Shown in pieces: positions 1-64,000 of a DNA stretch of 64,000 nucleotides. Made by a program: the position numbers and the translations under genes. The stretch's first letter is position 1, and each line of letters opens with the position of its first letter. The notes under the pieces were generated by a model, which saw nothing but the letters and a program-made list of their open reading frames with translations, was not told the DNA's origin and did no database searches. The stretch comes from a virus, in IMG/VR virus record IMGVR_UViG_3300030294_000015, positions 1-64,000 of that record, one strand, 5' to 3'.

Positions 1-239
1 ATGGTAAAAGAATAAGAACATATGGTGGAAATAGAAAAGAAATTAAAAAAGATTTTGAAAATCTACATTTTATAATATATAGTAATTGGAAGAATCCTTT
101 ATTCTTTGAAGGGATTCCTTACTTTTCTCAAATAAAATTAGAATTAGTTTATAAATCTAAAAATAAAAAAAAAGTAATAGACACTAAATATTTAAAGAAC
201 TTAAAAATGTTAAATTAATAAGAATGGTGGTTTAGTATT

Positions 240-575
240 ATGGGAAACAGAATTATAATTTCAAAAACAGATGATTATGAAATATTTAAGATAGTTAATT
301 CTAATAATGAATTAGTGGTTCTTGGTAAATATTCATATAAAAATGCAAAGATAGAATGTTTATTTGATAGTAATATGAATCTTATTGTAACAGGATGTGT
401 TATCAATATACAATATAATAATACTAAAAATGATGTACTTATAAGTGTATATAGTATTGATTACAGTTCTATAAATTCAGAAGGAGGAATATTATATTCT
501 TTTGATAATCCTAATATAGAAAAAATAATTATACAAGAAATAAAGTTTGATGAACTAGAAGTAGTAAATCTTTAA
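240..575 (+). CDS. hypothetical protein
   Basis: 111-aa ORF with no recognised motif. Confidence 0.6.
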   Translation: MGNRIIISKTDDYEIFKIVNSNNELVVLGKYSYKNAKIECLFDSNMNLIVTGCVINIQYNNTKNDVLISVYSIDYSSINSEGGILYSFDNPNIEKIIIQEIKFDELEVVNL

Positions 576-704
576 TAAAACATAAGTTATATAAGTTATC
601 TTTTATTGTCTTATACTTAATAACGACCAGATTATATTACATATATTTATTAAATTAAATGAAAAAGGAACTTTTTGTTCCTTTTTATTTTTTACATTTA
701 GCTA

Positions 705-716
705 AACATATAAGTA
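705..716 (+). promoter_or_regulatory. Late promoter AACA-N6-TA (polymerase N-half gene)
   Basis: AACA TATAAG TA; the motif recurs before many genes. Confidence 0.65.
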
Positions 717-739
717 TGGAAAGGTGAGGTGTATAATAT

Positions 740-2785
740 ATGGAAGATGAATTATTAAAAGGATATAAAGATGGTTCTAATATATCCTTATTAAATGTAA
801 TATATAATTATCCTAAAAAAGATGAAAATGGTAAATGGGAGAAACATGATAATGCTTCTTTTATTTTTTATGATTTTAATGATAATAAGATGAAGATACA
901 AGAAATAGAAGATGTACCTTATGAATTCTATACTGTAAAAGAAGACAGAGTTCCAGATAAACAACAATTCTTTATGAGTAGAAATGATGTAACTCCAGTA
1001 AGTTGTAAATATAGAGCATTAAATAAAAAAGTTGCTGAATATACAGACCAAGTAGAATTATTTAAGTCTAATATTCAAAATGGTAATGCCAGAGAAAATT
1101 ATAAATTACATTATGATCCTAGAGTCATATCCTCTGATATGCATATAGAAGATAAATTAAGAAATATGTTTGATAGAAGATATATAAATGCACCAATACC
1201 AAAAGTAACTAAAGCATTTTTCGATATAGAATATGATGGTAAAGATTATAAAGGTATAGGGATAGATAGAAATGGTACATGTCCTATAAATGCTATATCA
1301 ATGATAAATGAAGTAGACCAAAGAATATATGTATTCTTATTAAGAAATAAAGATAATCCTCTTATAGAAGAATTTGAAGGATATGCTAATACAAATCAAG
1401 TGCATATAGATTTGAGAGAATTTATAAAAGAAAATGTTGGTGGATGGAAGAATGAAATAAGATATGGACTGGATAAGTATGAATATAAATTTAATTTCTA
1501 TGATGATGAAGTACAATTAATAACTGATTTATTTGTTGTAATGAGTTGGTTCAAACCTAGTTTTATATTAGCATGGAATATGGCATTTGATATTCCTTAC
1601 ATACAAAGAAGATTAGAAAACTTAGGTGTAAATCCACAAGATATAATGTGTAATTCGGATTTCAAACATAAAGTATGTCGTTATTATATAGATGATAAAA
1701 AAGATAAAGATGGTAAAATGAAAAAGATAGAAGGTAGAGGAGATTTTGCCACTATATCTTCTCATTCAGTATTCCTAGATCAAATGATTCAATTTGCATC
1801 TAGAAGAAAAGGACAATCTAACTTTATAAGATATACTTTAGATTATATAGGTGAATCTATATGTAATGTAAGAAAATTAGATTACTCACATATTACAAAT
1901 AAGATTCATGAATTACCATATAAAGATTATAAAACATTTGTTTTCTATAATATTATGGATACAGTAGTTCAATATTGTATTGAGAAGAAAACAGGTGATG
2001 TTGATTATGTATATACGAAGTCATTAATGAATAATGTAAGGTATAGTAAAGTACATAGACAAACTACTTATCAAACAACTCGTATGAGTAAAGAGTTTTA
2101 TAATTATTATGAGGATGGTTTAATTCTAGGAAATAATATAAATGCTTCTAATCAAAAACCTAATGAAAAATATCCAGGAGCTTATGTAGCTGATCCTATG
2201 AAATTAAATGATTATTGTAAACAAAAGATAAATGGACGACCAGTAAATATTATACATAATGGGGTTGACTATGATTATTCAGCACAATATCCAAATGAAG
2301 TTAGAGAAAATAATATGGCTCCACATACACAAATAGCAAAAATAATAATAGAACAAGCTGTATATGCTAATGAAAATCCATTTAAGAATAAATACTATAC
2401 TAGAGGGGGTAATTTCTTAGAAGATTATATGACTAGAAGTATATTAGAATTATGTAGAAAATGGTTTAGTCTAGGGTCTTATGGAGAATTAATAGATGAT
2501 GTAATTAATTATATAAATAATAAGAATCTTATGTATAATCCTACACCATTTATAGGAAATAATATGGTGTTTATGAGGAAGACTAATCCTAATGAATTAA
2601 TACAGTTTATGGTTAGACAACCATTAGGAGAGAAGAGTATATTTATGAGACGGAATAATATACCAGATTATTCTTTAGCAGATAATATAAATGTGGATGA
2701 TTATGTATACAATAATGATAGAAGATATGTTAAACAATCTACATCAGATAAAAATGCACAATTAAAATATGAAGAGGAGGAATAG
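740..2785 (+). CDS. Family-B DNA polymerase, N-terminal part (3'-5' exonuclease plus motif A) of a split polymerase
   Basis: ExoI FFDIEYD, ExoII LAWNMAFDIPY, ExoIII YNIMD, YPGAYVADP and motif A DYDYSAQYPN. Motifs B and C are absent here and occur at 20915-24840. Confidence 0.92.
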   Translation: MEDELLKGYKDGSNISLLNVIYNYPKKDENGKWEKHDNASFIFYDFNDNKMKIQEIEDVPYEFYTVKEDRVPDKQQFFMSRNDVTPVSCKYRALNKKVAEYTDQVELFKSNIQNGNARENYKLHYDPRVISSDMHIEDKLRNMFDRRYINAPIPKVTKAFFDIEYDGKDYKGIGIDRNGTCPINAISMINEVDQRIYVFLLRNKDNPLIEEFEGYANTNQVHIDLREFIKENVGGWKNEIRYGLDKYEYKFNFYDDEVQLITDLFVVMSWFKPSFILAWNMAFDIPYIQRRLENLGVNPQDIMCNSDFKHKVCRYYIDDKKDKDGKMKKIEGRGDFATISSHSVFLDQMIQFASRRKGQSNFIRYTLDYIGESICNVRKLDYSHITNKIHELPYKDYKTFVFYNIMDTVVQYCIEKKTGDVDYVYTKSLMNNVRYSKVHRQTTYQTTRMSKEFYNYYEDGLILGNNINASNQKPNEKYPGAYVADPMKLNDYCKQKINGRPVNIIHNGVDYDYSAQYPNEVRENNMAPHTQIAKIIIEQAVYANENPFKNKYYTRGGNFLEDYMTRSILELCRKWFSLGSYGELIDDVINYINNKNLMYNPTPFIGNNMVFMRKTNPNELIQFMVRQPLGEKSIFMRRNNIPDYSLADNINVDDYVYNNDRRYVKQSTSDKNAQLKYEEEE

Positions 2786-2789
2786 AATA

Positions 2790-3410
2790 ATGAAATTAAT
2801 TGAATTAGAAGAACTAATAAATCAATTTAAGATTATTAAATCAGATTTAGTATATCTTAGAGGGAATAATATATTTGGATTTGATTATTCACATACTATA
2901 GTGAAAGAAACATCATTCTGTAATCCTAATTCATATTTGTTGGTTATTCAGATTAAAGATTGGTTAGATTTGTTTAAACAATTAAAAGAATCAAATACTA
3001 AATATGAAAATAAAGTAATTGATGAAATTCAAGGAGACTATATATCATATAAAGGAAAAAATTATTATTATAAATCATCATTTATAATCAGTGAATTAGA
3101 TAGAAAAATAAGTACTATTCATAATATTATGAATAGTATAAAACCTGTTGAATTTATTGAAGATGTAAAATCAGATACAAACTTTAATACTACTTTAGAT
3201 AAGGAATTTAAAAGTGATTGTGGAGTTTACTTATATAGGGTAAAAGAATATGTAATGACTATTTATAAAACTCTATTAGGAATTACATCAAAAGATAATG
3301 TGTCATTGAATATCTATAATTATTCTGATTTATATTTTTTATCTAAGTATGTATTATATAATAAAAAACAATCTATATCCATATATTTAAATTTAAGAAA
3401 ATTACCATAA
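2790..3410 (+). CDS. Putative sliding clamp (PCNA/gp45-like fold); tentative
   Basis: Directly follows the polymerase gene (GAGGAGG RBS, ATG 2790), ~206 aa. FDYSHTIV resembles PCNA [8 protein letters not shown], and the C-terminal alternating beta-strand pattern resembles the PCNA end. Confidence 0.35.
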   Translation: MKLIELEELINQFKIIKSDLVYLRGNNIFGFDYSHTIVKETSFCNPNSYLLVIQIKDWLDLFKQLKESNTKYENKVIDEIQGDYISYKGKNYYYKSSFIISELDRKISTIHNIMNSIKPVEFIEDVKSDTNFNTTLDKEFKSDCGVYLYRVKEYVMTIYKTLLGITSKDNVSLNIYNYSDLYFLSKYVLYNKKQSISIYLNLRKLP

Positions 3411-3445
3411 AAGGAACGAAAGTTCCTTTATTTTTTACCTCACGA

Positions 3446-3457
3446 AACATTGGAATA
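3446..3457 (+). promoter_or_regulatory. Late promoter AACA-N6-TA (portal)
   Basis: AACA TTGGAA TA. Confidence 0.7.
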
Positions 3458-3481
3458 ATAATGAAACGGAGGTAATATATT

Positions 3482-5728
3482 ATGGAAAATGATAAGAGAA
3501 AAAGTATAAGTTCTAAATTTATACAATCTATAACTGGAAAAGTAAATCAATTAAAACAATCAACATCTTTTTTACCATCTAATATAACAGATGATACATT
3601 ATATATAACACAGAATATAAATTCAGAAATAGATAAATTAATAACTCATAATGAAGATATAGAGGGAGAAGCTAATATAGCCAATCTTTATAATAGAATA
3701 GGAAATACTAGTATAAAAGATAATGGTAAAAATGTATCACTTGATTCTATATTTAATTCAAGACAGTTATCTGAACAAATAATGCCTAATTTTATTCAAA
3801 ATAGACAATTATTAGAATATGAAGAAATGATAGATACAATAGTAAAATATTTTCCTACAATGCAAGATGTACTTGATGTAAAAAAAGATCATGTATTATG
3901 TGCAGATCATTATACAAAAGACTTTATTAATGTATTAGATTTAACCACAAATAAATCTACATCAGATGAAGAAGCTTCTGTATTCCAACAAAATATATCA
4001 TATATAAAAGATAAATATAATTTGATAAATCAATATGATAAATTTTATGATATCACGGCATCATATGGAGAATGTTTTATTTATATAAAAGGATATAATG
4101 ATGCTATAGGTGAATTATTAAAGAATAAGAATAAAAATCCAGCTTATCATACAGAAAGTTTTGTATTAAATGAATGTTTTTCTTCTCAAAATGATAATCC
4201 TATAAAAGTACATAAACCTGACACTGAGTATTCTAATTATCTAAATGATATTTCAAAATTAGAATTTACAATCAATTACAATAAATATGGATATATATCA
4301 TCTGCTGTTTCAGAAGCTCATAATATGAGAGAAATATTAACAGAACAACAGCAAAATATTAATATTGGTTATAAAATGATGGAGAAAAAATTAGTACCAG
4401 ATAAATTAGGATTTGAAGGTATACAAGATGGTTTAATAGACAGAGGGAATATAAAAGAAAATAATAAAGATTATGAGAATCCTAAATTAGATTTAAAAGG
4501 TTGTATAGTGCGTAAACTAAGAAGAGAAAATATAATTCCTTTATATTTTGATGATGATACTGTTGTTGGTTATTTTTATATAGAAAGTGAGATTCAAAAT
4601 GAATTAAGAGACTCTAGTAAAAGTAATGCATCCCCATTTAGAGGAAATATGGCTAATATGTCATCTATATTTAATAATACAAAATCAGAAGAAAGAAAAA
4701 ATATATTGACATATATATCTGATAAATTATCTAAAATGATAGATGAAAAGTTTATTAAAGATAATCAAGATTTAAAGAAAGAAATATATCTTGTATTAAA
4801 AAATACTCAAATATTAGAAAAAGGACAAACACAAGTTAATGCTGTATTTATACAACCACAAGATATTATTCATATGAAGTTTGATGAAGATCCATTAACA
4901 CATAGAGGGGTCTCTGATTTAGATAAATCTATTGTACCTGCTAGTATGTATATAAATCTATATACTACAAATACTATTGGTATATTGACTAGAGGATTTG
5001 ATAAGAGAGTATACTATGTAAAGAATAGAGTAGATACAAACATAGCTAGAACATTACTTAATGTAATGAATCAACTAAAAAGAGGAAATATGGGTACTAG
5101 AGAAATATCTAATCCTAAGACAGCTTTAAATATTACTGGTAGATATAATGATGTATTAATCCCTGTAGGACAATCAGGGGATGCTCCTGTTACAATAGAA
5201 AATATGCCTGGTCAAGATATAGATACTAAACAAGACTTAATGGAATCATTAAAAGAATTAGCTATAGGTCCAACTAATGTACCTTTAGATTATGTGGATC
5301 AATCTAAACAAGTGGATTTTGCTACAAGACTTACTATGTCTAATTATAAATTTTTAAGATCTATATATAAGAGACAATCATTAACAAATCCTTTCTTTAC
5401 AAAAATACTTCAAAAAATATATGATTATGAATTCCCAGATGATACTGTAAAATTAAAGGTAACTTTACCTGCACCAGTATATATAAACACAATGGGAGTT
5501 GCAGAAATATTCAGAGTAGTAAATGATTACTCCCAACAAATAGCAGAGACAGAGTTTGTTAATCAAAGCGATCCATTAATAGAAATAAAGAAAAAGATAT
5601 TTATATCAGAACATAATAAACAAGTTATGGGTTCTCAATTAGATAGAAACCTTATATCTAAAGCAAAAGAATATGCTGATTTACATGCTTCAGAATATTC
5701 AGCTCCTAATGATAATAGTGTAATGTAA
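3482..5728 (+). CDS. Portal protein (T4 gp20-like, jumbo-phage type)
   Basis: YGECFIY, RGFDKRVYYV, IENMPGQ and NVPLDY match gp20-family portal patterns; preceded by a late promoter. Confidence 0.8.
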   Translation: MENDKRKSISSKFIQSITGKVNQLKQSTSFLPSNITDDTLYITQNINSEIDKLITHNEDIEGEANIANLYNRIGNTSIKDNGKNVSLDSIFNSRQLSEQIMPNFIQNRQLLEYEEMIDTIVKYFPTMQDVLDVKKDHVLCADHYTKDFINVLDLTTNKSTSDEEASVFQQNISYIKDKYNLINQYDKFYDITASYGECFIYIKGYNDAIGELLKNKNKNPAYHTESFVLNECFSSQNDNPIKVHKPDTEYSNYLNDISKLEFTINYNKYGYISSAVSEAHNMREILTEQQQNINIGYKMMEKKLVPDKLGFEGIQDGLIDRGNIKENNKDYENPKLDLKGCIVRKLRRENIIPLYFDDDTVVGYFYIESEIQNELRDSSKSNASPFRGNMANMSSIFNNTKSEERKNILTYISDKLSKMIDEKFIKDNQDLKKEIYLVLKNTQILEKGQTQVNAVFIQPQDIIHMKFDEDPLTHRGVSDLDKSIVPASMYINLYTTNTIGILTRGFDKRVYYVKNRVDTNIARTLLNVMNQLKRGNMGTREISNPKTALNITGRYNDVLIPVGQSGDAPVTIENMPGQDIDTKQDLMESLKELAIGPTNVPLDYVDQSKQVDFATRLTMSNYKFLRSIYKRQSLTNPFFTKILQKIYDYEFPDDTVKLKVTLPAPVYINTMGVAEIFRVVNDYSQQIAETEFVNQSDPLIEIKKKIFISEHNKQVMGSQLDRNLISKAKEYADLHASEYSAPNDNSVM

Positions 5729-5735
5729 GCATAAA

Positions 5736-5764
5736 ATAGTCTACAGGATTATCCTGTAGACTAT
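5736..5764. terminator. Bidirectional intrinsic terminator between convergent genes
   Basis: Perfect hairpin ATAGTCTACAGG-ATTAT-CCTGTAGACTAT. Confidence 0.8.
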
Positions 5765-5769
5765 ATCTT

Positions 5770-6549
5770 TTAAGTTGTTACAACATCAGCTAAACCCTTC
5801 CATTCATAATTATCAGAGTTGATAACCATTTTATCACTATTACTATCATTCAATAACCAACCTAAGGCTTCTTTAGCTTTTATATAAACGGCTTCTCCAC
5901 ATACAGGAAATACATTATAAGAGATAGTTGTTTCTTTCTTATCTACCTCACCAACTGTTCCATTAAACATTGACATATCGGCATTATTTGGATAAGCTGC
6001 TAATAATAAGTAAGCTTTTTCAACTTGTCTATAAGTATTATCTGTAACAATATAGAAAAGTATACCTACTTCATTCTCCCATCCAGATTCTAATGTACCG
6101 TCTTGGATTAAACCATGATAATGTTTTGCTTGTTTAGCTTTAGGATCTCTAATACCTTTAAGATATAATTCATGATATTTGTTAAGTATAATACCAGATT
6201 TTTCTGTGTAAGTCATATTAACAGTAACTCCAGTAGGTTCATTAACTTTTCCTATCATATTTAAAGTATTAATACCATCAGTTAATTCTATTGTATCTAT
6301 GCTTAAATCATCAAGACCATCAAGACCTCTAAATTCATGTTCTATAATCCATTTATAGTTATCTACTATAGCGGCATATTCATCATTTTTACCAGCTAAT
6401 TTCTCCATGTATTTTGGTGTTTTAATCCATAATAGAACTTGATATCCTGATTCATATAAATTAAATTGATATAAATTAGAAAAATCTGTAACACCTCTAA
6501 ATAAGTTACTATCAGTAACTGTTCTAGGAGATTTTAATCCTGTATACAT
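5770..6549 (-). CDS. Tail tube protein
   Basis: Directly downstream of the sheath, 259 aa; YLKGIRDP and LLLAAYP resemble jumbo-phage tube proteins. Confidence 0.7.
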   Translation of the reverse strand: MYTGLKSPRTVTDSNLFRGVTDFSNLYQFNLYESGYQVLLWIKTPKYMEKLAGKNDEYAAIVDNYKWIIEHEFRGLDGLDDLSIDTIELTDGINTLNMIGKVNEPTGVTVNMTYTEKSGIILNKYHELYLKGIRDPKAKQAKHYHGLIQDGTLESGWENEVGILFYIVTDNTYRQVEKAYLLLAAYPNNADMSMFNGTVGEVDKKETTISYNVFPVCGEAVYIKAKEALGWLLNDSNSDKMVINSDNYEWKGLADVVTT

Positions 6550-6567
6550 ATTATTTCCCTCCTTCTT

Positions 6568-8448
6568 CTAAGAATTACTATTGTTTAAGTAAATTGTAAA
6601 CTGTTCTTGTTGTACGAAATCTTTAAACACTACATTTAATGCAGCTTGATATATTTTATTTTGTTTAGCTGTAGTGTCTTCTATATAAACTAATTCTATA
6701 AGATCAAATAAAGAAGAAACTTTATTAAGAACTTTAGTTGTTACAGTATCTTGATAATCAGCCAAATCAGCTTTATCTAAGAAAGAATATCTTATTGATG
6801 GTGCTACTGTTCTAATATCTTTTATGACCTTTTGGATTAATAAGATATTATTCATAAATGTTGCTTGAGTGTAATCAATTTGAGAAGTTATTTGAGTATC
6901 TTGTATAAAATTACCTTCATCATATTTAGTAGCATAATTCAATCTATATTCTATAAAATTATCTTTTTGTTTTACATCTGGTAAATTTATAGGTCTAAAG
7001 TTTTCAGTACCCTCAATCCATCTTGAAAATTTAATTCCATACATACTTCCAGCAAATGGACGACTTCTACCATTTACAAAGTGAGGTATTAATAACTCAC
7101 ATAATTCTAATATAGATGTAACTGTAATTTGTTTATTAGAGAATGGATCTATTATATCATAGAATAATGGATAAGTACCTGAGTACATACTATTATTACT
7201 ATTTTCTAAAAAATCTTCACCATTACTAATAATATCAGAATATGTAGTATCTAATATACACATATCTCTCAAGAAGTATGGATCTATTCTTACATCACAT
7301 AATGACGTTATTGCTTTCTTAACACTAATAGGATAATTAGCATCAGGAATAATATCAATCTTAAAGTTATCTATATCATATATATCAGTAGTTAAATTAC
7401 CATTAAAAAAGTTTACTAATTCATTAGCATAATCATCTGAATTTATAGGATAAGTACCAAAAGAACCATTAGATCCATTATCTAAAGATAATCCATAAGT
7501 ATATGATAAATTTGCATATCCAGTAGAATTATCTAATGATATATCTGTTAATGATACACCTGTTCTATCTTTACAATTGAACAAATCTAAATTCATAAGT
7601 TCATCATAAGTATAATTAGATTGTAATGTACTTAACTTTTCAGACATTAGTTCCCAATAACTTTCAAATAATTCACATTTAATTTGGTCTGAATATTGAG
7701 AAATAACTGTTTGAATAGACATATTTTTTTCATATTCTGAAATATCTGGATTTGAAGTAAAGTTTAAAGTCTCTAATATAGTAGAATTTTCAATTACTTC
7801 TAAATAATATTTCATATATGATAATTTTTTAGAAGCAGTAGAATTAGAACAAATTCTAATTTTCTTATTACTAATACCTCTTCCATTATCTGTTATAACA
7901 AATAACGGATAAATCATATTAGTTTCATCTAAAGTAGATTTTACTAAAGTAGATAATCCTTTTATACTTGTAACATCGGAAAATGATTTTCCTGTATATT
8001 TAACCTTGTATTTTTTTTCCATAACCGCTGTATTACCATCAGCTATTATAGTTTCATTTCCAGCACTGTCTGTATATACTAAATATCCATCACTATTTGT
8101 TTTTTGTGTTGATGAACTAGTTATTTGAGCATATATAACAAGATTTGCAAGAGTAGCATCTGCTGCTACTATTCTTTTAAATATTAATTTTGCTTCATCT
8201 TGAGCTAATATCCCAGCAGTTAATAAAGCCTGTCCATATTTAGCAAATGATGGTTTAATGCCATATTTAGTAAAAAATTTAATCCCTTTAGTAGACGCAG
8301 GCACTACAGTCATCTCTTCAGGACCTTTAGGAGCTGCTGATGCTATAAGAAATACAGGACCATTATATGTCACTGTAGTTGTTGAAGTTGTAATAGCAGA
8401 ATTATCAACAATCGTAAATTGTGATTCTGGTGTAACTATCTGAGCCAT
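6568..8448 (-). CDS. Contractile tail sheath protein
   Basis: N-terminal IVDNS..KGPE, GRGISN, DIIPDANYP and a sheath-like C-terminus (NNILLIQKVIKDIR..LNVVF). Confidence 0.8.
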   Translation of the reverse strand: MAQIVTPESQFTIVDNSAITTSTTTVTYNGPVFLIASAAPKGPEEMTVVPASTKGIKFFTKYGIKPSFAKYGQALLTAGILAQDEAKLIFKRIVAADATLANLVIYAQITSSSTQKTNSDGYLVYTDSAGNETIIADGNTAVMEKKYKVKYTGKSFSDVTSIKGLSTLVKSTLDETNMIYPLFVITDNGRGISNKKIRICSNSTASKKLSYMKYYLEVIENSTILETLNFTSNPDISEYEKNMSIQTVISQYSDQIKCELFESYWELMSEKLSTLQSNYTYDELMNLDLFNCKDRTGVSLTDISLDNSTGYANLSYTYGLSLDNGSNGSFGTYPINSDDYANELVNFFNGNLTTDIYDIDNFKIDIIPDANYPISVKKAITSLCDVRIDPYFLRDMCILDTTYSDIISNGEDFLENSNNSMYSGTYPLFYDIIDPFSNKQITVTSILELCELLIPHFVNGRSRPFAGSMYGIKFSRWIEGTENFRPINLPDVKQKDNFIEYRLNYATKYDEGNFIQDTQITSQIDYTQATFMNNILLIQKVIKDIRTVAPSIRYSFLDKADLADYQDTVTTKVLNKVSSLFDLIELVYIEDTTAKQNKIYQAALNVVFKDFVQQEQFTIYLNNSNS

Positions 8449-8472
8449 ATTTATTCCTCCTTTTAAATATAT

Positions 8473-8484
8473 TATTGATATGTT
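8473..8484 (-). promoter_or_regulatory. Late promoter AACA-N6-TA (sheath/tube)
   Basis: AACA TATCAA TA. Confidence 0.7.
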
Positions 8485-8501
8485 ATAATGTACCAGTTAG
8501 T

Positions 8502-9230
8502 CTAAATCATTATTTTTTCTAATGGTGAATATTTGGTATCTTTTGTTAATGTAGCGTTTACAATAGATTCATCTATATTCTCACTTGTAAGTGCCGCAAA
8601 TGGTGATATAAATTTAGGAATTTGTTTCATAGGAATATATTGATAATCAGTCATATTAGACATATTAGTATGTCTAAATAATGTTCTAATATCATCTTTA
8701 GATCTACACATTTCTGCAACTAGTATTCCAAATAACTGAGCATTTAATTTATAATCTTCACCATTTAATTTTATATTGTCTAAGAAATATTTATATATAG
8801 TAGAATAATCTATAGTAGTAGGCATCTTACCAGTCATAAACATTCCTAACAAAATATCTGCATTAGATACCTTCTGTTCTAACATAACAGACTTTACTAT
8901 AACATCTCCTTTCTTATATTTAAGTAATCTATAGTCATCTTCTTCTGATGTCTTAGTAAGTTTTATTCCTTTAATTTTTTCTATTTTACTTGGAATAGTA
9001 GTAAATATTGTAGGATAATTAAAAGTTCTCAATCCATCGTGTTTACCTTTTTCATCAAAAATAGCATAATTTAATATACCCATAAGATCTACATTCTCAC
9101 CAATTATTTCTGCAAATTTTCGTTCAAAATAAATCTCAGGAACATAAAAAACAAATTCTCCGTTATCGTTAAATAATAAAGATTCATTATCCCTTCGTAA
9201 AAAGGATGGAATCTTGTATTTACTGTCCAT
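8502..9230 (-). CDS. RNA polymerase beta'-like extreme C-terminal fragment (probably virion RNAP)
   Basis: ILVAEMCR..SPFAALTSEN..SPLEKIM resembles the beta' C-terminal region; late promoter at 9249-9260. Confidence 0.6.
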   Translation of the reverse strand: MDSKYKIPSFLRRDNESLLFNDNGEFVFYVPEIYFERKFAEIIGENVDLMGILNYAIFDEKGKHDGLRTFNYPTIFTTIPSKIEKIKGIKLTKTSEEDDYRLLKYKKGDVIVKSVMLEQKVSNADILLGMFMTGKMPTTIDYSTIYKYFLDNIKLNGEDYKLNAQLFGILVAEMCRSKDDIRTLFRHTNMSNMTDYQYIPMKQIPKFISPFAALTSENIDESIVNATLTKDTKYSPLEKIMI

Positions 9231-9361
9231 ATATAGAACACCTCCTTATAGTATAAAGTTTTCAGTATTAAACGTAAAATACAGATATGGAAAACCCACA
9301 TCTGTATTATAATTATAAATGAGTACATATATTAGTAATTATATCATATATTTCTGTTTTA

Positions 9362-9736
9362 TTAAACTGTAGTTGGTGGTGTATCAACAATTACATTACC
9401 ACTAGCATCATAGTTTACATCAAAAGTTGGTGAAGTAACATTTGAAATATCTCTAACTTGAGAAGGATATATTTTCTTTGTATATGCTTGACTAGTTACA
9501 GATGTATCAGTAACAAAATATACATCATCACTTTCAGCATTTATCTTTGTTACAGTCCCAACAATAGTAGATAGTCTTTCATTCTCAATAAATTTAACAG
9601 CAATAGTATCTCCTATATTGAATTGAGATTGCTTGGAAGTCTTATCAGCATAAGTGATAATAATCTTTAAAGATTTATTAACCTCTGTTTCAACATCTGT
9701 CACAATTGAGCTATTGTCTAATTCTTTAAAACTCAT
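9362..9736 (-). CDS. hypothetical protein, probably virion-associated
   Basis: Lies in a late operon; S/T/V-rich. Confidence 0.55.
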   Translation of the reverse strand: MSFKELDNSSIVTDVETEVNKSLKIIITYADKTSKQSQFNIGDTIAVKFIENERLSTIVGTVTKINAESDDVYFVTDTSVTSQAYTKKIYPSQVRDISNVTSPTFDVNYDASGNVIVDTPPTTV

Positions 9737-9739
9737 TTA

Positions 9740-11083
9740 TTATACCTCCTTTAATAAATCTAGAATATTTTTTACAGAAGAAATTATATTATTATATTTT
9801 TCTTCTCCATAATTAAATGTTTCAATTGAAACTATAGTTTTTATAGTAAAATACATAAACGTATGATCTAATATCTCTGTAGCATCAAAGTTCTTTGTAT
9901 AATTACATATAACACAAATAAATTTCTTAATTAAATCATTAGGATATTCTCTTGAGTCTAGAACTCTGGCTAATACATTAGTAGCAAAATTTATATCTCT
10001 ACAAGCAAACTTAGTTTTCTTAGTTTCAGAAGTATACTTATAGTTAAAGTCTCTAACCATTCTATTATATTTATCTAATTTCTTAGTAATTTTAGGATTA
10101 GATTTAATAGCATTTTTTAATTCAGAAAAATCTATAGCAGATAAATATCTATCTCTTACTTTCTCCCATTTATCTGCTTCTTTTAATGAGTATTCTAAAT
10201 AAACTTTTAGTAGTATATCATAACTATCTGAATCTAATTGTAGGACATTATTATTTATTTTTTTATTATATTCATTAATTTTATTAACAAGTTTTTCATC
10301 TGCTAATATAGCATTATTTAAGTCTTCTTTGGATAAATTATTTATATTATCTATCCATGTATCATATTCTTTTCTTAAATATTCTGTATATAATTTAAGC
10401 TTTATATCATAATCATCATCTTCTATTTTCATAGCTTCTTTAGCCAAGTCTCTATACCCATCACTCATCTCTTTAGTAGCATTTTGAATACCAGATTCTA
10501 AATCTACAAAAGCTTGGTCAGTTCCTATTTGACTTATAGACATATTAATGAAATCTTTAGCAGCTTTGTTTAATAATGGTATATTACGACCACACATAGA
10601 TACCAAACTATTTTTCATAGAAGAAGGTAATTTATTAAATAAATTTTTGTCTTTTCCAGCTTTTACTTCTCTTATTAGATTAATTAAATCTAGAGCATCT
10701 TTACCACCAATACCAAATAGTGATTGTACAGATTCAGCATCACTATCTTTAATTTCTATACTATTCACATCAAAGTCTTCTATTTCATCTAATGGAATAT
10801 CTTGTCCTGATTTTTGATTTAATTCATCACCTGATATAATAGTATGTAAACCAGTATTTGGATCTATAGAAACAGTTTGATTAAATTCTGTTATTTCAGG
10901 TTTATTTATTACATTTATAGGGTATTCTTTATCTTCTTGTTTTTCTATTAGATCTGGTGTACCAAACATTTCTTTCATTTCTTTTTCAACTAATTCCTTA
11001 TTATATTCTGGATTAGTGATTTTTTTAATTTGTTCTAATTCCTTTTTAGTAAATGTTGATGTTGGTATATTATTATTTGACAT
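9740..11083 (-). CDS. hypothetical protein
   Basis: 447-aa ORF with AGGAG RBS. Confidence 0.7.
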   Translation of the reverse strand: MSNNNIPTSTFTKKELEQIKKITNPEYNKELVEKEMKEMFGTPDLIEKQEDKEYPINVINKPEITEFNQTVSIDPNTGLHTIISGDELNQKSGQDIPLDEIEDFDVNSIEIKDSDAESVQSLFGIGGKDALDLINLIREVKAGKDKNLFNKLPSSMKNSLVSMCGRNIPLLNKAAKDFINMSISQIGTDQAFVDLESGIQNATKEMSDGYRDLAKEAMKIEDDDYDIKLKLYTEYLRKEYDTWIDNINNLSKEDLNNAILADEKLVNKINEYNKKINNNVLQLDSDSYDILLKVYLEYSLKEADKWEKVRDRYLSAIDFSELKNAIKSNPKITKKLDKYNRMVRDFNYKYTSETKKTKFACRDINFATNVLARVLDSREYPNDLIKKFICVICNYTKNFDATEILDHTFMYFTIKTIVSIETFNYGEEKYNNIISSVKNILDLLKEV

Positions 11084-11097
11084 ATTATATCTCTCCT

Positions 11098-11907
11098 CTA
11101 TTCTTCATCTATTTCTGAACTATGTTGCATATCTAAAATATTTCCTACAGGAATAAGTCCTACAGAATCTATTTTGAATCTAATGTCTGTTATTAATATT
11201 GACTTATATTCTGAATATAATATTGGTAGAATTATATTCTTATAAAAATCACAATTACATGTAAAGTTTTGTCGTATATAATTAGAAACACTTGAATTAT
11301 TTTTATACATATAATTTAGGATAGTATCAAACGAAAAATCTATTCCTCTCATATTCTCTAAAACAAAGTTTAAGTTAGAAATAATAAGACCTAATTCTTG
11401 ATTATCATAGTTAGACTTATTGTAAATAGTAGCAGAATCTTTTTGTTTTTTAAATCTAGCAATACCAAAAGCTTCATATAATCCTTTATATTCTGACATG
11501 ATATAATTAGCATAAAAATCTGATATAGCATTTCTAAAGTTAGATATAATTAAATTATACAGACTATATGCAGCGGTATATATATCTGTAACTTCCTCAA
11601 TATCATGGAATGTGAAATCAAATTTATTACAAACTATGTTTATAATAGATCTGTATGTACTGTCTCTTAGTATTTTTATTTGTTCTAAATATGGAGCACA
11701 ATCATCTAGATTAGAAATTTCATTTTTAAAAGTTAATTCACAAGCTGCTGGTAAATTAGATAATTCATTTACAGCATTAAATCTAAAGTTTATATTTTCA
11801 TTTATAATGTCTAATATTACATCATCATCAAATCTACTAATTATATCAGATAGATTCGATTCAGTCATTATTTTTATAGACGTTGGATCGGATAGCATGT
11901 TACTCAT
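11098..11907 (-). CDS. hypothetical protein, probably virion structural
   Basis: GGAGG RBS and late promoter at 11938-11949. Confidence 0.65.
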   Translation of the reverse strand: MSNMLSDPTSIKIMTESNLSDIISRFDDDVILDIINENINFRFNAVNELSNLPAACELTFKNEISNLDDCAPYLEQIKILRDSTYRSIINIVCNKFDFTFHDIEEVTDIYTAAYSLYNLIISNFRNAISDFYANYIMSEYKGLYEAFGIARFKKQKDSATIYNKSNYDNQELGLIISNLNFVLENMRGIDFSFDTILNYMYKNNSSVSNYIRQNFTCNCDFYKNIILPILYSEYKSILITDIRFKIDSVGLIPVGNILDMQHSSEIDEE

Positions 11908-11998
11908 AAATAATCCTCCTTTAATTTTTTAATATATTACTTCTTTGTTGTATATAGGGTAAAAAATAAAAATGGGAAATTAATCCCATTTTATATTA

Positions 11999-12376
11999 TT
12001 AATTACCATAAACTTCAGTATGTGCTTTTGTTTTACACTCTTCAATATAAGTATTATAGGTTGCAAAATTTTCAGTATCCGTTCCATTAATTTTTTCTCT
12101 TAATATTTTATATTCATCATCAGATGAGTATTTCTCTCTTATATAGTGCACTGTAAAATTATTATATCTTTCTTTTTTATCTTCATCGGTTTCTACTTTG
12201 ACAGATATAATTCCACCTTCAATCCATTTAGAATTATCCCATTTTGGTTTTATAAATCCTTGAGGACAAATTGTTTCAATACAATCACTTGGAATTGATT
12301 CACTGTCTTCTATTAAAACATCTTCTACAAAATAGCCATCACTATCAATTTTTAATACTTTTTTCATCTTAAACAC
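11999..12376 (-). CDS. Tail-fibre assembly chaperone-like protein
   Basis: KIDSDGYFVEDV..PQGFIKPKWDNSKWIEG pattern typical of Firmicutes phage fibre-assembly proteins; follows a fibre-tip-like gene. Confidence 0.5.
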   Translation of the reverse strand: MFKMKKVLKIDSDGYFVEDVLIEDSESIPSDCIETICPQGFIKPKWDNSKWIEGGIISVKVETDEDKKERYNNFTVHYIREKYSSDDEYKILREKINGTDTENFATYNTYIEECKTKAHTEVYGN

Positions 12377-12794
12377 CTACCCTAAAACTTATACCATCTA
12401 AAGAAACACATTTGTCAATATAAGTATTTATTTTTACTTCTCCAATATTATTTATCTCTATTGACGTCAGATTAATGACACTACTAGTTGGTGTTTTTCC
12501 TGAATTTTGTGAAAATTTAACTATTGCTAAAGGTCTATAAGATTCAGGCATTTGAAATATTACAGTTCCAGAAACCGTTGCACTTGTTCCTCCATTGGTT
12601 ACACTACCCTTTAAATGTACATATCCCAATGAATCTTTACAGTAACCAACTGTACTATAACCATTTCCATAGTTTACCCAAGAATTAATTAATGTTGGAT
12701 CTATTGGACTTTCACATGTTGTTATTAAAGATATTATTTTATCTTTAAAATTTGATAATATAGAATATAAATTATCTTTGTTAATTAAACTCAT
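12369..12794 (-). CDS. Short tail-fibre / receptor-binding tip domain protein
   Basis: PTLINSWVNY..GYVHLKGSV..IFQMPESYRP..VSLDGISF is a common tail-fibre C-terminal beta domain. Confidence 0.55.
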   Translation of the reverse strand: MSLINKDNLYSILSNFKDKIISLITTCESPIDPTLINSWVNYGNGYSTVGYCKDSLGYVHLKGSVTNGGTSATVSGTVIFQMPESYRPLAIVKFSQNSGKTPTSSVINLTSIEINNIGEVKINTYIDKCVSLDGISFRVGV

Positions 12795-12814
12795 TATTAT
12801 TCCTCCTTTAATAA

Positions 12815-15007
12815 TTAATCATCACCATAAAATCCTGTAAATACTTCATCAGGAATTTTAAATCCTTGTGATTGAACATTTCTTGTCATACATTCCATTT
12901 CTACATCAGTCATATTATTTGATTTAGCATATGCATCTCTTCCGTGTTTTGTTTGTAATATCTTTTCAAGAGCGTCATTATCTCTTTGTCTTTCTTCTTC
13001 CATCCATTGTTTGTATGTTTTACCAGCACCTTGTTTTAAGAAATTAATTTCTTTTTGTACTAAATCATCTGTTTCTAAATATGTTTCTATTTCTGAAGTT
13101 ATATCATTATAACCATCATTAAAACTAATAGCTTCTTCATACTTATCTTCATCATTTTTAATAGAACCTAATTGTACTCCCCAATTTTCTTCTAGGTGAT
13201 TAGGTGAACCTTCATACCATACATATAAAGCTAATAAATAAGACATTAGTTGGTCATCATGACCTGTATTACTATGATCTATTCTGTTTCTCTTTCTAAC
13301 TAATGTTTTTAATTCTTTAGCTAATATAGGAGATATAAATTTACCTTTATGATTATTAACTCTGATTCTAAGTATTTCCATTAGTGTTTCTCTAGAATTT
13401 CCAGTATTATCAAAACCATAATTTTTAACTAAAGCTTTTCTCTTGCTTAAAGTTTGACCTAAACTAGATCTATCTTCGATAACCTTTTCTTTATATTCAA
13501 AGTACAATCTATTTTTAATACTTGAATTCTTTAAGTCAGCTAATACTGCTTGTCCAAAACCACCATTTCTTTCTACATTAATTATACATTTAGAATTTGG
13601 CAAACAAGTCATTACATATTGGTATATAACCATAGCAAATTCATGTTGATTAATATAGTTACAATTAAAGTCCGCTACAACTTCAGTGGTTCTTGAGTTA
13701 ATTACGGTAAACGTAGATGAGTCTCTACTCAAACCTCCAGAAACGTCGACTCCGATTATGAATGTATCTCTTAATAACTCAATATTGTTCATAGCTTGTT
13801 TATAAATATTGACTCTATAGTGTCCTATTGGAACAGTTGCTAAAGGTTCTTTTAAACATAAAGATTCTATTAATGCTAAGTCAGATTTACTAAATGGATT
13901 ATCTCCAGAAGCTTCAGACCATTCAAGTAATACTTCTCTTCTGATAGCATCCCAATCTTTTTGCATTTCAAGACATATAGATCTAAACCATGCTTCAGAT
14001 CTTCCTAATTGTTGATACGTGAACCTAATATGAATAAATGTAGAATTTTCATTCTTATTTAGTATATCTCTTATTTCATTTATAGGTAAATCATACCACA
14101 TTTCATTAAACTCTGTTGCTAATTCTGTCATTCTATAAGCATAAGCACCTTCTTCAGTAGTTAAATCTCCAGGAGTTGTAGTAATAGCAATTCCATAAGG
14201 AGCATTATTTCTCTTTGCATTTTCTGATGCTGTTTTATAAGCAGGAGTAGCAGATAAGTAAACTATATTATTATATGGAATAAACGCAAATTCATCATAC
14301 CATTGTCTAGGTTGAGTACATCCTCTTCCTAGGGTATTAGCTTTAATTTTACTATTAGCAGAAGCAACTGTTACTATTCTATTTCTATTCATAGAATTTT
14401 CTAATATTTCTACTCTATCAATAGTTTTTACTTTCTTGCCAGTAACAGGATCGACTAAATCTTGAGACATTTGTAAGTATGATGGTAAAGCTCTACGTAT
14501 TTCTTTAAGTCTTGCTAAATTTAATTTACTATCTTCAAATTTCTTATTAATGAATGCCATTTCAGAGTTTCTAGTACCAAATAAGAATTCCCATAGTATT
14601 CTACAAATTACAGCTATTGTTTTACCATGTTGTCGAGGTAATTCACAGAATACATTCCAATTATTTATAAGACAATAGTTTAATGCTAAATTTCCTCTAT
14701 GTAATTCATACATTTTACCAGAATTAGCAGAACCACCCTGTTCAGGAATACGTAATACTTCTCTTAGAAAGTACCAATAATTATATGTACATTCTCTAAA
14801 TACTCTTTGTTTTATTTGATAATTTATATTTGGATCTCTAGGATCAATAGACATTAGTAATGGATCTGTAACGGCTAAAAAGAAACTATTATTTTGTATT
14901 CCTTTAGATCTAAGAATGACATGCATATTCATATATGATGTATTCTTAGTATTATTCTGTATGTAATACTTCTTATTAGCCATAACTGGAGCTTGTAATA
15001 AAGCCAT
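12815..15007 (-). CDS. terL: Terminase large subunit
   Basis: Walker A LPRQHGKT, Walker B WYDEFAF, coupling motif TTTPG, nuclease GVDVSGG and HDD. Start placed at ATG 15007 after GAGGAGG. Confidence 0.93.
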   Translation of the reverse strand: MALLQAPVMANKKYYIQNNTKNTSYMNMHVILRSKGIQNNSFFLAVTDPLLMSIDPRDPNINYQIKQRVFRECTYNYWYFLREVLRIPEQGGSANSGKMYELHRGNLALNYCLINNWNVFCELPRQHGKTIAVICRILWEFLFGTRNSEMAFINKKFEDSKLNLARLKEIRRALPSYLQMSQDLVDPVTGKKVKTIDRVEILENSMNRNRIVTVASANSKIKANTLGRGCTQPRQWYDEFAFIPYNNIVYLSATPAYKTASENAKRNNAPYGIAITTTPGDLTTEEGAYAYRMTELATEFNEMWYDLPINEIRDILNKNENSTFIHIRFTYQQLGRSEAWFRSICLEMQKDWDAIRREVLLEWSEASGDNPFSKSDLALIESLCLKEPLATVPIGHYRVNIYKQAMNNIELLRDTFIIGVDVSGGLSRDSSTFTVINSRTTEVVADFNCNYINQHEFAMVIYQYVMTCLPNSKCIINVERNGGFGQAVLADLKNSSIKNRLYFEYKEKVIEDRSSLGQTLSKRKALVKNYGFDNTGNSRETLMEILRIRVNNHKGKFISPILAKELKTLVRKRNRIDHSNTGHDDQLMSYLLALYVWYEGSPNHLEENWGVQLGSIKNDEDKYEEAISFNDGYNDITSEIETYLETDDLVQKEINFLKQGAGKTYKQWMEEERQRDNDALEKILQTKHGRDAYAKSNNMTDVEMECMTRNVQSQGFKIPDEVFTGFYGDD

Positions 15008-15031
15008 TAAATTTCCTCCTCTCACATAAAT

Positions 15032-15043
15032 TACTTAAATGTT
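15032..15043 (-). promoter_or_regulatory. Late promoter AACA-N6-TA (terminase)
   Basis: AACA TTTAAG TA. Confidence 0.7.
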
Positions 15044-15247
15044 GAAAGGAGGTAAAACTCAGAAGGGATTTACCCTTCTGAATTAATTAACATTATTTAG
15101 TTTCATCAAATATATCTACAGAATGTTTTTCTACTATCTCTAATGTCTTACTATTATCATGAGTATTAATTACAGTAGGTGCAACACTTTCTAATACACT
15201 AATACTTCCATCTTTAAATATCCTAATAACAATACCATGCTTTTCAT

Positions 15248-16366
15248 TTATAATATTTTTAAATCATCCATTATACTTATTCTTTCATATGTAAGATTGT
15301 CTTCAATCCATTCTAATAGAACAGATTTTTTGATAGTCTCTTTATCATCATTCAATGATCTAGAAATTTGAAGATACCATTCTTGTGAAAAATACAATTG
15401 TTTATATGTATATCTGATGTGTACAAATGAATTACTTGATTTTTTAGAAACCATATCTTTAATATCTTCAACAGATTTATCATACCATGTATCATCAAAT
15501 TTAATTCCACTATTCATTAAATCAAATACATATTTTTGAGAAGGTATTCTTTTATCACCAGAAAAAGTTGTAGCTATAATACCATATGGATTTTTATCTT
15601 TTTCTGATACTTGTTTAATTATATCATTGAATATTTTTAGTTTTTCCTCAGATAATAATATATCTATATTATTAATATTAACTAGATCAAAATAACATTG
15701 TCTAGGTTGAGTTAATCCTCTAGCTACTATTTCCGATTTTTGTTTGGTATTTCCTGAAGGTATACAAATAATTTTATTATGATTTAAATTATTTAATAAT
15801 TTTTCTTTATAATCCTTATGATTAGTCATTGCTTTAAATATTATTCCTTTTTCCATTCGTAGGTATGATGGTAATAATTTTCTGAGATCTTTAAATTTAG
15901 TTAAATCCAATTGATTTTTTTCAAAGCTTTTATCTATAAATGAAGTGTTTAAATATTTAGTACCAAATAAGAACTCCCATAATATTCTACATAATACAGA
16001 TATATCTTTATATCCATAAGTTGGTAATTCTAATATAGTATTTAAATTATTTATAACACAGAAATTTAATGCTAGATTACCTTTATGTAATTCGTACATT
16101 TTATAAGGTATATTAGAACCTTGTATTGGTATTCTTACAATTTCTCTTAGAAAGTACCAATAATTTAATGTACATTCTTTAAATATTCTTTGTTTAATTT
16201 CATATGATAAATTTGGATCATATGGATCAAGATTTTCTAAAGACTCATCAAATAATGCTAAAAAGAATTTATTATTTTCAACTTTCTCCTGTTTTAATAT
16301 TGCAACCATTTTTACGAATGACATATTCTTAGTTGTGACATGAATATTGTATTTAATTTCTTCCAT
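15248..16366 (-). CDS. Degenerate terminase ATPase-domain paralog (no nuclease domain)
   Basis: Closely similar to the adjacent TerL N-terminus (ECTLNYWYFLRE, MYELHKGNLALN, RILWEFLFGT, RGLTQPRQ), but Walker A is LPTYGYKD and Walker B is CYFDL. Confidence 0.85.
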   Translation of the reverse strand: MEEIKYNIHVTTKNMSFVKMVAILKQEKVENNKFFLALFDESLENLDPYDPNLSYEIKQRIFKECTLNYWYFLREIVRIPIQGSNIPYKMYELHKGNLALNFCVINNLNTILELPTYGYKDISVLCRILWEFLFGTKYLNTSFIDKSFEKNQLDLTKFKDLRKLLPSYLRMEKGIIFKAMTNHKDYKEKLLNNLNHNKIICIPSGNTKQKSEIVARGLTQPRQCYFDLVNINNIDILLSEEKLKIFNDIIKQVSEKDKNPYGIIATTFSGDKRIPSQKYVFDLMNSGIKFDDTWYDKSVEDIKDMVSKKSSNSFVHIRYTYKQLYFSQEWYLQISRSLNDDKETIKKSVLLEWIEDNLTYERISIMDDLKIL

Positions 16367-16427
16367 TTTATTTTCCTCCTTATATTTAAAATAAAGATAA
16401 CAGAAATTAATCTGTCATCTTATTACA

Positions 16428-17324
16428 TTATTCTGATTTTGTATAATGATTAGCTTTATATTTCTCTTCTAATGATTCAGCTTCTTCATCTGTCATATCG
16501 TCATATAACATAAATATTTCTTTTAATAATCTATCTGTATTATTATCTAATTTTTCAAATTGTTCTTTAATCCATTCATTAGAATATCCTAAAGTTTTTA
16601 CATCATAATTTAACATTTTAAAATTATGACCACTATGATCTTTAGTAAATCTATATTTAATGTTTCTAGAATCTCCACTAGAATTACTTATTATTGTAGT
16701 AATTCCAGTATCTAATAAAAATTTAGATGGAGCTAAATCAGACACATTCATATAAATTATCAAACCTATATTTATATTATTGCTATTCAATTTTTCAAAT
16801 TGTTCTTTATCATAATTATGATATAATATTCTTGATGATAATTCATTAAGAGGTTTAATCTTTAAATATTTAGGTATATTATCATATAACTTTGATATAT
16901 CCATATTCTTAGCCTCACTATATTTATCAGTAGTATAAAACATTATACATTCATCTGTGAATAATAACTTATACATCATATATCCAATAATTAAATCATT
17001 TACATGAGTACCTTTTGGATGATCCACAACTATATTATTTTTATTAGTATGTACTAATTTAATACTCATAAAACCAGTTATATCTATTGGCATTGGTATT
17101 AATTCATCATTTACATTTATTTTAAGCTTGTCCAAGAAGTACAAAGGATTATTCATACAATTATGTAATTCTAATACACCTTTATATTTTTCATCTATTG
17201 TGTCATTGATTGCAATATTTCCATCTTCATTTAATACATCAATCACCTTACATTTTTTATCTGATGCAATATCAGAATACAATTTTAGAAAGTTATCATT
17301 TAATTTCATTTTATAACACCTCAT
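16428..17324 (-). CDS. Second, more diverged terminase ATPase-like paralog
   Basis: NCMNNPLYFL, IPKYLK and LGYSNEWIKEQ..LKEIFMLY align with TerL ECTYNYWYFL, LPSYLQ and LGRSEAWFRSI..RREVLLEW; no Walker motifs. Confidence 0.55.
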   Translation of the reverse strand: MRCYKMKLNDNFLKLYSDIASDKKCKVIDVLNEDGNIAINDTIDEKYKGVLELHNCMNNPLYFLDKLKINVNDELIPMPIDITGFMSIKLVHTNKNNIVVDHPKGTHVNDLIIGYMMYKLLFTDECIMFYTTDKYSEAKNMDISKLYDNIPKYLKIKPLNELSSRILYHNYDKEQFEKLNSNNINIGLIIYMNVSDLAPSKFLLDTGITTIISNSSGDSRNIKYRFTKDHSGHNFKMLNYDVKTLGYSNEWIKEQFEKLDNNTDRLLKEIFMLYDDMTDEEAESLEEKYKANHYTKSE

Positions 17325-17381
17325 TCATAATATTTTACATTTATTAGTTATTTACTTATTATCTTTTGAAATATCGTATTT

Positions 17382-18227
17382 TTAATCTGTTATTTCTATC
17401 TCTTCAACAGTAACATACTTAGGTTCATTTTTAATTTTATTAAATTTTCCTTCAGAAATTTTAGATAATATTTCAACTAATGCTTGTGCATTTGTTTTTT
17501 CTAATATATTTCTGACTCCTGATGGTATTATAGTATCTATTATTTCTTGATTAATTATAGGATCATCTGATATAGCAATATCACTTAACATTTTTGTTTC
17601 ATCTGTAATTTCAATAGTGATATCTTCGTATGGGTCTGTAATATCTTTTAATATTTCTTCACTATTTTCTTTTAAATACTTACTTACTTTAGTATAAGAT
17701 TTATCAATACTATCTTCACCAAAACCACGGAATTTAACTCGACTAGGAAATACTTTCACTAGATTTCCTGAATCATCTCTTTTGATTGTAATTGCAATTC
17801 CAAAAATATGTAATATTTGATTGACTTGTAATACTAATCCAGTATCTTGAAACCACTTCCATGATTTTTCTTTGGAATATGGATTTTCTGGATATGATTC
17901 TCTATTATTATTATGGTTTTCCATATATATTACAGGTATTTCTAGATCTTCAGCATACTTTATTTCTTTTATAGTATTATTCCCTACATAACTATCTTTA
18001 TCTATGATATATACAATGTCACTCATTCTTATTTTCTTTAAATGGTTTTGAAATAACATTTCTTGTTGTTCTTCATCTAAATTTTCTACATCAGTATGAT
18101 CAAATATAGTTGGAGCTAATACAATAGCCCCTCCTAATGTAAATTCTCTTATTTTCTTTTGGAATTCCTCTTTAAACTTATTACTTCCAGATAGACATAT
18201 TACTTTCCCTTTAATATCAATATTCAT
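17382..18227 (-). CDS. Nucleoside 2-deoxyribosyltransferase-like (Rossmannoid) domain fused to an unknown domain
   Basis: VICLSGS..F, KIRMSDIVYII and YVGNNTIKEIKYA..IPV. Confidence 0.55.
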   Translation of the reverse strand: MNIDIKGKVICLSGSNKFKEEFQKKIREFTLGGAIVLAPTIFDHTDVENLDEEQQEMLFQNHLKKIRMSDIVYIIDKDSYVGNNTIKEIKYAEDLEIPVIYMENHNNNRESYPENPYSKEKSWKWFQDTGLVLQVNQILHIFGIAITIKRDDSGNLVKVFPSRVKFRGFGEDSIDKSYTKVSKYLKENSEEILKDITDPYEDITIEITDETKMLSDIAISDDPIINQEIIDTIIPSGVRNILEKTNAQALVEILSKISEGKFNKIKNEPKYVTVEEIEITD

Positions 18228-18298
18228 ATCATATCTCCTTTATATTACAATTTCTAGCACGTTTTTTAAGAATATCCCAATAATGGTATTCTGATTTT

Positions 18299-18553
18299 TT
18301 AAATCCCATAATTTATAACCTCCAATTCTAATTTAATAATTAAATTGTATAATTTCTTATCATCCATATTTTTTAAAGTATCTAAATCATATTCTGGTTT
18401 ATATTGTTTAATGATTTCTATTAATTGAGCTTTTGTATATGATTTTCCACTACGACGATTTAATAAAACATTTTTAATATGATTTAAATTAGGATTATCA
18501 TTTCCTTTTTCATCAATTAATTTAATAAGATCTTTTATATCATTTCCATTCAA
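18299..18553 (-). CDS. hypothetical protein
   Basis: 84-aa ORF containing an isolated RRSGKS segment. Confidence 0.5.
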   Translation of the reverse strand: MNGNDIKDLIKLIDEKGNDNPNLNHIKNVLLNRRSGKSYTKAQLIEIIKQYKPEYDLDTLKNMDDKKLYNLIIKLELEVINYGI

Positions 18554-18557
18554 ATAA

Positions 18558-19421
18558 TTAATCTGTTATTTCTACTCTATATCTATATAAAGCAGGATAT
18601 ATTATATCTTTATATTGAGGTATATATTGTCCTCCTTTTTCATAATAGTAATAATCTGCTACTCTTTTAATATATGATTCTTTAGCTTCTTTATAAGCAT
18701 AAAAAGCTTCCTCTGGATTTGAAAAAGTCCCTAAAAATAAATTTTTAGTCTTTGGTATACTAATTCTTAGCTCTGATATATATTTATTGCAACCATTACT
18801 ATAAAAAACACCTATAGGTAAATCACCTCTAACCTTATCACATTTTATAAACAATATATTTATTCTTTGAGGTACAAATATACATGTATCAGGACTATAT
18901 ATTTTATTATTTTTAATTAATATATCTTTATCTAAACTCATCATTTCATTTGGAAATTGATAATAATTCTGATAATACCATTCAATAAAATTTTGGAAAT
19001 TATGAAATCTTTTATCAACAGTTACTTTTATATATGTATTACATAAATTTTTAAAATTTACTGAACAACTTCGGTTTATCATTTGTAGCCAACATCTATA
19101 TATAATAGGTATATCTTTTGGTCTATAACCTTCCCCTAAATATCCTGTATTGCAACATGATAAATCATAAGGAGATTTCATACATCCTTTTAAAAATTTA
19201 TCATAAGATCTATTATATACAATATAATAATTTATCTTTCCATTTTTCATAATATTAATAATACAAACATCTATATCTATACTATTTCTATAATCTACTA
19301 TTATCATTGGAGACCCATAAAAGTTATAATTAATCTCTCCAATTCTTGGGTGGTTATTTTTATTAGGTTTATCTCTTGTCATAAATTTCTTTAATTCTAG
19401 ATCTTCTTTTTCTATAAACAT
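18558..19421 (-). CDS. Free-standing HNH-type homing endonuclease with AP2-like C-terminus
   Basis: WLQMINRS, FHNFQNFIEWY, LDKDIL..YSPDTCIFVP..IN, LPIGV and LGTF..PEEAF.AY. Confidence 0.75.
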   Translation of the reverse strand: MFIEKEDLELKKFMTRDKPNKNNHPRIGEINYNFYGSPMIIVDYRNSIDIDVCIINIMKNGKINYYIVYNRSYDKFLKGCMKSPYDLSCCNTGYLGEGYRPKDIPIIYRCWLQMINRSCSVNFKNLCNTYIKVTVDKRFHNFQNFIEWYYQNYYQFPNEMMSLDKDILIKNNKIYSPDTCIFVPQRINILFIKCDKVRGDLPIGVFYSNGCNKYISELRISIPKTKNLFLGTFSNPEEAFYAYKEAKESYIKRVADYYYYEKGGQYIPQYKDIIYPALYRYRVEITD

Positions 19422-19446
19422 AATATATTCATCCTCTCTTGTAAGT

Positions 19447-20004
19447 TTATATGTCTTTAATAAATAATACAGAAGTACATTTACATTCTTTATAATAGTA
19501 TGGAAAGCATATAGGACATATTATATCTTTACTCCATATATTAGGTAAATCTTTCACTTTATTAAAATCATTATTTAAAAGCAACTTCTCTGAATTTACT
19601 TTTATTCCATTAAATAGATTAGATTGAACAGCAACTGCTATTATAAAATGATAAGAGTTATCTTTAGCAAATTTTACCACTTCATTTAACAAAGCTTGTC
19701 CATATGATTTATGTTGATATTCCTTTTTTATAATAATACCATCAATATAGATTACTTTGTCATTATTAGAAGGAATTATATTTTTTAATTTTTTATATCT
19801 CTGTATTAATTCTATATTACTAGATTCAGAAAATGTAATAAATCCTATATTCTCTTCTTCATTATCAATTAATCTACAATGTATAGAGTTATCATAATAA
19901 CAATCAGTATAATTATCTAATGATGTTTTATAATCAGCAGAAAATTCTTTATTGTCTAATTTAGAAATCCAATTTATATCATCTTTTTTCATATCTCTTA
20001 TCAT
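19447..20004 (-). CDS. GNAT-family acetyltransferase
   Basis: IGFI, YIDGIIIKKEYQHKSYGQALL (acetyl-CoA binding motif A); C-terminal CPIC..CKC. Confidence 0.8.
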   Translation of the reverse strand: MIRDMKKDDINWISKLDNKEFSADYKTSLDNYTDCYYDNSIHCRLIDNEEENIGFITFSESSNIELIQRYKKLKNIIPSNNDKVIYIDGIIIKKEYQHKSYGQALLNEVVKFAKDNSYHFIIAVAVQSNLFNGIKVNSEKLLLNNDFNKVKDLPNIWSKDIICPICFPYYYKECKCTSVLFIKDI

Positions 20005-20064
20005 TTATATTACCCCCTTTTCATAGAAGAAAGATTATAATAATCCTTCTAGAATGAAATTATA

Positions 20065-20901
20065 TTAATCTGTTATTTCTATATCATATCTCAACATTGC
20101 AGGATAAAATACATCTCTAAATTGAGGAATATTCATTCCACCTTTATTATAAAGATAATCATCTGCTACTTCTTTTATATAAGATAGTTTCCTTGCTCTA
20201 TATACATAAAATGCTTCTTCTGAAGTTTTAAATCTTTTCTTAAATTTATTTATTTCAATACAATATTTTTGACTATAATTTTCAAAATAAACTCCTATAG
20301 GTAAATTTCCTCTTAAAGCTTTACGATTGAGAAATAGTAGATTAATTCTTTCTGGTACAAAACAACATGTATCTGGACCATATATTTTATTTCCTTTAAA
20401 TATTATATCCTTATCCACACACATTTTTTCATTTGGAAATTTATAATAATTTAAATTATACCATTTGATAAAATTTTGAAAATTCTCAAACCACGGATGA
20501 AGTTTAACATCTTTATATGATGGACTTTGTATTTTAAATTCTATAGAATTAGTTCTTGTCAACATATGATTCCAAAATCTATATATTTCAGGAACATCTT
20601 TTGGTCTATATCCTTCTCCTATATAACCAATACCACATGTGGCTTTATCATACGGCGATTTAATATCTTTTCCATTTTTAAAATGATTGTACATTCTATT
20701 ACAAATATTATTATATTTTATAGTACCATCTGATAATATATTAATAATACAGACATCTATATCAGCATTATTTCTATAATCAGTTATTATCATTGGAGAA
20801 CCAGAGAATTTATAGTTGACTTCTCCAATTCTTGGATGGTTATTTTTATTTGGTTCATCTCTTGTCATAAATTTCTTTAACTTTGGGTTTTCATTTTCCA
20901 T
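20065..20901 (-). CDS. Free-standing HNH-type homing endonuclease (paralog of 18558-19421)
   Basis: FENFQNFIKWY, VDKDII..YGPDTCCFVP; N-terminus nearly identical to its paralog. Confidence 0.75.
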   Translation of the reverse strand: MENENPKLKKFMTRDEPNKNNHPRIGEVNYKFSGSPMIITDYRNNADIDVCIINILSDGTIKYNNICNRMYNHFKNGKDIKSPYDKATCGIGYIGEGYRPKDVPEIYRFWNHMLTRTNSIEFKIQSPSYKDVKLHPWFENFQNFIKWYNLNYYKFPNEKMCVDKDIIFKGNKIYGPDTCCFVPERINLLFLNRKALRGNLPIGVYFENYSQKYCIEINKFKKRFKTSEEAFYVYRARKLSYIKEVADDYLYNKGGMNIPQFRDVFYPAMLRYDIEITD

Positions 20902-20914
20902 ATTATTTTCCTTT

Positions 20915-22656
20915 CTAAAATGAAATTATATTTGTGTAGTTGTTATGAGAATTACCTTGGTATATATCTAATGGAGCTAAAGGAAATAATGATAAAGAAC
21001 TATTAATGATTTTATTATAATCTATAAATATAGTCAAAAATTCAGGCATTGCAATATTTGTTGGAATACAAACTGACGTTATACTTCCTTTGTACATTTT
21101 ATCGGGTAATAATTCTTTTATTTTTATATATTTTTCCATAAAATAATCAGCTTTATTTTTAAAACTCAAATCATTCTTTTCTTTTGATTCTAAATATAAT
21201 TTATCAGCAGTTCTTTTTAATTTCTCTATGGTTTTTACGTTTATCAATACATCTACTAATTCTAAAGCATTACTTCCTTCCAGATCGAATCCATCCATAT
21301 TATCATCTTTAATTTTATTCCATGTATACATACCTTTAACTCCAGAAATCCTTAATGGGTCGTCATAATTTGCCAAAGCTTTTACTTTTCTAGGTTTGTA
21401 AAAATCTTTTTTACCAACTCTAAGGTTTTCATATATTTCTTTTTCAAATATTGCTAAATCTTTTAATAATTTAATTTGGTCAAATTCTGAAACATTTAAT
21501 ACATCTTCATACATTATTTGTTTTAATCTCTTTTGTGTGTATTTATTCGTAATACTTTTGGTAAGTGCCATTCCTTTATAATCCGTAAATCCATCTTTTA
21601 TCAAATTTCCTTCTTGTATTTCTTGTATAGAAGCATAATTCTTCTTTACATTTGTAAGAAGTATTGTCTTAAATAAGAATTCGTTTTTCATATTAATAAG
21701 ACATTCTTTACCCTCAGCCCATGAATGTGTATTCTTAGTATATCTTTCCATATAGTCATTTACAAAATGTGTAAGACAATAACTCATAATATTTACTATA
21801 GAATATCTTACACCTTCTTGTGGAATGATCTTTAAAGGATTAATCATCTTTTTCATTTGAATAACTTCATCATCATAGAAAGAATAATCTAAGTCATCTT
21901 CCATTCTTTCCATAAATTTAATTGGTTGCTTTAAATCATTAAACTCATCTGTTTCTAATCTTTCCATTAAATCTATAGGGGTGTGCTTTATCTTTAAATC
22001 TATTCCTTCTATTTTATTTAATACATAACGATAGAATGGATCTAAACTCAAAATATCGCTATCCGTGTCTGTGAGAGCTACAACTGAACGAATCATATTA
22101 TTATATTTATCTATTCTATTAAATATTTGATGATTATAATAGATATATTCATGTAATAATGTTTCAAAATATCCTAATTCTTCTTCAACTTCATGAGGAC
22201 ATTCATTTGGGTCCATAAATGGTTTATCTAATTTTTTAAGTACTTTAATCATAGATTCATTTACATGATTATTTTCTAAGAATTCATATAAATTATTTTT
22301 ATAGTATATTCTATTTACATTATCTGGTGATAATCCACATATTATATTATAAATTATATCCATATCTTTTTTATCGGGAATATAATTAAATCCACATGTA
22401 GAAATTATTTTAGCGAAACAATCATCTACAGATACATTACAATCTAATATATTATTATCATTAAATATTCTATCTGGAATTTCTTTTATTATATTATGTA
22501 TAAATTCTACTATTTCATTTAAACATTCAAATTTTGCATTATTAGCTAAGAATGATTCAAAGAATAATCCTGCTGAAGATATACATGATCTTGCTTGAGT
22601 TGTGATAGATGGAGCTACATGTAAATTGTATAGAATACAACTATATTGCCCTAAAC
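20915..22656 (-). CDS. Family-B DNA polymerase C-terminal subunit, exon 2
   Basis: Frame is open from 22656 (LGQYSCILYNLHVAPSITTQAR..) into the listed ORF; motif C LTDTDS, KNEF, KKNYA and YKG. Confidence 0.9.
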
Positions 22657-24398
22657 CGCTACATTCAATAAGTTTGTTAAACTTATCAGTTTTATTATAA
22701 ACTTCCCTACTGTTAAGTAGGTGGCTAGACTATATCATTTACCTATACAACTTTATTTCTAATCTTATATAGGCAACCTACCACTTCGATTTAAGGAGGC
22801 ATTATATCATTATTACTGAAAACCTCCACCTCAATAACTTAGGCTCTACTCTACTTGCTTTGTATTATTAAAGGTATTTAATTGTTTTTCTTTATATCCT
22901 TTTACTATTTTCTTGAAACTATTTCCTCTACATATTTCTCTTATAGCTTCATTTAAATTTTTATTTTTAAAGTCCAAATTCAATATATCCATTATTTCTT
23001 TTGTATTTTTTCTTTCAATGAAATGTAATTCACAAATTTGTTTAACAATGTCATTATCGAAATACTTAGATTTATCATTTAATTCTGGAAAATTGTAATC
23101 TTTAACAACATTCTTCCATTTAGATTTTCTAAGAATATGTGTAACTCTATCCCTAACTACTCTATCATTATAATCTAATTCCAATTCATTCATTATTTCT
23201 TTACATGATTTTGATTGCATTCTGAGTTCACATATATCTCTTACTATTTTTTCTGTGAATTTTTGCCCATATTTCAAATTTTCATATGGAGGAAAAATAT
23301 AATCTTTAGATATCTCTATCCATGTTTCTCTATTTATTATATGATTTACTCTTCCTTTAGTCGATTCATAATCCCAACCAAGTCTTTCACATATTTCTTT
23401 TGGAGTTAACATGTTTGTTCTCATTTCACAAATTTGTATTACTATATCTTCATCTATTTTTTGTGAATATTTTTCACTTTCTAATGGTGGCATATCATAA
23501 TTACATGTAATATAATTATATATTTCTCCTAATATAATTCTTCTTACTCGCATTCTTTCAGTTTCACTATATTCTAATCCTAATTCTTTTATTATTTCAT
23601 GTATTTGTAAACCTTGTTCTCTTAATTTACATATTGCATTTACTTGAACTTCTGTATATGCTTTATCATTATTTAAAATATTTTCATGTTGCATATTTAA
23701 AGCTCTAGTAGTCCATTCTAAATTAAATAAATAATTATCTAATTTATCCCCATATATATGATTAACATGTAAATCATTCATATTTAAGCAAGGTCTAAAA
23801 GTCATCATAATCAATCTATGTACCAATACATAATAAGATTGGTTATTAATACGTAATACTACTCTATAATAACCACTATTTATAATAGTAGAAATAATAA
23901 ATTGATTTCTTAAATTAGAATATACTCTTCCATGAGTACTTACACTATATTCATTATAATATAAACCATTAATATTCACATATGACCATTTTTCTGGATA
24001 TATTGGGCTTTGATATATTCTTGGATCTGTATAAAATGTAGGTGTATAATCTTCATCCATTCTATACATAAATTTTCTTAATATAAAAATCATACCTTTC
24101 AATTTATATTTACCTTTTAATAATACCTTATTTTTAACTAGACATATCTCTATGTAAACTAGTATATAGCTTTCGATAGTCGTTGAACATTAATTTCTTA
24201 ATGCTGCTGATTACTCCTTGTTAATAACACTTAGCACCTATATAATAGGCTTTTATTTCAGCATATGTCAGGTTCATACATTATTTCTACTTTCGTTACC
24301 ATTTCTTATTAATTATGGTTTATGAACTTTTGTGAGCTTCCCAGCAATTCAATAGGTTATTCATTTTTATGTTACCATAAAAAGGGGCAGGAAAGTTT
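22657..24398 (-). mobile_element. Group I intron (1742 nt) in the DNA polymerase gene, carrying an HNH endonuclease
   Basis: Core elements AATTGCTGGGAAG, AATCAGCAGC, GTTCAACGACTATCG and GATATAGTCTAG; P1 GGGU/GCCC with U-G pair; terminal G; splicing restores NSLYG-C-LGQY. Confidence 0.92.
22846..24102 (-). CDS. Intron-encoded HNH homing endonuclease (NUMOD4-like + HNH + 4 helical repeats)
   Basis: YSVSTHGRVYS, VHRLIMMTF, VNHIYGDKLDN..NLEWTT..N. Confidence 0.88.
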   Translation of the reverse strand: MKGMIFILRKFMYRMDEDYTPTFYTDPRIYQSPIYPEKWSYVNINGLYYNEYSVSTHGRVYSNLRNQFIISTIINSGYYRVVLRINNQSYYVLVHRLIMMTFRPCLNMNDLHVNHIYGDKLDNYLFNLEWTTRALNMQHENILNNDKAYTEVQVNAICKLREQGLQIHEIIKELGLEYSETERMRVRRIILGEIYNYITCNYDMPPLESEKYSQKIDEDIVIQICEMRTNMLTPKEICERLGWDYESTKGRVNHIINRETWIEISKDYIFPPYENLKYGQKFTEKIVRDICELRMQSKSCKEIMNELELDYNDRVVRDRVTHILRKSKWKNVVKDYNFPELNDKSKYFDNDIVKQICELHFIERKNTKEIMDILNLDFKNKNLNEAIREICRGNSFKKIVKGYKEKQLNTFNNTKQVE

Positions 24399-24840
24399 AC
24401 CCGTATAAAGAATTCGTGTCGATCTTATATAGTAATTGTAACAAATTATATTTTTCAAAATCTTCACTTCCCTTAGGAAATTTAAACATCATCTTCTTAG
24501 CTTTCTTTCTGTTATCAAGATAAGAACTTATAAGATTAATTAATGGATTTCTCATTTCTGAATGACGTTTAAACATTACACCTGAAGCACAGAGAATGGG
24601 TTGCCTGTTTATTATATATTCTATTGTATCTAATAGAGTAGTATTTATTGTCTTCTCATTATAATTATTATATAATTTTGCTTGAGGATTTTGGAATCTA
24701 GTTTCTATAGATTGATTTACAGCTTTCTCTAAATCCATTTTATTTAATCCTGGAAAGTTTAAAGGAAGCATATCCATTACTACCTCTTTATATTGTTTGA
24801 TAATTTGCTTGTCTTGTAATTCTGTAATACTACAAGCCAT
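24399..24840 (-). CDS. Family-B DNA polymerase C-terminal subunit, exon 1
   Basis: SGVMF, YLDNRKKAKKMM and motif B Q..YKIDTNSLYG, ending at the 5' splice site. Confidence 0.9.
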
Positions 24841-24978
24841 ATAATCACACTCCTTTTAATTATTACTTGAAAGTTTTGGTCATATTAATTTCTAATTATT
24901 CTCTTAAATCTTGATATAGGTAACATTTAAATAAATTAAATATATTGATTATCAATGAATTAGAAGGAGGAAATTCTC

Positions 24979-25464
24979 ATGGGAAGATACAATACAACTT
25001 TACCATCACTAAACACAATTCAAGAAAACTCTGCTTCATTTGAAGAAGAATATAACTCACAAGCAATTGACGAAAATATGTCCTTGTCAGAAGAAGGTTG
25101 GAAAGAATTAAATGAATCCTACTACTGCAATGAACTTTGTCATTTAACACAAGGTAGAATAGAACAATTCTTAGAATCTACTGAGTGTCAATTAATGCTT
25201 GAAAAATCATTAATTGGTAAGAAAACTATGATTAAATTATCAAAAATGGATGACTTAGAGAGACGTATAGGTATGGCTGCTATACAATTAGCTAAAGAAC
25301 ATAATGATCCTTTATATGAGAAGCTTAAACTCAATAGAATCAAAGAAAGACAATTATTAGGAGCTATCAATAAAAGATATGTAAATCCTGCTAGTAAAGT
25401 AGCAAAGGTTCAACAAAAAGAACATATTCAAAATAAAATTCCAATTGGTTATGCAAGACCATAA
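24979..25464 (+). CDS. hypothetical protein, probably internal head protein
   Basis: Late promoter, AAGGAGG RBS and several (I/L)xE sites in the N-terminal part. Confidence 0.55.
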   Translation: MGRYNTTLPSLNTIQENSASFEEEYNSQAIDENMSLSEEGWKELNESYYCNELCHLTQGRIEQFLESTECQLMLEKSLIGKKTMIKLSKMDDLERRIGMAAIQLAKEHNDPLYEKLKLNRIKERQLLGAINKRYVNPASKVAKVQQKEHIQNKIPIGYARP

Positions 25465-25588
25465 TATAATTAATTATGATAGTACTTATTATAGTACTAT
25501 CATATTTTACGAATTAATATTTAAAATAATTATATATTATATATATGATAACAAGATAATGAATATTTTAAGGAGGATGAATTTTATT

Positions 25589-27079
25589 ATGGACGAGATA
25601 AATTACTTAAATGAAAAATTATCATCAGATGAAAGGAAAGTGATATATAAATCTGCTTCTCCAAAATACTCTCCAAAAGAAGAAATGGGAAAATTACAGG
25701 AGGAAGAAGAATTATTAAAAAGAAAAATATACTTTGATGTAATGGATTGTATATTAGGTATATGTAAAGAAGATGATAAATCTAATGTAATAGATCAAAT
25801 GATAATGTATTATAAAACAAATATAAATAAAAGTAAAAATAGTTTGAAAAATTTATTAGAAAAAAATAAATGTATAGTATATGAAAATACACCAGACATA
25901 ATGAAAGAAATGTTGTTAGAGAAATATACAGGAAAAGATTCACATAAAAAAGAATATATATTTTATCCTAAAGAAGATGAACTTAACAAACTTAAAGCAA
26001 AATATTGGTTAGATGATGTAGATGAAATACTTGAGTTATTAAAAAATAATAAAATATCTGAAGAAAAACATGTTGGATATATAGGACATCCATCATTAAA
26101 TAAAAAATTTGAAGGATTCATGAAAGAAGAATTATGTAATATTGATTCTCTTCATGATATAAGTGGAGTTCAATTTAAAGGTGCTATGGTAGGAAACCCA
26201 ATTACAGGAGAATATTCATATATTAATAATGAAAAACCTGATTTGTCTAGTATAGAATTTGATTATAATCAATTATATAATGGTGGTAACCTTCCAATAA
26301 TTTATGCAAGATTCCCTGAATTTATGAATGATACTTCGTATAATATTAAAGAAGATGAATCGCAAAGTTCATTTTCTAAATGCCATAAATTATGGTTAAA
26401 AGGAGTAAGAAACCCTATATATGATTTTGATAATACTTCAATGTATTCCAAAGTCCAAATATCATATAATGTGTTACATAATAATGTACATATATCATTA
26501 AAACCAAAACAAATAGTATTTATGATATATGGTGATTTGATATTTAAAATTTCAGGAAATAATAAAATAGATTTTGAATGTACTACAGGTAATCTAGATA
26601 TAAATGGAGTTTATTATAAAACATTTGATTATTTCTTTATAACTCAACCACAACTTAATAGACCAAGACAAACTGCTGTAATTACATATGAACAATATAG
26701 ATTACTAAGAAAATCTACAAAAGAATTGTTTCCGTCTATAGAGACTTTTGGTAGAGGATTTATTAAAGATATAAATGATTCTATATCTTGTGTATATAAA
26801 CATGCTATGAATAATGAAGTTTATTTATATACATATAATCATAGTAATTATAATAAACCAGAAGATGTTATTACTATAGATTCTTTAAGAGATATGTGTC
26901 CTAAAATTACGTATGGAATGAATAATGATTCACCTTTTGTAAGAAAAGGTGATGGTACTTATAGAATTAAAAGATTAGACGAAATAGTTCATGATGAGCT
27001 AAATAGAAAAGATTATAATGCTGATAGAATAATAGAGTCAAAACAAAAGAAACCAATATATTCAAAGAGAAGATGTTAA
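25589..27079 (+). CDS. hypothetical mosaic protein
   Basis: Start moved to ATG 25589 after AGGAGG; early promoter at 25528-25540. Confidence 0.65.
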   Translation: MDEINYLNEKLSSDERKVIYKSASPKYSPKEEMGKLQEEEELLKRKIYFDVMDCILGICKEDDKSNVIDQMIMYYKTNINKSKNSLKNLLEKNKCIVYENTPDIMKEMLLEKYTGKDSHKKEYIFYPKEDELNKLKAKYWLDDVDEILELLKNNKISEEKHVGYIGHPSLNKKFEGFMKEELCNIDSLHDISGVQFKGAMVGNPITGEYSYINNEKPDLSSIEFDYNQLYNGGNLPIIYARFPEFMNDTSYNIKEDESQSSFSKCHKLWLKGVRNPIYDFDNTSMYSKVQISYNVLHNNVHISLKPKQIVFMIYGDLIFKISGNNKIDFECTTGNLDINGVYYKTFDYFFITQPQLNRPRQTAVITYEQYRLLRKSTKELFPSIETFGRGFIKDINDSISCVYKHAMNNEVYLYTYNHSNYNKPEDVITIDSLRDMCPKITYGMNNDSPFVRKGDGTYRIKRLDEIVHDELNRKDYNADRIIESKQKKPIYSKRRC

Positions 27080-27312
27080 TGATGTCTATATTATCAGATG
27101 ATGAACAATCATACTCAACATTTATACCATATGAAGAAATAGAAGTTATACCTTCTTTTACTAGTATAAGAAATAGATTGTCTGATAAGGAAATAAAAAG
27201 ACTAATACTTGAAAAATATAAATCTAGATTTGGACCTGATTTTAACCAAGATAAAAGAATATTTGAAAATGAACCTATATCATTAGAAATTAAATTAGAG
27301 GAGAATAAATAA
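27073..27312 (+). CDS. hypothetical protein
   Basis: Short ORF overlapping the upstream stop. Confidence 0.5.
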   Translation: MLMMSILSDDEQSYSTFIPYEEIEVIPSFTSIRNRLSDKEIKRLILEKYKSRFGPDFNQDKRIFENEPISLEIKLEENK

Positions 27313-27313
27313 T

Positions 27314-27805
27314 ATGAATGATTTAAAAGTAAAATATTATAAAGTAAAAGCTACAGAAGAAAAACATAAAGAATTAATGAATCAGAATACTATAAATTCT
27401 AATATAGATTCTATGGTTATATTTGATAAGGTCGAATGTGATGGGGATATAGATATACTTAGAGGTTTATATTCATCTTGTATACAAAGAGAAGCTGAAA
27501 GAAATTTTGATGAAGAATTAAATAAAGAAGAACAATTTGAGTATTATAATTTTATAAATGATACATTGGATAATTTAGAACCAATATTACATGACAGATG
27601 GTATTGTCATAATATAAAAGGAAATAAAGATATAGAAAGAGAAAAATCAGAAGTTGGGTTTGTTGCTTTAGATTTAATAAATAATGAAAATATTGATAGA
27701 GATCAAACAATAAAAATTAGATCATGGACAGATGGTATAGAAGAGATTAAACCTATTTCTAATATGTCAAACATAGAAGGCGGTTTATCAATTATAATTG
27801 AATAA
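27314..27805 (+). CDS. hypothetical protein
   Basis: GAGGAG RBS. Confidence 0.6.
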   Translation: MNDLKVKYYKVKATEEKHKELMNQNTINSNIDSMVIFDKVECDGDIDILRGLYSSCIQREAERNFDEELNKEEQFEYYNFINDTLDNLEPILHDRWYCHNIKGNKDIEREKSEVGFVALDLINNENIDRDQTIKIRSWTDGIEEIKPISNMSNIEGGLSIIIE

Positions 27806-27812
27806 TTTATAT

Positions 27813-27825
27813 AATTGTATATTAT
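27813..27825 (+). promoter_or_regulatory. Early promoter AATTGTATATTAT (RNAP beta'-C gene)
   Basis: Identical or near-identical copies at 25528, 30320, 36096, 46884, 52136, 57271 and 60092(-). Confidence 0.65.
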
Positions 27826-27842
27826 ATATTTGAGGTGATGGA

Positions 27843-29954
27843 ATGAAAAGTGAATTTGTAGATGATATTGTACAAGATTTAAACGAGACCGTTCTGTATT
27901 ATGAGAACTATGGACCTTTTGCTGATTTTGCAAAAAATAAACAAATGATATTAGATGTAGGTGGATTAAACATTAATAATTATGAGTCTTATTATTATGG
28001 TATTCTAAATTTAATGCTAGATACTATAGAAACGGATTATACTACAGACCATATGATTACATTGAGATTTGATGGAGATAAGACTTGTCAAATGTCAATT
28101 CCTGATGTATGGATGAATCTAATAATGTGGTATATAATAGTTAAAACCAATAGAAAGATAATACCTAAATACATATTCTTTGAGACATGTGTCACAAAGG
28201 GAAATATAAAAAGATACATAGACAATTATCTAATAGAAGAATATATTACTTCTATTGATATTATTGATTTAAATAATATCATTGATGATTGTCTTCATAA
28301 ATTGTTAGATATTAATGAATTTAGTATGTTCCTAGCTAATACTATCAATCTAGAAGATTTCATTATATTAATGAATGAGAATGAAAGATTCAATGAATTA
28401 ATCCATGCTAATATACCTAAAGAAACTCCATTAGATAGGGTAAAAGAAATTGGTATGGATTTAACTATGGAAATGATAGAAATAATGAAGAAATCTAAAC
28501 ATGGATTGGCTGCTTTCTTCAATGCACAAGAAGGAATTAATATTAAACAATTTAGAGAGTTTGGTGTCAATATTGGTACTAAACCAGATGGTGATGGTGG
28601 AATTTTCCCTACTATAGTAAATACCAATTTCTTAATAGGTGGGGTAAATGATTTACTATCATATCACATAGAATCACATTCTGGTAGATTAGCACAGATA
28701 ATAGTTGAAGATAATGTATCCGACTCAGGATATTTTGCTAGACTATTAGGAATAAATAATGTAGATTCTTTCATACATCAAGATCCACATTACGATTGTG
28801 GAACTAGAAATTTCGTACCTGTTTTTATTAAAGACGCTTCTACATTGAAGCGTTATAATTTTAGATATTATAGACTGACTGAAAATGGTATGGAATATTT
28901 ATTGAAAGAATCTGATAATCATTTAGTAAATAAAACAATATTATTACGTTCTCCTATGACATGTAAATCTCATGCAGAAGGGAATGGAATCTGTTATAAA
29001 TGTTATGGTCATCTAGCATTTATAGTAAGGCTTATTAACGCAGGGAAAATTGCAGCTGAGTTATTATCATCTGTATTAACTCAAAAGATGTTATCAGCAA
29101 AGCATCTTCTTGAAGCTGCTGTACAATCTTTAACTTGGAGTCCTGAATTTGTAGATTATTTTGTTCTAGACTATAATAATATAAAATGTAGACCTGATAT
29201 GGATTTTAAAGGATATAAAATTATTATAGCAGCAACAGATATAATGGCAACTTCAGAAGACGATGGAGGTGATATGAACGAATATATAAATAGTTTCATA
29301 TTAGAAACACCAAATGGAGAAAGAATTAAAATATATACTGCTGAAATTAATAATCTATACCTAACTGTAGAAACTAATAATATAATCAGAGAATTTGGTA
29401 TGAATAATGGGGATGAAGATATAGCTTTTGATATTTCTTTATTATCAGGAAAACCAATATTCTCTGTAGATATTGTTAATAATGATTTGAATGACACATT
29501 GAATAAGATTAGATATACAATCAATAATAAGAAACATATTGAAGATGATGTATCTAATTTAGGATATTGGTTACAAGAATTAATGGATAGACTGGAAGAA
29601 GGTCATATGTCATTAGCTTCCATTCATGCAGAGGTAATATTATCAAATCAAATTAGAAGTGTTGATAGCATTTTAGATAAACCAGATTGGAGTGTTCCAC
29701 ATCAAGGTTATAACATGTTAGCACTTAAAACGTCTTTAAGCAAACATCCTTCAATAAGTGTTACATTAGCATTTGAAGGTATTAAAGCAGCGTTATATAA
29801 CCCATTGACATTTAAGAAGAATAAACCTAGCTTCTTAGACTTGTTCTTTGTAGTAAAACCTCAGGAATATTTATCCGATGATAGTAAAGTTATTAAGACT
29901 TCTATAGGTGATAAAGATTCTACAGGTAAAACAATATTTATGAAGAGAGAATAA
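27843..29954 (+). CDS. RNA polymerase beta'-like C-terminal subunit (probably non-virion RNAP)
   Basis: Bridge helix VSDSGYFARLL, DCGT, Zn motif RSPMTC..ICYKCYG, trigger loop TQKMLSAKH and HAEVIL; early promoter. Confidence 0.9.
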   Translation: MKSEFVDDIVQDLNETVLYYENYGPFADFAKNKQMILDVGGLNINNYESYYYGILNLMLDTIETDYTTDHMITLRFDGDKTCQMSIPDVWMNLIMWYIIVKTNRKIIPKYIFFETCVTKGNIKRYIDNYLIEEYITSIDIIDLNNIIDDCLHKLLDINEFSMFLANTINLEDFIILMNENERFNELIHANIPKETPLDRVKEIGMDLTMEMIEIMKKSKHGLAAFFNAQEGINIKQFREFGVNIGTKPDGDGGIFPTIVNTNFLIGGVNDLLSYHIESHSGRLAQIIVEDNVSDSGYFARLLGINNVDSFIHQDPHYDCGTRNFVPVFIKDASTLKRYNFRYYRLTENGMEYLLKESDNHLVNKTILLRSPMTCKSHAEGNGICYKCYGHLAFIVRLINAGKIAAELLSSVLTQKMLSAKHLLEAAVQSLTWSPEFVDYFVLDYNNIKCRPDMDFKGYKIIIAATDIMATSEDDGGDMNEYINSFILETPNGERIKIYTAEINNLYLTVETNNIIREFGMNNGDEDIAFDISLLSGKPIFSVDIVNNDLNDTLNKIRYTINNKKHIEDDVSNLGYWLQELMDRLEEGHMSLASIHAEVILSNQIRSVDSILDKPDWSVPHQGYNMLALKTSLSKHPSISVTLAFEGIKAALYNPLTFKKNKPSFLDLFFVVKPQEYLSDDSKVIKTSIGDKDSTGKTIFMKRE

Positions 29955-29981
29955 ACTTCATAATATAATACAATTTTATAA

Positions 29982-30239
29982 TTGATGGGAGACAGAAATA
30001 TGAAATCAAATACACTATCAAAAACAACTAAAGAAAAAAGCCTAAACAGTTTCAAATTTTCAGTAATGAAAATAAATAAAGATGACAGAGTAAAAGTATC
30101 ACTTAAAGATCATTCTATACTTATCGGTTATGTAAAAATAATCCATGATAACAATGGATTTAAACTAATCGATGAAAAATTTGATGAACATGAATTGAAA
30201 ATTTCTGATGTTGAAACAATAGGTAAAGATACATATTAG
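29982..30239 (+). CDS. hypothetical small beta-barrel (Sm/SH3-like) protein
   Basis: RVKVSLKDHSILIGYVKII..LKISDVETI pattern. Confidence 0.5.
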   Translation: MMGDRNMKSNTLSKTTKEKSLNSFKFSVMKINKDDRVKVSLKDHSILIGYVKIIHDNNGFKLIDEKFDEHELKISDVETIGKDTY

Positions 30240-30378
30240 TGGAATGGGGGTAATTCCCCCATTCTATATTTTATACACTAATCCTATTTAGAGGATTTTT
30301 TGTAAAAATAAATTATTATAATTGTATATTATAATAATGAATAAAATAAAAATATTATAAAGAAGGATGTGTATTAAA

Positions 30379-31061
30379 ATGAAAATTAATGGAAGAAAAA
30401 TCAGAAGCAAATCTATGAAAATGAGAAAGAGAATTAAGAAAGTAAAAGTAAATAAAATTATAGAACCAAATAAAACAGAAAATATAATATCAAAAGTTTC
30501 AAGTATTGCAGCGAACTGGTGGGGAGATAAGGTATGTAATCCTAAATTTGATAATGGAGACAATGGTTCTAATGGTGGAATGGTAATGATGTTAGCAATA
30601 CTGAATACTAAATCAGTTGATGAAACTTCTAAAAAGAAATTTATAAAAATATTAGAAAAAGCTATTATTAATGAATTAGAATCTAGAAAAGAACAACATA
30701 GAACTCCAAAAATGACATTAAGTGTTGATTATAATCCCGATATGATACTAAGTAATTGTGCAAAAGTATCAGGAATTTCTGATTCTAATTTTCCATGGAA
30801 AACAACTATGTGGATGATAATAATTCTGTATCAGTGAGATATGGATGTCAATCTCAAATGAAATATCTATATAGTAATAAAGAATGTTGGCGAAAAAATA
30901 TTACTTCAATTGAAGAAGCTATAAAGGAATATGAAAGAGAAGATTCTTTGTCATATATAGATGATGAAAAAGAAAGGGATAAAAGAAGAAAAGAATTGAT
31001 AAGTCAATATAAAGAAGAAATAATAGAAGCTGAAAAAGAGTTAGAAAAAGCCGAAGAATAA
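30379..31061 (+). pseudogene. hypothetical gene split by a 1-nt frameshift near 30815
   Basis: ORFs 30367-30837 and 30795-31061 join as FPWKTTMW[I]DNNSVSVRYG if one base is restored. Confidence 0.6.
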
Positions 31062-31092
31062 AATAATTATAAAGGAAGGAGAATCATAAAAT

Positions 31093-31743
31093 ATGTTTGA
31101 ACAAAATATATTTAGTAGTTGGGAATTTAACAAAGATGAAAATAAAAAGATAATATTAGATAATTTAGATGAATTAGTGCAAATGATAAATTTGAAATTA
31201 CATAAAGAAAAAATAGAATGGTTTGATAAATATGAAATATACAATGCGATAAAATTTGCATATGATTTTATAGAAGAATATAATATAGATATAAAATCAG
31301 TTAAAAAGATAGGACATTTATACGTCCTATCTTGGTCTATGAATAGAAAACATCCTGATGTATTATTAAAAGAATATACAATGTATTATATACAAGAATT
31401 GATTATGAGTAAAATTTTTATAATCAATGACGAAATATTTTATTATAAAAACTCAATTATTGAAAATAATAAAATAATATTAAAAAATAATATATTACAA
31501 CAAATAAAAAAAGAAAATATACAAATTAATTATATTGCAGCTGAAAATGAAATAGAATATATTCTTAGATTTCTTTTTAAAACTAATATAAATACAACTC
31601 AAATTATACAAAGATTAAAAAATAAATCTATAATAAATGAATATTTAAAAGAACAAAGTGTAAATTATAAATATGATGATAAAAAGTTGGTAGAAATTAT
31701 ATTTAATTGCATAAAAGAATTATTAGAAAAAGCTGAAGAATAG
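31093..31743 (+). CDS. hypothetical protein
   Basis: AAGGAG RBS. Confidence 0.6.
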   Translation: MFEQNIFSSWEFNKDENKKIILDNLDELVQMINLKLHKEKIEWFDKYEIYNAIKFAYDFIEEYNIDIKSVKKIGHLYVLSWSMNRKHPDVLLKEYTMYYIQELIMSKIFIINDEIFYYKNSIIENNKIILKNNILQQIKKENIQINYIAAENEIEYILRFLFKTNINTTQIIQRLKNKSIINEYLKEQSVNYKYDDKKLVEIIFNCIKELLEKAEE

Positions 31744-31772
31744 ATTACATAAAGAAGGATGTGTATTAAAAT

Positions 31773-31892
31773 ATGAGTTTACCAAGTTATTGTAAATGTA
31801 GGAATTGTCCAGATAAAGGAAATTGTGATGATTGTACTACTTGTGATATTTGTATGATCCAGACAGGTTGTAGTGAATCAGATAATAAATAA
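31773..31892 (+). CDS. Small Cys-rich peptide (39 aa, 8 Cys); not in the ORF track
   Basis: MSLPSYCKCRNCPDKGNCDDCTTCDICMIQTGCSESDNK after an AGAAGGA RBS. Confidence 0.6.
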   Translation: MSLPSYCKCRNCPDKGNCDDCTTCDICMIQTGCSESDNK

Positions 31893-31910
31893 AATGAGGA
31901 GGAATAAATA

Positions 31911-32273
31911 ATGAATTATATTGGTAGAGATGAAGTTATTGATTATAGAAATAATGAGAATATAATTAATGAAATTAAAGAAAAATTAAAAGAAAATAAT
32001 TTAGATATTCCTGATATTAGTATTCCTAATTTAATAGAAGACTATGATTATTTATATACAGCAGATCATTTATATCCATATAGTATAGAAGAATTAGCAG
32101 AAGAATTTAATAAATCTATTATAAAGAATTGTGGTGTCAATATATCTAATAATTGTAAAACTATTAGTGATATAATACATGTCTCTTTTCAAACTGAATT
32201 AAAAAGACAATTAGATGAAAATAAAAGAATACTAAAAGAAACTTTATATATAAATGTAAAAGGAGAATTATAA
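31911..32273 (+). CDS. hypothetical protein
   Basis: GAGGAGG RBS. Confidence 0.6.
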   Translation: MNYIGRDEVIDYRNNENIINEIKEKLKENNLDIPDISIPNLIEDYDYLYTADHLYPYSIEELAEEFNKSIIKNCGVNISNNCKTISDIIHVSFQTELKRQLDENKRILKETLYINVKGEL

Positions 32274-32274
32274 T

Positions 32275-33873
32275 ATGGATAACAAAGAAAAATATATAGA
32301 AAATGATATATTAGACATATTAAAACAAAAAGAAATAAAAATAGGTTCATATGTTGATTTTGTTACTAAAAATAATGAATTTCATTTTAAATGTAGAATT
32401 GATAATATTACTAAAAAAGATGTATATTTCTTTGTATTAGATGGTAAAGAAATTTTAGGTAAACCAATATCTTTTCCAATTAATGATATATTAACAATAT
32501 CAGAAATAGACCAAAAGAGAAGACTACTATCTAAACAATATAAAGAATTTAGTATTGATAATGATGAAAATATAGATGAGACAGATGAAACTTATGATGT
32601 ATTATCACCAATTGAAACATTAGAATTACCAAGTTGGTTCTATAATGAATATTCAAAAAATAGAAATAATTTTATATCTACATTACTAAATCATAATAAT
32701 CAATTAGAAAAGGAGAATGATAATATACCACTAAAATCATTTAAATTAAAGTCAAATAATCCTATACTAAAAGAATTATATACAATGAAAAAGAAACCAT
32801 TAAATTCTGTACGTAATATACTTATTAAAGATTTTCATAATAATCAATTAGAAAAGGAGAATGATAATATGAATAATAAAATTATAGAATTATTAAAAGA
32901 AACTAGGAAAGAAATAAAGAAAGAAATGTTTAATTACTCTAAAGAATCTGATGGATTTAGATATTATAATAATTTAGCAGATTCATTTAAAATTTTTATA
33001 AATAGTTATTATATAGCAGAACCAATGTTATCTGGTAAACTTAATGATTTTTATAATAAGGTAAATTTGGCTGGAATAGATTTAGATGGAGATATTGTAA
33101 ATATATCTTTAAAAGATGGTAGTTATTTTAATAGAGTAGTATGTAAAGATCAAGATGAAAAATACTTACATATATTATCATCTTATTCAGAAAATCCTTT
33201 AAAGATTTTAAAAGAAGACATTACAGTTATTTCCAGTTCACACGCTTTAATAAATCCACCAGAATACAAAAAACCATATGATAACTCTAAAATAGATAAA
33301 TTTAGAAATTTCAAATCTGGTGATATAGTAGATATTATTACCAAAGAAAGAGCAATTAGTGCTGTTCAAATACTTGTAATAAATGATGATATTATTAATA
33401 TTCAATATTTATCAGCTAGAGGGACTCAATATTTAAATATAAAAAAATCTGATGTATTAAATATTGAATTTACTTATAATATAATAAAAAGAAATAATAT
33501 TAAAGAAGGAGATATAGTCGATATTGAAACAGATCATAATATATTCACTGAATATATTATACATGAAATTAAAGATAATGTATTATTAATTTACGATTCA
33601 AAGTATTTTGCGATAGAATATACTAGTGTAAATATGAATGAAATAAAAACTATTACTAAAATAGATAAAGAAACAATAATAAAAAGACGAATTAAAGATA
33701 TAAAAATTGGAGATGATGTGCATATTGAATTAAATGATAAGGTTGAATATGTAGGCACCATATCTAATATAACAGAAGAACAAATTCAAATGTATGATAC
33801 AGAGTATACTCGATGTGATGATACAATATATACTGTTTTAATCAATGATATAGAATATATTGCTAAATTGTAA
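32275..33873 (+). CDS. hypothetical protein with several repeated small beta-barrel (GDxVDI) domains
   Basis: IGSYVDF, SGDIVDI, EGDIVDI and IGDDVHI units; internal 36-bp direct repeat. Confidence 0.65.
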   Translation: MDNKEKYIENDILDILKQKEIKIGSYVDFVTKNNEFHFKCRIDNITKKDVYFFVLDGKEILGKPISFPINDILTISEIDQKRRLLSKQYKEFSIDNDENIDETDETYDVLSPIETLELPSWFYNEYSKNRNNFISTLLNHNNQLEKENDNIPLKSFKLKSNNPILKELYTMKKKPLNSVRNILIKDFHNNQLEKENDNMNNKIIELLKETRKEIKKEMFNYSKESDGFRYYNNLADSFKIFINSYYIAEPMLSGKLNDFYNKVNLAGIDLDGDIVNISLKDGSYFNRVVCKDQDEKYLHILSSYSENPLKILKEDITVISSSHALINPPEYKKPYDNSKIDKFRNFKSGDIVDIITKERAISAVQILVINDDIINIQYLSARGTQYLNIKKSDVLNIEFTYNIIKRNNIKEGDIVDIETDHNIFTEYIIHEIKDNVLLIYDSKYFAIEYTSVNMNEIKTITKIDKETIIKRRIKDIKIGDDVHIELNDKVEYVGTISNITEEQIQMYDTEYTRCDDTIYTVLINDIEYIAKL

Positions 33874-33954
33874 TACTATTTATATATTTTAAAAGGCTGT
33901 TAATCAGCCTTTTTATTTTTTATCAATTTACATTGTCTAAAACTTATAATTGAG

Positions 33955-35571
33955 GTGATATTATTGATAAAAATTATAGTAGACCATACAAAGATTATTA
34001 TAAATGATTATGATTTAGGAGATTGTGAACCTTTAGAATATTTTTTTAGTATATATAATCCCATTACACATATAAGGTTTCCATTTGGTCTTCATTATAT
34101 AGAAGAAAGGAGACAACTAATTATTCCTAGAGGTGTAGATATTTCTTATATAAGAAATTTATTTAAATCAGTTCCACAATTAAATAGAAAACATGACCCT
34201 ATGGACAAAATAGAACCAATCGGACTAACCAATCCACCTAGAGATAATACGCAAAGAACAGCATTACGATTTATGTTAGGAAAAGATGAATTTTATTATA
34301 CTTCTTCTAAATCTATGCTCAGTCTTAATTTATTACCAGGAAAAGGTAAGACTTATTGTGCTATTGCAACCACAGCTTTTATTAGATATAGAAGTATCAT
34401 GCTTACTTCTTCTTTAAAATGGATTAATCAATGGAAAGATGCTATATTAGAACATAGTGATATAAAACCTAAAGAGATATTTATCATCTCTGGAACTCCA
34501 TCTATTCATATGCTATTAAATAGAGGTGTTAATAATTACAAATTTATATTAGCTTCTATTGATACTATCATATCTTATGGTGAAAAATATGGATTTGATA
34601 AAGTATCAGAATTATTTATTAAATTAAGAGTAGGAATAAAATATGTAGATGAAGCTCATTTAGATTTTAAAGCTATAATGATGATAGATTTTTATACAAA
34701 TACATATAAATCTTATTATATGACTGGTACTCCTATTAGATCAAATGAAGATGAAGATAAGATATATAAAATGTATTTTAAGAATGTACCTTCTATAAAT
34801 CTATTTGATGAAAATAAAGATCCACATACAGATTATTTAGCATTAAGATATAATTCACATCCTAATCCACAAGATATATCTTATTGTAGAAATAAATATG
34901 GATTAGATAGAAATAAATATACTGGGAGTTATATTATAAGACGTCCTAATTTTTATAATATACTTAGAGTTATATTACATAAAACTCTTGCTAAAAAAGG
35001 AAAGATATTAATATATATTGGAGTTAATAAATCTATAGATAAAGTAAAAGAATGGATTGAATTATACTATCCATTTTTAAAAGGTCATATAGGAGTTTAT
35101 AATAGTGTAAATAAGGAAGATAAAAGTGAACAATTAAAAAAGAAATACATTTTATCTACTACTAAGTCATGTGGTGCTGCTATGGATATAAAAGGGTTAG
35201 CATGTTCAGTTATACTCGCTGAACCATTCAAATCGGAACCTCTAGCAATACAAACTTTAGGTAGAACAAGAGATGACAATACTATGTGTATAGAGGCTGT
35301 GGACGAAGGATTTAAAGCTATTATGAAATTCTATTACTATAAACAACCAATAATGAAGAGGTATGCTAAATCAATAGATGAAGAAAGATATAATGATTAT
35401 AGTCTAGAAAAACAAGTAGAAGAAATATTTGATATGTATTATGGTGATGGTGATTTTCCAGAAATATATCTAGAGAATAATTTAAGATTATTTATGATGA
35501 GACAAGAATGTAGACCTTTAAACGAATATGATTCTAAAGGAAGAAAAATAATTATGAGAAGGGATGGATAA
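33955..35571 (+). CDS. SF2 DNA helicase (DEAH, UvsW-like)
   Basis: PGKGKT, YVDEAH, MTGTP, GAAMDI and QTLGRTR. Confidence 0.9.
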   Translation: MILLIKIIVDHTKIIINDYDLGDCEPLEYFFSIYNPITHIRFPFGLHYIEERRQLIIPRGVDISYIRNLFKSVPQLNRKHDPMDKIEPIGLTNPPRDNTQRTALRFMLGKDEFYYTSSKSMLSLNLLPGKGKTYCAIATTAFIRYRSIMLTSSLKWINQWKDAILEHSDIKPKEIFIISGTPSIHMLLNRGVNNYKFILASIDTIISYGEKYGFDKVSELFIKLRVGIKYVDEAHLDFKAIMMIDFYTNTYKSYYMTGTPIRSNEDEDKIYKMYFKNVPSINLFDENKDPHTDYLALRYNSHPNPQDISYCRNKYGLDRNKYTGSYIIRRPNFYNILRVILHKTLAKKGKILIYIGVNKSIDKVKEWIELYYPFLKGHIGVYNSVNKEDKSEQLKKKYILSTTKSCGAAMDIKGLACSVILAEPFKSEPLAIQTLGRTRDDNTMCIEAVDEGFKAIMKFYYYKQPIMKRYAKSIDEERYNDYSLEKQVEEIFDMYYGDGDFPEIYLENNLRLFMMRQECRPLNEYDSKGRKIIMRRDG

Positions 35572-35574
35572 AAT

Positions 35575-35907
35575 ATGGTAGATAAAAAAGAAATAACAGA
35601 TATTATGAATAATCCAGTGGCACGATATATAGTAGAAAATAGTGATAAAATAAAAAAGACACATAGTATTATAGATAATAAATTAAAAGAAGTTATTTCT
35701 AATAATATTATCAAAATAGGAAAATTAAAAAATTCACAAAAGTATCATGGAGATTGGGAACCAATAACATTAAAAGGTATATCAGAGAATAGAGAAGTTG
35801 ATATTATTAAAGAAGAAAATGATCCTATATATGGAAAAAGATATAAAATATTAGGATTTGATGAATGGATCGAAAATAATTGTTTTGAATATATAAAAGA
35901 AAAATAA
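35575..35907 (+). CDS. hypothetical protein
   Basis: 110-aa ORF in the same operon. Confidence 0.55.
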   Translation: MVDKKEITDIMNNPVARYIVENSDKIKKTHSIIDNKLKEVISNNIIKIGKLKNSQKYHGDWEPITLKGISENREVDIIKEENDPIYGKRYKILGFDEWIENNCFEYIKEK

Positions 35908-35927
35908 TTATGAGGAGGGATAAATAA

Positions 35928-36044
35928 ATGCTAGGTCATATATTAGATTATTCAATTGGAATTTTATGTATTATATTTGCAATTGCAATAATTATAACAC
36001 CATTGTCAAAAGAAAAAGAAGAAGAGATTGAAAATGACGAATAA
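35928..36044 (+). CDS. Small single-pass membrane peptide (38 aa); not in the ORF track
   Basis: GAGGAGG RBS; MLGHILDYSIGILCIIFAIAIIITPLSKEKEEEIENDE. Confidence 0.6.
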   Translation: MLGHILDYSIGILCIIFAIAIIITPLSKEKEEEIENDE

Positions 36045-36156
36045 ATAGAAGGAGAATATTCTCCTTCTATATTTTACGTAAAAGTCTATAATTATAATTG
36101 TATATTATAGAAGTGAATAATATAATAAAATATTTAATTTAAAGGAGTGTATTAAA

Positions 36157-37557
36157 ATGGATATATTAATGAATGAAAAGGAATTAGTAAATATCAAAGA
36201 ACAATTCTCATTTGACAAAATGGAAAGAGGTGTAAAGGGTTTATATGGTGCTGAGTACTATAATAAAGAAATGAAAGAATTTGAAAGTTTATTAAATTTT
36301 AAATTACTTGAATTAAATGAATTCAAAAAGATATCTATCAATGTAGAAGCAATCAAAGAAGGATTCAAAATTATTATGAAATCTAAATATCATAATAGAA
36401 TGAATATCGGATATCAAATTATACTTGCAAATAATATGGAAAGATTATTTGTAGATTACTTAAAATGGTTAGAGGGTTTAAAGAAATCAGATAAATTCTA
36501 TGATACTTATATTTCAGACTTAAATAAATTTATGAATTCTAGACCAGAGGATAAAAAGAAAGTTGAAGAATATTTAGATTTGTCTAAATCTGAAAAGAAA
36601 GAAGAATCTAAAGTAATTCAATTACCTGCGTCTAAAGAGAAAGAAGTAGAAATTGTAAAAGGTAAAAAAGAAGCCAAAATGGAAAACAATGTTATAGATA
36701 TTTCTCAATCAGAAGTAAAACCAGTAGAGCAAGAAGTTAGTAAAGACAATAAAGAAAACAATTTAAATAAAGAACAAGTTGTAAATGTCTTTAAGGATAT
36801 CAAATCAGATTTTGAAGATGTAATGAGTTCTGTACAAGAAAAATTCAATAAGCTAAAACTAAAACAATGGCAATTAGTTGCCATTACTGGAAATGTATAT
36901 AAAGCTATCGCAAATACAAATTCGTCAATATATAAATATGTATCACAATTATTAGATTTAACATTTGTAGGTATAGAAGATAAAAAGGATTTAATTTATG
37001 ATTCTTTATTAGCATTAGTAAATGAAGATTTATTACTTGCAGATTTTATTACAGGCATTGAAACTCAATTATCTAAGAAAGAATACTTAGTAATATCTGG
37101 AAATATTATAAGGAATTTTGGAAAGTTGAAAACTGTAATATCAAATATGATTCCAGATATATTAGTAGATGCATTAGATGGTGTTGTTGAAAATGATCAA
37201 AAAATTAATATTATGGAAATGATACAAGAATTATCAGGTTTAAATTTACTTGATATAAATAAATTCTGTGATATTGTAAAAACAGAAATACAAAAATCAT
37301 CTGATACTCCAGAAGAAGATTTAAAAGAACTTCAAATAATAGTTGAAGGTGATAAAAAAGAAGCTGCTATGTCTATGAATCCAGTACAACAACCACAAGA
37401 ATTAAATGTTAATAGAAATATGGTTTCACAACAAATGACTTTTCCAGTAATTGGGGAACCTAGTGATTTACATGATTATGAAGGTAATGAAGGTGGGTTT
37501 GTTGTTGGAGGACGATTACCAAAAGTAATAGAACTATCAGAAGAAAAAGACAAATAG
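36157..37557 (+). CDS. hypothetical early protein
   Basis: Early promoter at 36096-36108, AAGGAG RBS and its own terminator. Confidence 0.7.
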   Translation: MDILMNEKELVNIKEQFSFDKMERGVKGLYGAEYYNKEMKEFESLLNFKLLELNEFKKISINVEAIKEGFKIIMKSKYHNRMNIGYQIILANNMERLFVDYLKWLEGLKKSDKFYDTYISDLNKFMNSRPEDKKKVEEYLDLSKSEKKEESKVIQLPASKEKEVEIVKGKKEAKMENNVIDISQSEVKPVEQEVSKDNKENNLNKEQVVNVFKDIKSDFEDVMSSVQEKFNKLKLKQWQLVAITGNVYKAIANTNSSIYKYVSQLLDLTFVGIEDKKDLIYDSLLALVNEDLLLADFITGIETQLSKKEYLVISGNIIRNFGKLKTVISNMIPDILVDALDGVVENDQKINIMEMIQELSGLNLLDINKFCDIVKTEIQKSSDTPEEDLKELQIIVEGDKKEAAMSMNPVQQPQELNVNRNMVSQQMTFPVIGEPSDLHDYEGNEGGFVVGGRLPKVIELSEEKDK

Positions 37558-37650
37558 TAATTATAAAATAAGGGAGGAGCTTAAAGTTCTCCTTTATTTT
37601 TTATTTTTTACTCTCTAATCAACCTAAATGTAAGAGAGGGGATAGTTTAG

Positions 37651-38391
37651 ATGGAGTATATGGATTATGAAAAATTATCTGACGTAATTATGAATATTAG
37701 TTATAATACAGTTTTAAAAATGAATGTAGTATTGGGGAGAAAAGATAAGAATAGTAGAAGAATTCATTTTTATAAAGAATTTTCATATAATAGTAGTAAG
37801 TATGTAAATGCTAATGAATTATATAATATAAATAGAAATTTTGATTATTATCTTTCAATAGAGAAATTTGAAAATGGTAAAGATTTCTTAATGATAAGAA
37901 ATGAAAATATAATGGAATTACGATTATTTTTAAATAAAGTTGTAATAAATTGGTTAATAGATGATAATATATTTGATTATAGAAATGATAAGTTAGTTCT
38001 ATTACAAGGAGGATATAAACCTGTAGAATATACATTATATGCTGATAAAAAGATAATATTTTTACCTACAGTAATACATAATATAGATGGTACATATGGT
38101 AAAGGAATAAGAATATTATTAAATTCTGATTATAGTTTTGTAGATATGAATGCTTCTAAATTTTATGGTTTCTTATATAATATGAATTCAATTAATTTAT
38201 TTCAATGTGCTCAAAATATGTTAAACTTTTTACAAAGACCAGAATTTGGAACTAATCATACTGCATTTAATTATAAAAGTGAGTTTGATTCTGTCGTTGA
38301 TGATATATCTGGTGGAGGGGATTCTATTAAAGGTGGAAGTTCAGTTGTAATGAAAAGAAAAAATGTATTTGATGAAATAGATAATATTTAA
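37651..38391 (+). CDS. hypothetical protein
   Basis: GAGGGG RBS; late-like promoter at 37621. Confidence 0.65.
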   Translation: MEYMDYEKLSDVIMNISYNTVLKMNVVLGRKDKNSRRIHFYKEFSYNSSKYVNANELYNINRNFDYYLSIEKFENGKDFLMIRNENIMELRLFLNKVVINWLIDDNIFDYRNDKLVLLQGGYKPVEYTLYADKKIIFLPTVIHNIDGTYGKGIRILLNSDYSFVDMNASKFYGFLYNMNSINLFQCAQNMLNFLQRPEFGTNHTAFNYKSEFDSVVDDISGGGDSIKGGSSVVMKRKNVFDEIDNI

Positions 38392-38447
38392 TTTATAAAT
38401 GAACTTATATGTAAATAATTACCAATAATGAAGGGAGAGTAAATATT

Positions 38448-38783
38448 ATGAAAAAAGAAACAATAACTACACCAAAGTTCACAAAGAAAAATTGTGAACT
38501 CTTTCTATCTGGGTTAAAAATGGAAAAATTTGCTATTAGTTTAATAGTAGAAGCAATGGAGATATGTATTAAACATAAAACAAATCATGTAGATTTGGTT
38601 ATGAAAAAAGTATATTCTGAATTAACTGAAAAACATCATACATTAAAAAGAGAATTAGAATGGGATTTGTATAAAACAATTAAATCTATTGATAAAGATT
38701 TAGTGAAAGAAAAATTAGGATATAATGATCATATTACAAATAAAAAATTCTTTATATTACTTTTAGAAAGATACGGATATTAA
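38448..38783 (+). CDS. Spo0A C-terminal DNA-binding-domain-like protein (no receiver domain)
   Basis: IVEAMEI..MKKVYSELTEKHHT...LE.DL...I..LGY...TNKKF parallels Spo0A LREAISM..TKVLYPDIAKKFNT...VERAIRHAI..FGY...TNSEF. Confidence 0.65.
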   Translation: MKKETITTPKFTKKNCELFLSGLKMEKFAISLIVEAMEICIKHKTNHVDLVMKKVYSELTEKHHTLKRELEWDLYKTIKSIDKDLVKEKLGYNDHITNKKFFILLLERYGY

Positions 38784-38825
38784 AAATAGATACAAGGTGT
38801 ATATACACCTTGTATATTTTATGTT

Positions 38826-39620
38826 CTAATTCAATGTATACATGATGGGCTGATTATAATTATCAGCCCCAACAAATGAATCATTGAATAATTGTATTAT
38901 TTCCTCTCTTTTTTGGGCTTTAGTTTGAAGATCATCTAATCTTAAATTTGTATTAGTAAATATAGTTTCTAATTGATCATAATACTTCAAATTTTCATAT
39001 AAGAAAGTTGCTATATCTGCTTGAGCGAATTGTTCAAAATTTTCCATTTTAGTTGGTTCTATAGTTCCTAAATTATCGCTATGTTTAATTAACAAATTTA
39101 CTTTAAAGTATTTTATATTAGTTTTACTCAAAAATTCTCCAGTAACACTTGTTAATTTTAATTTATTAGGAGTTTTAAAATCTATATAAATTCCATTACT
39201 AAATAATGATTGTCTATCTGCTGCTCCTTGAATTGCTGCAACTTGATCGAAAGAATAATTCATATTCATATTAAAAAATCCAAATGGAGATGTAGCAACA
39301 TCATACCATCCTGGATTATCCATTCCAAATGCAGTTGGATCATCCCATGGGATATCTTGTACACCTAATACTTCTATATTACCAGGAATAGTTTTCTCAT
39401 CTATAATATAATATCCTTGACTATCAGTACTCATCTTAGAAGTATCAAATGTATAAGGTATTATATTTGGAAAGTAAATAGAGAAAGTTTTCAATGTATA
39501 AGTAGATATCCATTCACCCCATTTATCTTTACAAATATCAGTTGGTAAATTTAAAGGTTTAGTACCTAATCTTAATTCTATAAGATTAACAAGTTTACTC
39601 ATACTATTAGATAATGCCAT
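38826..39620 (-). CDS. hypothetical protein, probably virion structural (head completion/neck)
   Basis: Co-transcribed with the prohead protease. Confidence 0.5.
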   Translation of the reverse strand: MALSNSMSKLVNLIELRLGTKPLNLPTDICKDKWGEWISTYTLKTFSIYFPNIIPYTFDTSKMSTDSQGYYIIDEKTIPGNIEVLGVQDIPWDDPTAFGMDNPGWYDVATSPFGFFNMNMNYSFDQVAAIQGAADRQSLFSNGIYIDFKTPNKLKLTSVTGEFLSKTNIKYFKVNLLIKHSDNLGTIEPTKMENFEQFAQADIATFLYENLKYYDQLETIFTNTNLRLDDLQTKAQKREEIIQLFNDSFVGADNYNQPIMYTLN

Positions 39621-39641
39621 ATTAATACACTCCTTTATTTT

Positions 39642-40502
39642 TTATGAATTTAGATATTGTTTTTCACAATAATCCATTATATCATTTTGAATATGATCTT
39701 CTAAATTTACAATAAATGTATCTCCATCTTTACTACAAATTTGTACTTGTCTACCATTTTCTTTCAATTGAATAGTATTATGCATTAAATCAAATGATTC
39801 TTTAAAGAAATATAGATTAGAAGATTCTTGTTTAATATAATCTATTAGATCGTTATTTGTAATTGGTATTAATAATCCAGCATCATTTTCTTGTACTATA
39901 AATTGATTACCTACATTTTCTTTACCATGTGCTATAGTAGCATTTTCTGTTACTCCTATGACCTTTTGTACATATGCTCTTTTATGTGAAGGGTAAATAA
40001 CTCTATCCCAAGTTATAATAGTAATATTCTCAACTTCTGCTCCTTTTGAAGTTTGGTTAACTGTACCTAATGCTCTCAATGAGAATGAAGGCTTATCACC
40101 ATCTCTCAAATCTAAATCAAATGCTTCTCCATAAGCAGTATTAGATCCTCTTACTTGTGCTTTTATATCATTTCCTTCTGTATAGAACTTTACGATTTTT
40201 TGACAACGTAATGATGGTTCTATAATTTGTTGTCTTGTAATTTCTTTTGATAGAGGATGTCCTTCTTCACCAAATAAATTACCTGTACTACATAACTCAA
40301 TTAATCTATCTGCCTTTAAAGCAGGATTCATTTCTTTAGAAGCATAAAATCTTTTATTTCTATTTAAAACATTCATATCTTGTAAAATAACTTCTGCTGT
40401 AACTCTTCTTCCGTTATCAGATATAATTTTTGTATCAGCTTCATGTTGTACTGTAGCTGTTTCTATTATAACATATCCGATTCTTTTATCATAATTTGTC
40501 AT
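39642..40502 (-). CDS. Prohead core protease (T4 gp21-like)
   Basis: NRNKRFY, GEEGHP, PSFSLRALG and TWDRVIYPSH. Confidence 0.88.
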   Translation of the reverse strand: MTNYDKRIGYVIIETATVQHEADTKIISDNGRRVTAEVILQDMNVLNRNKRFYASKEMNPALKADRLIELCSTGNLFGEEGHPLSKEITRQQIIEPSLRCQKIVKFYTEGNDIKAQVRGSNTAYGEAFDLDLRDGDKPSFSLRALGTVNQTSKGAEVENITIITWDRVIYPSHKRAYVQKVIGVTENATIAHGKENVGNQFIVQENDAGLLIPITNNDLIDYIKQESSNLYFFKESFDLMHNTIQLKENGRQVQICSKDGDTFIVNLEDHIQNDIMDYCEKQYLNS

Positions 40503-40602
40503 ATATTGTTCCTCCTTAATATATTAATTAATTTAAAGTTCATTCTATAAATCCATTAGGAATGATAGGGTTAACTTTAAATTAATTGAAAATTGAAAGG
40601 AG

Positions 40603-42624
40603 ATGTGTCTGAATATGGCTAAATTTGATGATATAGAATCAAGATTATATAATCTAAAACTTGGTAATCCTGTTCAAGAATCTATAGATATTGAGTATAT
40701 ATACTCGGGAATTAATAGAGATAATATCGTTAATATTATGTCTAAAATAACACCTAATCAAATAAATACAAGTAATTTATTAGAGAATTGTTGTACTAAA
40801 ATTTTAAAATATGATTTTACTAATAAAGAAAAGAAAATTGTATCTGAATCTTTATATAGAATACTACCTTATGTACCTAAGATTAAAAAGTATAAAGATT
40901 TAATAACAGAAGTATCTAATAGAATTGAAAATAATTTGATAGATAAAAATATTAAAACATTTATAGAATGCGATCGTATAATAAATAATCAAGAAAAATT
41001 AGAAGAATATTCTAATTTTAGTTCTATTTTTGAAAGTTATTATGCTCATAATGATATAGAAAGAGTTGTTATTGAATCTTGTGATATTATTAATTCTTAT
41101 AAAATGATTCCTGAATTAAAATTAAATGTAGCTCTAGAGAATACTATATATAATATGGATAAGACTAAACAGAAATATAATAAGAAAGAATTAGTAAATC
41201 TTATATATGAATATTTTTGTATAAATGCAAATCCAGAAATATGTAAAAATATTATTAAAGAATCTTCTATAGAATTAAGTGATATTGATATTAAATCAAT
41301 AATAGAAGGAAATACTGGTAATAATATAGATCAGAAATTTAAAGAATTAATAAGAAGTGGTAAAGCTAACAAGAGTACAACAGAATCATTAATAAAGAAA
41401 ATATATATAGAAAATGATAAAAATATTGTAGAAGATTTACCTACTTTATTAAGATGGTTAAGAATAGGTGCTATTCTTGGGATAGCTGCTTATAATCTAC
41501 CAGTAGGATTTATTTTATTATTAGCAGATCATATAATATCTATTAGAGTAAATAGATCACAGATTGAAAAAAGTATCAAAATATATAAAAAAGAAAAAGG
41601 AAAGATAGAAGATAAAAAATATTCTGTATCTAATCCTAATACTATCAAAAAATATAATGAATTAGATAAAGAATATGAAAAGTCTATAGAAAAATTAGAA
41701 ACTTATAGAGATTCATTATATAGTGATAAAGAAAATGATGATAGATTGATGAATGAGTATTGTGATGATATTATTAAAGCAAAGTCCTATATTCTTACTT
41801 TATCAAAAACCATTACAAATTATTGTAAAAATAATGACATAAAGAATCTTATAACAGAATATATATCAGATATATCTGATATAGAGGAAAGTACTATTCT
41901 ATTTGAATCTTTAGATAATTCAAAATTAATTGCAAAAAATATTATTAATATAAAAGATATATCTCAATATTTAGATAAACCTAAAATAGCAGGTTCTTTA
42001 ACTTCAGACATTAGTAAATTTAATAAAGGTACAGATGCTAATGCAAATGAACTAGAATTTGATGATTCTGTAGAAGAGATGGTTTATTTTAATGGTATTT
42101 ATAATGCTTTATCTGAGAATACATTTACAGCTAAAGCTAAATTATTAGCTATAAATGCTAAGAAGAAAGTAGAAGGGTTATCAGATAAAGAAAAAATGAT
42201 TTCAAAAGAAATAGATGATACTTTTAATAGAGTAAAAGATAAATTAGATGAGCAAACAACAAATAAAAATAGAGAGGCTGTCGTTAGAGGTACAATATTA
42301 CCTTCTATGTCATCATTAATTAAACTTGTTTTAGGTTCTTATGTAGTAGGAACTATTGTAACTCCATTATTAGGTGTAATAGGATTTGTAGGAATGATAG
42401 CTTTATCTAAAAGATCTACTGATGAAGAACGTAGATATATATTAGATGAAATTGATGTACAACTAGACGTAGTGGATAAGAAAATATCAATGGCAGAGAA
42501 TAAAAACGATATGAAATCTTATGAGCAATTATTAAGAATACAAAAGAAACTAAAACAAGAAAAACAAAGAATAATATATAAAAAAGGTGCTAGAAATATA
42601 TATCATAGTCCAACAAAAGATTGA
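40603..42624 (+). CDS. Probable internal head / ejection protein
   Basis: In the head cluster; many xxE-S sites; two hydrophobic segments followed by coiled coils. Confidence 0.5.
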   Translation: MCLNMAKFDDIESRLYNLKLGNPVQESIDIEYIYSGINRDNIVNIMSKITPNQINTSNLLENCCTKILKYDFTNKEKKIVSESLYRILPYVPKIKKYKDLITEVSNRIENNLIDKNIKTFIECDRIINNQEKLEEYSNFSSIFESYYAHNDIERVVIESCDIINSYKMIPELKLNVALENTIYNMDKTKQKYNKKELVNLIYEYFCINANPEICKNIIKESSIELSDIDIKSIIEGNTGNNIDQKFKELIRSGKANKSTTESLIKKIYIENDKNIVEDLPTLLRWLRIGAILGIAAYNLPVGFILLLADHIISIRVNRSQIEKSIKIYKKEKGKIEDKKYSVSNPNTIKKYNELDKEYEKSIEKLETYRDSLYSDKENDDRLMNEYCDDIIKAKSYILTLSKTITNYCKNNDIKNLITEYISDISDIEESTILFESLDNSKLIAKNIINIKDISQYLDKPKIAGSLTSDISKFNKGTDANANELEFDDSVEEMVYFNGIYNALSENTFTAKAKLLAINAKKKVEGLSDKEKMISKEIDDTFNRVKDKLDEQTTNKNREAVVRGTILPSMSSLIKLVLGSYVVGTIVTPLLGVIGFVGMIALSKRSTDEERRYILDEIDVQLDVVDKKISMAENKNDMKSYEQLLRIQKKLKQEKQRIIYKKGARNIYHSPTKD

Positions 42625-42643
42625 TATAAGGAGGTAATAATAT

Positions 42644-43642
42644 ATGGGTTTTTATAGAAGTCTACTACATGAAGTTAAACGTAGTAATCCTAATGGTAAA
42701 GAAGAAGATTTAGATGATGTAAATGAAAATGATGATACCAATTATGATCTAGGAACTGAAACTGATAAATCTAATGATGATGAACATGATATTCAAGATG
42801 GTGCTAATGATTATGATTTAGATAATGAAATGAATCAAGATGATGACACACCAGATACAACCGAAAATCAAGACACATCTAATAATCAAGATGATGATAT
42901 ACCAGAAAATGACACTGATCCAGAACATGATGTAAATGATAGTAGTACTAATTATGATTTAGGATCTGAAATGGATTCAGATGGTGGTTCTAATCCTGAA
43001 AATAATAATGATTCGGAAGATAACAATAATGATGATATGGAAATGAATGATAATAACGCTCCAACTGATATACCAGAAAATGATACTGATCCAGAACATG
43101 ATGTAAATGATGATACTAACGATTATGATTTAGGATCTGAAATGGATTCAGATGGTGGTTCTAATCCTGATGCTGGAAATGACACTAATAATGATAGTGA
43201 AAATTTTGGTGACAATAATGTAGATTCATCTGGAATGTCAGATACTTCCACTGATGATCAAAATACTGATCCAGATGCTAAAATAAAAGAAATAGAGAAT
43301 ATTATTGGAACATTGAACCCAGAACAATTAAAACTTCAAAATGTAAATTTGAAGAAGCAATATATTGAACTATATAATAATTGTGGTAATATAATACAAC
43401 GTTTAAATGATGTAAATAAAAATAGCGAGACTGAGGGTGAAATTACTTTTGCTATTCAAAGCATACAGGATTTAAAAAAGATTATATTTGATTATCTAAT
43501 TAATACATATGATACAAAGACATATGTACAAAATTCAGTTAATTACACAGAATATTTAGTCACTCTTAATTCAGTACATAATCTTTTAAAAGAGATTAAT
43601 GGTAAGAATGATAAACAAAATAAAAATAATGTTAATAAGTAA
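42644..43642 (+). CDS. Acidic low-complexity protein, probable scaffold/core protein
   Basis: D/N-rich with NYDL repeats and a helical C-terminus; directly upstream of the major capsid gene. Confidence 0.5.
   Translation: MGFYRSLLHEVKRSNPNGKEEDLDDVNENDDTNYDLGTETDKSNDDEHDIQDGANDYDLDNEMNQDDDTPDTTENQDTSNNQDDDIPENDTDPEHDVNDSSTNYDLGSEMDSDGGSNPENNNDSEDNNNDDMEMNDNNAPTDIPENDTDPEHDVNDDTNDYDLGSEMDSDGGSNPDAGNDTNNDSENFGDNNVDSSGMSDTSTDDQNTDPDAKIKEIENIIGTLNPEQLKLQNVNLKKQYIELYNNCGNIIQRLNDVNKNSETEGEITFAIQSIQDLKKIIFDYLINTYDTKTYVQNSVNYTEYLVTLNSVHNLLKEINGKNDKQNKNNVNK
42895..43170 (+). repeat. ~100-bp intragenic direct repeat, two copies
   Basis: DIPENDTDPEHDVND..YDLGSEMDSDGGSNP occurs twice with near-identical DNA. 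Confidence 0.85.
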
Positions 43643-43673
43643 TTTATTTTTTAATTTTATTACTGAATTGTTG

Positions 43674-43685
43674 AACTATAAAATA
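43674..43685 (+). promoter_or_regulatory. Late promoter variant AACT-N6-TA (major capsid)
   Basis: AACT ATAAAA TA. Confidence 0.6.
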
Positions 43686-43715
43686 ATATTATAATATTTA
43701 AAGGAGGTCATAATT

Positions 43716-45650
43716 ATGGCTACAGGAGGAACTAGAAAAAAGGATAACTACGCAGATGGGTACGAAAATAGCTCGTATGCTGGGTTATGTGAAGAATATA
43801 GTACATTAGCTAAAGATATAAGGGCACACGAAGGTTGTGATTTATTTGGACAACCAGCTTTAGCGTTAAATAATCCAAACGTTGTTGCATCATTAGAAAA
43901 TTTTTGGTTGAAGGACTCTTATGATCCAGTGTTATATGATGGAACTCATGGAAAAACATACAACCAAAGAGCTTTACAAGAACATATTTCAGATATGAAA
44001 GAATTATTTAAAAACGACGTAGAGGCTATCACAGAGTATACAGCAATGAACTCTGTAAATCCAATTGTTACTACTGGTCTTCCAATGCATAAATTAATTA
44101 TGCTTAAAAATATTTTTAAACAAGGTATTATTCAAACTAATGTTGCTGTTGAACCAAGATTTACAATTAAGATGCAACATAGATATTTGGTAAAGCCTGA
44201 TGGAACTGCTCTTGATTTAGTATTAGATCAAGATAAGATTACAGATGCATTTAATTCAATAAATCCAGTTAGAACCATTACATTAGATTTTACTGGAAAC
44301 ATTTGTAATACAGCTTCATTAGCATCTGGTTCAAGATTGGTTGAACAATGTGGTGGTATATTAGGTAGAGACAATTTAAATACAGATTTAGCTATTACAG
44401 CTATTTATGTTGAAATGCCTACAACAGTTGCTACCACTTTAGCAGAAACTGCAACTGTTAATGTATCTCAAGGTGCTGGTAGTACATATCCAGATAAAGG
44501 AAGTGATACTGCTGTAACTGATGGTTCTACTTCTGGTGAATGGGGGCAAGGTAGTTATAATGTAGGTGCTACTTCTGGTGGATATACTGGTGTTAAACCT
44601 GCTGCTCCAGCTCCTACTACAACAGAAACAACTATTGTTAAATTAAAAAAGAACATTATGTTTACACCTCAATATGGTCCAAACAATGTTCAAGGATTTA
44701 CTCAAATTGTAGATCTTTCTGCATACTTACCAGGAGTAAATGAAATGATTTCTGGTACATTAGTAAATAACGAAATTATGCTTACAAGTGGAACAGGATA
44801 TATTAAGAAAGTAGATATTAGGGTTCAATTAGATCCTTCTAATGCTATGCTTTCAACATGTAAAGCTAAATGGGGACATGATGAAACTTATGTTGTAATC
44901 CCAAATAGAAATCCAATGAATATTCCTATCTCTCCTGAAGAAGTAAAGGATATTCAAGCTATGTATGGTGTAAGTCAATTATCTATGTATATGAGTATTA
45001 TAAATGATGTACTTGGAAATGTTAAAGATGATACTATAAGAAGAGAATTATATGCTTCTTATGATAGTATGCCATCATCTGAAAGAAGATATAGTTGGTT
45101 TGACTTTGAACCAAGAGAAGGATATAACAGAGATCATGTAAGTTGGAGATATGCTTCATTTATGGATCTATTTGATACATTTGTAACTTCATTACTTTAT
45201 ATATTAAATGATGAAGATGTTACTGTATCTGTATTTGGTAGACCTGATATAATCAGAAAGATTACTCCTACTGATTATAGTTATCAAGCTCCTTCTTCAG
45301 TAGGACCTGTTGATCTTGAATTTACAAGAACTATAGCTACTTCTGATAACAGAGTATATAACTTTATTAGTTCTCAAAAATTAGGAAATAGTAATGATTT
45401 AACAGTTATACTAAATCCGAATAATAGTGAAAGAATAATCTATAGAGTGTATGATTATCAATTCTATATTTCTAATGAAATTAGAAATGCAGAGAACTAT
45501 ACATTACCTGGAATTCATGCGTTTGAAAGATTCAAATTTATGGAATACCAACCAGTACAAGGTAAATTTAGAATATTCAATCCATCAGGTAGAAATGATC
45601 AAAATAGTAAATACACTGATCAAATTAAAGATTTAGCTGGAATAGAATAA
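43716..45650 (+). CDS. Major capsid protein
   Basis: 644 aa, follows the protease and scaffold genes, strong RBS and late promoter; N-terminal propeptide ending near ITE; C-terminal FERF..YQPVQG resembles AR9/phiKZ-type capsids. Confidence 0.75.
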   Translation: MATGGTRKKDNYADGYENSSYAGLCEEYSTLAKDIRAHEGCDLFGQPALALNNPNVVASLENFWLKDSYDPVLYDGTHGKTYNQRALQEHISDMKELFKNDVEAITEYTAMNSVNPIVTTGLPMHKLIMLKNIFKQGIIQTNVAVEPRFTIKMQHRYLVKPDGTALDLVLDQDKITDAFNSINPVRTITLDFTGNICNTASLASGSRLVEQCGGILGRDNLNTDLAITAIYVEMPTTVATTLAETATVNVSQGAGSTYPDKGSDTAVTDGSTSGEWGQGSYNVGATSGGYTGVKPAAPAPTTTETTIVKLKKNIMFTPQYGPNNVQGFTQIVDLSAYLPGVNEMISGTLVNNEIMLTSGTGYIKKVDIRVQLDPSNAMLSTCKAKWGHDETYVVIPNRNPMNIPISPEEVKDIQAMYGVSQLSMYMSIINDVLGNVKDDTIRRELYASYDSMPSSERRYSWFDFEPREGYNRDHVSWRYASFMDLFDTFVTSLLYILNDEDVTVSVFGRPDIIRKITPTDYSYQAPSSVGPVDLEFTRTIATSDNRVYNFISSQKLGNSNDLTVILNPNNSERIIYRVYDYQFYISNEIRNAENYTLPGIHAFERFKFMEYQPVQGKFRIFNPSGRNDQNSKYTDQIKDLAGIE

Positions 45651-45689
45651 TATATTTCTACAGCAACTTAATTGTTGCTGTAGATTTTA

Positions 45690-46874
45690 ATGTTATATAA
45701 GGAGGATATATGTATGATAACAAAACAAAAATACTTTACTTATGATTTTAGTAAACTTGACACTCTTATGTCTAAACTAAAAGATGATCATTCTACACAT
45801 ATTTTAAATGATATTAAAGATGAATTAAACAGATTCTTTAATGATGCTAAATGTATTAATGTATTATTCAATATCAATACAGACAAATTGTTTTTTGGAA
45901 TGTGTGTTATGCCTGTATTAAGAGATGATGATATAGATAATATAATTAAAGGAACTGATATAAAGGTAAGAATAGCTAGTTATTATGTAGAGATAGATTC
46001 TAAATTACTAGAACTAAATCTTTCATCAAGAGAACTAACTGCTTGCTTATTACATGAAGTAGGTCATGTAATAAATGATACATCTGGTACAGAAAAAATT
46101 AAAAATGCAGTATCTGTATATTTGGCTCAGAAAGATAAAAATCTTAGAGAAAATATGGATAAAGATAGAGAGATATATAGAATGGGTATAGAGACAGGTA
46201 TATCTAAATTAAATAGTATTTTCGGAATAGATGATGAAGAAATTATTGCAGATTCATTTGTTGTAGCATGTGGCTATGGCGATGAATTAAGTAATGCATA
46301 TAAGAAGATATTAAGTTCTACTGGAAAATTAAACAAGGGAGTAAAGAATAAATTAATCACTTTACAATGGACTTTATCATTAATATTACATATGAAAGCA
46401 AGTAGACTACCTGCATTACATTCTTTAAAAATGTCTGAGAAAGTAGAACCATCTATTCTAATAAAAAATTCTATATCTCATACAGTAGCTGAAATTTCAA
46501 AATATGGTCTTCAAAGTAATAATGAAGGTGCATTAATAGATAAGATTAGTGGATTCTTTGATGATGTTTCATATAGAGATATACGTCAATTAGAAGATGA
46601 ATTGTATGAGTATAATATTAGAGTAAAGAATTGTGAACAAGAGGATGATGCATTAATTCTTACTAGAGAATTAAATAGTAGAATTTCTATATTAGATGAT
46701 TTAATGCTTAGTAAGAAATTAAATGATGGTAATTTTAAAAAATGCTCTGATTTGAAAAATAGATATATATATGTAAGGAAACAACTTACTGATAAGAAAT
46801 TATATTCAGGGAAATACCTTGGAATCTTTCAATGGGAGAATACTACTAAAGGACAACAAAATCCTTATTTATAA
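45690..46874 (+). CDS. Zincin-motif (HEXXH) protein, probably virion-associated
   Basis: ELTACLLHEVGH..EIIADSF..GYG. Confidence 0.65.
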   Translation: MLYKEDICMITKQKYFTYDFSKLDTLMSKLKDDHSTHILNDIKDELNRFFNDAKCINVLFNINTDKLFFGMCVMPVLRDDDIDNIIKGTDIKVRIASYYVEIDSKLLELNLSSRELTACLLHEVGHVINDTSGTEKIKNAVSVYLAQKDKNLRENMDKDREIYRMGIETGISKLNSIFGIDDEEIIADSFVVACGYGDELSNAYKKILSSTGKLNKGVKNKLITLQWTLSLILHMKASRLPALHSLKMSEKVEPSILIKNSISHTVAEISKYGLQSNNEGALIDKISGFFDDVSYRDIRQLEDELYEYNIRVKNCEQEDDALILTRELNSRISILDDLMLSKKLNDGNFKKCSDLKNRYIYVRKQLTDKKLYSGKYLGIFQWENTTKGQQNPYL

Positions 46875-46956
46875 ATTAATAGATAATGTATATTATAAAT
46901 ATGATAGATAACAGAATTTCTGTTATCTATATTTTAAAATTATGGAGGTATATAAT

Positions 46957-47870
46957 ATGAAAAACTTTATGACAAGAGGTGAAATTGTAGATCAGAATTA
47001 TTTAAGAGAGTTACAAGAAAAAATAGATTTTGAATCTACCTTGCCAGAAAAGAAAATATTTATGACGAGAAGCCAGATTCCAGAAAAAACACATCCATTA
47101 ATTGGATTTAACACAATTACAAATTTTGGTACATATATGGAGGTGATTAAGTATAATAATTGTTTTGATATGGATGTTATCATGATAAATTTATTAAGTA
47201 ATGGAGATATAAAATATACAACAAAAAATATAAGAACTTCATATATTAAAAAAGGAAATATAATGTCTCTATATGATAAATCATGTTATAATACTGGGTA
47301 TATCGGAGAAGGTCATTATTCTTTTAAAAGTAATGAAAATATGCATAAAAGTTGGGTTCATATAATGGAAAGAGGATATGACTCTAAATTAAAAGAAAAA
47401 TACAATACATATAAAAATGTAACTGTAGATCCTTATTTTCATAATTTACAAAATTTTGGAAAATGGTATGATGAAAATTATTATGAATTTGAGGGAGAAA
47501 CTATGTGTTTAGACAAAGATATATTAATTAAAGGTAATAAAATATACAGTCCTAATACATGTTGTTTTGTTCCACAATACATAAATGTATTGTTTACTAA
47601 ATGTGATAAAACACGTGGTGATTTACCATTGGGAGTTACACAAAAATATAAAAAATATTATTCACATATTAGTATAAAAAATGAGAATCAAAAAATAGGT
47701 GGTTTTGATATACCAGAAGAAGCTTTTTATGCTTATAAAGAAGCTAAAGAAACTGAAATTAAAAGAATAGCTGATTATTATCTTTATGAAAAGGAGGAAT
47801 CTATATACCACAATATAGAGATATAGTTTATCCTGCGATGCTTAGATATAAAGTAGAAATAACAGATTAG
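46957..47870 (+). CDS. Free-standing HNH-type endonuclease, third paralog, with a C-terminal frameshift near 47790
   Basis: FHNLQNFGKWY and LDKDIL..YSPNTCCFVP; the paralog C-terminus GGIYIPQYRDIVYPAMLRYKVEITD lies in another frame. Confidence 0.75.
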
Positions 47871-47936
47871 AAAATAATAGAAAATTAATTTTCTATAAAC
47901 TATAAAGTATATAATATAATTTGAGGAGGAATATAT

Positions 47937-48722
47937 ATGTCATTAAACGACGCTGGAAATTATAATAATAATAAAGATAGGGATTATAGAGTGACTGTCT
48001 ATAGTTCAAATACATTTAGTAATGTTGATAGTACAATAGAAAAATCAAAATTAACTTATACATTTTGGAAGGGTTTATTAAAAATATCTATAGCACCAAT
48101 GATTCCAAGTAATGATGATTCAGTAAATTTTGATTATAAAAAAGAAAGTTCTATTTATCTTTCACCAATGCTTGCTTCTATGGGTTATAAAAAATTTAAA
48201 GAATTTATGGAAAATCCAGATAAATTTGAATCTAGAAGTATTCCAACTAGAAGTGGTGCATTAATTAAATTATGTAAAGGAGAACAATATGGTATTAAAG
48301 GACATGTATTGGTTATTGAGAAAATAGGAGAAGATGGATCTATTATAGGAGGTCATTTATACGAATTTAATACAGATAAGTATTATGGTATAGATAATAT
48401 AAATGAAGATGATTTTAGTTTTGATAAATCATATTATAAAGATCTTGAGATAGATTTCTTATTACTAACATTAAAATCATTTTATGAATATTCTGTTGGA
48501 TCGTCTGCTTACTTTAATATGGATTATAATAGATTTGAACAATCTAGATTAACAGGTAAATTGAATAAAATAGGAATTGCTCTCAATATAGAAGATAAGT
48601 CTGGGTATAATAAAGGATATGGTGGAAGTAAAAATAGTCCTTTTGAATCTAATAAGAATAATAACTCTTCATCAAATAATGATGAATATTCTTATAATGA
48701 TATAGAAGAACAACTTGAATAA
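47937..48722 (+). CDS. Putative single-stranded DNA-binding protein
   Basis: Beta-rich core, G/N/S-rich linker and acidic C-terminal tail (DEYSYNDIEEQLE); architecture only. Confidence 0.4.
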   Translation: MSLNDAGNYNNNKDRDYRVTVYSSNTFSNVDSTIEKSKLTYTFWKGLLKISIAPMIPSNDDSVNFDYKKESSIYLSPMLASMGYKKFKEFMENPDKFESRSIPTRSGALIKLCKGEQYGIKGHVLVIEKIGEDGSIIGGHLYEFNTDKYYGIDNINEDDFSFDKSYYKDLEIDFLLLTLKSFYEYSVGSSAYFNMDYNRFEQSRLTGKLNKIGIALNIEDKSGYNKGYGGSKNSPFESNKNNNSSSNNDEYSYNDIEEQLE

Positions 48723-48770
48723 ATTAATTTAAAAGGGAATTTATACTTCCCTTTTATTTTTTCTTGTGAG

Positions 48771-49367
48771 GTGAAAATTTTGCAAAAAGTGTTATTTTCA
48801 TTTAGTCTAATATTTGATATTGAATATGGTTTATATAAACATATTATGAATGAATATGATGAGAATTACTTTAAATTTAAATTTAAAGATGATATTTATT
48901 TAAAGAATATAATTATGTTTAGAGACAAACCAAATCCTTTATCAAAGATATGTACAAAATTGACTAAAGATAATATAGATGATATATATGAAGATATAAT
49001 GAAAAATGAATATGATAAAGTATTAGAAAATGTTATAAGCACAGATTTGATAGATTACATATCAATTCTAAAAGGTACTAATAGATATGAACCTAATATA
49101 TTATGTAAAAATAAACAAGAAGAACAAATATGTAAACAGAATGATCTTATACCAATCTATAATATCGATAATGAATGGGAAATTTTTTCCAAAGAATTTT
49201 ATTCATTATATTTTAGATATTTTGATGAAATCGATATAACAGAGATAGATGGAATGAATATATACTTTTCAAATACATTATATAATATAATAAACAAAAA
49301 ACAGTTAATATCTATAAATAATATAATAAGATTTATAGATTTATATACAATTAAAAAACCAATTTAG
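48771..49367 (+). CDS. hypothetical protein
   Basis: 198-aa ORF upstream of the chaperonin. Confidence 0.6.
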   Translation: MKILQKVLFSFSLIFDIEYGLYKHIMNEYDENYFKFKFKDDIYLKNIIMFRDKPNPLSKICTKLTKDNIDDIYEDIMKNEYDKVLENVISTDLIDYISILKGTNRYEPNILCKNKQEEQICKQNDLIPIYNIDNEWEIFSKEFYSLYFRYFDEIDITEIDGMNIYFSNTLYNIINKKQLISINNIIRFIDLYTIKKPI

Positions 49368-49380
49368 GAGGAATAATAAA

Positions 49381-51282
49381 ATGAAAATTGTAAAGAATAA
49401 TGTTATTAATAAGGAAGCAACTAGATTATTTCAATCTGAAACTTTAAAAGGATTAGCTGAGTCTATCTTAACATCTGCTGGACCTATGGGTTCATTGTCC
49501 AAGATAATACTTCACATGGCTCAAGATCCAAATAGCCCAAATAGAAATAGACCTATAGTAAAGTATACAAAGGATGGACATAGTATACTAAGTTATATAA
49601 CTCATTGTGATAATGGTTTATTATGTAATTCAGTAGCAAATGATACATATGATGTAACCGCTTATGTAAAAAAGAAAACAGGTGATGGATCTACAGGAGC
49701 AGTTAATATGGCTTCTTTAATATTTGATAATCTTATAGAAATTGAAACAGAAACAAAACTACCTCCTAGAGAAATTATGAAACAATTTGGACAAGCTGTA
49801 GACTTAATTTCAGAAAAGATTAAATCTTATGCTATACCTTTTACATCTGATGAAGCTTATAATATAGCTTATATATCTTCAAATGGTGATGAAGAAATAG
49901 CTTTAAATATTAAACAAATTTATGAAGAATTTGGTAATGATGTATTTATTGATGTAGATATATCAACAGATGAAATTAGTAGAATGAAAATATTAGATGG
50001 TATGAGTATTAATACTGGATTTAATAGTCCTGCTTATATAAACAATCAACAAAAAGGAACTGCTAATATTCAAAAGCCTAGAATTTACTATTTTAGAAAT
50101 ACAATTGATACACCAGAACAAATTGAATTGTTAGCTTCTATTATAATGAATAATATTCTAACACCATATCATACAAGACAACTACAAAATGTAAAGCCTA
50201 CTGTTATTTTAGCACCACATTTAGCTAATGATACTTTGGTTGAATTAAATGAAGTAATTAAATTAATGAATATGTATAATAGTCCTGAATTAATTGCTAA
50301 TAAACCACCATTACTTGTAGTTACAAATATCAATGCAGATGAAGCTACAGATGATATTGCTCAATTATGTGGATGTCCTATAATAAGAAAGTATCAATCT
50401 ACAGAACAAAGAGATAAAGATAGATCAGAAGGAAAAGCTCCTACATCAACAACTATAACTGAAGAATGGTATGGAACTGCTGATGTAGTCGAATCTGATG
50501 CTGTATCAACTAAGTTTATAAATCCTAAATTAAAATTCTCTACAAAAGGAAAAGAAAGAAAAAGAATTTGTGAACAAAATAGAGAAAAATTTGTTTCAGA
50601 AGAAGATGATGATGAATCTGTGGATAGTTCAGAATTCAAAGCACTAGTATCTTCATTAGAAGCAATGTTAAAAAAAGAAAAGAATGAAAATGCTACAATA
50701 GATATAATTGGTAGATTAGAAAGAAGAATAAAGTCACTAAAATCTAAAGTTGTTATATACCAAGTTGGTGGTATAAGCGTAACTAAAAGAGATTCAGTAC
50801 AAGATTTAGTTTGGGATTCTGTTAAGAATTGTAGATCTGCTGTTAAATCTGGTGTTGGTTATGGATGTAATATGGAAGGATATTTTGCATGTAGAGAACT
50901 TCTAGAAAGACCAACAGAATTAGATTTATCAGAAACAAATGTGAAGTTTATAGAAATGGTATTTGATTCTTATAGATCATATATTACTAAATTATATATG
51001 TTCTCATTTGGTATCGAACAAGAAGATGCAGAACAATTATTAGATACTAATTCTAGAGATAGTATTATAGACATAGCTAAAGGATATAATGAAGGGGATG
51101 TTGAGTACAGTGATTCTATTAAATCATCTATAGATACTGATGTAGTTGTATTAGAAGCTATTTCTAAAATAGTATCATTAATGATGACATCTGCACAAAC
51201 TATAATTCCAGATCCAATGTTAGACTCATATACTTCAACTGCTGAAACAATACTTAAAAATAGATTAGTTCAAAATGTATAA
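49381..51282 (+). CDS. Phage GroEL-like chaperonin
   Basis: SAGPMG, YTKDG, TGDGSTG, ISSNGD, VGG and GVGYG. Confidence 0.88.
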   Translation: MKIVKNNVINKEATRLFQSETLKGLAESILTSAGPMGSLSKIILHMAQDPNSPNRNRPIVKYTKDGHSILSYITHCDNGLLCNSVANDTYDVTAYVKKKTGDGSTGAVNMASLIFDNLIEIETETKLPPREIMKQFGQAVDLISEKIKSYAIPFTSDEAYNIAYISSNGDEEIALNIKQIYEEFGNDVFIDVDISTDEISRMKILDGMSINTGFNSPAYINNQQKGTANIQKPRIYYFRNTIDTPEQIELLASIIMNNILTPYHTRQLQNVKPTVILAPHLANDTLVELNEVIKLMNMYNSPELIANKPPLLVVTNINADEATDDIAQLCGCPIIRKYQSTEQRDKDRSEGKAPTSTTITEEWYGTADVVESDAVSTKFINPKLKFSTKGKERKRICEQNREKFVSEEDDDESVDSSEFKALVSSLEAMLKKEKNENATIDIIGRLERRIKSLKSKVVIYQVGGISVTKRDSVQDLVWDSVKNCRSAVKSGVGYGCNMEGYFACRELLERPTELDLSETNVKFIEMVFDSYRSYITKLYMFSFGIEQEDAEQLLDTNSRDSIIDIAKGYNEGDVEYSDSIKSSIDTDVVVLEAISKIVSLMMTSAQTIIPDPMLDSYTSTAETILKNRLVQNV

Positions 51283-51346
51283 TAACAAATAAAATAATAC
51301 CGATGGATTTAATTTCCATCGGTAATTTTTATAAGGAGTTGATATA

Positions 51347-52135
51347 ATGGAAATGTCTTTTCCAGAATATATTGAAAATCCATCTGGTAATAAAAATGGT
51401 GTTTGGACACATAGAGCTATGTATAAAGATATGTATGGTCAAAAACTTACTAAGATAATAGTAAGAGAAACTGGTAAAGTAAACTACACTTTATATTATA
51501 CTAAAGATACATATACAATACATTTTAAAATACCATCTGAAGTTGTGCCTAAATTTTATTATGACACAGTAATTATGTTTTATATCAATGATCAATTTAT
51601 TTCTAATAATAATAATATTAGAAAGTATAATGTAAAATTCTATTCTAATGATCCAGCATTTGTATTTACATTTGCTTATTCCTTTTTAAAGAATGATATG
51701 TTTATAAAAGATTTAATTCCAAAAATGAGTAAAGAAGCAGTTAAGAAAGCTGCGGTAGAAACAAATCCTAAAAATGAAATTGGATATGTAAAATCTATTT
51801 ACTTTGCTTATCTATTAATGGATAAATATAATCTATGGAGTAAGTCTACATTTACTATGTATGGTGAAAAATATGATAAATCTAAATTATTATCAAAGAT
51901 AGAAAATGCTGATAAGAAAATAGATGATAGACAAAAACAAGCAGAAGATATTAGGAAACAAAATAAGATAGAAAAAGAGAAATCTAAAAATAAAAGGAAA
52001 TCAAATCCTAATGATGTGAAAATTACTAACAATGTAAATACTTCGAGTAAGATAATGTCTAGTATTAAAACTAAAACTGTGGGTACAATAAAGAATATAA
52101 GTAATAATAAAAACCCCAATTTTAAAAAGTTTTAG
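51347..52135 (+). CDS. hypothetical protein with a basic C-terminal tail
   Basis: AAGGAG RBS; sits between the chaperonin and the sigma-like gene. Confidence 0.65.
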   Translation: MEMSFPEYIENPSGNKNGVWTHRAMYKDMYGQKLTKIIVRETGKVNYTLYYTKDTYTIHFKIPSEVVPKFYYDTVIMFYINDQFISNNNNIRKYNVKFYSNDPAFVFTFAYSFLKNDMFIKDLIPKMSKEAVKKAAVETNPKNEIGYVKSIYFAYLLMDKYNLWSKSTFTMYGEKYDKSKLLSKIENADKKIDDRQKQAEDIRKQNKIEKEKSKNKRKSNPNDVKITNNVNTSSKIMSSIKTKTVGTIKNISNNKNPNFKKF

Positions 52136-52148
52136 AATTATATATTAT
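52136..52148 (+). promoter_or_regulatory. Early promoter AATTATATATTAT (sigma-like gene)
   Basis: Matches the recurrent early motif. Confidence 0.65.
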
Positions 52149-52172
52149 ATACTTGAAGGAGGAGATTAAATT

Positions 52173-53114
52173 ATGAAAAAATTTATGACAAGGGACGAAA
52201 ACAAAAAAATCATCAGTGTTTCAGATTGGCAGGCAGAACCACAAGATTTATTAATTATGCAAATAAATGATTATATAATCGCACCTGTTTCAAAATATTT
52301 CAATGCGGATCAAAGTATGGATTATTTTTCAGTAAGATCTAAAAAAGCATATAATAGACCTGAACTTAGAGCACTAATAGTACATAAATTGAATTACTTT
52401 GAAAAGTTCTATGATACTGATAAAGAGTTGTTAGCTGTATATGCTAATATAAAGTATCTTATAGATTGTGAGCCTAACTATACTAAAGAATCATTATTCT
52501 ATGATCTAAAGAAGTACATAATTCATGGACCATCCTTATCATTAAAAATGGACTATATGAATAAGGATAATTATAGACCAGCAAAAATTAAATTTAATGG
52601 AAGCGATAGGTTATTATACTATGATAATAGTCATATATATATAATGATGAGAATATCATTAACTATGACAGCTATTATTCCATTACTAACTCATTTTGCC
52701 AATAAGAAAAAAGTACAATTGATAGAACCCTTTCTATTAGAAATTTATTCTTACATTATTAGATCATATAGTGATTTTGTAGATTTATATTCTAAATATA
52801 CAGGAACTTGTGCTACTATTATATCTAAGAATAAAAGATATAATAGTATATGGAATAATCAGGATATAAGATCTATAAATGAAACTACTCAAACAATAGC
52901 ATCTGTAAATAATATCATAGTAAACATTATGCCAAAATATATATATAATGACTCCGCAGTCACTTTGAACTTCGCATCTGTAGGTAATGTTATTAAGTAT
53001 AAAATAACTGATGCTGGGTATGATTTTGCTTATTCTTCTCTCAGTTCATCAGATAGGGATTTTGAAGAGATAAGCTCATTTGATAAGTATGAGGCATTGC
53101 TAAGTAAGTGTGAT
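52173..53114 (+). CDS. Exon 1 of a ~501-aa protein, probably the sigma-like promoter-specificity subunit of the non-virion RNAP
   Basis: Early promoter; size and position two genes after the chaperonin recall AR9 gp226/gp228 (synteny from memory). Splice after ..LLSKCD. Confidence 0.55.
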
Positions 53115-54705
53115 CGGTTTGGTCACTTCTCTATAGTAATATAGAGTCGAATAACTCTCTATAAATTGCTGGGAAGCTCACAAAAGTTCATAAACCATAA
53201 TAGAAATAAAAATGGTAACGAAAGCAGAAACAATATATGAACCTGACATATGCTGAAATAAAAGCCTATTATATAGGTGCTAAGTGTTATTGACAAGGAG
53301 TAATCAGCAGCAAATTAATATTATCATCTTAAAAAATACGAATAAGAAGGGAAAGATATTTATACAATTAAAATCATTTATGACACGAGATATACCTAAT
53401 CCTAATCATACATTTCTAAAGAAAAACGGTTTACAACAATTCATGATAAGAGAACCATTTTTATTTGAAGAATGGGTACAAATATGTACATTCTTACCAG
53501 AAGTGAAAGAATATTATTGGATAAGTAATCATGGTAAAGTATTAAATAATAAATCCATACCATTTGTACATATGAATATTAACTTGGATAACCGTGGATA
53601 TGAACAAATTTCATTGTCTACAAATAATGGAGGTAAAACTTTTAAAGTACATAGATTAGTAGGAATAGCATTTAATTATATAGATAATTATGAAGAATTG
53701 ACAGTGAATCATTTAGATGCAAACAAACGTGATAACTATTCATATAATTTACAATGGGCTACTAATTATGAAAATATGAGACATGCATGTGAACATGGTT
53801 TGTTTCCTGTTGGTGAAGATTCCTTTTTAAGTATATTATCTAATAATGATGTAGAAAATATATGTAAATATCTTCAAGAAGGATTACCATTTGAAACTAT
53901 TATAGAAAATGTTCCAAACATGAATAATCTTAGATACCCAATATCTTCAATATGGTCTATTTATAGTAGATGGGCATGGAAACATATTTCTAAAAAATAT
54001 GAGTTTAGTATCTATAAAGGTAATAGATTTAAATTTAATAATAATGAAATTATTAAAATATGTGAATATTTGGAACAAAATCTAGATTATAAAGAAATAA
54101 TAAAAGGATTAGGATATGATATAACTAATATGTCTAAAGAAACTTTAAAGGAATATAATCATTCTATTAGTACTATAAGATTAAAACAAACCTATACTGA
54201 AATATCTAAAGATTACAATTTTCATACTGAAAGAAGTTATCAAAAATTTAATACAGATGAAATACATGAAATTTGTTTTTATTTACAAAGCGGTTTAGAT
54301 TATGAAAAAATACTAAAAAGAATGAATGTTGTTCCTAATAATGAAACAGAACTGTATAATTATAAATGTGTAATATCAAGAATAAAAAGCAGAAGATGTT
54401 TTCAAAATATATCAAACAATTATGAATTTTAAGATGATAATTAATTTGTTCAACGACTATCGAAAGCTATATACTAAGACGATATTCTTAGTTGAAAATA
54501 AGGTATTAGAGATAATACACGAAGCAAGTAGAGTAGAGCCAAGTGGTAAGGTTTCTCGTAATAAGAGATATAATACCTTTTAAATCGAAACAAGAGAGCT
54601 GCCTATATATTCGTTATAGGTAGATGATATAGTCTACTATCTTACTTAACAGTAAGGAAGTTTATAATAAAACTGTACTATCTAACGAATAGTATGAATA
54701 CTAGG
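53115..54705 (+). mobile_element. Group I intron (1591 nt) carrying an HNH endonuclease
   Basis: AATTGCTGGGAAG, AATCAGCAGC, GTTCAACGACTATCG and GATATAGTCTA; P1 GUGAU/GUCAC with U-G pair; P10 GGUUU/AAGCC; in-frame join KCD|EAL. Confidence 0.88.
53284..54432 (+). CDS. Intron-encoded HNH homing endonuclease (true start probably near 53360-53380)
   Basis: YWISNHGKV, VHRLVGIAF, VNHLDANKRDN..NLQWAT..EN..H and three helical repeats. Confidence 0.88.
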   Translation: MLLTRSNQQQINIIILKNTNKKGKIFIQLKSFMTRDIPNPNHTFLKKNGLQQFMIREPFLFEEWVQICTFLPEVKEYYWISNHGKVLNNKSIPFVHMNINLDNRGYEQISLSTNNGGKTFKVHRLVGIAFNYIDNYEELTVNHLDANKRDNYSYNLQWATNYENMRHACEHGLFPVGEDSFLSILSNNDVENICKYLQEGLPFETIIENVPNMNNLRYPISSIWSIYSRWAWKHISKKYEFSIYKGNRFKFNNNEIIKICEYLEQNLDYKEIIKGLGYDITNMSKETLKEYNHSISTIRLKQTYTEISKDYNFHTERSYQKFNTDEIHEICFYLQSGLDYEKILKRMNVVPNNETELYNYKCVISRIKSRRCFQNISNNYEF

Positions 54706-55269
54706 GAAGCCTTAGTTCTCCAGAATAATGTAAATGGAGAACAAGCAATGCAATTAATAAGAATGTCATTTGGACCTTTTGATAATAATGAAATAGAATT
54801 TTATAGAAGAAGATTAAATGTTGATAACTCTGGAGTTATTCATACATTCCAGAAAGACTTAATATTTAATATCTTTTATAAGTATTTCGGTGATACTATG
54901 TCTGTTAATACTATAAATGAAACAGATTATATTATTTTATTATTAGCTGCAAAGAAAATATCAGAACAATCTAAATGTAGATATCTTCCATATGTATTTA
55001 GTGGCAGAATTACTCGATATGTAAGGAAAACAAAATTAAATAAAAAAGAAAAAGATAAAATGATTACTTCTCCTGATTATAGATTGATTCAACAAATGTA
55101 TAGAACATCAAAAGTTTTAGACCAAATGGAATCTTATGCCGCTACTATTTTATATAGTGATTTTGAAATGATTGATTATAAGAATCCTCAAAATGATGGT
55201 GTAATGTTACCAAAGTTTCCTGAATTAGTTGTACATGAAATACAGAAGTATGTGTTATGGATTTCCTAA
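54706..55269 (+). CDS. Exon 2 of the probable sigma-like RNAP subunit
   Basis: No RBS before ATG 54694; in frame with exon 1 after splicing. Confidence 0.6.
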   Translation, partial: EALVLQNNVNGEQAMQLIRMSFGPFDNNEIEFYRRRLNVDNSGVIHTFQKDLIFNIFYKYFGDTMSVNTINETDYIILLLAAKKISEQSKCRYLPYVFSGRITRYVRKTKLNKKEKDKMITSPDYRLIQQMYRTSKVLDQMESYAATILYSDFEMIDYKNPQNDGVMLPKFPELVVHEIQKYVLWIS

Positions 55270-56314
55270 TATGAATAATGAAACTATTAATAGAATAAAT
55301 AATAGATTATTAGAAATCCCAGGTGCTAAGTTGGTACAAGGAAATCGATGGATTATTATTAGATGTATGTATTGTGGTGATTCATTAAATAGTACTCATG
55401 CACATTTCGGTATTCATTTACCAGTGAATGAAGATGATTTATATTACTTTAATTGCTTTAAATGTCATACTACTGGAAGATTGACAACAGATACATTAAT
55501 GACATTCGGTATTTTTGATGTGGATATTATAAGTGGATTATCTAATTGGAATAAAAGAGTATTATCTAGACCTGAAAATAGAATATTTAAAGATCAAATA
55601 TATATGGTGAAAAATTCACATATAAATCAATCTAAATTAACTGATGCTAAATTGAATTATATAAATAATAGATTAGGAATTAATATGACTTATAAAGATA
55701 TACTAGATAAAAAGATAATTCTTAATATAAATGATTTATTAGATGAAAATCATATTACTAAACTTACTAGAGACCCTAATGTAGTAAAACAACTAGATGG
55801 TGGGTTTCTAGGTTTCTTATCTCAAGATAATGCTTTTATTAATATGAGAAGATTAGTTAATGAAGAAAAAGTAATGGAACCTCTAAGAAAGAGATATGTA
55901 AATTATAATCTATTTGGTAAATTTGATAATACTCAAAAATATTATACTATTCCTACTACAATTAGATTAGATAATCCTAAAAAGATAAAATTAAAAATAG
56001 CAGAAGGACCTTTTGATATTTTATCTATATTTTATAATTTATCTAACCAAGATACTGATAATTGTATTTACTCATCTATAACTGGTTCTGGATATATTAA
56101 CATATTAGAATTCTTTCTTATTAAGAAAAGATTAATAAATATGGAAGTAGATATCTACATGGATAGTGATATAAAAGAAAGAGTATTATATGCTATAAAG
56201 CAATTATTAGACTACTTTGGTGTACCTTTACGGCTTCATCGTAATATTTATCCAGGAGAAAAAGACTTCGGTGTCAAACATTCAAAAATACAGGATCAGA
56301 TATTGAATATCTAG
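55229..56314 (+). CDS. DNA primase (Zn finger + TOPRIM)
   Basis: RCMYCGDS..H..FNCFKC, IAEGPFD, YMDSD and KDFG. Confidence 0.8.
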   Translation: MYMKYRSMCYGFPNMNNETINRINNRLLEIPGAKLVQGNRWIIIRCMYCGDSLNSTHAHFGIHLPVNEDDLYYFNCFKCHTTGRLTTDTLMTFGIFDVDIISGLSNWNKRVLSRPENRIFKDQIYMVKNSHINQSKLTDAKLNYINNRLGINMTYKDILDKKIILNINDLLDENHITKLTRDPNVVKQLDGGFLGFLSQDNAFINMRRLVNEEKVMEPLRKRYVNYNLFGKFDNTQKYYTIPTTIRLDNPKKIKLKIAEGPFDILSIFYNLSNQDTDNCIYSSITGSGYINILEFFLIKKRLINMEVDIYMDSDIKERVLYAIKQLLDYFGVPLRLHRNIYPGEKDFGVKHSKIQDQILNI

Positions 56315-56364
56315 AAGGATAGGTCAAATCCTATCCTTTATTTTATAGAAAGAAGGAATTTAAT

Positions 56365-56709
56365 ATGATATACATAATAAATGATGAAGAACAAGAAAAA
56401 GTTAAGAAAGCTTTAGCTGATAATTCTATTGAATTTAAAAACTTTGATACTCCGTTAGATGCTTTTGTATATGAAGAATCTATATATAGAACAAATGAAT
56501 ATGAAAAAGAAAATAATGTTAAATTTACTGAAGAATGTAGAGATACAATGGAAGGAACAATAGAAGGATTTTTGTCTACAAATAATTTTTTAGATAATGA
56601 TCACTTATGTGATTTAGTTGAAGAAGCTATTGATAATGCAATGGATTATTGTAAAAAAGAAAATCTAAAAGTATTTATGACTAGAGAAGAAGAAACAAAG
56701 GAGGATTAA
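56365..56709 (+). CDS. Small acidic hypothetical protein with a C-terminal FMTR motif
   Basis: AGAAGGA RBS; E/D-rich. Confidence 0.6.
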   Translation: MIYIINDEEQEKVKKALADNSIEFKNFDTPLDAFVYEESIYRTNEYEKENNVKFTEECRDTMEGTIEGFLSTNNFLDNDHLCDLVEEAIDNAMDYCKKENLKVFMTREEETKED

Positions 56710-56711
56710 TA

Positions 56712-57218
56712 ATGCTGAATAATGAAACTATAGACTGTTTTGGACACTGGTGTTTTGAAGATATGGTTTGTATGACATGTAATGAAGAAAGTAAGTGTCA
56801 AACTACAAAACGAAATAAAGAAATAGAATATAAAAAATCTATTAAAGATGAAAGATGTCATAAATGTATGGATTTAGTAAAATGTCACCAACAAATAAAA
56901 AATTGTTTCGGTAATCTTAAACAAGATTGTATTACATATAAATGTAAATGTAGATACGAGTGTGATAAAAATTCATATAAAGAACTAAAGGTAAAATGTG
57001 TAAAATCAATTACTATGAGAGTAGAAACAATTGATAGATTTGAATTTGAAAAAGATAAAGAATATACATTGTATTGTACAGACAGCGGATTATTATCAAC
57101 AGAAAAATCTTCTTATGGTGTTGTATTAGGTAGAAAAGATCACTATAGACTAGGAGATATATTTGATAGATATTTTATTATTATTCCGATTTATAAGGAT
57201 TTAAAGTTAGTAGAATAA
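56712..57218 (+). CDS. Cys-rich hypothetical protein
   Basis: Repeated CFG..CxxC..C units. Confidence 0.6.
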   Translation: MLNNETIDCFGHWCFEDMVCMTCNEESKCQTTKRNKEIEYKKSIKDERCHKCMDLVKCHQQIKNCFGNLKQDCITYKCKCRYECDKNSYKELKVKCVKSITMRVETIDRFEFEKDKEYTLYCTDSGLLSTEKSSYGVVLGRKDHYRLGDIFDRYFIIIPIYKDLKLVE

Positions 57219-57337
57219 TTATAAGAGGGATTATCCCTCTTATAATTTATCAGTAAATATTTGATTGTATAATTGTGTATTATAATAAGAATATAGTATT
57301 ATGTCATCAAATAAAATAAATAGAGAGGAAATAAATT

Positions 57338-57598
57338 ATGGACATTAAAAAAGAAAACCAACTACAAAAAGATATAAAATTAAAAAGACAAAATATAGAA
57401 GAAAAATATAAGTATGATAAAGATAAACTAATAATTATATTAGAACAAATTGCTGGTATATGTAGAAGAAATAGAACTTTAGTTGGGGAAGGAGTGTTTA
57501 CAGAATTTTGTAAATACTTATATGAAAATGGATATGATGGTTATCATATAGGTGTTTATTTAAAAGATTGGAGAAGTGAAGTACTAGAAAATATATAA
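57338..57598 (+). CDS. hypothetical early protein
   Basis: Early promoter at 57271-57283 and GAGG RBS. Confidence 0.55.
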   Translation: MDIKKENQLQKDIKLKRQNIEEKYKYDKDKLIIILEQIAGICRRNRTLVGEGVFTEFCKYLYENGYDGYHIGVYLKDWRSEVLENI

Positions 57599-57605
57599 GG
57601 AGTAT

Positions 57606-57887
57606 GTGTGTAAAATAAAATTGAAACAAAAAGTATCAGATTCGATACAAATGAACAAGATATTTATAGAATCACAGTATTCTATATCATCTTTAAAACT
57701 AATGATAAAATTTTATCATAATATGTGTAAATATAAAAATGATAATTCAGATTTTAAGTTTAATGATTATGTATCGATATTTATACAATCATTATCACAT
57801 GAAAGTAATATGTCTTATAAAGATATTAGTAGTATCTTATATAATTGGTATTATGAAATAGAAAATTTATCTATAAAAAATAAATAA
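57606..57887 (+). CDS. hypothetical protein
   Basis: AAGGAG RBS. Confidence 0.5.
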   Translation: MCKIKLKQKVSDSIQMNKIFIESQYSISSLKLMIKFYHNMCKYKNDNSDFKFNDYVSIFIQSLSHESNMSYKDISSILYNWYYEIENLSIKNK

Positions 57888-57964
57888 GGAGTTTAATACA
57901 CTCCTTTATTTTTTACGAAATATGAAAGTTAAACATTTTATTAATTGAAAGGAGGTATCTTCTA

Positions 57965-59164
57965 ATGACTAAATTTACAAATAAAAAGTATACTAATACT
58001 ATATCTAATCTTATAGATGGTATGAATAATAGATTAAAAAATCCATTCTATATTCATAATGATAAACAACCACCAACACCTGTTGATTATTATAATCAAT
58101 CATCTACCCAAACATCAATAGATGAAAATCTATTGCAAGAATATAAAGATTTAGGTGAAGATTCACCTATAAAATTTAATAAAATAGAAGACTTTATTCT
58201 ATATGGGATTCAACAAATAGAAGTAAATTATAATATAACTGATAACGGTTTAGAATCAGATACTTTACAAGGAGAAGCGTATGTATTACCAAATACGTTT
58301 ATACCAAAGAAAGGTGATTTCTTTAGAATAAAATATCTTAAACAACCATTATTATTTAAAATTGTTAGTTGTACTATAGACACTATAGATAATCTAAGCA
58401 ACTTTTATAAAATTCAATGGGTATATGATAGACCAGACACAAGCGATATAGACAAACAAGTTGTAGAGAATCTAGTAGCTATTGTAGAAAATATAGGAAC
58501 AGAGTTTAAAACAGTTATTAAAAAATCTGAATATAAATTTATAGAACTAATAGATCAAACTCTATCTAAATTAAAAGAATATTATAAAGTATTATTTTAT
58601 TCTGATAGAGTAGAGACATTTATTTTTTCTAATATGACTAATTTTTTCTATGATCCTTACGCAGTTGAATTCATTAAAAAACATGATTTAATAAGTACTC
58701 TAGATGATTACTTATATATAACACAACAAATAGAATTACATAATACATTTATATTAGAATATGATAAATCATTATTTAGAGCAATAGAAAAACAAGATAA
58801 GAAAATAGGAAAGTATATAGGATCTTCACAAGCAGAATTTATACAAGATGTATTTGGAGTGTTCTCTTATAGATCTGAGCCTTATTATAAGATAATATAT
58901 AAGGATTATAAATTTCCTAATCTAGAAATAATAGATTTTATAGATGAAGATTTGGTAAATAGAATAGGGACTGATAATCTATACTATGAAGACGAATTAA
59001 AATATAGAAATATTATAATTAAGTATTTAAATAATGATACTGTAGACCTTTCAGATATTAATGCTATAGATGGTATTCAATATACAGCAAATAAATATTT
59101 ATTTTACGAATTATTATTTATTATATATATACTTGAAAAGAACGTAAAGATTTTATTAGGTTAA
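57965..59164 (+). CDS. Virion structural protein (phiKZ/AR9-like head-tail region)
   Basis: VDYYNQ and GEAYVLPNTFIPKKGDFF; late promoter. Confidence 0.55.
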   Translation: MTKFTNKKYTNTISNLIDGMNNRLKNPFYIHNDKQPPTPVDYYNQSSTQTSIDENLLQEYKDLGEDSPIKFNKIEDFILYGIQQIEVNYNITDNGLESDTLQGEAYVLPNTFIPKKGDFFRIKYLKQPLLFKIVSCTIDTIDNLSNFYKIQWVYDRPDTSDIDKQVVENLVAIVENIGTEFKTVIKKSEYKFIELIDQTLSKLKEYYKVLFYSDRVETFIFSNMTNFFYDPYAVEFIKKHDLISTLDDYLYITQQIELHNTFILEYDKSLFRAIEKQDKKIGKYIGSSQAEFIQDVFGVFSYRSEPYYKIIYKDYKFPNLEIIDFIDEDLVNRIGTDNLYYEDELKYRNIIIKYLNNDTVDLSDINAIDGIQYTANKYLFYELLFIIYILEKNVKILLG

Positions 59165-59199
59165 CATTTGAATAAATATCTATAAGGAGGACTTTAAAT

Positions 59200-59310
59200 A
59201 TGGATTTGGATTTGAATTTAGAAACCGTATTATTTTTAGAATTAGATACTGATGAAGCTGCTGAGACTATAGAAGAAGATTTCAGCTTTATTGATTTTTG
59301 GATAGATTAA
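59200..59310 (+). CDS. Small highly acidic peptide (36 aa); not in the ORF track
   Basis: AAGGAGG RBS and late promoter at 59163-59174; MDLDLNLETVLFLELDTDEAAETIEEDFSFIDFWID. Confidence 0.65.
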   Translation: MDLDLNLETVLFLELDTDEAAETIEEDFSFIDFWID

Positions 59311-59324
59311 AGGAGGAATAAATA

Positions 59325-59885
59325 ATGTCTAATGTAACAACAAAAAATGTAAATGTATATCCATCACCAGGAAGATTAGTATATGAAATAACACCACCGT
59401 TAAGAGGAGCTGTATATAGTATAGAATTAACTACATTGGTAATATTAAAAATGATTAAATCAGGACATAAAGTAGAAGAGAATATTTCTGATACAAAAAA
59501 AGTATTTTTAAATGTAGAAAATTATGATAGAGATAATACTCAAGATACAGTTATTACCAATACGACAGCTGTAACAAATAGTGAATTACTTTCTAAGTAT
59601 AGTGTATTAAATACAGATTATACAAATTTAAAGACATCTTATGACGAATTGGAAGCTAAGTATACTGCGTTACAATCCGAGAATACAACATTAAATGCTA
59701 AGGTAGATAGTTGTACATCTCAAATAAGTGATTTAGAACAAAAAAATAAAGATCAAAGTACTGAAATTGAAAAATTGGAAGAGGATTTAACTTCTAGTAC
59801 AAATACAACAAGTAATAATACTTCTACAACTGATAATACATCAACAAATAATACAACAACTTCAACAGATACAACAACAAAATAA
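59325..59885 (+). CDS. hypothetical coiled-coil protein with a Thr-rich tail
   Basis: Heptad region followed by TSTNTTSNNT.. Confidence 0.65.
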   Translation: MSNVTTKNVNVYPSPGRLVYEITPPLRGAVYSIELTTLVILKMIKSGHKVEENISDTKKVFLNVENYDRDNTQDTVITNTTAVTNSELLSKYSVLNTDYTNLKTSYDELEAKYTALQSENTTLNAKVDSCTSQISDLEQKNKDQSTEIEKLEEDLTSSTNTTSNNTSTTDNTSTNNTTTSTDTTTK

Positions 59886-59891
59886 AAAAAT

Positions 59892-59918
59892 AATAGAGCA
59901 CAATTTCGTGCTCTATTT
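59892..59918. terminator. Bidirectional terminator
   Basis: AATAGAGCAC-AATTTC-GTGCTCTATT flanked by A and T tracts. Confidence 0.75.
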
Positions 59919-60159
59919 TTTAATATAGTATTATAAATGTGTGTTATCGTCGTACATTTACTTCACCCCCTTCGCTGTCGAGAATAAAGTATTTATATAT
60001 TTAGCATAAACATCCCTTCTTTCTTGAATTATGTATTTAGTGTTAAATTAAAGATGCACAATTCTTATAATTATTTTATCTTTACACTATAATAATATAC
60101 AATTATAATATTAAAGTTTTACAAAATAAAGATAGTAGGGATTAACCTACTATCATATT

Positions 60160-60366
60160 TTAATAGAATTCTATTGGTTCTAATTTTCTTTGTGTCTCTG
60201 GTAATATTAATGTAAAATTATATAAAGCTTGTATAACTTCATTAGTAGGCTTCCTTACATTTTTACCACCTAGATCCACATAAAATCTTTTTGATTTTAG
60301 ATATTCATCTAATTCTTTATTTGCTTCTAAAGTATAAGCAATTTTTACACTATATTGATCTCCATC
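60160..60366 (-). CDS. RNA polymerase beta'-like catalytic subunit, exon 2 (not in the ORF track)
   Basis: DGDQYSVKIAYTLEANKEL..EVIQALYNFT..EFY*; completes the DYDGD motif. Confidence 0.9.
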   Translation of the reverse strand, partial: DGDQYSVKIAYTLEANKELDEYLKSKRFYVDLGGKNVRKPTNEVIQALYNFTLILPETQRKLEPIEFY

Positions 60367-60807
60367 CTTCAGATTTCTTAAATCGTAATCTGATAATTTA
60401 TAAATTAAGACGATTTAAAAAATGTTAGTGTAACCTGTAGACGCAACTCTACCAGAAGACTTTCATCTTCCTAGACTATATTATCTTGAATCTCTTCAAG
60501 CTACCTCTTTCGGAATTATCATAAGCTTATAATCCCTACTCTACTCGCTTCGTGTATATTTATTATACCTTATTTTTAACTAGACATATCTCTATGTAAA
60601 CTAGTATATAGCTTTCGATAGTCGTTGAACGTTCCCTATTTATATTAAATAAGGCTTCGATGCTGATTACCCAATTATTAATTATTCTCAAGCATTCACA
60701 CTTAAAGTTTCCAATTATGTTGTAGCTAATTAACTTTCTAAGGCTTTCCAGCAGTTAAGGTAGTTTTTGTTTCGGCTTTTGCCAAGAAGACTACAATGGA
60801 GAGGTTT
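60367..60807 (-). mobile_element. Group I intron (441 nt, no endonuclease) inside the RNAP catalytic motif
   Basis: AACTGCTGGAAAG, AATCAGCA, GTTCAACGACTATCG and AATATAGTCTAG; P1 GAGACUAU/GUAGUCUU; P10 UCUCCAU/AUGGAGA; terminal G. Confidence 0.92.
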
Positions 60808-62232
60808 ATAGTCTCCTTCAGTAGATGATAACGCTAAAGAACATATGTTTAGTGTATCTTTAAAACTGGAACTTGTATTGGTTCCTATATCTTCTTCTCT
60901 TATCTTTGGATAATAAGGATAGAATTCATTATTTATATATACAGGTTCTGTTTCTACTGTAGATGATATCCTAATTTTGTTAGGAAATTGTCCAAAATAA
61001 GTATTCATAGGATATCTAGTAATTAAAGCATGTTTATCTTTACACATTTCTACAGCAGCCATATAGAATAAATCACACCATGTTAATCGTCTATTGTAAA
61101 TAGATGTAACCTCATCCATATCTTCTTTCTTTTCTGTATTAGGTGTATTATTACCTTTAAAATACATATATCTAATTTCACCTGTTGTTAATTCTACTTC
61201 TATAGGAATAAATCTATTAGAATATCCATGAATAAATCTCTTCATATATTTCTTTATTACATCATCAGAGAATTGTACAAAAGGTTCTTTTACTTGTACT
61301 AATTTGGCTTCACCTTTTTCATCATATAATATTTTTTGATTAGTACCACCAAATTCATTTTCAAAGAATCTTCTACAATAGAATAATATATAAGGAAATA
61401 AATTTGCTATTGCAGATGCTAAAGGTAATGCACAATGCCTATTATCTACCATTAAATCATCTACAGACTCTACATTCAAATTAGTTTCAGAGACGACTAA
61501 TCTAGAAGAATAGTCAGATGTTTTGGACATTACAGATCTTTTTATAATACCATATTTCTTTCCTAGATTTGGTTCTTTTGTAAACCAATCATAAATTTGT
61601 ACTAATAATTCTTGTACTCTTCCTATAGTTGCAGATGTCATAGAGAAACCAAAGTCATCTGTTTCCTTCAAAGCATTTACTGCTATTATAATAGAATTAT
61701 ACATTTTATTAATTTCACCAACACCTAATGATTTATTCCCTGTATTTACATCTCTATAATATGCTGGGATAATAATATACTTATCTATGAATAGTGTACC
61801 GTTCTTTTTATTATTTGATATAAAGTCTATATTAATATCTCTCTTTAATGAATCTGTGGATTTAAATTTCATTTTATCTATATTACTTTTAAGAAACTCA
61901 ATTCCATTATCCCCATTTTCATCTTCTTCTAATAATCCTTGAGAATTTATTTTAAACTTCTTTACACCATGTACACATTCTTTAACTTTTCTATCCATTC
62001 TACACCATATTTTATAAGATAGTGGATCTATAAAAGATTTATATAAATCAACATAAGCAAATATATTTGCTCTTTGATCTTTAGATATTCCGAATACATC
62101 ATTAGATAATAAACCATCTGACGTTGGAATACCACTACTAACAAAATATATTGGATTTGTGATTTGTTTAAGATTATTCTCTTTAATTAATCTTGCTGGG
62201 TTGAGTGTTTCGATTTTGACATGTCTTTCCAT
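60808..62232 (-). CDS. RNA polymerase beta'-like N-terminal/catalytic subunit, exon 1 (probably virion RNAP)
   Basis: DGLLS..FG, IIPAYYRD, MSKTSDYSSRLVV, ITRYP and GDY|DGD; 543 aa after splicing; late promoter at 62253-62264. Confidence 0.9.
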
Positions 62233-62284
62233 TTTATATCATACTCCTTTCTTAGTTTTGAGTTAAAAAAGAAAAGGCTCAGGA

Positions 62285-62590
62285 TTAACCTGAAACCTTT
62301 TTCATTGTAATACCTATTGTATTATTATTTATATTATAATTTACGTTATATTTATCATATATTGATGATGAATTAATTATAGGTATTGGTTTTTTAGGAT
62401 TGTTTAATTCAAAGTATATTGTATCATTATTTATAAATAAATTGTTTATAAAGAAGTTTTTAAATAATGCACATATTGTATACACAGTCATGATAGCATC
62501 ATGATTATTAGAAAAATAAGAATATTCTAATATATTATTTTGTTTTACAAATTCCATCCTATCTAGTTCTATAACTTTCAATTTCATCAT
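62285..62590 (-). CDS. hypothetical protein
   Basis: 101-aa ORF in the operon. Confidence 0.55.
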   Translation of the reverse strand: MMKLKVIELDRMEFVKQNNILEYSYFSNNHDAIMTVYTICALFKNFFINNLFINNDTIYFELNNPKKPIPIINSSSIYDKYNVNYNINNNTIGITMKKVSG

Positions 62591-62841
62591 CTCCTTCTTT
62601 TAGGCTGTTTAGTTGGTTTCTTAGAAGGAGGTTGTTTCTGATTATTTTGTTTTGTATTAGACATACCAGAACCCATAGCTGCAAGTAACGCTGCTGTACC
62701 TCCCATAGCTTCACCTTCTAATTGTCTTTGACCTTCATCAGTCAACATTTTAGCAGTAATATCCATATACAGTTTATGGAATAACTTATTTCTCATATTC
62801 TCTAATTCTGTAAAAGGGATTTTCTTATAATGATTTATCAT
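62587..62841 (-). CDS. hypothetical protein, possibly a baseplate-hub assembly partner
   Basis: Follows a gp26-like gene; basic tail. Confidence 0.4.
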   Translation of the reverse strand: MINHYKKIPFTELENMRNKLFHKLYMDITAKMLTDEGQRQLEGEAMGGTAALLAAMGSGMSNTKQNNQKQPPSKKPTKQPKRRR

Positions 62842-62852
62842 TATAAGTTTAT

Positions 62853-64000
62853 CTAAATACTTGCTAGTTGAGCCAGCTGATGACGAGTAAAAAGGAGATC
62901 TTCAGCAGTCATATTATATTCTTTATCTACATGATTACATTTAGGACAAGTTCTCTCAGGTAATATATAACTCAATCTATTATCATTAGTTTTAATCTCT
63001 TTATAAATACAATTCCACATTTTTTGGAATTCATTAGACGATAGTTCTTTAGTTATAATTGTACCATACTTTTTAATTTTATTTTTTAATACTTTTCTTA
63101 ATCTATTAGGTTCATTATTCTTAAATTCAGAAGTAAAGTCAATTGGTCTATATTCACCTTTTTCTCTATCTATATAGTATATAGTATCTACATAAGTAAG
63201 AATATTTATTATACTTCCATATTTAGCTCTAAATTCTGGTTCTAATAATAGTGGTTCCATTCTAGTTTTCCAGACTGATGGTGATTTAATCTTTAATATA
63301 TAATCATCTGAAATTTGATAACCTTTACCATTTATAACATAAGGAGAATCATCAGGATTATTTAATAAATCAGAATACTCTTGTTTTACTTTATCAGTTT
63401 CAAATTTCATCATATTCATTATAGGAATATCTGCACTTATATAAGGGAATTGACATTTTTCACATTGAGAAGCTAAAATATTAGAATATTTGAATGATCC
63501 TATATAAGCTCCTCCATATACATGATCTAAATCATCATCTCTTAATGACTTTAGCCATGTAGTTGCATCTGATGGTTTTTTACTTCTTATATGGTCATAT
63601 AATATAGTGAATTTCCTTAAAGTTTGTGTGTATTCACTAACATCTTTTTCTAATGGTGCTGCTAATTCATTAACTTCAAAACCTTCTAATTCTTCAAAAG
63701 AAAATGTTCTTTTAGAATTCCATAATACATGTTCTATAACATCTTTATGTCTTGTAGATTTAGCATTATTGACATTTATTGGTGATCCTACTTTAAATGT
63801 AGACATATCAATTACATTTTTAATAGGATGTAATAATTTAGAAAGATTACCTTTCATATCATCGAATGCTTTATCTAATTCTTCTTGGGATAATATTAAA
63901 TCTTTTTCTTCTTTATTATCTTCTTCTATACGAGACTCTTCATCTGGAATATCTATATAATCTTTATTATCAGAATCTTCTGATGATTTAGTTATCTCTT
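62853..64000 (-). CDS. Baseplate hub assembly protein-like (T4 gp26-like); 5' end lies beyond the window
   Basis: CEKC and CPKC pairs, LLFTR end; frame remains open from 63857 to the window edge. Confidence 0.5.
   Translation of the reverse strand, partial: EITKSSEDSDNKDYIDIPDEESRIEEDNKEEKDLILSQEELDKAFDDMKGNLSKLLHPIKNVIDMSTFKVGSPINVNNAKSTRHKDVIEHVLWNSKRTFSFEELEGFEVNELAAPLEKDVSEYTQTLRKFTILYDHIRSKKPSDATTWLKSLRDDDLDHVYGGAYIGSFKYSNILASQCEKCQFPYISADIPIMNMMKFETDKVKQEYSDLLNNPDDSPYVINGKGYQISDDYILKIKSPSVWKTRMEPLLLEPEFRAKYGSIINILTYVDTIYYIDREKGEYRPIDFTSEFKNNEPNRLRKVLKNKIKKYGTIITKELSSNEFQKMWNCIYKEIKTNDNRLSYILPERTCPKCNHVDKEYNMTAEDLLFTRHQLAQLASI

Follow-up and report, generated by a model that had tools for sequence, protein, structure and literature searches.

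According to published descriptions (PMC7824862), the phiKZ/AR9 supergroup of giant phages has no classical sliding clamp, and it was not until October 2026 that a clamp-derived domain, joined to an RNase H, was shown to serve the split polymerase of PhiKZ (PMC13648687). The chimallivirus proteins concerned, PhiKZ gp155 and Goslar Rhc, consist of an RNase H and a clamp-derived processivity domain (PMC13648687; 10.64898/2026.10.01.755736). In PhiKZ, Rhc is a monomeric subunit of a split polymerase homologous to the one described below (PMC13648687), and Goslar Rhc associates with both halves of the DNA polymerase and with non-virion RNA polymerase (nvRNAP) subunits (10.64898/2026.10.01.755736). 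In T4, the ligase, gp43 and gp33 use the motif LDFLF on the gp45 clamp (PMC6212786).

An open reading frame encoding a 206-aa protein (P0001; positions 2790..3410, + strand) was found directly after the gene for one half of a split polymerase in the window, the stretch of 64,000 nt of viral DNA that was analysed. The upstream gene (740..2785, + strand) encodes Pol-N, the exonuclease and partial palm half (681 aa) of a split family-B DNA polymerase (phrog_3011, 1e-45), which is 28% identical to AR9 g132. Pol-C, the catalytic palm/fingers/thumb half, is encoded on the other strand (20915..22363, - strand; PF20286 divDNApol, 7e-24; phrog_2927) and matches AR9 g152. The conserved downstream neighbour is a portal protein gene (3482..5728, + strand; phrog_3004) that is syntenic with AR9 g128, the BpSp gp204 portal gene and related loci. 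The order Pol-N, clamp-fold gene and portal was seen in 7/7 related loci, in which Pol-N is 43-75% and the clamp-fold protein ~30-59% identical.

The sequence-only reading had placed an ORF of about 206 aa just past the Pol-N stop, and this position was found to be exact: as the TAG (2783-2785) ends at 2785, with 4 nt between the two codons, the ATG at 2790 begins at the fifth base after it, and the frame ends with a TAA at 3408-3410. An in-frame ATG at 2769 was discarded as the start because close homologues begin at the ATG corresponding to 2790 and are exactly 206 aa long. A Shine-Dalgarno sequence, GAGGAGG (2774..2780, + strand), lies within the end of Pol-N, 9 nt 5' of the ATG, a placement that implies translational coupling of the clamp-fold gene to Pol-N. 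Three terminator-like hairpins were found against 0.3 expected in shuffles, and two of them bracket the two genes, one located 5' of Pol-N (662..686, + strand) and the other, which resembles an intrinsic terminator with a T-run, at the right end (3410..3429, + strand). As read from the DNA, Pol-N and the clamp-fold ORF form a two-gene, co-transcribed unit between these predicted terminators.

The 206-aa protein had no match in Pfam, in PHROGs or in a phmmer search of the PDB, and tblastn against 50,697 phage records was also empty. The 83 family members had no Pfam or PHROG match, including to the gp45, PCNA and DnaN domains, and an hmmsearch of the PDB with the family profile found none, hence no clamp sequence family was matched in these searches. 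When the family profile was aligned with T4 gp45 and with PhiKZ gp155 using hhalign, the probability was 0.25% in each case, and the values for these two proteins, AR9 g129 and a 3-sequence AR9 g129 family, to which an enlargement search added one sequence only, were all <=5%. A profile search of the whole AR9, BpSp, phiR1-37 and phiKZ genomes returned nothing, and no longer, fused forms of the protein were found, which is weak evidence. With its relatives, of which at least 85 sequence clusters are known, the ORF makes up a family of its own, whose members are stand-alone, unrecognised by profile libraries and in every case encoded next to Pol-N on its 3' side.

The predicted structure was more informative. 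An AF2 model built with 83 family sequences in the alignment had a pLDDT of 93.4 and a pTM of 0.88, and an alignment of this depth was needed for a confident model, as the pLDDT with a 3-sequence alignment was 35. Two helix-plus-sheet domains, residues 1-95 and 96-206, account for the whole protein as a clamp fold. In Foldseek searches of the PDB the top matches were all clamps (DnaN, 4e-4; T4 gp45, 6e-4; PCNA; 9-1-1), and in a fold search of 48,161 chains the top 36 were all clamps. The model aligns end to end with two-domain clamps, with T4 gp45 the best match, and an independent ESM Atlas model matched 'sliding clamp', gp45-slide_C and DnaN clusters with TM values of 0.56-0.64. A PCNA-like fold had been proposed by eye, and three fold searches with a confident model, returning clamps almost exclusively, now agree with a PCNA/gp45-like two-domain fold. 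The N-terminal elements of the model (helix 3-16, then strands 20-24, 27-31 and 37-42) follow the order of that by-eye register, a helix and then three strands, and all of the peptides quoted in its favour were located in the protein, namely INQFKIIKSDLVYLRG (residues 10-41), KTLLGITSKDNVSLNIY (residues 160-176), FLSKYVL and SISIYL. The tandem similar alpha/beta domains in the model and the fold searches strongly support the 206-aa protein being a very diverged, minimal member of the DNA sliding-clamp fold superfamily.

T4/RB69 gp45 (PDB 1czd, 6drt, 1b77, 3u61) has the same two-domain fold and is likewise a phage-encoded partner of a family-B polymerase. However, gp45 is 228 aa long rather than 206, shares no sequence similarity with the 206-aa protein and superposes on it with an rmsd of ~5 Å and a TM of ~0.4. 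It is also acidic (pI 4.9), whereas the 206-aa protein is basic (pI 8.6), as is the clamp part of Rhc (8.85). As the pI within the family is mixed (median 6.8), the argument from charge for a loader-independent, Rhc-like form is restricted to the clade of the 206-aa protein.

In AR9, PBS1 and BpSp, the place flanked by the Pol-N region and the portal gene is taken by genes for 'hypothetical' proteins, g129, gp16 and gp205, of similar size (238-255 aa). Their profile match to the present family is weak, co-linear and C-terminal (E 0.0077), and homology is not established by it. Among the BFVD entries matched by the model are one of 255 aa, probably BpSp gp205 (E 1.9e-4), and one of 247 aa, probably phiR1-37 g175. 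The AR9, PBS1 and BpSp proteins differ in being acidic (pI 4.9-5.5, with AR9 g129 at 4.9), and AR9 carries extra genes in the interval from Pol-N to the portal, including that for the DnaQ-like exonuclease g131. Through this same-slot gene, the idea of a clamp-derived polymerase subunit could be extended to another branch, one that forms no nucleus and has tractable model phages among its members.

The constant presence of a portal gene next downstream could be taken to point to a non-replicative role for the clamp fold, either as a 9-1-1-like scaffold for repair or recombination or as an accessory in head assembly or packaging. However, a predicted terminator lies between the clamp-fold gene and the portal gene, the apparent translational coupling is to Pol-N instead, and the phage group is otherwise without a processivity factor (PMC7824862). 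In addition, the main text of the proteomics study of BpSp does not mention gp205 among the virion proteins, a weak point given that annotated structural proteins, the portal protein gp204 among them, were also undetected. Such a role is considered very improbable.

It is instead probable that the clamp-fold protein is an accessory or processivity factor of the split polymerase. In an AR9/PBS1-related giant phage, a clamp-fold protein co-transcribed and translationally coupled with Pol-N would keep the enzyme formed by Pol-N and Pol-C on its duplex product, and would do so without a dedicated loader. The family is a concrete candidate for the missing processivity factor. Counting against this explanation is that no sequence-level link to named clamps, Rhc or AR9 g129 was found.

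Clamp-loader genes were sought elsewhere in the genome, as the sequence-only reading had advised, and none was recognisable in the contig containing the window or in a complete 263-kb relative, G001. Queries with T4 gp44 and phrog_168 matched only three tandem classic AAA ATPases, and PF13177 and PF08542 had no match in either. The three tandem ATPases of G001 were rejected as a clamp loader, as their classic-clade AAA domain lies in the C-terminal half, a collar is missing, and among solved structures they are closest to Cdc48, VCP and BCS1. A cognate AAA+ loader of the gp44/62, RFC or gamma complex type was therefore not detected by sequence in G001 or the contig, whereas T4 has a loader of the gp44/62 type. 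As the genome from which the window derives is 39% complete, it is from G001, and from detection by sequence, that a loader is concluded to be absent.

With no recognisable clamp loader in G001, PhiKZ Rhc becomes the nearest precedent. In that system, too, a clamp-derived fold serves a family-B polymerase split into DNAP-N and DNAP-C, and the giant-phage group concerned is related and has no clamp loader. In BFVD the ~500-aa 'ribonuclease H' proteins of Rhc type from phiKZ-like phages matched the model better (TMq 0.47-0.57) than did T4-type clamps (0.32). As in Rhc systems, the clamp-derived domain of the present phage occurs together with both polymerase halves. However, Rhc carries a fused N-terminal RNase H, whereas the 206-aa protein is stand-alone and the RNase H of G001 is encoded by a separate gene (246 aa). 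The 206-aa protein also differs in being encoded directly after Pol-N, and it has no detectable sequence similarity to PhiKZ gp155 or homology by sequence to Goslar Rhc.

The form that the factor takes is less certain. A polymerase-tethered monomer or open assembly, comparable to PhiKZ Rhc or to the herpesvirus factors UL42/UL44, is favoured by us over a closed trimer, as an even call, because the complete relative G001 has no recognisable clamp loader and because the clamp-derived subunit of the sister group, which has the same split polymerase, is monomeric. The monomeric UL42 and the C-shaped dimeric UL44 are larger, eukaryotic-virus proteins that the polymerase binds via its extreme C-terminus, and it counts against a non-ring form that both were outscored by ring clamps as structural matches to the model. 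A closed trimer of the gp45 type is judged rather unlikely. The family lends itself naturally to testing whether subunits derived from clamps are rings or monomers in these giant phages.

The sequence-only reading had also drawn attention to a short peptide, FMxR, shared by proteins of replication and transcription. FM.R was the most over-represented gapped tripeptide in the contig of the window, with 16 copies against 1.08 expected and a maximum of 6 in 500 shuffles. In G001, 39 copies were observed against 3.1 expected, and 31/39 are within the first 30 or last 60 residues. At the DNA level, 16/21 occurrences of the pattern in the contig and 39/60 in G001 are in the coding frame, and synonymous variation is seen in the T and R codons; a DNA-level element was rejected on these grounds. 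The possibility that the M of N-terminal copies is a start codon was likewise rejected, as the Shine-Dalgarno positions favour an upstream ATG, from which the motif falls at residues 4-7, and a start codon is out of the question for C-terminal copies. FMxR is a real peptide-level motif.

The carriers include Pol-N, Pol-C (FMER at residue 150, in an N-terminal extension), an NAD ligase, DnaB-like and SF2 helicases, three nvRNAP subunits (orthologues of AR9 g089, g105 and g154) and HNH endonucleases, of which there are at least eight across the contig and G001. In G001 the motif is carried by 30 proteins, many without an assigned function. The C-terminal tail of Pol-N (2570..2653, + strand) contains three FM-x-basic motifs (FMRK, FMVR and FMRR) spaced 12 codons apart at residues 611, 623 and 635; these positions are retained in G001 and lie beyond about residue 587, where the conserved match to the polymerase stops. 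This tail and the N-terminal extension of Pol-C correspond to the palm insertion that contacts Rhc in PhiKZ, which, like the basic pI and the lack of a recognisable loader, hints indirectly at an Rhc-like monomer. The nvRNAP beta' C-terminal subunit (27843..29954, + strand; phrog_3015) ends in ...TIFMKRE and has its best AR9 match in g154, which is annotated as a non-virion RNAP subunit, and the SF2 helicase (33955..35571, + strand; phrog_16, PF04851; matching AR9 g156) has FMMR at residue 513 of 538, in its C-terminal tail. Three FMxR motifs are present in an RNAP beta tail, and through such tails each client exceeds its orthologue in AR9 by 30-130 aa. The motif was thus borne out, by its enrichment and the annotation of its carriers, for the polymerase, helicase and non-virion RNAP; a 'sigma-like' subunit named with them was not confirmed, as that 323-aa protein has no PHROG, Pfam or AR9 match. 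A PC4-like protein is also among the carriers.

FMxR has a narrower distribution than the clamp family. AR9 has 3 copies, which is about chance level and not an enrichment, and in more distant relatives with a retained clamp no copies were found in the tail of Pol-N or in genes nearby; an ancient feature of the group was therefore rejected.

The terminal, strongly enriched occurrence of one peptide on polymerase, ligase, helicases and nvRNAP recalls the LDFLF motif common to clamp clients in T4. Like LDFLF, the PIP box, the bacterial QL[SD]LF and APIM, FMxR is short, with an aromatic-hydrophobic core and then a basic residue, and like known clamp-binding motifs it is found, often in tandem, where polymerase, ligase and helicases have disordered tails at either terminus. 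However, as a candidate clamp-binding motif it differs in sequence from every known one, and homing endonucleases and RNAP core subunits, which carry FMxR, are not among classical clamp clients. The APIM peptides RWLVK and RFSLK, which bind PCNA and the beta clamp, are of the form basic-aromatic-x-x-basic (PMC7261172), and the K-F-M-T-R of FMxR clients fits this pattern. The clamp-fold protein is the leading candidate receptor for these lineage-specific tails, an assignment that we regard as tentative.

The fullest form of this proposal is a closed trimeric ring of the gp45/PCNA type that serves as a toolbelt, with a hydrophobic pocket that takes FMxR, and that couples late transcription to replication in the manner of T4 gp45 with gp33 and gp55. 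Ring clamps, T4 gp45 first, are the best structural matches and cover both domains, the terminus-biased motif marks a set of clients equivalent to the classic clamp interactome plus RNAP, on tails that extend beyond the AR9 orthologues, and a trimer would be suited by the three motifs of the Pol-N tail, at intervals of 12 residues, and by the three of an RNAP beta tail. The precedents of LDFLF (PMC6212786) and of the APIM peptides (PMC7261172) are in keeping with it, as is the finding that nvRNAP subunits are recovered in pull-downs with Goslar Rhc and that some of the late genes depend on it (10.64898/2026.10.01.755736). However, besides the lack of a detectable loader in G001, the protein is shorter and has fewer strands than any known ring clamp, FMxR is missing from distant relatives that keep the clamp and at chance level in AR9, and ~30 clients, many of them HNH homing endonucleases and small unassigned proteins, is broad for a phage clamp. 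The ring toolbelt is therefore doubtful. A version in which a loader-less, highly diverged phage clamp is the receptor for a new peptide, K-x-F-M-x-R-[DE], on the appended terminal tails of ~30 proteins, and so a toolbelt coupling replication to late transcription by the phage RNAP and a hub exploited by selfish endonucleases, is speculative and on balance unlikely. The carriers named in this version are Pol-N, Pol-C, the DnaB-like and SF2 helicases, the NAD ligase, three nvRNAP core subunits, the PC4-like protein and many homing endonucleases. Taken with the FMxR tails, the clamp-fold protein provides a testable hypothesis in which a phage multisubunit RNAP is recruited via the replication clamp.

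Somewhat short of an even chance is given to the clamp-fold protein being a polymerase subunit only, with FMxR read by something else, in that it could serve as a signal for targeting to or retention in a compartment of replication and transcription, be bound by a hub on the DNA such as an SSB, or act as a degron recognised by the Cdc48-like AAA ATPases of the phage. The large and mixed set of clients, the restriction of the motif to one lineage of a much wider clamp family, and the three tandem classic AAA ATPases of G001, which have no assigned role, are all consistent with a separate reader. However, all of the clients with an annotation either act on DNA or synthesise RNA, and shared client-borne peptides are the hallmark of clamps. 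The FMxR-bearing clade also has an altered form of the most conserved clamp motif of the family, with LLGIT[SA]KD in place of LLP[IV]NKxDK, a co-occurrence that is a correlation in a single lineage.

The window has a G+C content of ~25% and derives from a giant phage whose relatives include the uracil-DNA phages AR9/PBS1, BpSp and phiR1-37 as well as Staphylococcus jumbo phages. The contig containing it is 94 kb (39% complete by CheckV), and a close relative, G001 (IMG/VR UViG_3300029984_000001; 263,571 bp, rated 100% complete), encodes a copy of the protein under study with 59% identity. The N-terminal half of the split family-B DNA polymerase (Pol-N; 740-2785, + strand) shares 28% identity with AR9 g132 across 85% of its length, and the C-terminal half (Pol-C; 20915-22363, − strand), which matches PF20286 (7e-24) and AR9 g152, has HNH endonuclease genes on both sides.

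The ORF that the sequence-only reading had interpreted as a PCNA-like clamp was found at the coordinates assigned to it (2790-3410, + strand; ATG at 2790, TAA at 3408-3410, 206 aa), and all peptides quoted for it were present in its translation. The Pol-N stop codon, TAG, lies at 2783-2785 (+ strand), and a ribosome-binding site, GAGGAGG (2774-2780, + strand), is located within the end of Pol-N, 9 nt upstream of the ATG. An alternative in-frame ATG at 2769 would give a 213-aa product, but as both of the closest homologues have exactly 206 residues and begin at the same methionine, the start was placed at 2790. Terminator-like hairpins are found left of Pol-N (662-686) and at 3410-3429, where the first base is the last base of the clamp ORF stop codon (three such sites found, 0.3 expected), indicating that Pol-N and the clamp ORF form a two-gene unit. 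The gene order in the window, Pol-N, clamp ORF, portal, 259-aa protein and tail sheath, corresponds to that of two named phages, paralleling g132, g131, g130, g129, g128 (portal), g127 and g126 (sheath) in AR9 and gp207/206, gp205 and gp204 in BpSp.

The protein was modelled using AlphaFold2, and an input of three sequences gave a pLDDT of 35, while an alignment of 83 family members gave 93.4 with a pTM of 0.88, and all five models exceeded a pLDDT of 92. When this model was compared with the PDB using Foldseek, the top matches were exclusively sliding clamps, as the by-eye similarity had predicted, with Borrelia DnaN (E-value 4e-4) and T4 gp45 (6e-4) followed by RB69 gp45, PCNAs and 9-1-1, at TM scores that were low (0.3-0.46). 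An independent model in the ESM Atlas matched 'sliding clamp', gp45-slide_C and DnaN clusters at TM 0.56-0.64. Two helix-plus-sheet units (residues 1-95 and 96-206) make up the model, and the PCNA-like register proposed by eye, a helix then three strands, is consistent with how its elements are arranged along the chain. The model has four helices, but fewer strands than PCNA and no long interdomain connector, and its rmsd of ~5 Å to solved clamps indicates that the domain geometry differs from theirs. As modelled, the protein is a minimal clamp. The observation stands confirmed as that of a protein with a clamp fold that is coupled to the polymerase halves.

Searches of Pfam, PHROGs and PDB sequences with the protein gave no credible match, and an indexed search recovered only two homologues. 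When 1.84 billion representatives were searched exhaustively with a profile, 85 proteins were identified at E <=1e-3, nearly all of 170-230 aa and matching end to end. In the alignment of 83 family sequences, mean column identity was 21%, and the most conserved block was in the C-terminal half (GLLP[IV]NKxDKVxLxIYD...FLxxFxIxKKK). None of the 83 gave a consistent Pfam hit and the family profile found nothing in the PDB. These proteins make up a new family that lacks annotation and is very divergent while sharing a known fold; no stand-alone clamp had been reported from this phage group before.

Thirteen loci were collected by scanning metagenomes with a sub-alignment and by scanning viral contigs. 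A Pol-N homologue (43-75% identity) was directly upstream in all seven loci with enough flank, although the clamp itself is only ~30% identical, and a portal homologue was downstream wherever the sequence continued. Structure matches in BFVD included entries of 255 aa and 247 aa, which from their lengths only are probably BpSp gp205 and phiR1-37 g175, respectively. In sequence, the family is connected to AR9 g129/BpSp gp205 only by a weak co-linear C-terminal match (E 0.0077, probability 5%), and genome-wide profile searches of AR9, BpSp, phiR1-37 and phiKZ for the family were empty. AR9 g129 is treated as a positional counterpart, not a proven homologue, and is probably a structural counterpart. 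Close to g129 (L001:7657-8373) in the AR9 locus, after Pol-N, is g131 (L001:6706-7299), a DnaQ-like/RNase H-fold exonuclease, an arrangement that may correspond, in unfused form, to the RNase H-clamp fusion of chimalliviruses.

A 2021 survey described this phage group as lacking a classical sliding clamp and proposed that an insert in the polymerase makes up for it (PMC7824862), a view altered by two preprints of October 2026 (PMC13648687; 10.64898/2026.10.01.755736). In PhiKZ, the polymerase consists of DNAP-N and DNAP-C in a 1:1 ratio, and Rhc (gp155), which combines RNase H with a clamp-derived domain but lacks ring-forming elements, contacts the thumb, palm, palm insertion and product duplex as one subunit and strongly stimulates synthesis (PMC13648687). 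Goslar Rhc pulled down both DNAP halves and three non-virion RNA polymerase (nvRNAP) subunits and a subset of the late genes depends on it (10.64898/2026.10.01.755736). Neither preprint mentions AR9 or PBS1 in its main text. Unlike Rhc, the clamp ORF protein is stand-alone and encoded beside Pol-N, its family is unrelated in sequence to gp155, and RNase H in G001 is a separate 246-aa gene. The BFVD matches also included ~500-aa 'ribonuclease H' proteins of the phiKZ-like phages Noxifer, Wellington and RP12 (TMq 0.47-0.57), in agreement with the Rhc fusion; their clamp domain is still absent from public annotations.

On indirect evidence, there is about an even chance that the clamp ORF protein is likewise a polymerase-tethered subunit independent of a loader. 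A closed ring, which is rather unlikely, would be in keeping with the higher scores of ring clamps over UL42 and UL44 in structure comparison, with the neutral median pI of the family and the acidic AR9 g129, and with the tandem triple motifs on putative clients, which would fit a trimer. However, pI values of 7.7-9.3 make the protein and its close relatives basic, as is the clamp part of PhiKZ Rhc (8.85), whereas T4 gp45 has a pI of 4.9. Nor was a clamp-loader gene, the presence of which the sequence-only reading had proposed as a check, recognised in the complete G001 genome, where DNA_pol3_delta2 and Rep_fac_C searches found nothing and T4 gp44 and the clamp-loader PHROG matched only three tandem paralogous AAA ATPases (G001:C1:35225-38171; 323, 340 and 390 aa; phrog_7485, function unknown). 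These carry a classic-clade AAA domain in the C-terminal half, with Cdc48/VCP/AFG2/BCS1 as the closest relatives of known structure, hence they were rejected as a loader and might form a hetero-hexameric unfoldase. Some state other than ring or tethered subunit is improbable.

The FMxR motif is real, as had been proposed. The window's contig has 16 copies in 12 proteins encoded by non-overlapping ORFs (mean 1.08, maximum 6 in 500 within-protein shuffles), and G001 has 39 copies in 30 proteins (3.1 expected, maximum 9), 31 of them within 30 residues of the N-terminus or 60 of the C-terminus, zones that make up 32% of residues. FM.R is the most enriched gapped tripeptide (XY.Z) in both genomes, with a wider consensus of [ML]-K-x-F-M-x-R-[DE]. 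Of the matches to the DNA pattern, 16 of 21 and 39 of 60 are in frame with the coding sequence, with T and R encoded by varying synonymous codons, and the motif acts at the peptide level. The next most enriched tripeptides in G001 (loci L018-L031), YC.G (30, 2.7 expected), WT.G (20, 1.4 expected) and CI.G (32, 4.9 expected), are probably signatures of a domain family present in many copies, such as HNH endonucleases.

Copies lie outside conserved domain matches, in carriers each 30-130 aa longer than the AR9 orthologue. Pol-N has three, 12 residues apart in its tail (residues 611, 623 and 635 in both genomes), Pol-C has the motif in an N-terminal extension, the DnaB-like helicase 5 residues from its C-terminus, the SF2 helicase in its C-terminal tail, and NAD ligase has three copies, two in an N-terminal extension. 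The orthologue of AR9 nvRNAP g089 carries three in its tail, that of g105 also carries the motif, and that of g154 has it within the last few residues. The polymerase, helicase and nvRNAP were thus correctly named as carriers, but the 'sigma-like' identity of a 323-aa protein (52173-53144, + strand; beginning MKKFMTRD) was not confirmed; neither it nor a 114-aa protein (56365-56709, + strand; ending ...KVFMTREEETKED) had a PHROG, Pfam or AR9 match. A PC4-like DNA-binding protein of 135 aa (G000:C1:80196-80603 in the window's contig, outside the window; G001:C1:242668-243075), weakly similar to the PC4-family protein AR9 g093, retains an internal FMVR in both genomes. At least eight HNH endonucleases have the motif in N-terminal tails. 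In the window, these include five homing endonucleases of PHROG families 953 and 59, encoded at 18558-24102 (−), 46942-47826 (+) and 53284-54432 (+), which all carry it there (e.g. ...KKFMTRD.PNKNNHPRIG); two of the five flank Pol-C. A putative docking tag common to selfish endonucleases and replication proteins is unusual.

That the protein forms a ring, that FMxR docks on it and that late transcription is coupled as in T4 are hypotheses that are now open to sharp tests. The clamp ORF protein is a tentative candidate for the FMxR receptor. The carriers parallel the T4 clients of gp45, as LDFLF is the motif common to ligase, gp43 and gp33 for the gp45 pocket (PMC6212786), and K-F-M-T-R conforms to the APIM pattern, seen in peptides that bind PCNA and the beta clamp (PMC7261172). 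The PhiKZ palm insertion touching Rhc comprises the DNAP-N C-terminus and DNAP-C N-terminus (PMC13648687), matching the regions of Pol-N and Pol-C where FMxR sits. Against this, the client set is broad, AR9 has only three copies, about chance level, and more distant relatives in which the clamp is retained lack the motif in their Pol-N tails. The family's best-conserved block is altered in the FMxR clade, but this co-occurrence is one evolutionary event and not a test. The distant Pol-N tails (L040:5395-7440, L041:5310-7376 and L033:3592-5508) instead contain two to four repeats of another short hydrophobic motif (VQFY, VQMY, VRFY, VQIY, IDFY or IEFI), hence a repeated tail motif may be a general feature of which FMxR is one lineage's version.
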